Below are positions 1 through 32,927 of a stretch of 32,927 nucleotides of DNA, one piece after another. Origin of the DNA: Nanobdellati archaeon (lineage in GTDB: Archaea; Nanobdellota; Nanobdellia; Woesearchaeales; JAADFO01); assembly GCA_013152815.1 (NCBI GenBank), contig JAADFO010000042.1:1-32927 (forward strand), written 5' to 3'. The first letter of the stretch is position 1, and the number at the start of each line of letters is the position of its first letter. The notes under the pieces are model-generated. The model was not told the DNA's origin. It saw only the letters and a program-made list of their open reading frames with translations, and did not search any database. The position numbers and the translations under genes were made by a program.

Positions 1-696
1 CCCTCTCTCAGGCAATTTGATAAGAATCTTATCAGCAATATCAGATCTTCCAAATATAGTCTTATAAGAATCATAATTTATAAGAATCTTATCATCACTA
101 AACTTTGAACCTGTCTTAAATATGCCTTTTATTTTATAGTCTTTAACATATCCATTGCTAAAGCTCAAAGTTATTGTATCCCCAACATTAACATCAAGTC
201 TTTTCTGAGTATCATCTTTCTCAGCATAAGACTCTACAAGATTAACTCCGATAATCACCTCATCAGTATCTTTTTTGGAAAGAAAACCACCTAAAATCAT
301 ACTATCTGCATAATCAGAAACCTTTAGTTCATCATCTGGTTTGATAAAGAATATGGGAACACCTAGCTCGGTATTCTTGTATTTTGCAACAGCACTCGAT
401 TCTAATCTCGGAGCAACACCAACCACTCCCGGTATTCGTCGAATCTTTTCAACCATCGCATTAGTATTTTCTAAGTAAAGATTATCCGATGTGGGCTCGA
501 TCATCAAATGACCTGTGAGTCCTTCAATCATACCTTCTTCAAATTCATATCCTAAACCATCAATAATTGCTGCAAAAAAAGTAATTGAAAGAAAACTCAT
601 GGCCATTACAGCAAGAATCACAAAGAAAGTTGATTTACTTTTAACAATGTTCTTGTATGCTAAAAAAGCAGTTACTCTTAGGTCTTTTTTATCCAT
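1..696 (-). CDS. ABC transporter permease (MacB/FtsX/LolE-like), 5' part; runs off the window start
   Basis: Not in the ORF track. Manual translation from ATG at 696: MDKKDLRVTAFLAYKNIVKSKSTFFVILAVMAMSFLSITFFAAIIDGL...VEKIRRIPGVVGVAPRL...EVIIGVNL...LDVNVGDTITL...IKGIFKTG. This is an N-terminal TM helix plus MacB-type extracellular core motifs; the frame is open to position 1. Confidence 0.85.
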   Translation of the reverse strand, partial: MDKKDLRVTAFLAYKNIVKSKSTFFVILAVMAMSFLSITFFAAIIDGLGYEFEEGMIEGLTGHLMIEPTSDNLYLENTNAMVEKIRRIPGVVGVAPRLESSAVAKYKNTELGVPIFFIKPDDELKVSDYADSMILGGFLSKKDTDEVIIGVNLVESYAEKDDTQKRLDVNVGDTITLSFSNGYVKDYKIKGIFKTGSKFSDDKILINYDSYKTIFGRSDIADKILIKLPERG

Positions 697-714
697 TCTA
701 GCACGCTTCCAACA

Positions 715-1893
715 TTATTTCTTTGTTTTTTTCTTTTTATAATAGAAATATCCTGCTCCAACACCCACAAATAATAACACGACAAGCAGTGTTATAAGAT
801 TATTTGTAGGTCTTTTTACTTCCTTATCAATTGTTGTTTCAAAAGAATGGTGTCCGAAATCATCAGAATAAGAGATTCTTAATGTTGCAGTCTGTACACC
901 AATTGATTCTGGTTTTACATCAAAATAAAAAGGCGCATCATCATCAGATTTCAGTTGTCCTATAAAAGTTTTGTAAGTCTTATTCCGTTGAGTGATTAAT
1001 TCAACAACAACATTATCCGCATCACCAGTTCCAGTATTCTCTATAATGCCTTCCATATGCACTTCATCAACAAGTGTTGGAAATGAAGGCGTAATCTTCA
1101 AACTTTGAATGTCAATATTGGATCTTTCTAAAACATTAACTCCAATATCAAAACTGGTTTCATAACTGCTTCCTTGTTCATCGACATATTCTAAGTTTAT
1201 AGGAAATTTATAGGTATCCGGGGTAAGACTTTCTTTCACAATAAATTCTAAATTAAACGAAACAGTCTTCTCAGGATTTATTTCATTGATTAAATTAATA
1301 TTTGATCCAAGCATCAATATATTATCTGATTGAGGCGTTATTTTTATTTTTCTTGCAATACCTGTTCCAATATTTTTTGCATCGAAATTTATTGTGAATT
1401 TATCTCCTGAAGAAACATTTGCTTCTATTTGTTTTGTTTCTAAAATAATATCCGGCTTACCAACAACTTTAATATCAATAGTATCTGAGGGTTTTATAGT
1501 TATACCATCCCTATAAATCTCAAAATTTAAAGGATATAATCCCGATTTCGCATTTGCATCAACAACCAAATAATATGTATTATCAATAGAGCAACCAACA
1601 CATAAACTTCTTTTATTCTCAAAATTATTACTTTCTGTTTTAATAAAGAAAGGATATCCTGCATTTAGTTTCAATGAAACATCTTCAGCACTCTCTCCAC
1701 CATCATTAATAAGTCTGATTTTTACAGTAACATCTTGACCAGGTTCAACAGGTTCTGGGCTAATCTCTTCTGCAACAACTCGTAAATATGGGGAATCAGC
1801 ATTGTATGTGCTTGCTGAAACAGTATTCACATTGATCAAACTAAGAACGATAATTAAAAATGTAAATATAATTGTTGAATATGTTGGTTTCAT
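715..1893 (-). CDS. COG1361-type S-layer/Ig-like (CARDB-like) domain protein with signal peptide and C-terminal TM anchor
   Basis: Signal peptide, repeated 'PEPVEPGQDVTVKIRLINDG' / 'KNIGTGIA' / 'IENTGTGDADNV' modules, C-terminal TM followed by KKKKTKK. ATG at 1893 is preceded by a GAGGTG SD. Such genes commonly sit beside ABC permeases in archaea. Confidence 0.75.
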   Translation of the reverse strand: MKPTYSTIIFTFLIIVLSLINVNTVSASTYNADSPYLRVVAEEISPEPVEPGQDVTVKIRLINDGGESAEDVSLKLNAGYPFFIKTESNNFENKRSLCVGCSIDNTYYLVVDANAKSGLYPLNFEIYRDGITIKPSDTIDIKVVGKPDIILETKQIEANVSSGDKFTINFDAKNIGTGIARKIKITPQSDNILMLGSNINLINEINPEKTVSFNLEFIVKESLTPDTYKFPINLEYVDEQGSSYETSFDIGVNVLERSNIDIQSLKITPSFPTLVDEVHMEGIIENTGTGDADNVVVELITQRNKTYKTFIGQLKSDDDAPFYFDVKPESIGVQTATLRISYSDDFGHHSFETTIDKEVKRPTNNLITLLVVLLFVGVGAGYFYYKKKKTKK

Positions 1894-2276
1894 TTGTAAC
1901 ACCTCATTTACAGATACTATGTTAGTATATGCTAGTATATAAATAATATGTACCTAACATAGTTCTTTTTGTCAACTCCAACCTAGTAACGCAACAGTTC
2001 CTCAATTCGACTTTTCCGTTACTATTTATTTTTATTTTTCTGTAGCAGAATTTCACAGGTGCGTGACAGCAATTCTTAGCAGATATGCAGAAACAGATGT
2101 TTAAGCGAGAAGCGTCAATTCCTATGAATTTGCTATTTTCAAGCGTTTTTGCATGTTTTTCTGCCACGACGGAAGCGTCACTACAAATATTTCGTTCTGT
2201 CACCACTACAGGGGAGATAAGAACTGCCGGCCTATCTATCAGAACATATTAATATCAGCGTTTTCCCTCATTTAAG

Positions 2277-3380
2277 ATGCAGCATCTCAAACGCATCAAC
2301 GACCACTACTACCGGATCCTTGGCGAACCATCATCCCATGTGCACCGCTACATCTTCACATCTCCAGAGACCAGGGCCATCTGCAACCAGCCTGAAGTGC
2401 TGGGCTGCGAATACACCGACAACATGAGCAGAGCCATGGTAAAGGCCCTCAAGCTCCTGCCCAACGGCACAACGCCCTGGAAAGAGAAGGAGACCTGTGT
2501 GCTCAACTTCCTTCGGGGCGGCCTGAACTTCGACCTCAGGAAAGCCATCCGGCAGGCATGGGGCTTCAACACCCATGCGACCTCCTTCATGTCATCCCAG
2601 CGTTTCAGGAAAGACGGCAGGTGGGGCGTGACCGAGAACCAATACAGGAAGTTCATCTTCCCAAAGGATGCGGTGATGTTCATCGGCGACGTGGTCGCGA
2701 CAGGGGTCACCATCGAAGAGGGCATGAAGGTCATCCTCGATGCGATGGAGAAGAACGGCTCATCCCTCAAAAGGCTCTATTTCTTCACCTTCGGCTGCCA
2801 TAAGGTCGAGAAGGTCCTCGACGACCTGCATGTCGCCTGTAAGGAACGTTTCAAGAACTTCGACCACATCACCGTGATCTATCTCGAAGGAAAGTTCAGG
2901 CTGGCTGACAGCAAGACCACCCTCAGGATAAGCATACCCGGCACCGATCTCCTGAGGACCGATGCCCTCGTCGCGCCGGAGTTCGCCCTGTCTCAATACG
3001 ACGCCCTTTCCCATGCCCTGGAACGATGCATCATCTATGACGCGGGTTCACGTTCATTTGACATCCCTGAATATTCCCAGGACGTGATAGGCTACTGGGA
3101 ACAGGTCAGAAAACTTGCAGAGCAGGGCTTCACGCTCCATGATGCACTGATGGAACGCTGGCCCGAGAAGGCCGTGCCCTTCGAAGCGTTTGCCAGCCTG
3201 AAGAGGGAAGCGTGGCCAGACATCGAAGAGTCCCTGTTGAAGCGGCTCTACGGACGCTCGCAGGAACGGCTGGAGCTGATGGAAGCGTCGAACTCGGCCG
3301 ATGCATTGGTCGGGCTCTGTGACCGGCAGATCGCGAAGATGGATGACATCTCCTCTGGAGAAGGCACAGGAACAGCATGA
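2277..3380 (+). CDS. Type I phosphoribosyltransferase-fold protein (distantly UPRTase-like)
   Basis: PRPP-binding loop VMFIGDVVATGVT and UPRT-like VLNFLRGGL (cf. PILRAGL); 367 aa; TATA-like ATATTAATA about 25 nt upstream. Confidence 0.65.
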   Translation: MQHLKRINDHYYRILGEPSSHVHRYIFTSPETRAICNQPEVLGCEYTDNMSRAMVKALKLLPNGTTPWKEKETCVLNFLRGGLNFDLRKAIRQAWGFNTHATSFMSSQRFRKDGRWGVTENQYRKFIFPKDAVMFIGDVVATGVTIEEGMKVILDAMEKNGSSLKRLYFFTFGCHKVEKVLDDLHVACKERFKNFDHITVIYLEGKFRLADSKTTLRISIPGTDLLRTDALVAPEFALSQYDALSHALERCIIYDAGSRSFDIPEYSQDVIGYWEQVRKLAEQGFTLHDALMERWPEKAVPFEAFASLKREAWPDIEESLLKRLYGRSQERLELMEASNSADALVGLCDRQIAKMDDISSGEGTGTA

Positions 3381-3418
3381 AGGAGAAGAGCAGAAGACTG
3401 CCCGGAAAGACAGTATTT

Positions 3419-4084
3419 CTATGACAACACTGCCTTGATGGAGGCAAAGACTTCTTCAGGCGTTTTGGTGCCGTCTATCTCGACCAGCAGATGAGGACCC
3501 TTCTGACGATAATACGCTTTTATCGGTTCGGTCAGCTCATGGTAGCTCTTCAGCCTGACCTCCACCGCGGCAGGCGTGTCATCCTTGCGCTGCACGAGCT
3601 GTTCTCCTGTCTGGTCGTCATAGGCTGCCACGACATTACCTTCTGGATCCAGATCCATCTTCTTCGGTCTGGGTGTGAAATAGATGTTGTAGCTTCTGCC
3701 AGAAGGCTCATGGGTGTAACGTCCTGCAATCCTCTTGAAGGCCACCTCGTCAGGAACCTCGATGGAGATGACCTTATCAATGGAGGTGACCTCGTCGAGG
3801 GCCTTTGCCTGGGGGATGGTGCGGGGAAAGCCGTCCAGGATGTAGCCGTCCCTGCAGTCAGGCTGGGTAATCCTCTGTTTGATGAGGTCGACCATGAGCT
3901 CATCAGGGACCAGGGAACCCTTGTCCATATACGCCTTCGCCTTGATGCCGAGAGGTGTCTTCTCGTTCACGTTGGACCGGAGGATGTCCCCGGTCGAGAT
4001 ATGAGGGATCTTCAAATGTTCGATGAGATATTTTGATTGCGTCCCTTTTCCGCTGGCTGGCATGCCCATGAGGATGATGTTCAT
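3419..4084 (-). CDS. adk: Adenylate kinase (bacterial/eukaryote-type, long LID)
   Basis: GMPASGKGTQ P-loop, HISTGDILR, GYILDGFPRT, QRKDD. Start moved to ATG at 4084 (MNIILMG), which has an AGGTGA SD. Confidence 0.95.
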   Translation of the reverse strand: MNIILMGMPASGKGTQSKYLIEHLKIPHISTGDILRSNVNEKTPLGIKAKAYMDKGSLVPDELMVDLIKQRITQPDCRDGYILDGFPRTIPQAKALDEVTSIDKVISIEVPDEVAFKRIAGRYTHEPSGRSYNIYFTPRPKKMDLDPEGNVVAAYDDQTGEQLVQRKDDTPAAVEVRLKSYHELTEPIKAYYRQKGPHLLVEIDGTKTPEEVFASIKAVLS

Positions 4085-4146
4085 GTTATCACCTGTCCTT
4101 GTCTTGTCCTTGCCGTGTCCTTGCCTTTTCCCTGATCCTGTCGATA

Positions 4147-4602
4147 TCATCCCAGATACTCGAACTTCTCAGCAAGCGATCGTCTCTTGCTCCATGCATG
4201 TTCCATGTGCAGAAGGACCTCTTCGAGCTTCTCCTTCTGCGCTTTCCAGAACTTGGTCGCTTTCGTGATGTAGGCAGCGGTCTCCTTCTCGTCGTTGCGG
4301 ATGGATATCCTGGCAGACTCCCGTACCAGCCCCATGAAGGTTCGGTAGAGCTCGTAGAACCGCTCCTTCATGGCCTCGTCCAGATCCTGGCATTCATGGA
4401 GATTGACGAGGGTGGTCTCGCACTGCAGGAGTTCCTCGACGATCTTCGCATAATGGTCCAGCCGCTCTTCGACCTTTCGCCTGATGGCCCGGAGCAGATG
4501 GTCCTTGGCGTCTATGGAAGAGATCTCGAATTCTTCGTCCAGTTCCCCGAAGGACGGAAGAGTGTGCTTTTTCTGAAGTGCTGAGAGGTCTTTTTTTTGC
4601 AT
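4147..4602 (-). CDS. Hypothetical helical protein (151 aa)
   Basis: Codon usage matches neighbours; TTTAAA TATA-like element about 25 nt upstream; no recognisable motif. Confidence 0.7.
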   Translation of the reverse strand: MQKKDLSALQKKHTLPSFGELDEEFEISSIDAKDHLLRAIRRKVEERLDHYAKIVEELLQCETTLVNLHECQDLDEAMKERFYELYRTFMGLVRESARISIRNDEKETAAYITKATKFWKAQKEKLEEVLLHMEHAWSKRRSLAEKFEYLG

Positions 4603-4723
4603 ATCCTACGGTGGCAGAGGAGCCTTTAAAAATGTTTTCGTGGAAGTCTTTGCAGAGAAGTCTGGCATGAGAATGCCGGGACGATGCAAAGTATAAAAAG
4701 ACAGACTGATTCCCCCGGAAGAA

Positions 4724-5791
4724 ATGAAACGGAAGCAATTCATCAAGTATGGTGGTCTTCTTGCCGGATCCCTCTTGCTCCCCGCCTCCTCGGCCGACGA
4801 GGATCATCCGACTCCTGAAAGCCTCGTGAAGAAGAGTCTTGACGAGAAGATGGAGGAGATCGAAGAGCTCACGAAGGAGAACAAAGAAGTCAGGAAGCGG
4901 CTGACTGTGCTGAAGGAAGACCGTGAAACCCTCAGCAGCCTCATCATCGATGATCTCAACCGGATGGATTTCTCAGGACATCCATTCTATCCGCGCATCA
5001 GGGTCTTTGAACCCTATCTCGACGCGGCCATCGAACAGTACAGGAACATCTTTCCGGTGGACAAGCTGATGATGATAGAGATGGCAGAGGTGGAATCCGG
5101 CCTTGGCAGGAAGGTCATCTCCAGAGCGGGAGCAGCAGGTCTCTTCCAGTTCATCCCAGAGACAGGCAGACGCATGGGACTTCATATCGAGAAGGACGAG
5201 GACTATGACCGGGCAAGCCATATCCGACCGAGAAGGCAGGCGCTCCAACAGAGGATGAAGCATGAACTCAGATCATTGGAGAAGAGGATCAGGAGGAGCA
5301 TCAAAGGACATTCTTTTCCTGACAGGGAATCGTTTCTTGCCCACCTGAAAAAGGGAGGAAAGAACGCCCGCTGGTACACCCAGGGCTGGCAGAAGCTCGA
5401 AGACGACGCTCTGAAGCTCGCCGCGCTGCAGAACGAGGAACATGATAGTCTTCAGAGGTATAGGCGCCATCTTTACTTGCTAAAACATCTTCCAGAGAAG
5501 AAAAGAGACTCATACGATGAACGCTTCAATCCTGAGAAGAGTACGGTCGCTGCGGTCCATTATGTGGCGATACTGCTGAAACGGGCGAAAGGGAACTATA
5601 TGGAGATGCTCAGCATGTACCATGCGGACGACACCTATCTGGGCATCAAGCCGTTGGAGATCAACGTCAAGCATATCGAGAGGACCGTATCGCTCTATCT
5701 CAGACGGAAAGCACGGTTGCTCAAGGCCAATTATGGGATGATCGTAAGGACATCACCGACCATAGAACCGATGAAGAAAAGATTGATGTGA
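4724..5791 (+). CDS. Secreted lytic transglycosylase (SLT/MltD-like, GH23) with Tat-like signal and coiled coil
   Basis: AEVESG (catalytic Glu), SRAGAAGLFQFIPETGRRMGL, DERFNPEKSTVAAVHY, degenerate motif III MLSMYHA. N-terminus MKRKQFIKYGGLLAGSLLLPASSA. Confidence 0.8.
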   Translation: MKRKQFIKYGGLLAGSLLLPASSADEDHPTPESLVKKSLDEKMEEIEELTKENKEVRKRLTVLKEDRETLSSLIIDDLNRMDFSGHPFYPRIRVFEPYLDAAIEQYRNIFPVDKLMMIEMAEVESGLGRKVISRAGAAGLFQFIPETGRRMGLHIEKDEDYDRASHIRPRRQALQQRMKHELRSLEKRIRRSIKGHSFPDRESFLAHLKKGGKNARWYTQGWQKLEDDALKLAALQNEEHDSLQRYRRHLYLLKHLPEKKRDSYDERFNPEKSTVAAVHYVAILLKRAKGNYMEMLSMYHADDTYLGIKPLEINVKHIERTVSLYLRRKARLLKANYGMIVRTSPTIEPMKKRLM

Positions 5792-5817
5792 ACAAGAGGA
5801 AGGGAAGAGGCGGTTCT

Positions 5818-7509
5818 TCAATGCGTCTTTTCCTCTTTCGTCTCTTTCTGCGAGAACTCTGCCTTTATCCGCGCAGATGCCTCTTCATAGAGCGCGTTCT
5901 TCTTTTTTCTCCTGACGAAAAAGCCAACCAGAAGCAGAAGGGCCAAGCCTGCCAGGCTGATCCCCAGGACAGGAAGATTATTGGAGACGAACGTCCCCAA
6001 AGGACCCATCACCTCCTGCACGCTCACTTTTTCAGCGTCGCGAGGGCCTGCATCCTGCTCACCAGCGTCGGTTGCAGCACTGCTGTTGTCGACGACATTG
6101 CCGTCGGTGTCCTCCATCGCCTGACCTTGCTGGCCCATGATGAGGACAGTGAGGCCTTTATGGAAGGTCTTCCGCTCCCCGCGATCATTCTCATACCAGA
6201 TAGTGGCGTTGATGGGCAAGGAGACATCAGGGGCAGGGAACCGTTCCCGATGGAGCTGGACCGTCTCCCCCGGTCCCAGTTCAGACATCTGCACAGGGAG
6301 CATCCCCATGCCCGGAATAGGGGAGGTTATCTCTGCATGGATGTTGAAGAGAGAGAAAAGGCGGGAAGGGTTGGTGATGTTGATGGTGTAGGTTACCGGC
6401 TCGCCCGGAGCATAACGGGCCTTGTCGGTAACGATGCGTATGTTGGGCCTGTCCATGAACACCTGGACGAAGACCGATGAAGAAGCCTCCCGGATGAAGC
6501 TGCTTTCCCGATACTGGAGCGAGAGGTCCAGGACATACTGGCCGGTGAAGATGCCCTGCACAGTCATCTGGAAGGACTGTTTTGCATCGGGCTCGATCCG
6601 GCCGTTGAAGACGAGCCGTCCATCGTCGCGGTACAGAAAGCCGGTGTTCCTCTCGATGGCAAGACCCGACGGGACAGTGACCTCGAAGGCGTTCACGTCC
6701 ACAGGAAGGTCCGGATTCGTGTTGGTGAGCGTCACGTTGAGGTCAAAGGTCTCATCAAGTTTCACCCGGGTGCTGTTCAGGGATGTCTTGATGGTGAGGG
6801 CAGGTTCCTTGACCGTCAGGGTCTTGGTGTCAGAGACGCTCTTCCCCGTTCCTCTTTCGTCATAGGAGAACGTCGCCCCTGAAGCATAGGTCCCCGGCTT
6901 TTTGGTGGTGAGAGCGTATTTGCATTCCTTCTGCAGCGAAAGGGTAAGGTCTCCTGCCCAATGGACCGTGTTGTCAGAGACGGTGCAGTCCCCGCTCAGG
7001 AGCGTGATGAAGAACTGGTCGGCAGGATAGGGATCGGTGAAGATGCCGTCGGTGGTGTCCGCGTCACCGTCATTGGAGAGCAGCGTGGTCACCTCGATCT
7101 TCTCGCCCAGGATGACCGAGAGAGGATCGATGGTCCTGCTCAGGGATACCTGTGACGCATGCTGTTCTATGGTCACTTCCGCTTTCCACCGGGTGAACTG
7201 GTCTTCCAGGGGAACGGCCTTGGCAGAAGATACATAGCAGAGGATCATGTCGTCTTTCTCGTCACAGTCACCCTGGCCCAGGATGAGCGCAAAGCTGTTC
7301 CAGCGGAGGACGATGCGGTCAGGGAAGCTCTCTGCGCCGTCCGGGAACTGGACCCGGATGGTCTTTCCTCCTGCGCTTATCGTGTCACCATGATAGACCC
7401 AGCCGCTGTAGAGTTCAGTGGCGCCTGACACCGACGAGACAGCCAGTAGGATGAAGAGCAGAGAGGACAGGATAAAGGAAAGGGAGGGGGAACATGCTCG
7501 TTTGCCCAT
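5818..7509 (-). CDS. Cell-surface protein with DUF11/BatD-like beta-sandwich repeats and C-terminal TM anchor
   Basis: Signal peptide; repeats such as 'ILGEKIEVTTLLSNDG', 'LDETFDLNVTLTNTN', 'PGEPVTYTINITNP'; TM helix followed by RRKKK. Confidence 0.7.
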   Translation of the reverse strand: MGKRACSPSLSFILSSLLFILLAVSSVSGATELYSGWVYHGDTISAGGKTIRVQFPDGAESFPDRIVLRWNSFALILGQGDCDEKDDMILCYVSSAKAVPLEDQFTRWKAEVTIEQHASQVSLSRTIDPLSVILGEKIEVTTLLSNDGDADTTDGIFTDPYPADQFFITLLSGDCTVSDNTVHWAGDLTLSLQKECKYALTTKKPGTYASGATFSYDERGTGKSVSDTKTLTVKEPALTIKTSLNSTRVKLDETFDLNVTLTNTNPDLPVDVNAFEVTVPSGLAIERNTGFLYRDDGRLVFNGRIEPDAKQSFQMTVQGIFTGQYVLDLSLQYRESSFIREASSSVFVQVFMDRPNIRIVTDKARYAPGEPVTYTINITNPSRLFSLFNIHAEITSPIPGMGMLPVQMSELGPGETVQLHRERFPAPDVSLPINATIWYENDRGERKTFHKGLTVLIMGQQGQAMEDTDGNVVDNSSAATDAGEQDAGPRDAEKVSVQEVMGPLGTFVSNNLPVLGISLAGLALLLLVGFFVRRKKKNALYEEASARIKAEFSQKETKEEKTH

Positions 7510-7549
7510 GAAACTATCCTAGCCCGATGGCGTATAAAAAGGTTTCTGC

Positions 7550-7590
7550 GAAAGAAAGAGAAAGAAGGAAGAAGAGAGAAAGCAGAAGGG
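7550..7590 (-). terminator. U/C-rich tract downstream of nrdG (putative archaeal intrinsic terminator)
   Basis: Almost pure A/G on the + strand, starting just after the nrdG stop. Confidence 0.5.
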
Positions 7591-7602
7591 TTGTCCCCTG
7601 GC

Positions 7603-8307
7603 CTAGCTGTTCCTGATCTCCACCGAGGGGATGGCCTCTTCCATCAAGGTCTTGTACTCCTTCAGCACGTCCATCGACAGGGGTTCCATGTTGTTATACT
7701 TGGGATCGATGGTGGTTGGGACGCCCTTGTACTGCTGCAGCGCATAATGACGGCAACCTTTTATCAGTTCCCTGATGGATTCCATCTCTTTCCGGTCATG
7801 GACGTCAGGGATGATGGTCGTCCTGAACTCATAGTCCACGCCCGAGGTCATGAGCAAGGTGATGCTTTCCCTGATACGGTCCAGGGGGACATGGACTCCG
7901 CTCACCAGGGAGTAATGGTCAGGACCTGCCTTGATGTCCATGGCGATATAGTCCAGGAGACCTTCATCGATGAGCTTCTTGACGATGGAGGGATTGGTTC
8001 CGTTGGTGTCGAGCTTGAGCGACAGCCCCAATGCCTTGATGCGTCTGCAGAGGTCAGGGAGACCGGGCCAGAGGGTCGGTTCTCCGCCGGTGATGCAGAC
8101 CCCGTCGAGCCTGTCTTTGCGGGACGCGAGAAAGGACAGGACCTCATCGACAGGGATCGGGGCTATCCCCGAATGGTCGACCACCAGGTCGCGGTTATGA
8201 CAGAATCCGCAGCGCATGTTGCACCCTGCGATGAAGATGGTCGCCGCGACCTTGCCGGGGTAGTCCACCAGCGTCGTCTTTTGGATGCCTTTTATCATGG
8301 AATGCAT
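7603..8307 (-). CDS. nrdG: Anaerobic ribonucleoside-triphosphate reductase activating enzyme (radical SAM)
   Basis: GCNMRCGFCHN (CxxxCxxC), ITGGEPTL, KLDTNG, YIAMDIK, YEFRTT; directly downstream of nrdD; GAGGTGA SD. Confidence 0.93.
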   Translation of the reverse strand: MHSMIKGIQKTTLVDYPGKVAATIFIAGCNMRCGFCHNRDLVVDHSGIAPIPVDEVLSFLASRKDRLDGVCITGGEPTLWPGLPDLCRRIKALGLSLKLDTNGTNPSIVKKLIDEGLLDYIAMDIKAGPDHYSLVSGVHVPLDRIRESITLLMTSGVDYEFRTTIIPDVHDRKEMESIRELIKGCRHYALQQYKGVPTTIDPKYNNMEPLSMDVLKEYKTLMEEAIPSVEIRNS

Positions 8308-8428
8308 AGGAGGTCACCTCGGAAGAGGATGTCTGTGATGCCGGCCAGCGGAAAACAGCGAAGCCGCCAGGATCAAGAGGGACAAAGACTGGACAAAAAG
8401 AGAAAAAAAGAAAGGAGAGGATAAACCC

Positions 8429-8611
8429 CTAGGAGATGGTCGGCTGCATCTCAACAGCGGTCATCAGCTGCTCAGAGGTCTGCTGCATGTCCTGGGGAAC
8501 GAAGACCTTCCGGTCCTGAAACTCCTGTTTCTTCCCTTCGTTCCAGTTCTCCACCGGTCTGAAATATCCTACAATCCTGCTATAGACCTCACACGGCACC
8601 TTTTTTGTCAT
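8429..8611 (-). CDS. Stand-alone NrdD C-terminal glycyl-radical peptide (60 aa)
   Basis: CEVYSRIVGYFRPVENWNEGKKQEFQDR is the NrdD glycyl-radical loop (RxxGY) and terminal motif. It has its own GGAGGTG SD 6 nt before the ATG and overlaps the nrdD 3' end by 23 nt. Confidence 0.85.
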   Translation of the reverse strand: MTKKVPCEVYSRIVGYFRPVENWNEGKKQEFQDRKVFVPQDMQQTSEQLMTAVEMQPTIS

Positions 8612-10688
8612 CTTTCACACCTCCTTTGATCATGTTCTTGATGTTCTTGTCTGCGATGATCTTCCCCTGGTCATCCACCTCGACACCATAGGTATCCAAC
8701 TCGGCCTCGGTGAACTCATAGGGGCTGAAACGATGTTCACCGGGAATGTAGCCATGGACAGGATCGATGGAGAATGTCGGCGTTATGGTGAAGTAGGGCA
8801 GCTTATAGCCATAGGCGATCTTCTTGACGAGGGATGCTGCGGCCTTCCAGTCAGACACCCGCTCTCCGAGAAAGCCATGGAGCACGGTCCCGCCGGTATA
8901 GAGGCATTGCAGCTCATCCTGATGGTCCAGCGCATCGAAGATATCATCGGTGTGGTCCACAGGCAGCTGAGTCGAGTTGGTATAGTACGGCTTTTCAGGA
9001 CTTCCCGCGGTGATGATGTCAGGGAAGAGCGCCTTGTCCTTCTTGGCGAAGCGATAGGTCGCAGACTCGCAGGGGGTTGCCTCGAGGTTGTAGAGGTTGC
9101 CGGTCTCTTCCTGGAACCGGGTCATCTTCTCCCGGATGTGATGGATCACCTTGAGGGCGAAGGCTCTCCCTTCCTTGGTGTGTATCCCTTTGTCCTTTCC
9201 GAGGAAGTTGAGCATCGATTCGTGCATGCCGTTGATCCCCAGGGTCGAGAAATGCTGCTTATAGGTCCCAAGATAGACCTTGGTGAATGGCATCAGCCCG
9301 TTCTGCAGGTTCTTCTCGACGAGAGCCCGCTTGATCTCAAGAGAATCCTTGGCAAGGTTCAGGAGCCGGTCAAGATACCGGAAATAGTCTGCCTCATCCT
9401 TGGCCATGTATCCTATCCTGGGCAGGTTGATGGTGACGACACCGACAGAGCCGGTCTGGTCGCCTGCACCGAAGAAACCGCCCATCTTGTTGCGGAGTTC
9501 CTTGAGGTCCAGCTGAAGCCTGCAGCACATGGAGCGGACATCGGAGGGCTTGAGCGAGGAGTTGATGAAGTTCTGGAAATAGGGGGTGCCGTATTTTGCT
9601 GTCATCTCAAAGAGCTTTTTCGCGTTCTCGTCTTCCCAGTTGAAATCCCTGGTGATATTGTAGGTGGGGATGGGATAGAAGAACGTCCTGCCGTCGGCAT
9701 CGCCGTCGAGCATCACCTCGATGAATGCCCTGTTGATCATATCCATCTCCTTCTGGCAGTCACCATAGGTGAAGTCCATCTCCTTGCCGCCGACATAGGG
9801 TTTCTCGTCTTTCATGTCATCGGGAACCGTCCAGTCAAAGGTGAAGTTGGTGAAGGGCGCCTGGCAGCTCCATCGGCTCGGAACGTTCAGGGAGAAGATC
9901 AGCATCTGGAGATTCTGCTTGACCTCTTTGTAGTTCAGCTTGTCTGACTTGACGAAGGGAGCGAGCAGGGTATCCACCGAAGAGAAGGCCTGGGCTCCCG
10001 CATGCTCCATCTGGAGCGTGCCCATGAAATTGACCATCTGGATGACCACCACCTCAAGATGTTTCGGTGGCTTCGAGCGTATCTTCTTGGAAGGTCCTCC
10101 AAAGCCCGTGATCAGCAGGTTCTTCAATGACCAGCCTGCACAGTAGCCGACCACTCCATAGCCGAGGTCGTGGATATGCAGCTCACCGTTCTGATGGGCC
10201 TGGGAGATGGTGGACGGATAGACCTGGTTCAGCATATAGTTGGCGATGAGCTTTCCCGCCAGATGGGACATGAGGCCGGAGAAGGAATAGTCGGAGTTGG
10301 AGTTCTCGAATACCCGCCAGTCTGTCTGCCGCAGATATTCGTCCATGGTCTTGTTGACCGAAAGGAAGGTCCCGTGGTCTGCCCGCAGAAGGTCATGCTG
10401 CTTCCGGTAGAGGATATAGGCCTTGGCAGTCTTGACATGGCTGTTCTTGATGAGCACACGTTCCACAAGATCCTGGATATCGTCTATGCTCGGCGGATCC
10501 TTGCGTGAGAAGCTCTTGTTGAGCTCGGCAAGGACCTCATCGGTCAGTTTTTCTGCAGGAGCCCTATCGTCCCCTCCGACAGCCGTGGCTGCCGCAAAGA
10601 TGGCATCTTCAATCTTTTTTCTTTCGAAGGGAGCCAGTCTCCCGTCCCTTTTCTTGACGACACTGATGGTAGCTTTCGATTGGTTCAT
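8589..10688 (-). CDS. nrdD: Class III (anaerobic) ribonucleoside-triphosphate reductase, ATP-cone plus catalytic barrel, lacking the glycyl-radical loop
   Basis: ATP cone VVKKRDGRLAPFERKKI; HIHDL, YCAGW, AGAQAF, RSMCCRL finger loop, EATPCES, YYTNST, YTGGTVLH. ATG at 10688 has an AAGGTG SD (alternative GTG at 10694). Confidence 0.93.
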   Translation of the reverse strand: MNQSKATISVVKKRDGRLAPFERKKIEDAIFAAATAVGGDDRAPAEKLTDEVLAELNKSFSRKDPPSIDDIQDLVERVLIKNSHVKTAKAYILYRKQHDLLRADHGTFLSVNKTMDEYLRQTDWRVFENSNSDYSFSGLMSHLAGKLIANYMLNQVYPSTISQAHQNGELHIHDLGYGVVGYCAGWSLKNLLITGFGGPSKKIRSKPPKHLEVVVIQMVNFMGTLQMEHAGAQAFSSVDTLLAPFVKSDKLNYKEVKQNLQMLIFSLNVPSRWSCQAPFTNFTFDWTVPDDMKDEKPYVGGKEMDFTYGDCQKEMDMINRAFIEVMLDGDADGRTFFYPIPTYNITRDFNWEDENAKKLFEMTAKYGTPYFQNFINSSLKPSDVRSMCCRLQLDLKELRNKMGGFFGAGDQTGSVGVVTINLPRIGYMAKDEADYFRYLDRLLNLAKDSLEIKRALVEKNLQNGLMPFTKVYLGTYKQHFSTLGINGMHESMLNFLGKDKGIHTKEGRAFALKVIHHIREKMTRFQEETGNLYNLEATPCESATYRFAKKDKALFPDIITAGSPEKPYYTNSTQLPVDHTDDIFDALDHQDELQCLYTGGTVLHGFLGERVSDWKAAASLVKKIAYGYKLPYFTITPTFSIDPVHGYIPGEHRFSPYEFTEAELDTYGVEVDDQGKIIADKNIKNMIKGGVKDDKKGAV

Positions 10689-10734
10689 GGACACACCTTG
10701 GTTCGGCTATAGACCATACGCTTCTTTGCTATGG

Positions 10735-10783
10735 ACACAACATATTGTGTCTCTATTTAAAATCAGCACACAACATGCTGTGG
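10735..10783. promoter_or_regulatory. Two NrdR-box-like operators flanking the putative nrdD TATA box
   Basis: ACACAACATATTGTGT (10735-10750) and ACACAACATGCTGTGG (10768-10783) resemble the NrdR consensus acaCwAtATaTwGtgt. They are 33 bp apart, with TTTAAATA (minus strand) between them. Confidence 0.7.
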
Positions 10784-10877
10784 TATAACAGATGAAGAAG
10801 TATTTATAGATTTCGGTCCGGGAGCATATAGGACAGGCATGAAAAAGAAGAATCTGCCAGAATCTGCCCGTGAAAAA

Positions 10878-10950
10878 AGCCCTCGGTGGGAGTCGAACCC
10901 ACGACCTGCAGATTACAAGTCTGCCGCAATAGCCACTATGCTACGAGGGC
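10878..10950 (-). tRNA. tRNA-Thr(UGU), intronless, no encoded CCA
   Basis: GCCCTCG acceptor pairs with CGAGGGC; anticodon arm GCAGA-CTTGTAA-TCTGC; T arm GTGGG-TTCGACT-CCCAC; discriminator U followed by a T-run. Confidence 0.95.
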
Positions 10951-11185
10951 ATGCCCCTGTGGAAGGCATGTCCCGAGAAGGGCATACCAGGAGGACAGGA
11001 AGGCAAAAACGCCTTAGGGTTTATATGTCTTATAGTTTATATTTTTTATAGTTTCTGCAGAAGTCCTTCCCGCAGACACGGCAGTCTTTGAAGGCATCGC
11101 CCTGGTTCTCCCCGACAAGCAGAAAGGGACAGACGAGGGGGATGCGGCGAAGAGGGAAAGACAGAGGAGAGACAGAGGAGGGACC

Positions 11186-11770
11186 CTAGGGTCCCACAGG
11201 ATGTTCCTCCCGGACCCCCAGCTTCGGATGGAACGGCCTGCCGTGATGCATGAAATGATGGGTGTCGAAGAAGGTCTTGATGTCTGTCTGGAGATGCTGG
11301 GATATGTGATGCAGTTCGGCCTTCCGCTTCTCGAAATCCTGGTATTGGATCCTTGTGTGGAAGACATGATAGAAATGCTTCAGCAGAGGATGGTTCTTCC
11401 ATTGGTTGGTCCAGTCGGTCTCGAGGATCGCGGTGATGATGACCTGATGGTCGCCGTTGTACATCTTCTCCTTGCGGTTGTTGATGACCATCTCCTGCTC
11501 TTTCATCCGGAAGGAATGGAAGCTCAGGCGTATGAGATAGCGGTAGAAACGATTGCCCTGCGGCGCCCAATGGAAGCGCCACCATATCCATATCTCCTGA
11601 CCAGAGGGCTGGGATTTGGCATGGGAATAGTATATCTCAGGGAAGGCCGACCCTTCAGGAGAACTTATCCATTCCTGCTCGACGAACCAATCATGGATCA
11701 TCTTGACGAAAGCGATGAGGTTGACCGGTCCGGCATATTTGATATTATGGTTCCCTATGAAGTAGGTCAT
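11186..11770 (-). CDS. Hypothetical protein (194 aa, Trp/His-rich)
   Basis: Protein-like composition; TATATAAA about 25 nt upstream; pyrimidine-rich tract downstream. Confidence 0.7.
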   Translation of the reverse strand: MTYFIGNHNIKYAGPVNLIAFVKMIHDWFVEQEWISSPEGSAFPEIYYSHAKSQPSGQEIWIWWRFHWAPQGNRFYRYLIRLSFHSFRMKEQEMVINNRKEKMYNGDHQVIITAILETDWTNQWKNHPLLKHFYHVFHTRIQYQDFEKRKAELHHISQHLQTDIKTFFDTHHFMHHGRPFHPKLGVREEHPVGP

Positions 11771-11893
11771 GATAGGAAATCTGCGTTCTTGTTTATATAT
11801 ACTTTTCTATGGGAAGACCGGGAGAACAGGACAAGGCAGGAACAGGAGGTGCCAACGGAAACCATTTAAAGCCGGAAAGTATCTCTTCGGCCC

Positions 11894-13093
11894 ATGCTCA
11901 TCGGAGTCGTCGGCAAGCCGAACTGCGGAAAATCGACCTTCTTCAAGGCCATGACCCTTGCAGACATAGAGATCGCCAACTATCCCTTCGCGACCATCAA
12001 GCCGAACCACGGCATGGGCTATGTCAAGGTGAAGGATGCAGGTCCGGATTTCGGCGTCACCTCCAATCCAAGGGAAGGCTTCATCTCAGGAAGTTATCGT
12101 TTTGTTCCTGTGGAACTGATCGATGTTGCCGGGCTTGTTCCGGGCGCCTCTGAAGGGAAAGGCATGGGAAACCAGTTCCTTGACGACCTTCGTCAGGCAG
12201 ATGTGCTCATCCATGTCATCGATATCGCGGGGACGACAAACGAGAAAGGAGAGAGCGTCGAACCCCTCAGCCATGACCCTGCAGACGACATCCGGTTCCT
12301 TGAGGTTGAACTGGACATGTGGTATCTGGGGATACTGAAGAAGACATGGGACCGGTTCGCGAGGCAGATGCAGCAGGAACACGGAGAGCTGTATAAGGCG
12401 ATTGCCAAGCAGTTCTCAGGCCTCGGTGTCAAGGAAGAGATGGTCTCCTCCATCCTGAACAAGCTTTCTCTGGATCCCGCACGGCCGGTCGAATGGAGCG
12501 AAGAACAGGTAAAGTCGCTTGCTGTGGAACTCCGGAGAGCGACAAAACCCATGATCATCGCTGCCAACAAGATAGATATCCCCGGCGCAGAAAAGAATCT
12601 TGAACGCATCAGGAAGGATTTCCCTGATCACCCCATCGTCGGCTGCTCTGCCGAATCCGAGCTTGCGCTCCGGGAAGCAGCAAAGCACGGACTCATCGAT
12701 TACACCCCCGGCGAAGCCTCGTTCACCATCAAGGAGGAAGCGAAGCTCAGCGACAAACAGAGAAAGGCATTGACCTACATCCAGGAACAGGTGCTCAAGA
12801 AGCATGGCTCTTCCGGCGTGCAGCGGGTGGTCGACCACGCGGTCTTCGACCTGCTCGGATACATCGCGATCTTTCCTGGAGGGGTGGGAAAATTGCAGGA
12901 CCAGGACGGCAACTACATCCCCGACTGTTTTCTCCTGCCGCCCGGGACGACGGCGCTGGACTTTGCCTACAGGCTGCATACGGACTTCGGCAAGAATTTC
13001 ATCAAGGCCATCGATGTGAGGACCAAGCTGCCGGTCGGAAAGGACCATCCCCTCAAGAGCGGAGACGTCATCGAGATCATGTCGAACAAGTGA
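11894..13093 (+). CDS. ychF: Archaeal YchF/Obg-family translation-associated GTPase with TGS domain
   Basis: GKPNCGKST, ANYPFATIKPN, DVAGLVPGA, GNQFLDDLR, NKID, C-terminal TGS (ALDFAYRLHTD...LKSGDVIEI). Confidence 0.92.
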   Translation: MLIGVVGKPNCGKSTFFKAMTLADIEIANYPFATIKPNHGMGYVKVKDAGPDFGVTSNPREGFISGSYRFVPVELIDVAGLVPGASEGKGMGNQFLDDLRQADVLIHVIDIAGTTNEKGESVEPLSHDPADDIRFLEVELDMWYLGILKKTWDRFARQMQQEHGELYKAIAKQFSGLGVKEEMVSSILNKLSLDPARPVEWSEEQVKSLAVELRRATKPMIIAANKIDIPGAEKNLERIRKDFPDHPIVGCSAESELALREAAKHGLIDYTPGEASFTIKEEAKLSDKQRKALTYIQEQVLKKHGSSGVQRVVDHAVFDLLGYIAIFPGGVGKLQDQDGNYIPDCFLLPPGTTALDFAYRLHTDFGKNFIKAIDVRTKLPVGKDHPLKSGDVIEIMSNK

Positions 13094-13877
13094 GATTACT
13101 TAGAATACTTGATTTCTTGGCTAACGATGCTTCTTTTCTCCTGGCTATCTTGATGTAACTTGGTTCATTCCTTTTGTCTATAAACTGATCAACCCAAATA
13201 GATGTGGCTCCTGCTTGATTGGCTGTTGTTATCTCTGCAGAGAGCCTATCACCAATCCATGCAATTTTTGCAGGATCGTCGAGTTTCTCCAATGCCATAA
13301 TAAGATCGTTTAACTGTGGATTGGGCTTGGGTAGCTCGTTTCGCTTTTGCAAATTAAGAGGTGTTGTGTATTTTTTAATTTCTTCAGAGAATTCTACGGG
13401 TTCTTGGTAAAGTATATGCTGATCTCCGTTCTTCCAGATCCAAAGGATGTCCTGATTCTCAAAAAGCATTCTGTTGATGGGTTGATCGCTTTCATCCGTT
13501 TGATACATCTTAAGGACCGGGACATCTGGGAACATGGTGCTAAGCTCCCTATATCGTCGTTCTCCTGAATTGGAGACAATATACACCCTAAAATTCTGCT
13601 TATGATCGTTAAAGGTATCAATGAATGCTTCATGGACTTCTTTTTGGCGAAAGCCCATGAGTGTCTCATCGACGTCATCTGCCAGAACTTGTATACCTAT
13701 GCCTTTCAAGAAGTCTGTTGAAGCATCGTTATAGTCATGGAATCGATAATCGGGAATGATGTTTTCTTCGGCATAATGGATGTTTTTCTTTTCGAGAAAT
13801 TTTGCTGCATTGATAAGTGGATCTTGACCGGATCTCTTCATCAGTGCGATCAATACTTTGTCGACAAGAGATGGCAT
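13077..13877 (-). CDS. HAD-superfamily phosphatase, YqeG-like (subfamily IIIA)
   Basis: DVDETL (motif I), IVSNS (II), KPNP (III), WIGDRLSAEITTANQAG (IV); more AT-rich than flanks. Confidence 0.75.
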   Translation of the reverse strand: MPSLVDKVLIALMKRSGQDPLINAAKFLEKKNIHYAEENIIPDYRFHDYNDASTDFLKGIGIQVLADDVDETLMGFRQKEVHEAFIDTFNDHKQNFRVYIVSNSGERRYRELSTMFPDVPVLKMYQTDESDQPINRMLFENQDILWIWKNGDQHILYQEPVEFSEEIKKYTTPLNLQKRNELPKPNPQLNDLIMALEKLDDPAKIAWIGDRLSAEITTANQAGATSIWVDQFIDKRNEPSYIKIARRKEASLAKKSSILSNLTCST

Positions 13878-13962
13878 GACTGGAGTTAATTAACGTTCAT
13901 TTAAAAATCTGAGCATTGATGCATATCATGTCTCATGTAGAATAATTAAAGCGAAGAATGTA

Positions 13963-14715
13963 TCACTTCGTTAATTTTGGCAACGATTTGGAAGGATTTG
14001 CAGCCAGAAGATACAGCTGAAGGGCAGTATGCAACAGAACTTCCCTATCCATTTCAGGAGTCATACCGATGCCCCTGAACGGCAATGTTGCTTTTGGCGA
14101 CACATAACCGTCCTCTTCTGCTATCGCTTCCAGTCGTATGCTGTATTGAGGCGACATTGATCGGTTATGGATATCGATGTTTTTTTTGAGAAGAGCATAT
14201 TCTTCAGGGGAAAGAGGCGTCTTGAGATCCAGGACCATCTTGCCCGTGCCGGGTCCTCGCAATGAATAACCAACCTTGAGGTCATCTCGTTCCGGCGTTG
14301 TCGTATGGTACAGCTCATCAGAGAAAAGGGATACCGTTGCATCGATGGGATGCTCTTGCAAGGTAACGATGTCCTTAAAATCTGCATGCTCAATGGTCGC
14401 CTGGACAAGATAATGCACGCCAGGAAGCTCATTCAGGGTTAGTCCTTTGGGAAGTGTTTTTATTTCCTGCTGATGCCCGGGGGAATAGCTCATGTAATCT
14501 TCAGGATCCGTCGATCCTAGTTTGTGGGCGCCTGTTGGAAGAAGCACCGATATGAGCAGATTATAATTGTTGAGCTCGCTCGCATACGGAAAGAACAATT
14601 TTGCCTTTGCATCCATCTGTTTTTTGATGTTTTGAACAGGAGATATTGCGCGGTCATAGTACTGTGCGAATTCTTCAGCTGGCGCATTTCCCCTTTGTTG
14701 CAGGATGTGAAACAT
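13963..14715 (-). CDS. Hypothetical protein (250 aa)
   Basis: Long ORF filling the interval; no motif recognised. Confidence 0.65.
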   Translation of the reverse strand: MFHILQQRGNAPAEEFAQYYDRAISPVQNIKKQMDAKAKLFFPYASELNNYNLLISVLLPTGAHKLGSTDPEDYMSYSPGHQQEIKTLPKGLTLNELPGVHYLVQATIEHADFKDIVTLQEHPIDATVSLFSDELYHTTTPERDDLKVGYSLRGPGTGKMVLDLKTPLSPEEYALLKKNIDIHNRSMSPQYSIRLEAIAEEDGYVSPKATLPFRGIGMTPEMDREVLLHTALQLYLLAANPSKSLPKLTK

Positions 14716-14777
14716 AAAAGCAGGATAAACTACTGCTTTTTATAGACATTGCATTTTAAGAATATGCGCCAGAATAG

Positions 14778-15158
14778 CTATTTCTCTTCCTTGAGTTTCT
14801 TGAACGTCTCAGGAAGGTCGATGACATACTTGCCTTCGGCAAGCTTGTAGATGACCGGCCGCTTCCTGAAGAGATTGACGAGGTCCAGCTCATATTTGCC
14901 GGGCTTGAGGATCCGGATGCTCTCCAGGTCCAGGACCACCGGTTCATCCGTCTTATGATCCAGGCCGACAATGTCAAAGACGTCCTTCTCTATCTGCGTC
15001 TTCTCGGCCTTGGTGAGCTGGGTGGTTATCTTCTTGGACTCTTCCACCCGGTCCTTGCGCACATAGAAGAACAGTTTGGAGCCGCAGCTGCATCCGCTGA
15101 GTATCTCCTCTGCCCCGTCGGGATAGAGCGTAGAACAACGGACACAACGATGGGGCAT
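14778..15158 (-). CDS. oapC: OapC/ArvC Zn-ribbon protein (DUF2072)
   Basis: MPHRCVRC...GCSCGSKLFFY, ESIRILKPGKYELDLVNLF, EGKYVIDL; third gene of the cluster. Confidence 0.85.
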   Translation of the reverse strand: MPHRCVRCSTLYPDGAEEILSGCSCGSKLFFYVRKDRVEESKKITTQLTKAEKTQIEKDVFDIVGLDHKTDEPVVLDLESIRILKPGKYELDLVNLFRKRPVIYKLAEGKYVIDLPETFKKLKEEK

Positions 15159-15159
15159 G

Positions 15160-15555
15160 TCACTTCCTCCTCCGCCTTGTCTTCTTCTTGGTCTCTTCGA
15201 TGAAGAGCTGTATCTTGTCAGGATCGCGCTTGATGTCCTTGACGAGCTGGGCGGGTCCGATGATGGTCATGCCTATCCTGTCCCCCAGGAGCAGGTTTGC
15301 CATGCCTTTCTTGAACCGGTCGACCAGGGCGCCGTCATCCTTGTCAGGATTCATCACCGAGAGCTCGATGCCCTTGAACCGGTTGTCGATCTTTTCCATG
15401 GTGATCTCGATGAGGTCCTTCTCCTCTTCCTTCCGGAGACGGCCCTCCATGAGGATGATGTTTCCCGCCATGACCAGGTCCAGGAGCTTGTTGATCCTCT
15501 TCGCCGAAGAGAGGTGATCGATATCAGCATAGGGTATATATTGGAAGGTCAACAT
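15160..15555 (-). CDS. oapB: OapB/ArvB (DUF2073)
   Basis: IILMEGRLRKEEEKDLIEITMEKIDNRFKGIE, GMTIIGPA; lies between the GTPase and the Zn-ribbon gene. Confidence 0.85.
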   Translation of the reverse strand: MLTFQYIPYADIDHLSSAKRINKLLDLVMAGNIILMEGRLRKEEEKDLIEITMEKIDNRFKGIELSVMNPDKDDGALVDRFKKGMANLLLGDRIGMTIIGPAQLVKDIKRDPDKIQLFIEETKKKTRRRRK

Positions 15556-15557
15556 GG

Positions 15558-16190
15558 CTATGCAGCCTCCTCGAGAAGCACATCATAGAACGCATCGATG
15601 TTCGTCCCCTTGGTCGCGGAGATGCCGACTATGGTGTATTGAGGGAACGCGGCCTCGATCTTCTTGAGCTTGGCCTTCTTGAGGTCCAGCTTGTTCCCGA
15701 CGATGATGACCGGGATGTTCCTAGCCTGGAGGTTCCCGATGATGGTCAGGTTGACCTGAGAGAAGGGGTCCTGGGTCGCGTCGAGGACGATGATGACATA
15801 GTCCATGTCGTCCAGCCACTTGATGGAGTCGATGACGCCCTTGGTGGCCTCCTTGGCACGCTTCTTGGCCTCCTTGTCTTTCAGCCCTGCCTTGATGAAG
15901 TCCTCGTAGTCGATCTTGGTAGCGATGCCGGGTGTATCGACCAGGTTGAAGGAGAGCTCCTTGTCGGCTCGCTTGATGTTGACCTGCTCCTTGATCTGGA
16001 TCTCCCGGGTCTCATGGGCGATGCTCGATGCTTTCCCCATCTCTTCCCCGAGCCAGTCCTTGCATATCCTGTTGGCAAGGGTGGTCTTCCCTGCGTTGGG
16101 AGGACCATAGAGCCCTATCTTGACGTGCTTCTTCTTCCTGAAGAGATTCCTGAAAAAACGGTTCAGGAATCGTTGGAACAGCTTCATCAT
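15558..16190 (-). CDS. oapA: OapA/ArvA small Era/Ras-like GTPase with N-terminal amphipathic helix
   Basis: IGLYGPPNAGKTTLANRI, HETR, DTPG, EATKGV, DPFSQVN, NKLD, ISA. Confidence 0.88.
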   Translation of the reverse strand: MMKLFQRFLNRFFRNLFRKKKHVKIGLYGPPNAGKTTLANRICKDWLGEEMGKASSIAHETREIQIKEQVNIKRADKELSFNLVDTPGIATKIDYEDFIKAGLKDKEAKKRAKEATKGVIDSIKWLDDMDYVIIVLDATQDPFSQVNLTIIGNLQARNIPVIIVGNKLDLKKAKLKKIEAAFPQYTIVGISATKGTNIDAFYDVLLEEAA

Positions 16191-16339
16191 AGGGCAACCA
16201 CTGGCTAAAACTTGGATGCGCCTAGTATTTAAAGTTTACCTTAAAGTGTACCATCAGCCCCGGCATTTCGGCTCACTGCAAGGTTACGAAACGCCGACCA
16301 AAAACTATATGAACCCTTTTTTCCAGAAGACGGTAACGG

Positions 16340-16447
16340 ATGAACATCAGGGACCTAGCAGCGTTGACAGGGAAGACAGTGACCGAGGTCGAACAGATGC
16401 TCAAAGAAGATGATGTCATCAGAATCAATCTCAACAAGATAAGATAA
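16340..16447 (+). CDS. Small 35-aa protein, HTH-like
   Basis: Below the ORF-track cutoff. MNIRDLAALTGKTVTEVEQMLKEDDVIRINLNKIR*; AAAAACTATATG (BRE/TATA-like) about 30 nt upstream; pyrimidine-rich tract downstream. Confidence 0.6.
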   Translation: MNIRDLAALTGKTVTEVEQMLKEDDVIRINLNKIR

Positions 16448-16503
16448 AGAGGTGAGAGAAGACAAGGTCCCCTGTTCATCCGTCTCTTCTCACTCAGTTC
16501 TTC

Positions 16504-17709
16504 TCATTTCTTTTTCGGTGTTCTGGTGGACCGTTTGATGCTCATGCTTGCCCTGAGGATGGCTTCGACGGCCTGCACATCTTCCCGCTTGACCTTGCTG
16601 CGGCTATGCATGCGCGCATGGGCCCGGGCAAGACGGACGATGCCGTGGATGAGCCGGGGGGACACCTCGATGAGCAGGTCGTTCTCCTGCTTCTTCAGCT
16701 GCTGGCCTATGAGGACCACATCCTCCTTCAGGCTGGAAGGGAAGACTATGTCAAGCGCGAGGGTCTTTTCTATATATTCACGGATGACCTCCTTTTCGGT
16801 TGCGCTGATCTTATGGGTCTTGCCGCTGACGATATGCTCAGATATCTTCTTGAACTCCTTGAGAGAAGGACCTCTGATGAGGAAGACCAGATGGAACCGT
16901 GACAGCAGAGCAGGGTCGAAGGGCATCTGTTTTTTCAGGAGGGCCACATCGTTCCCTACGAAACGGTCGCCCTTCGGGTTGGCCGTCGCCAGGATCCGGA
17001 CCCGGGCATCCAGCCGCACGTTCTTGCTTCCTTTGCTGTAGGTGATGAAGCCCTTCTCCATGGCATTGTAGAGAGCGGCATAGTCCTGCTCTTTCATGAG
17101 GTTGAGCTCATCGATGCAGCAGATGCCCTGATCGGCAAGGGGCAGGAGCCCTTTGATCATCTCTTTTCCTTTGAACATGACGGTGAGCCCGACACCCGAT
17201 GTCCCTGAGCCAAGACCGAAAGAAGCTATCGGGGCCAATTCTTCGGTGGCCCGCAGGATGTCGGTCTTGCCGGTGCCCGGATCGCCCAGGAGCAGGAGAT
17301 GGATGGGCTCATCAGAGAAGAGCTGGAGCAGGGCCGCCTTCTTGACAGGCTCCATGCCTATGATGTGGTTGGCGAAGGACTCCAGGAGGACCCATGGGTC
17401 TTTGGTGATCTTCCTCATCGCTTTCCGGCGTATGCGCTCCTTGATGCTGTTGTTGAGGCCTGCACAGAGCTGCCCCAGCTCTGGGTCCTCGGTAGCGGGC
17501 CGGATGGACGGAAAGGAGGCTTTCGGATAGAGTCGGGATGACAGGTGGAGCGGAGAGGAGAATATCCCTGCCCTGCCCTGTCGCAGAAGTGTCCTGGCGA
17601 GGGAAAGCTCGTTCGCGTCAAGAAAGTCCTCAAGGGAAGCCAGGGCATCCTTGTTCTGGGGAGACAGCGGAAGCATGCCTTTCAGCAGATGCTTGAATCT
17701 TAGGGGCAT
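16504..17709 (-). CDS. MCM-family AAA+ ATPase lacking the canonical N-terminal and WH domains
   Basis: HIIGMEPVKKA, HLLLLGDPGTGKT (Walker A), GICCIDELN (Walker B), ILATANPKG (sensor 1), LLSRFHL (Arg finger), VSPRL (sensor 2). Start chosen at ATG 17709 from the position of a TATA-like element. Confidence 0.82.
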   Translation of the reverse strand: MPLRFKHLLKGMLPLSPQNKDALASLEDFLDANELSLARTLLRQGRAGIFSSPLHLSSRLYPKASFPSIRPATEDPELGQLCAGLNNSIKERIRRKAMRKITKDPWVLLESFANHIIGMEPVKKAALLQLFSDEPIHLLLLGDPGTGKTDILRATEELAPIASFGLGSGTSGVGLTVMFKGKEMIKGLLPLADQGICCIDELNLMKEQDYAALYNAMEKGFITYSKGSKNVRLDARVRILATANPKGDRFVGNDVALLKKQMPFDPALLSRFHLVFLIRGPSLKEFKKISEHIVSGKTHKISATEKEVIREYIEKTLALDIVFPSSLKEDVVLIGQQLKKQENDLLIEVSPRLIHGIVRLARAHARMHSRSKVKREDVQAVEAILRASMSIKRSTRTPKKK

Positions 17710-17745
17710 GGACAGAAGGAAGGCAGAGCACATTAAATGGTTTAT

Positions 17746-17811
17746 GGAATTATGGAAAGAAGAAAGCGGAATCATGGAAGGAAGAGGCGGAATTGTGGAA
17801 AGAAGAAGGGC
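17746..17811. repeat. Three imperfect tandem 21-23 bp direct repeats
   Basis: GGAATTATGGAAAGAAGAAAGC (17746-17767), GGAATCATGGAAGGAAGAGGC (17768-17788), GGAATTGTGGAAAGAAGAAGGGC (17789-17811). Confidence 0.8.
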
Positions 17812-17887
17812 GACCAGAGAAGCCAAGAGACCGACTGACCAGAGTCGGAGGGAAACAATTAAATAGGCTCAGCAGCTAAGAAGACCC

Positions 17888-18445
17888 ATGAACACGACCA
17901 TCAGGAAGGACATCCTGAACATCCTCTCCCGCCTGCTGGAAGACATCAGGAAACCGAAGGATGAATCGGTCTTTCTCCTGAGGGATCTTTCCAACAGGAC
18001 CATACACGACGCATCGATCTTCCAGGACAAGGATTCCACGTCCATCGCTGTCATCATCTATGCGTTCTCCAAGCTTCTGGAACAGGGCATGCTTCCGGAT
18101 GCACGCATCATCAGGACCATACGTTCTGCCTACAATCATCTGCTGGACAGGGATGATGAAAAATACCGGAAGAGGATAAAATACATCTATGCTTTCATCT
18201 CCCGGAAGGATTCGCAGCTCAATGTCTATATCGACAAGGTCATCACGCATGCCTGCCTCAAGAAGGGCTCGAGGATCCATGACCATGGGATATCCACGGC
18301 CAGGGCGGCAGAGATACTGGGCCTATCACAATGGGAGCTCTCCAACTACATAGGCAGCAGAAGGGTCGATGAGGCGAGAAGATACCATGTGCCTGTCTCC
18401 CGACGGCTGGAGCTGGCAAGAAGGCTCTTTGAGGTGGACCTATGA
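17888..18445 (+). CDS. Protein with C-terminal HTH (UPF0175-like)
   Basis: GISTARAAEILGLSQWELSNYIG; ATGA-coupled to the PIN gene. Confidence 0.7.
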   Translation: MNTTIRKDILNILSRLLEDIRKPKDESVFLLRDLSNRTIHDASIFQDKDSTSIAVIIYAFSKLLEQGMLPDARIIRTIRSAYNHLLDRDDEKYRKRIKYIYAFISRKDSQLNVYIDKVITHACLKKGSRIHDHGISTARAAEILGLSQWELSNYIGSRRVDEARRYHVPVSRRLELARRLFEVDL

Positions 18446-19143
18446 AAGCCATCGTCTTCGACACCGGCCCCATCATCAGCATCACGCTCAACAATCTGCT
18501 CTATGTCCTGAGGAGCCTTCGGAAACGCTATCAGGGAAGGTTTCTCATCACTCCGGCCATCAAACGGGAGCTCATCGACCGTCCGCTGAAGATAAAGCGC
18601 TTCGAGTTCGAAGCGTTGCAGGTGATGACCATGATCGAGGATCACACCCTCGAGATCGTCGACAACAGCAAGGTAAAGCGCAAGGCAGACCGGCTCATGC
18701 GGCTTGCGAACTCCATCTACAAAGCAAAGGGCAAATATATACAGATCGTCCAGCAGGGAGAGATGGAAGGGCTGGCGCTCGTGCTCCTCGTAAAGGCAGA
18801 GGGGTTCATCGTGGATGAACGCACGACACGCTATCTCCTGGAATCGCCTGAACGGGTCCATAGCCTCATGGAACACCGGCTGCATACCCCCGTCGAGGTG
18901 AACAGGGAACAGCTTGCCCTCTTCAAGAAAGAGGTGGGCAAGTTCCTGGTCCTGCGGAGCGCCGAACTGGTCACCGTCGCCTTCGAGCTCGGTTTCACCG
19001 ACCAGTACCTGCCGAAGATGCCTAACGGCAGGACCACGCTTCTCGACGGCTTGCTCTGGGGCATGAAGCTCAAGGGGGCAGCGGTCTCAGCGACAGAGAT
19101 CGAAAACTTGAAACTGCTTGCTCTGCAGCCCCGGAAACGCTAA
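18442..19143 (+). CDS. PIN-domain protein (DUF3368/VapC-like)
   Basis: IVFDTGPII, ITPAIKREL, GEMEGLAL, IVDERTTR acidic PIN residues; GAGGTGG SD. Confidence 0.75.
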   Translation: MKAIVFDTGPIISITLNNLLYVLRSLRKRYQGRFLITPAIKRELIDRPLKIKRFEFEALQVMTMIEDHTLEIVDNSKVKRKADRLMRLANSIYKAKGKYIQIVQQGEMEGLALVLLVKAEGFIVDERTTRYLLESPERVHSLMEHRLHTPVEVNREQLALFKKEVGKFLVLRSAELVTVAFELGFTDQYLPKMPNGRTTLLDGLLWGMKLKGAAVSATEIENLKLLALQPRKR

Positions 19144-19215
19144 AGACCCAACAGAGACACGAAATCCATAAAAGAGCCTTGTTCTCTATGTCTCTCTGCT
19201 TGTGGGGGGGTATTT

Positions 19216-20004
19216 ATGAATCCAGAGAAAGAGATCGTCAATTGGTGGTTGAATTCCAAGGGCTTCTTCACGGTCAACAGCATCAAGGCCGGCAGTTCCA
19301 GGGACATCGACATCGTGGCCATCCGAAGCGAGGAAGGACGGCTCAAGACGGTGCAGCACATCGAGATCGCCTGTTCCATCTCCCGTGCAGAGTATAAAGA
19401 ATCGGACATCATAAGGAAGTTCGAAGATCATAACGTCGTCATCACCATCAAGAAGATCATCCGGGAACATCTGGGAAGGGAAGTCCGCTACGAGAAGGTC
19501 CTGGTCGTCGGCGAACCTTTGCCCTGGCAGGAGTCGCTGAAGAGGCGGGGCATCGGAATCTTGAGTTTCGCAGACATCATGGCTGAGAATTTCCTTGCCC
19601 TGGACAAGCAGAACTACAGGAACCCGCTTGTACGGCTTCTCCAGCTGCACAAGTATCTGGTGATGGCGAACCCGTCCCTCCTGGCCATGCTCCTGAGCAG
19701 CAGGCACAAGGACAAGCTCCTCAACCTCAACAGCCGGCCGCTCTTCATCAAAGAGCTGCTCAAGGACGCGGAGATGAGGAAAGTGCTGATGAAACCCGAG
19801 CATGAGGCGCTGATCCTCGATATCCTGAGACATTCCCCGCTGAGGAACCCGAAGAGGCTCGCCATGGTCATCGACCAGCAGATCCTGGGCCCGCGAAGCA
19901 GGAACCGCTTCATCGAAGCGCTGCTTTCCCATAAGGAGTCGAAGAAAGAGATAGCCAAGACACTGGCGAAGGAGCAGAAGCAGCTCAAATCCTATTTGTC
20001 CTGA
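19216..20004 (+). CDS. PD-(D/E)XK / restriction-endonuclease-fold protein with helical C-terminal extension
   Basis: EKEIVNWWLNSKGF...RDIDIVAI...HIEIACS: Hjc/Mrr-like E, D, E pattern, but no Lys in the ExK position. Confidence 0.6.
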   Translation: MNPEKEIVNWWLNSKGFFTVNSIKAGSSRDIDIVAIRSEEGRLKTVQHIEIACSISRAEYKESDIIRKFEDHNVVITIKKIIREHLGREVRYEKVLVVGEPLPWQESLKRRGIGILSFADIMAENFLALDKQNYRNPLVRLLQLHKYLVMANPSLLAMLLSSRHKDKLLNLNSRPLFIKELLKDAEMRKVLMKPEHEALILDILRHSPLRNPKRLAMVIDQQILGPRSRNRFIEALLSHKESKKEIAKTLAKEQKQLKSYLS

Positions 20005-20168
20005 TCGTCCTTGCTTCCTTCGACGTCGTCCAGATCATCCATCATCTGCTTTGCCTTCTCGGCCTCGGCAAGAAACTCGATGTCTTCCTTGTCGAGCTCA
20101 TCCTCAGAGGGGACTTTCTCTTTTTCCAATGCCCTTGCCTTCTCGAGGGCCTCGTCCTTGTCGGTCAT
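19992..20168 (-). CDS. Small highly acidic protein (58 aa)
   Basis: Below the ORF-track cutoff. MTDKDEALEKARALEKEKVPSEDELDKEDIEFLAEAEKAKQMMDDLDDVEGSKDDQDK*; host-like GAG/GAC/AAG codons; ATAAATAT about 25 nt upstream. Confidence 0.7.
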   Translation of the reverse strand: MTDKDEALEKARALEKEKVPSEDELDKEDIEFLAEAEKAKQMMDDLDDVEGSKDDQDK

Positions 20169-20256
20169 GGAGGATCTTCAGACAGACCGGATATTTATGT
20201 TTTGTCCTGCCATGACCCCGTAACCTATAAAAGACAGGCACCCATCCCAGAACATC

Positions 20257-21792
20257 ATGATTGTCGGCCAGATCATCGGAGGGGAGTTCTCTGCACTCAT
20301 CGTCAGGAAGAAGGCAGAAGCAGACATCGAACTCGGAGAGCTGCTCATCTGCGAGCAGGAGGACCGGAAGATATTGCTGACGGTCTTCGACCTGCAGTTC
20401 GGTTCCCAGATAAGCCAGCAGAACCTTGAACTGATCGCAGGCATGCGGCTGGAACAGCAGGCAGACATCGACATCATGGACCGTAATCTCAGGAACTATG
20501 ACCTGGTGCTGGTCAAGCCGCTCATCGAGATAAAGGGGAAGAAGGCGAGCATCTCAAAAAGTCTCCCTCCTTTCTTCTCTTCGGTCAGGACCATCGAAAA
20601 GGACGATCTGAGCTTCCTCGAACGTCCAAAGAATCCCCTGGCCATCGGCAAGCTCCGGTCCGGATCCAAGGTCCTCGACGTGGACATCTATCTGGAGGGG
20701 GATAAGGTCTTTGCCCATCACATCCTCATTCCTGCGACCACCGGCAAGGGCAAGTCCAACCTCACCTCATCCATGCTCTGGAGCGTCCTCGATTCAGACT
20801 ATGCAGGAATCCTCATCCTCGATCCCCATGATGAATACTACGGCAGGCACGGACCAGGACTCAAAGATCATCCGTCGAAGAAGGCGGTCTATTACACGCC
20901 CAACAACCCGCCGCCCGGAGAGAAGACCCTGAAGATAAATGTCAGGTCGCTCCGGCCGGGGCATTTCAACGGCGTCATGTCACTCTCAGATCCTCAGCGA
21001 CAGGCCCTGGCCAACTACCATAGGCAGTACGGCAAAGAGTGGGTCAGTGCCATCCTCCTCGAGAAACCGTTGGAGCACGTGCGGTTCTTCGAGGAGACCC
21101 TCCAGGTCATCAAGCGGAAGGTCATGGCGCTCCTGGACGCAGACATCACGAACGATGAGGCGACCTTCAAAGGCATCTTCTCGTCGACCGCAGGAGAGAC
21201 GACCATCGCTGAGATCTGCGACGGGCTCGAAGGGGCGAAGACGGTCATCATCGATACCTCGACCTGCGCAGGGGCTCTGGAACTGCTCATCGGCAGCATG
21301 GTCGCATCAGAGATATTCCAGCGGTACAAACGCCATAAGCTGACCGGAAGGCTATCGATGAAACCCGTGGTCTCGGTTGTCCTCGAAGAGGCTCCGCGAG
21401 TGCTCGGGAAAGATGTCCTTGAGAAGGGAAGCAATATCTATTCCACCATCGCACGGGAAGGGAGGAAGTTCAAGATAGGGCTGACGGCCATCACCCAGCT
21501 TCCTTCATTGATACCACGGCAGATCCTCGCGAACATGAACACCAAGCTCATCCTGGGTCTTGAGATGGCTCCGGAAAGGCAGGCCATCATCGAATCGGCA
21601 TCCCAGGACCTCACCACAGAGAACAAGGCCATCGCTTCCCTGGACACTGGAGAATGCATCGTCTCGTCGAATTTCGGGAAGTTCGCCATCCCGGTCAGCA
21701 TACCCTTCTTCAGGGACATCGCACAGGCGGCAAGAGCGAAACGCAGAGAGCAGACCATGGCCAAGGATTTCTCAGGAGTGGACCTTACATGA
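20257..21792 (+). CDS. herA: HerA bipolar DNA helicase/translocase (HAS barrel plus FtsK/HerA ATPase)
   Basis: N-terminal HAS-barrel-like region, [47 protein letters not shown]. Confidence 0.88.
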
Positions 21793-23021
21793 GATTTGCC
21801 CACATGGCGGACCTGCACATCGGCGGATGGAGAGACCCGCTACTTCAGGACATCTCGTTCCGGGCATTCGCCAGGGCCTGCGACATCTGCATCCGGGAGA
21901 AGGTCGATTTCATCCTCATCGCAGGGGACATCTTCAATACCTCGCTCCCTTCCATCGACAGCCTCAAAGGGACGGTAAAACAGCTCAAGATCCTCAGGGA
22001 ACACGGCATACCGGTCTACATCGTCCCGGGCTCCCACGACTATTCTCCCTCGGGAAAGACCATGCTTGACGTCATCGAAGAGACCGGCCTATGGAAGAAC
22101 GTCGTCAAAGGGGATGTCGTCGGAGAGCGACTGAGGCTCCGGTTCACCATCGACGGAAAGACCGGTGCGAAGATCACCGGTCTCCTGGGAAAACGGGCTG
22201 CATTGGAGAAGGGCCTCTACTCATCCCTGGACAAGGAGCATCTCGAACAGGAGCAGGGGTTCAGGATCTTCCTCTTCCATTCAGGCATCACCGAACTGAA
22301 GCCTTCGTCGTTCCAGCATGTGGAGACCCTTCCGCTCTCGTTCTTCCCAAAAGGCTTCGACTACTATGCAGGGGGCCACATCCATACGGTCAGCGTTGAA
22401 GATGTCGATGGCTACGGCAAGATCGCCTATCCCGGACCGTTGTTCCCCAACAGCTTCTCTGAGCTGGAAGAACTAGGCGAGGGCGGCTTCTATCTTTATC
22501 TTGATGGAGAGGTGAGACGGGTACCTGTTTCCATGCATCCGGTGGTCAGATGCAAGGTCGACTGCGGAAATCTCACCCCGGAAGATACAGAGAAGAAGAT
22601 AGTCGACGCCATATCCGCGTTGGAAGTGACCGATGCTTTGGTGACCCTTCGGCTCCACGGCAAACTCGCTTCAGGAAAGGCCAGCGACATCGATATCAAG
22701 GGCATCTTTACGAGATTGTATGACCAGGGAGCATATGTTGTGATGAAGAACCTCTCCAGGCTGGAGAGCCCGATATTTGACGAGATCAAGGTAGAGCAGG
22801 GATCCCTCGACGAGGTCGAGGACAGGATCATCAAGGAGCATGCAGGCCAGCATCAACTGGCAGGGTACTCTCCCGATGAACAACGGGCGCTGATACGGAA
22901 CCTGATGGATGCGTTGCACACCGAGAAGAAGGAAGGGGAGACCGTGGGGACCTTTGAGGACAGGCTTGACAGAGGGATCAGGGCAGTGCTCGGAAGGGAG
23001 AAGGGAACCTCACCGCAGTAA
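21789..23021 (+). CDS. mre11: Mre11/SbcD DNA repair exonuclease
   Basis: [43 protein letters not shown] at 21789 overlaps the herA stop (ATGA). Confidence 0.9.
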
Positions 23022-23032
23022 GCGCAAGGGGA

Positions 23033-23302
23033 TCAGATGGTCCCCAGGACATCATTGATGTCGAAGCTGTCCAGGTCATCGATGTCTGCATCCAGGGTGT
23101 CGTTGCTTGAGGTATCATCGCCGATGCCTAGATCGAACCCGTCCGGGGACGGCGGTTCTGCATTTCCTGAGGAAGGGGCTGCCGTATCGTGGCCTGAACC
23201 ACCCGCATCATTCATGTTCGTATCCCGGGGGGGCGTGTTCGAACACCCTGCGAAGAGCAGCACACCGAACACCATCAGCAGAAACACGTATCTCAGAGTC
23301 AT
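23033..23302 (-). CDS. Small lipoprotein with acidic low-complexity body (89 aa)
   Basis: MTLRYVFLLMVFGVLLFAG-C lipobox; ATGA overlap with the upstream gene and GAGGTGG SD; Asp-rich tail. Confidence 0.75.
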   Translation of the reverse strand: MTLRYVFLLMVFGVLLFAGCSNTPPRDTNMNDAGGSGHDTAAPSSGNAEPPSPDGFDLGIGDDTSSNDTLDADIDDLDSFDINDVLGTI

Positions 23303-23856
23303 GATACCACCTCTTTTTCCAGCAGTTGCCTGATCTTCTCCAGTCCGGATTTCCGGAAGAGGTTCACGCTGTCCTTCTTCCGGGATTCTCCATAGGTCTT
23401 CCTTTTTCCCTTCGGGATGAAGATAGGATCCTGTCCCCAGCCCTTCGTGCCTGTTTCCTTGGTCGCGAGCCTGCCCTCTTCGATGCCGATGACGGTCTTG
23501 GGCTGTTCGCCGGGCGCACAGTAGGCGATGGCTGATTTGTAGTAGCAGGTACGGTCTTTCTTCCCCGACATGACCTTCAGGATGCCCTTGTTCCCTATCC
23601 GTTCGAAGACATATTTGGTGCATGTTCCGGGAAAGCCGTTGAGGGCACGGATGAACAGGCCGGAATCCTCCACCATGACCGGGCGTTGCATCTTCTCGGC
23701 CAGCTGTTTTGCTGCAAGCGCAACAATCTCCCGAGGGTCATCGCTCCGGAGTTCTGGATACTCCATGGCAAAGGTGATGATCTTGGCGAAATCCCTCAGG
23801 ATGAGCTTGAACTCTCTCGCCTTGTTCCTGTTCGAGGTGATGAGCGTTATTTCCAT
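23299..23856 (-). CDS. RdgB/HAM1-family non-canonical NTP pyrophosphatase (divergent signature)
   Basis: ITSNRNKAREF, VMVEDSGLFIRALNGFPG, GWGQDPIFIP; the SHR signature position reads LFR. Confidence 0.85.
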   Translation of the reverse strand: MEITLITSNRNKAREFKLILRDFAKIITFAMEYPELRSDDPREIVALAAKQLAEKMQRPVMVEDSGLFIRALNGFPGTCTKYVFERIGNKGILKVMSGKKDRTCYYKSAIAYCAPGEQPKTVIGIEEGRLATKETGTKGWGQDPIFIPKGKRKTYGESRKKDSVNLFRKSGLEKIRQLLEKEVVS

Positions 23857-24020
23857 CAAGGGATGCTTTTGATGACGCATCTGGGTTATCTCGGACAATT
23901 CATTTATAAACCTTTTCTCTGGAAGGACCCTGTAGAAAGTTACGCTGACGCGTGGTCAGCATCAGGCTTGGCCACAGCAATACGCTGCTTCTTTCATGGA
24001 TAAAGCATACTGTCGGGGAT

Positions 24021-24073
24021 ATAAAAAGGAGGAAGAAAAAGAAGAGAGAAAGAGAAAAAAAGAAAGAGAAAGA
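24021..24073 (-). terminator. U/C-rich tract downstream of the 24077-24529 gene (putative terminator)
   Basis: About 50 nt A/G tract on the + strand immediately after the stop codon. Confidence 0.5.
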
Positions 24074-24076
24074 TGC

Positions 24077-24529
24077 CTAATGGACCATGAGCGGTCCAGA
24101 ATGGCTGATCTCTTTTTCGTAGAGGAAACTGCCCTCCAGCAATTCATAGTTCCTGGTCTCACTTCCAGGAACCTGTTTAAGACGTTTGACGAGGTCAGCG
24201 ATATTCTCCTCATTGATGAAGTCTGGAGCGAGCGTTATCTTCACCATGTCGTCAACCTTTAGGCTGGTCTCGAAGGGCATATAGCGCTCGAAGAGCATAT
24301 CTTCGATGGCCTTGACGATGATGCCGCCCGGCTCCTCAGCGTAATATACTGCCCGTGGCTTGTCCATGCCCCGCAGGTGACGTTCCTTCACCTTCTCGCT
24401 ATAGTTGGTGAAGAGCGTTGTCGGATAATGGACAAGGATATGTGCCGGGGGAGACTGCATCGTGTTCGATGTCTTTGCTGTTTCCGGTGTTTCAGGAAGT
24501 CCTGGTACCATCAGTTCAATATAGGTCAT
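24077..24529 (-). CDS. Hypothetical protein (150 aa)
   Basis: GGAGG SD before the ATG; pyrimidine-rich tract downstream. Confidence 0.7.
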   Translation of the reverse strand: MTYIELMVPGLPETPETAKTSNTMQSPPAHILVHYPTTLFTNYSEKVKERHLRGMDKPRAVYYAEEPGGIIVKAIEDMLFERYMPFETSLKVDDMVKITLAPDFINEENIADLVKRLKQVPGSETRNYELLEGSFLYEKEISHSGPLMVH

Positions 24530-24636
24530 GGTTCATTCCTCCGTGTCGTCGGTTTTGCCTGCTTGTCTGTGGACGACTATGCTGCCCTGAGACGACACAC
24601 GCAGCTCTCGCTTTCCGGTCAGCCTCTTTTTTGCTC

Positions 24637-25935
24637 TCATGGCCCCATCCGGAGCATGGTCCGGGGGAAAGGTATGGCATCCTTGATGTTGTCCAGGCCG
24701 CAGATCCACTTGATGACCCGTTCCAGGCCGACTCCGTAGCCAGAGTGGGGAACAGAGCCGTATCTCCTGAGGTCGAAGTAGAACTGGTAGGGTGAAAGGT
24801 CGACCTCACCGTCTGCCTTGAGCCGCAGAGACATGTCTTTGATGTCGAGGCTGCGCTGGCTGCCGCCGACGATCTCTCCACCTCCCTTCGGAGCGAGCAT
24901 GTCAAAGCACAACGCTTCGTCAGGCTGGTCAGGGTCGGCAGGCTTGTAGAATGCCATGATCTTGGTCGGGTAGTGAGTGACGACCACAGGAGTATCGAAG
25001 TGCTCCATGAGCTTGTCCTCTTCGACGGTCCGCAGGTCCTTTCCGAAGGGCACGTTTATGCCTGCTTTCTCCTGCAGTATCTTGAGGGCCTCCCGGTACT
25101 TGATGGTCGGCCAGGGAGTTTCTGCAATCTTGCGGAGCGCTTCGGGGTCCTGACCGAGGAACTGAAGTTCCTCGCTTCGTTTCTCGATGACCTTGCTGAT
25201 GCAGTATTTGATCTCTCTCTTGGCGAATTCCGAGATAGCAGGGAGATCCATCCAGGCAGCCTCCATCTCCACCATCCAAAACTCGGAGAGATGCCTCGAG
25301 GTCTTTGACTTCTCGGCCCGGAACGTCGGCCCGGTGTTGTAGCATCTCTCCAGGGCGAAGATCGCCGCCTCTCCGTAGAGCTGCCAGGTCTGGGCAAGGT
25401 AGGTCTTCCGGTCATAGTACTTGACCTCGAAGACCGTGCTGCCTCCCTCGCTCTGCATGGGCTGGAGGATGGGCGAGTCGAAACGGTAGAACCCTTCCTT
25501 CTCGAAGAAAGCTTCCCTGGCCTGGACATAGGTCGAGCGTATCTTGAGGATGGCCGTCATCTTCCTGCTCCTCAGCCAGAGGTGCCGGTTGTCCAAAAGG
25601 AATTCAGGGGACTGGTCTTTGGTGATGGGAAAGGTGTCAGAATAGCCGACGGTCTTCAGGGTCTCCACCTGGATCTCATAGCCCGTCGGAGCCCGTTCAT
25701 CTTTCTTGATCTCACCGATGATCTCCACCGATGCTTCTACCTGGAGTTTCTTGGCCTCCTCAAAATCCTTGTGGTCTGCGCCGAGGACGCATTGGATGAT
25801 GTTGGAGCTGTCACGGATGATGATGAACCGTACCTTGTTCGAGCCTCGCTCTCGCCAGACCCAACCTCTCACAGCTACCTTTCCCTTGCCCTTGTCCATG
25901 GCAGCCTGTATCGATTGGTATTCCATCCTGGCCAT
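24637..25935 (-). CDS. asnS: Asparaginyl-tRNA synthetase (archaeal-type)
   Basis: OB anticodon domain (VRGWV...FIIIRD), LLDNRHLWLRS, FRAEKSKTSRHLSEFWMVEME (motif 2), EIVGGSQR, YGSVPHSGYGVGLER (motif 3). Confidence 0.92.
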   Translation of the reverse strand: MARMEYQSIQAAMDKGKGKVAVRGWVWRERGSNKVRFIIIRDSSNIIQCVLGADHKDFEEAKKLQVEASVEIIGEIKKDERAPTGYEIQVETLKTVGYSDTFPITKDQSPEFLLDNRHLWLRSRKMTAILKIRSTYVQAREAFFEKEGFYRFDSPILQPMQSEGGSTVFEVKYYDRKTYLAQTWQLYGEAAIFALERCYNTGPTFRAEKSKTSRHLSEFWMVEMEAAWMDLPAISEFAKREIKYCISKVIEKRSEELQFLGQDPEALRKIAETPWPTIKYREALKILQEKAGINVPFGKDLRTVEEDKLMEHFDTPVVVTHYPTKIMAFYKPADPDQPDEALCFDMLAPKGGGEIVGGSQRSLDIKDMSLRLKADGEVDLSPYQFYFDLRRYGSVPHSGYGVGLERVIKWICGLDNIKDAIPFPRTMLRMGP

Positions 25936-25981
25936 CAGTTAACGACGGTGCGTATTTAAATGTTTGGGGCCGGAATGGCCC

Positions 25982-26920
25982 CTAGATGACAATATGTTTT
26001 CCAGGCACTCTCGGGAAGAGGGTCACCTCTTCGATGTGGCTGCTGCCGGTCACCCAACGCAGGAGCCGTTCTACACCGAAGCCGCCGCCCGAGGTCCGGG
26101 GTATCTTCCCCTGCCTGACGAGTTCCAGGTATGCCCCATAGGGTTCTCTGTCCATCTTCCGCTCATCCATCTTACGGATCACTTCGTCATAGACATATTC
26201 CCGTTCCCCTCCTGACAGTGCCTCGCCGAACCCTTCCGGATAGATGAGGTCATAGTTGTGGTAATAGCCTCGTCTTTTCTCGTCTTCCCGGTCGTAGAAC
26301 TCCCGGGTATGGTCGAGGACCCAGAACGGTTCGCTGGAAGCTTTCGACAGGATGCCCTCCCATCCCTCACCGTACTTTCTCAGAAGCTCCTTCGACTCAT
26401 AGACCTTGAAAGGCCGTGTCGGTGTCGTGAGCTTCCGCCTGAAATAGGCAAGCTCGTCAGGACAGGTATGCTTCAGGCCGGCTATCATCTTCACGTAGAG
26501 CTCTTCAGTAAGGTCCATGAATGCCCGCTTGTCCTTCCCTTTCATTTCGATGTCGACCTGGGAGAACTCTATGAGATGCCTCCCCGAATCCTTGCAGTCT
26601 TCGCTCTCCAGCCGTACGTTGGGTGAGACGATGAAGACAGCGTCAACACCCTTGCCCATGAGCATGATGAACTTATGGAGGATCATGCTCTTGGTCAGCC
26701 GGAGCGTCTGGGAACCGTATTGTATGGCAGCCTCAGAGACCTCATGGTTCAACGGGTCGGTGAAGGGCGCGAGCATGACTGGCATGGCCTGCAGGATCCC
26801 TTTCTCTTCCATGAAATCTGAGATCGATTTCAGGAGAGTGCTCTGTATCTTCAGGAGGTGTCTGGTCCTCGCTGATTCGAATTTTTGTATGATCTGTTGT
26901 GTCTGTTGCGTTCGTTGCAC
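25982..26920 (-). CDS. AsnRS-like asparagine synthetase A (archaeal AS-AR), no anticodon-binding domain
   Basis: TDPLNH, LTKSMILHK, SPNVRLE, GRHLIEFSQVDIE, NYDLIYPEGFGEALSGGERE, GGGFGVERL. GTG at 26920 has an AGGTGA SD (alternative start 26929). Confidence 0.88.
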   Translation of the reverse strand: MQRTQQTQQIIQKFESARTRHLLKIQSTLLKSISDFMEEKGILQAMPVMLAPFTDPLNHEVSEAAIQYGSQTLRLTKSMILHKFIMLMGKGVDAVFIVSPNVRLESEDCKDSGRHLIEFSQVDIEMKGKDKRAFMDLTEELYVKMIAGLKHTCPDELAYFRRKLTTPTRPFKVYESKELLRKYGEGWEGILSKASSEPFWVLDHTREFYDREDEKRRGYYHNYDLIYPEGFGEALSGGEREYVYDEVIRKMDERKMDREPYGAYLELVRQGKIPRTSGGGFGVERLLRWVTGSSHIEEVTLFPRVPGKHIVI

Positions 26921-27150
26921 GATAATCACCTTGTACCTTGTGGAGCAGATTGCTATGTGTTGACCGTATATCGACAGAAAAGAAAGGCATCTAGAAGGAA
27001 CGATTACCGTCTTGGGCCGCTTTTGGGATGTACATGGGTATCAGACGATAAGGAAGCAGGACGAGTATATTAAGATATTCCAAGAAAGATGAAAAGATAT
27101 GCAAGAATATGCATAAAATATATAAGTTATGGGATGCTTATTCCATAATT

Positions 27151-27600
27151 ATGATTACTCTCGACGATAAAGACAGGAAAATTCTTGAGCTTCTCCGTAA
27201 GAACTCCCGGCTCTCCACCCAGGCCATATCGAAGAAGACCATCATCCCCATAACGACCGTGCATAACCGTCTGAAGAAGCTCAGGAAGACAGGGGTGATC
27301 AGACGATGGACCATAGAGGTGGATGAGGAGAAGCTCGGGAGGCCCATCGCGGCCCACATCCTCGTGACCGTCGAATATCCGAAAGCCAGGAAGCCAAAGG
27401 ACTTCCAGGAATCCATAGCAAGGCGGCTCAAAGGATACGATGAGGTGCAAGGGGTCAACATCATCGCCGGCAAAAGTGACATCATGGTCTTCCTCAGGGC
27501 ATCCTCGATGAAAGCGTTGAACGACTTCATCCTCGAGAAGCTCCGCACCATAGAGGGTGTCGACAAGACCGAGACCATGGTCGTCATGCAGGAGTTCTGA
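27151..27600 (+). CDS. Lrp/AsnC-family transcriptional regulator
   Basis: LDDKDRKILELLRKNSRLS...TVHNRLKKLRKTGVI HTH, RAM domain (IIAGKSDI, IEGVDKTET); divergent from AS-AR. Confidence 0.92.
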   Translation: MITLDDKDRKILELLRKNSRLSTQAISKKTIIPITTVHNRLKKLRKTGVIRRWTIEVDEEKLGRPIAAHILVTVEYPKARKPKDFQESIARRLKGYDEVQGVNIIAGKSDIMVFLRASSMKALNDFILEKLRTIEGVDKTETMVVMQEF

Positions 27601-27643
27601 AGAATCGACACCCATAAAAGGGGAATTGTCTTCGCTCTCTGTT

Positions 27644-28261
27644 ATGGACCTCAAACAGATAGTGCTCAGTGCGATAGACGAAGGGAAGTACCGCTCTTTG
27701 AACAATGCGTGGTATGCCTCCCCCATGAAAGATACCAACTATTCTTTCTGTGAGATTGAGGATACCCTGCATTATGACACGTTCCAGGACCTGCTCAAAG
27801 AGTTCTCAGCTTCAGAGATAGCTTTTCGGGTCAATTTTTATCAACATGAAGGGAACGGTCGATTCCGGCCAGGATGGAAGAAATATCATCTTACTGAGAC
27901 CGTCGAAGAAAAGGGGATGCTGGTTGTACGCCGAAAAGCAGAGATACCCGAACTGCAGCTCCAAAGGATTGCGGATGCTGCGGAGGAGGACGCGCCCAAA
28001 GGATTCATCGAACTGTATGGAGCGACAGATGATATGCTCTCTGCCCGGCCAGACAGGAGCATCGACTGGGTCAACCTGCTCATCCTCAAAGCGAAGAAGA
28101 CACCGCAGGGGGTCGTCATCTATGATATCAAGATGAGAGACAACATGCTGGACCGCTTCACCTGGAAGGCGCCCGCGATATGGTTGGGGCCAGATACCAG
28201 ATATAGTGCCATCCTCGACCAGGAGCGATTCTTTTACCGAAACGTCGGGAAAAGGACGTGA
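27644..28261 (+). CDS. Hypothetical protein (~205 aa)
   Basis: ATG at 27644 avoids overlap with the Lrp gene; protein-like composition; no motif recognised. Confidence 0.65.
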   Translation: MDLKQIVLSAIDEGKYRSLNNAWYASPMKDTNYSFCEIEDTLHYDTFQDLLKEFSASEIAFRVNFYQHEGNGRFRPGWKKYHLTETVEEKGMLVVRRKAEIPELQLQRIADAAEEDAPKGFIELYGATDDMLSARPDRSIDWVNLLILKAKKTPQGVVIYDIKMRDNMLDRFTWKAPAIWLGPDTRYSAILDQERFFYRNVGKRT

Positions 28262-28474
28262 AAGATATTTAACGCAGGTTTGGGTTCGCTTCCCCGCATA
28301 GATGCAAAAGGAAATCCCATAGCACATACTTCTTATGAACGTCCGATCATCATCGATAAGAACGGCGTCTGTACAGCAATCGATGCGAATGACTGTAATC
28401 AAGAAGTCTGAATCCTTACTGAAAACTCGTTTTCATATGTCTCCTATGCCTTATTTTGTTATATGTAGCTTCTT

Positions 28475-29368
28475 TCAAATATAAGAATTAAACGATGGAC
28501 CTTTCGGTCTTTGTGGATCTTCACGCAGAAGATATTTAATTTGATGTTCTTCCTTCAGCTTATTGATGAGCGTAGGATGTTTATTGACAAGTGAAGTCAA
28601 CATCATTAGATGTTGATCCAGCAAAGAGATATCCACCCTGTGGTGCAGTATTGATTCCCACTGAAGTATCCTCAAGGGTTCATAATAGTCTCCTAATTCC
28701 TCCTTGAACGAATCCAGCACATAATATGGCCTAGAGAATGATTTGAGGGAGCTATCTGTCCATTCGATGTCTGCACAAAATCCTTCATGTAAGTCATAGA
28801 TGTTATCCGTCTTTTCCAGTACCAGTGCAAGCGCGTGTTTTTCAGTCCCTAGTTCTTTTATGTTTTCAATCATTGCTTGTGTGCTAAGATGGAGATCATC
28901 GAAACGTCCAGTGTCTGAACTCGGGAGTCGGTCTTTAATCAGGGGTCTGGTCAACAGAGCAGCAGCTTCATTGGTTCCTTTCCAAGCATCACCCATATGT
29001 GTAAGATAGAAGTCATATAGTATAGAGTCATAATGTAATCCATCTTCTATAAAATCATGATGGAGCAGATATTTCACAATTTCTGGATCAATATCCTTCT
29101 TTCCTAAAAGCTCTTGTTGTATCCAAGAATAGAGGTGGACTGATGAGAGCGGATGTGTATAGCTGTGGTGATTTGAAAATACTCTTTCAGAGTTTCCAAA
29201 TTTCATTATGTTAAGGAGGATGAGTGGTGCATTGCTTTCGCCCAAGATATCTTCAGAAAACTGATAGACAGAACCGTAGTTGCCTGCTTGGATCTCACGG
29301 ATAAGCGCATCATCATGATCTCTTTTCTGTTCCAGGTGGTTGCGTAAGAGCAGGTATTCTAGCTTCAT
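28475..29368 (-). CDS. HD-domain protein, RelA/SpoT hydrolase (Mesh1/SAH)-like
   Basis: SYTHPLSS, LLHHDFIED, LLTR and EKTDNIYDL occur in the order of the Mesh1 motifs YxxHP, LLHDxxED, xT and KxADxxxN; AT-rich. Confidence 0.55.
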   Translation of the reverse strand: MKLEYLLLRNHLEQKRDHDDALIREIQAGNYGSVYQFSEDILGESNAPLILLNIMKFGNSERVFSNHHSYTHPLSSVHLYSWIQQELLGKKDIDPEIVKYLLHHDFIEDGLHYDSILYDFYLTHMGDAWKGTNEAAALLTRPLIKDRLPSSDTGRFDDLHLSTQAMIENIKELGTEKHALALVLEKTDNIYDLHEGFCADIEWTDSSLKSFSRPYYVLDSFKEELGDYYEPLRILQWESILHHRVDISLLDQHLMMLTSLVNKHPTLINKLKEEHQIKYLLREDPQRPKGPSFNSYI

Positions 29369-29422
29369 GTAAATGACACTCCATCTACCCTCCTTTTTCT
29401 TAGAATCCTATGAATATGAATA

Positions 29423-31177
29423 TTACTTCTTTTTGATATGCAGCTCTTCCAGCTGCCTGTCATCGACGACGTTGGGGGCGTCGTCCATCAGAGAGACGCA
29501 GGCCTTGTTCTTCGGGAAGGCGATGACTTCACGGATGGATTCCTCGCCAGACATCAAAGCGACAATCCTGTCCAAACCAAAAGCTATGCCGCCGTGGGGC
29601 GGAGCGCCGTAGCGGAACGCTTCCAGGAGGAAGCCGAACTTCTGCTTTGCCTCCTTGTCTGAGATGCCCATCGCCGTGAACATCTTCTGCTGCAGCTCTT
29701 TCTTGTTTATCCTGATGGAACCCCCTCCGAGCTCGACGCCGTTCAGGGTCAGGTCATAGGCCCGTGACCTGATCTTTCCCGGATCGGTCTCGAGATATTC
29801 CAAATCATCATCGTAGGGTGCGGTGAAAGGATGATGGACAGAGATGTGCCGTTTCTCATCCTCGTCATATTCAAAGAGCGGGAATTCGGTAATCCAGGCA
29901 AATTTCCAATCGCCTTCTTTTGCAAGCTTAAGCTTCTTTGCGAGGGCGAGCCGCACCTGGCCGAGGGCCACCTGAGCAAGGTGATGCTTTGCATCCCCGA
30001 CGAACAGCAGGAGATCGCCTTTCTTGACGTCCAGCTCTTTGATGAGTGCTTTCTGCACATCCTCACCGATGAATTTTGAGATGCCGCCCTCGAAACCGTC
30101 CTTGTTCGGCATGTACGCGAGGCCCTTCGCGTCATAGATCTTCGCGACCTCTTCAAGCTTCTCGATCTCTTTCCTCGAGAATCCAGCACAGCCCTTTGCA
30201 TTGATGGCGTAGACTTTTCCACCATTATCGACGGTCCCTTTGAAGACCTTGAAGTCTGATCTCTGGACAAGGGAGGAGACGTCATGCAGCTCAAGGCCGA
30301 AACGCAGGTCTGGCTTGTCAGAGCCGTAGGAAGACATGGCCTCCCGGTAGGGGATACGGCGGAAGGGAATCTTGACCTGGACATCCAGGACATCCTTCCA
30401 GAGCTTCTGCATCATGCCTTCCATGATGGTGTAGATGTCCTCTTCCTCGACAAAGCTCAGCTCGATGTCGATCTGGGTGAACTCCGGCTGCCGGTCTGCC
30501 CGCAGGTCCTCATCACGGAAGCACTTGACGATCTGATAGTATCTATCGAAGCCAGAGACCATGAGAAGCTGCTTGAATATCTGGGGTGATTGGGGAAGGG
30601 CGAAGAACTTTCCGGGATGTATCCTGCTCGGCACGAGGTAATCCCTCGCTCCCTCGGGTGTGGACCGGGCCAGCACAGGAGTCTCGACATCGACAAAACC
30701 GAGTGCATCGAGATAGGAACGGACAGCCCGGACGATGGCATGCCGCCGCAGGATGTTTTCCTGCATGGGCTTCCGCCGAAGGTCGAGGTAACGGTACTTC
30801 AATCGTGTGTCTTCAAAGGCAGTGGTCTCATCGGTCATCTCGACAGGAAGCGCGTCAGAGGACGCCAGGATGGTGCAGGTCTGGACAGATACTTCGATCT
30901 GGCCGGTACTCCTCTCCTTATTCTCAAGGCCTTTTCCACGTGCTCGCACATCTCCCTTGGCCTGCAGGACGAATTCCCGTTCTGCCTGCTCAGCCACAAC
31001 ATAGGCCGCTTTGGCTGCTGAGGAATCGAAGACCAGCTGGGTGATGCCGTAGCGGTCACGGAGGTCGATGAAGATGATGCCTCCATGGGTGCGTTTCGCA
31101 TTGACCCAACCGGAGAGGATGACCTTCTTTCCGATGGCCTTCCTGTCCAGTTCTCCGCAGGTATGTGTCCGTAGCAT
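29423..31177 (-). CDS. aspS: Aspartyl-tRNA synthetase, bacterial-type with GAD insertion domain
   Basis: MLRTHTCGEL, HGGIIFIDLRD, RLKYRYLDLRR, STPEGARDYLVPSR, CFRDEDLRADRQPEFTQID, YGSDKPDLRF, GAPPHGGIAFGLDR; 584 aa. Confidence 0.95.
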   Translation of the reverse strand: MLRTHTCGELDRKAIGKKVILSGWVNAKRTHGGIIFIDLRDRYGITQLVFDSSAAKAAYVVAEQAEREFVLQAKGDVRARGKGLENKERSTGQIEVSVQTCTILASSDALPVEMTDETTAFEDTRLKYRYLDLRRKPMQENILRRHAIVRAVRSYLDALGFVDVETPVLARSTPEGARDYLVPSRIHPGKFFALPQSPQIFKQLLMVSGFDRYYQIVKCFRDEDLRADRQPEFTQIDIELSFVEEEDIYTIMEGMMQKLWKDVLDVQVKIPFRRIPYREAMSSYGSDKPDLRFGLELHDVSSLVQRSDFKVFKGTVDNGGKVYAINAKGCAGFSRKEIEKLEEVAKIYDAKGLAYMPNKDGFEGGISKFIGEDVQKALIKELDVKKGDLLLFVGDAKHHLAQVALGQVRLALAKKLKLAKEGDWKFAWITEFPLFEYDEDEKRHISVHHPFTAPYDDDLEYLETDPGKIRSRAYDLTLNGVELGGGSIRINKKELQQKMFTAMGISDKEAKQKFGFLLEAFRYGAPPHGGIAFGLDRIVALMSGEESIREVIAFPKNKACVSLMDDAPNVVDDRQLEELHIKKK

Positions 31178-31312
31178 GATGGGTCCTGAAAACCCATTCT
31201 TGTTTATAAAGCTTCATATATCTTTTATAAAAGAAAGTGTATGGAAAGCGCACATGATGCATAGGAAGGCATTACCCAAGAATGCATAGGAAGACATAGG
31301 AAGGTCGTCGGA

Positions 31313-32854
31313 TCATCGGTTCCTGAGGGCTTTCTTGATATCACGAAGCGCATCCCTCACTTCAGGTTCCTGCCAGACAGAATAACGCTGGCCATTCCAG
31401 AAAGCCTTTGCCCTTTTCTTAAGACGAGAGAAGAACCCCTGTCTCGGTAGAGGGGATACTCTTTCTTCCAACGAAGAATCCCCTGCTGCTTCTGGGCTGT
31501 TGCGTCCATAGACCGCGCTGCCATCGCTATCTGCTTCAGCCGGGGAGTATCCGATGTTCTGTGATTGGAGCTTTCGTCGTTTTCGCGTCAGGGTCTCTTT
31601 GAGCCGTTGTCGATAGAAACGGTTGCGCCTGTCGATGGTACGCTGGCGGAAGTCAGGCTCGCCCTGCAGGGGCATGAGCAGCATGCGCTCAGACAGATTG
31701 GTCTTCTTGGCATAGAACTTCACCATCCTTTCGAAAAGTCCGGGCGCAGTCTCCACCTCGACCCGGTCCAATATCTGGGACGTGATAAGATCAGGGTCAT
31801 AGGAAGGGGAGGATCGGCAAGCATCGTCGGAGATGATGGTAAGCTTTCTGTCGCGGTTGAGATGGACCCGCTCGAGGGTCCTGCCCTGACCGGTGAAGAA
31901 GGGCATCTTGACACCGACGGTGACATGGTAGTCACTGTCCTGCTCCTTGCCAAGCCGGACAGCCGTCCCATCGTTGACCACAAGACTGGGGAGATAGGAG
32001 ATGGCGATCGGGACCGGATGGACGAAATAGTCCTCGAGGAGGATGGTCTTCTTCAGGGGGTTTATGTCCAACTGGGTGCGAAGCACCTCATCATCCCGGA
32101 AGGAGTGGAACGGTGGATGGGGACCATGAGAATGGGCCATGGCTGCACGCCGCTGCTTATGATGCCGGAGGATCTCGAAGAGGTAAGGGTCCCTGCCGTG
32201 GGTAGAATAGACGCTGGAAGGGCTTGCTTTCTGACCATAGGTTATGTGGACATCGCTCACCAGGGAAAGAGCAGGATCACGTTCAGAGGATGCTCTGTCA
32301 GAGACCAGGTCGAAGCGTATCTCTGACTTGTATCCCAGGAGCTCGTTGACACGTCTCGTGCCATAGATGAGCTTCTCCAGCGCAGGGAACGACATCCTGA
32401 GTCCTTTGAACGCATCATCCACTCTGTCCACGCTGCTGGCAGCAGAGGAAGACGTGGCAAGGACCGTCTTCTCCAGGAGTTCCCTGTTGAGGAGCTTCGC
32501 GCTCTTCCGTGCGATGCTCTGGCGGACCGATGCGTATTCTGCTGAATGGTTGAAATGGTCCCAGAAGGTCCTGCTGTCGAAATGCTCATAATCATAACGG
32601 TCAGGATGATGAGTAGGATGATGAGCAGGATAACGATCAGACGGTTCCATGGTCGTTGCCGATCCCTCGGAAAGAAGGTCATGAAGAGCAGGAGCGCCAT
32701 CGACAGAAGAAGGAGCTTCTTTGCCGATGACGTCAGCAAGCCCTGCAGCGAGCCGGTCCGGGAGGGAAACATCTGCAGAGGGACGGTTGCCCTGGTTTCG
32801 GGAATTCCCTTGATTGCCCTGATCGTAGAATGCAGAGGGGTTGTCGTCTTCCAT
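31313..32854 (-). CDS. Hypothetical protein (513 aa) with low-complexity N- and C-terminal regions
   Basis: Longest ORF in the interval; no recognisable motif. Confidence 0.6.
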   Translation of the reverse strand: MEDDNPSAFYDQGNQGNSRNQGNRPSADVSLPDRLAAGLADVIGKEAPSSVDGAPALHDLLSEGSATTMEPSDRYPAHHPTHHPDRYDYEHFDSRTFWDHFNHSAEYASVRQSIARKSAKLLNRELLEKTVLATSSSAASSVDRVDDAFKGLRMSFPALEKLIYGTRRVNELLGYKSEIRFDLVSDRASSERDPALSLVSDVHITYGQKASPSSVYSTHGRDPYLFEILRHHKQRRAAMAHSHGPHPPFHSFRDDEVLRTQLDINPLKKTILLEDYFVHPVPIAISYLPSLVVNDGTAVRLGKEQDSDYHVTVGVKMPFFTGQGRTLERVHLNRDRKLTIISDDACRSSPSYDPDLITSQILDRVEVETAPGLFERMVKFYAKKTNLSERMLLMPLQGEPDFRQRTIDRRNRFYRQRLKETLTRKRRKLQSQNIGYSPAEADSDGSAVYGRNSPEAAGDSSLEERVSPLPRQGFFSRLKKRAKAFWNGQRYSVWQEPEVRDALRDIKKALRNR

Positions 32855-32927
32855 GGTATCCGCCGGTAGCGAGTGTTGCTTCTTTTCGGGATGTGCTTTT
32901 CACGATGATGATCGCTTCAGGACAAGC

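Follow-up and report, generated by a model that had tools for sequence, protein, structure and literature searches.

A class III ribonucleotide reductase with its predicted glycyl-radical loop on a separate 60-residue protein in a Nanobdellati archaeon

Introduction

The reference system for the locus described here is the one-chain class III ribonucleotide reductase (RNR) with its activase NrdG, represented by the enzymes of T. maritima (4COI/4U3E), P. copri (8P23) and phage T4 (1H78) and by the family model PRK08270. One-chain NrdDs carry the glycyl-radical domain at their own C-terminal end (PMC9669993, PMC11226230), and in the P. copri enzyme Gly711 is the radical site (PMC11226230). The finger-loop cysteine motif of class III RNRs is defined as MGCR or MCCR, and stabilisation of the radical loop is ascribed to a Zn finger (PMC9669993).

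Small autonomous proteins that carry only a radical loop have been described for pyruvate formate-lyase (PFL), of which E. coli GrcA (YfiD) and T4 Y06I are spare parts. GrcA has 127 residues and the PFL fold, and it repairs an enzyme that is made full-length (PMC8683613). According to a 2026 review, spare-part proteins of glycyl-radical enzymes have been identified for formate lyases only (PMC13450708), while a 2021 paper considered other such proteins "tempting to speculate" about (PMC8683613). RNRs that are encoded in pieces are also on record. In Pseudomonas aeruginosa NrdJa/NrdJb, a split class II RNR, the C-terminal part is a separate polypeptide (PMC9669993, PMC4520616). In the sources consulted, the other cases are phage genes broken by introns, inteins or endonucleases and an unexplained three-piece phage nrdD (PMC9669993, PMC13450708, PMC4390871, PMC11226230, PMC3019208, PMC2864759, PMC8683613, PMC3653736, bioRxiv 2022.04.23.489257). 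The class III locus of Cupriavidus necator H16 appears in the literature as nrdDG only (PMC2864759, PMC3019208), and it is essential for complete denitrification (PMC2864759). Full-text searches of the open literature turned up no account of a class III radical domain with a gene of its own.

Here we analyse a stretch of 32,927 nucleotides (the window; GCA_013152815.1, contig JAADFO010000042.1) from a Nanobdellati archaeon of the order Woesearchaeales, in which the radical loop of a class III RNR has a small gene of its own.

Results

The locus consists of nrdD, a small gene and nrdG (Table 1), all on the minus strand, a point that the first-pass annotation does not mention. Like one-chain NrdD systems, it has an ATP-cone, the barrel, a double-cysteine MCCR finger loop, an RxxGY loop, an NrdG2 activase and the same gene order; it departs from them in giving the radical loop its own gene and in the degenerate state, in this lineage, of the predicted Zn site. 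NrdD, with 701 residues from a GTG (10694) or 699 from an ATG at 10688, scored 1028 bits with NCBIfam PRK08270 (cut-off 548) and 481 bits with TIGR02487 (cut-off 326), and its SMCCR motif at residues 388-392 is invariant in the 78 sequences aligned. Its Pfam matches were to PF03477 (ATP-cone) and to PF13597 at model positions 1-521 of 562 only; the chain ends in ...GGVKDDKKGAV* and has no RxxGY loop. NrdD and the 60-aa protein are complementary parts of the one model PF13597 (1-521 and 532-562), and the significant Pfam and NCBIfam matches of the 60-aa protein were to NrdD models only, with no PFL radical domain among them. The small protein has a conserved core at approximately residues 6-37, followed by a variable tail. 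Its ORF, in the +1 frame, shares 23 nt with the end of nrdD, and the GGAGGTG of its Shine-Dalgarno (SD) sequence precedes its ATG (8611) by 6 nt. The first-pass annotation had described an NrdD that ends without the RxxGY loop, with the loop on an overlapping +1-frame ORF between nrdD and nrdG that has its own strong SD sequence. Both statements were borne out, and its reading of a three-gene class III RNR with the radical loop on its own small protein is supported, the two reading frames, the SD sequence of the small gene and the conservation of layout and loop being shown.

Table 1. Features of the nrdD locus, listed in the direction of the genes (positions in the window)
Feature	Position	Strand	Evidence or remark
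Two NrdR-box-like palindromes upstream of nrdD	10735..10783		Consensus matches
nrdD body	8589..10694	minus	ATP-cone, class III RNR barrel and SMCCR finger loop (C390/C391); without glycyl-radical loop
Degenerate predicted Zn site D644/H647/S657/F661 (clade: C/H/C/H)	8712..8765	minus	Homolog comparison
NrdD C-terminal extension (TEAELDTYGVEV...)	8592..8711	minus	Predicted packing on the N-terminal strand of the peptide
Shine-Dalgarno GGAGGTG of the small gene	8618..8624	minus	Within the last nrdD codons; 8-nt match
A6 run within the 23-nt overlap	8601..8606	minus	Suspected error site
Small gene, 60 aa, glycyl-radical loop	8429..8611	minus	PF13597 positions 532-562, E 2e-10
Codon for Gly15, predicted radical site	8567..8569	minus	Profile alignment to known radical glycines
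U-rich terminator-like tract directly after the small gene	8403..8430	minus	Matches at 8430-8413, consensus match only
nrdG, radical-SAM activase	7603..8307	minus	TIGR02495 NrdG2 203.5 bits, cut-off 131

Upstream of nrdD, two matches to the NrdR-box consensus compare with 0.02 expected, and none of 100 shuffles reached two; NrdR is encoded on contig C43 of the same genome. The terminator-like tract behind the small gene suggests that nrdG may be tuned down relative to nrdD and the peptide. A six-frame HMM scan of the host assembly (1.49 Mb, 90.8% complete; 32,188 ORFs) detected this one tail and no second one, the next best match having an E-value of 0.07, and the sole NrdD of the genome is the one without a radical loop. 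The genome also encodes a class I RNR, identified by two ATP-cone matches and by motifs of that class, and its presence is consistent with some exposure to oxygen.

Across 98 aligned small proteins the residues E8, Y10, S11, R12, V14, G15, Y16, P19, W23, G26, K27, E30 and R34 are invariant. In a profile built from these proteins, Gly15 fell on the RIVGY Gly of T. maritima NrdD 4COI (E 0.005); the match to P. copri NrdD 8P23 was weak (E 0.74) and placed it on the RITGY Gly, which corresponds to Gly711 if a tag offset of four residues is assumed. A profile was needed, as the peptide searched against the PDB as a single sequence matched nothing relevant; PFL or YfiD chains were absent from the matches of both searches up to E 10. 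A model of the complex of NrdD and the peptide scored 0.81, compared with 0.00 for the best control; 116 of 157 solved pairs and 2 of 215 mismatched pairs attained the mark. Resemblance to one-chain NrdDs of solved structure may account for the pass. The model runs agreed in at least 84% of contacts, with a partner pLDDT of at least 75. Residues 4-10 of the peptide are predicted to pair with NrdD residues 638-641, 651-655 and 667-668 (699-aa numbering), and the modelled interface includes residues 663-678 of the C-terminal extension; the finger-loop cysteines were not among the confidently named contacts. The loop is absent in 117 of the best 120 homologs of the NrdD C-terminal region, a proportion that is no estimate of frequency because the query favours such ends, and the extension is common to most of these 117.

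Because Gly15 aligns with radical glycines and the model docks the peptide, we infer with good confidence that the locus encodes a two-chain class III RNR, in which the 60-residue protein docks in the barrel and likely carries the glycyl radical in trans. It would be the only radical carrier here, since the body is encoded without the loop. A mechanism of four steps seems equally probable to us. Translation of the peptide would initiate at its own start codon, in coupling with the end of nrdD, and its N-terminal strand would pair with the last NrdD strands and the C-terminal extension, in place of a covalent linker. NrdG would then abstract a hydrogen from Gly15, and the radical would be passed to a finger-loop cysteine, as in one-chain NrdD.

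The caution in the first-pass annotation that small NrdD-tail ORFs may exist in other genomes proved apt, as such ORFs are common. We found 318 small homologs of the 60-aa protein, and among 227 genome loci with a match to the peptide the best 80 comprised 28 adjacent splits, 46 fused genes and 6 loci without nrdD in view, three of which are near contig edges. Therefore, the layout is a widespread family trait and not peculiar to the window. Split loci span Woesearchaeota, Iainarchaeota, Chloroflexota, Spirochaetota, WOR-3 and Margulisbacteria; we did not score records titled 'Methanosarcinales' as a further lineage, since the junction sequences of one such locus (L079) are those of a locus (L202) in an order-mate, G139. 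Two split loci lie on finished replicons, namely in Sulfuricurvum kujiense (704 aa + 58 aa) and on pHG1 of C. necator H16 (676 aa + 66 aa). The latter, a genetically tractable isolate, shares the three-gene layout (nrdD / H16_RS32675 / nrdG), with a 142-nt gap instead of the overlap seen here and with intact Zn ligands. In RefSeq, body and tail are already annotated as separate genes.

At the loci inspected, the chain is interrupted inside the Zn-binding region or shortly past it, and ahead of the strand running into the radical loop. By eye, the chains appear to be equipped differently around it: Spirochaetes have heptad-like helical ends on both chains, a distant (second) NrdD clade has one CxxC per chain, and the clade of the window has an HTEEELEKYGV-type extension. 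A glutaredoxin domain that ends fused relatives is also found on some of the small genes. On a FastTree phylogeny of 132 cores (73 split, 59 fused; six of the 73 'split' rows are database proteins scored by loop absence only), the state changes at least 17 times, compared with a shuffled mean of 43.5, and 10 changes are forced by well-supported branches. Fission or re-fusion occurred repeatedly.

Food for a further step is the fate of the peptide under oxygen. Cleavage by O2 at Gly15 would destroy the peptide only, and a fresh peptide could take its place, in line with the exchangeable subunit proposed in the first-pass annotation; judged on sequence comparisons, we consider this a close call that leans slightly towards doubt. 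The support is indirect and comes from other genomes and from viruses, with none from the host genome, where one copy is co-encoded with nrdD. Tail matches were present in 114 of 301 genomes of the order; six of the 114 are unpublished and were left out of further analysis, and 60 stretches around short-ORF and multi-copy matches were examined. Tails away from nrdD were found at 15 loci in 13 genomes, and one more (in G259) lies near a contig edge. Genes for antioxidant proteins (rubrerythrin, AhpC, ferritin or thioredoxin-reductase-like) occur within 3 kb of 4 of the 15 extra tails and of 1 of 47 nrdD-linked loci, an association that its Fisher p of 0.010 overstates, because it was spotted post hoc and in related, non-independent genomes; at 11 of the 15 the six queries found no such neighbour. 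The extra tail of G136 shares an overlap with a Fur-family gene and lies ahead of three rubrerythrin-family genes, and in G151 the tail is followed by glutaredoxin, AhpC and ferritin. Five extra tails adjoin a divergent Lrp-type regulator. NrdR boxes, scanned for as a sign of separate control of the extra tails, were found at 4 of 16 extra tails and 8 of 37 nrdD starts; the seven copies next to antioxidant or Lrp genes had none.

Three genomes of relatives (G076, G081 and G176) combine fused NrdD with free tails, that is, a full-length partner and a free tail as in the GrcA system. In G076 and in G081 two fused NrdD paralogs are accompanied by a pair of free tails, and each tail is closer to a different paralog: by 20 versus 14 and 18 versus 14 of 29 residues in G076 (margins of 6 and 4), and by 23 versus 21 and 20 versus 18 of 29 in G081, with margins of only 2 each. 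The best 80 of the 168 viral loci held 81 tail matches, of which 59 had no NrdD within the 3.5-kb flanks on which they were scored (four of the 59 have odd match boundaries); the remainder comprised 9 unclear cases, 8 fused genes and 5 adjacent splits. A Pfam search of 90 of the 111 ORFs flanking lone viral tails, at 47 loci, revealed no RNR, glycyl-radical enzyme, activase or common partner.

Neutral gene fission is the main rival to replacement of the peptide, and it competes with this step only. It would have left a permanent complex, with no exchange and no protection from oxygen. At least 17 alternations between split and fused forms on the 132-row tree are what would be expected if both work equally well, the host genome has its single, co-encoded copy, and the docking devices of some lineages (the helical ends of Spirochaetes and the shared CxxC pair, both seen by eye) look firm. 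On the other hand, free tails are kept in genomes with fused NrdDs, in clusters with Fur, rubrerythrin and AhpC genes, and in viruses, and the radical domain is highly mobile even in the one-chain P. copri NrdD (PMC11226230). Neutral fission is a serious rival at the locus of the window, because 11 of the 15 extra tails are without antioxidant neighbours and there is a single copy here; overall we find it conceivable, with somewhat more speaking against it than for it.

The Zn site deserves separate consideration, as the loss of three predicted ligands, a feature that the first-pass annotation did not point out, counts against a two-chain enzyme. The ligands C642, H645, C655 and H659 (numbering of alignment A2) are nearly invariant, while in the NrdD of the window three of the four are replaced just before the break (D644, S657 and F661) and H647 is kept. 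C-H-C ligands are present in 115 of 119 parsed homologs, and the third ligand differs only in this NrdD and its sister P0124, the nearest relative (86% core identity, support 100), whose C-terminal end is near-identical. The sister has C/H/S/F where the window has D/H/S/F, both have a longer C-terminal extension, and among the compared homologs the loss of ligands is limited to these two. One could read the lost Zn site together with the break as the decay of an enzyme that no longer functions, its job being done by the class I RNR that the genome encodes. Yet the sister already lacks two ligands and the core identity is still 86%; the SMCCR motif, ATP-cone, nrdG and NrdR-like boxes are intact; and replacements are rarer than synonymous changes (pN < pS) in all 66 pairs that involve the peptide of the window. 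Indeed, pN < pS held in 2,211 of 2,211 pairs of small genes (30 ungapped codons), with pS mostly saturated, and several close pairs had no replacements at pS 0.11-0.47. We regard decay as improbable.

Alternatively, one fused NrdD could arise at the A6 run through +1 frameshifting by the ribosome or through slippage in transcription, with the ATG and the SD sequence incidental. The run does lie in the overlap, and one base would cancel the offset. The sister, however, appears to have no such run: if P0124 is paired with the small protein P0005, as suggested by their shared source (both are Logan records whose longest contig has 5,692 nt), the two overlap with the same geometry and the encoding allows a run of at most three A. 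Moreover, 67 non-identical split loci with a complete core show frame offsets of 0, +1 and +2 in 15, 21 and 31 cases, so that 15 have an in-frame stop and 31 the other offset, and body and tail are separated by -122 to +1259 nt, with a gap above 20 nt in 23 of the 67. An in-frame ATG is present in 65 of them, and an SD match of at least 5 nt precedes the nearest one in 54 of the 67, compared with 3.9% of 3,249 ATGs inside nrdD. The predicted RNA fold over the junction of nrdD and the small gene showed no unusual structure (z -0.5). As the sister appears to keep the overlap without the A-run, offsets and gaps vary and SD matches are enriched, both frameshifting and an error in the A6 run are unlikely, the former being quite improbable. 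The first-pass annotation proposed checking whether relatives keep the split and its SD sequence. The overlap appears to be kept in the sister, the SD match is present in most split loci, and of 21 NrdDs fetched from the order 12 are fused, with 7 split and 2 cut by contig ends.

It is slightly less probable still that the radical sits on the large chain itself, at the Gly in an xxHGY motif (G648 here, G650 in H16), leaving the small gene dispensable. In the large chain of H16, residue 650 corresponds to the Gly within CPTHGY, and a G650A variant that reportedly was inactive (work ascribed to Siedow, 1999) falls on it. Nonetheless, HG is present in 48 of 52 parsed fused and 57 of 67 split NrdDs and absent in 10 split ones. 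Being equally common in fused and split forms, it behaves as expected of a structural Zn-knuckle Gly. In addition, the position is Ser in the loop-less P0137. The Gly of the peptide is kept in all 98 aligned small proteins and lines up with glycines known to carry the radical. Finally, an assembly error, namely an extra A in the homopolymer of a normal fused gene, was raised as a caveat in view of the A6 run and the metagenome-type assembly, and it is very unlikely given an independent sister with the same overlap and no A-run, 67 loci that use all three offsets, 117 loop-less C-terminal homologs among the best 120 (the query being biased to such ends) and an 8-nt SD match at the expected spacing.

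Discussion

We identified a two-gene form of class III RNR that is real, widespread and apparently undescribed. The closest functional parallel is offered by GrcA and Y06I: the 60-aa protein is likewise a small autonomous protein with the radical loop only, predicted to complete the barrel in trans, and additional copies of its relatives are found on chromosomes and in viruses, a pattern that resembles theirs. It differs from GrcA in belonging to PF13597, without homology to the PFL radical domain, and in its partner: the body is encoded here without a loop, so that a back-up role for a full-length enzyme does not apply. The 60-aa protein is thus no member of the GrcA family, yet it likely works in trans as GrcA does. 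NrdJa/NrdJb, the split class II RNR, differ in class and cofactor, and NrdJb is a large folded subunit and not a protein-radical peptide.

More tentatively, class III RNRs may have their own autonomous glycyl-radical peptides, unrelated to GrcA, which would act as obligate subunits (as here), as peroxide-stress-induced and paralog-specific spare parts for fused enzymes, or as virus-borne boosters of host dNTPs. We consider this somewhat less likely than not.

For annotation, the split would explain the many RefSeq proteins of 40-70 aa that are named 'anaerobic ribonucleoside-triphosphate reductase', and it would serve as a warning that loop-less nrdD genes are not pseudogenes. For experiment, a separate 60-aa gene brings the spare-part question within direct reach of a test, by means of a synthetic peptide of 60 residues and of the genetics of C. 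necator H16, and the 60-residue protein would be a natural minimal substrate for studying radical installation by NrdG. For the organism, the split layout would let the fragile part be replaced alone. If class III RNRs do have an autonomous peptide family of this kind, it would be the first case beyond pyruvate formate-lyase of a radical subunit that can be replaced, and the lineage of the window would manage without the structural zinc.

Other RNR genes and the region upstream of nrdD

The genome that holds the window encodes further RNR-related genes (see table), among them a class I RNR, so named from two ATP-cone matches and class I motifs, whose alpha gene has a masked stretch within its end. 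A second NrdG-like gene adjoins dUTPase and thymidylate-kinase-like genes, and is similar to activases that adjoin tandem NrdD paralogs in other genomes; no partner for it was found in this genome. This archaeal genome also has an nrdR gene. Palindromes resembling the NrdR box precede the window's nrdD, and such sites also precede 8 of 37 nrdD genes of the order.

Elsewhere in the window, a short MCM-like gene adjoins the oapC-oapB-GTPase cluster, and, of the three tRNA-synthetase-like genes, one has a bacterial-type GAD domain and one lacks an anticodon domain.

Location of the features discussed
Feature	Location	Strand
Lytic-transglycosylase-like gene with an SLT domain (archaeal genome)	window 4724-5791	+
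Degenerate predicted Zn site of NrdD	window 8712-8765	-
Tandem NrdR-box-like palindromes before nrdD	window 10735-10783	
tRNA-Thr(TGT) gene, directly upstream of nrdD promoter region	window 10878-10950	-
oapC-oapB-GTPase cluster (origin-associated genes)	window 14778-17826	-
Three closely spaced class II (D/K/N) tRNA-synthetase-like genes	window 24637-31177	-
Second NrdG-like radical-SAM gene	window's genome (G000), C41:12567-13361	
nrdR gene	G000, C43:20652-21092	
Class I RNR genes: alpha, with two ATP-cones, and beta	G000, C51:15383-19303	
Tandem pair of fused, distant NrdD paralogs with one activase	L151 (G076) 1618-6253	
Tandem pair of fused, distant NrdD paralogs with one activase	L153 (G081) 1284-7310	
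Tail gene on its own within a Mu-like prophage region	L045 and L098, ~3900-4240	
144-aa viral protein: Cys-rich domain and NrdD tail	L112 (ANMV-1 virus) 2680-3114	

NrdD paralogs and free tails in other genomes

Tandem fused NrdD paralogs occur in two genomes of the order, G076 and G081, and in the latter a 554-aa protein with thymidylate-synthase, MtrA and pterin-binding domains lies between them. Two unpublished genomes (G185, contig C80; G246, contig C5) show three tail matches at intervals of about 2 kb. Every match lies in a frame of 680-776 aa, which suggests three tandem NrdD paralogs per genome. A single genome, G068 (L154, L155), combines a fused NrdD and nrdG with a separate split NrdD and tail; the split pair has no activase of its own and adjoins an Lrp regulator.

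Free tails at four loci (L150, L152, L156, L179) bear Cys-rich N-terminal domains (CxxC...CxxxC) and stand divergent from an Lrp/AsnC regulator, forming a small conserved cassette. The prophage regions with a lone tail gene belong to two Spirochaetota genomes and contain an AAA ATPase and Mu Gam. Around the ANMV-1 tail protein, no NrdD was found within the 6 kb viewed.

Zinc sites

The predicted zinc site is degenerate only in the window's NrdD and its nearest relative, P0124, where a longer C-terminal extension accompanies it; judged from their sequences, the two are possibly zinc-free class III RNRs. In a second NrdD clade (~28% identity; L158, L160, L162, L180, L184, L188-L195), the break separates the two CxxC halves of the Zn ribbon, which implies that a predicted zinc site would be common to both chains.
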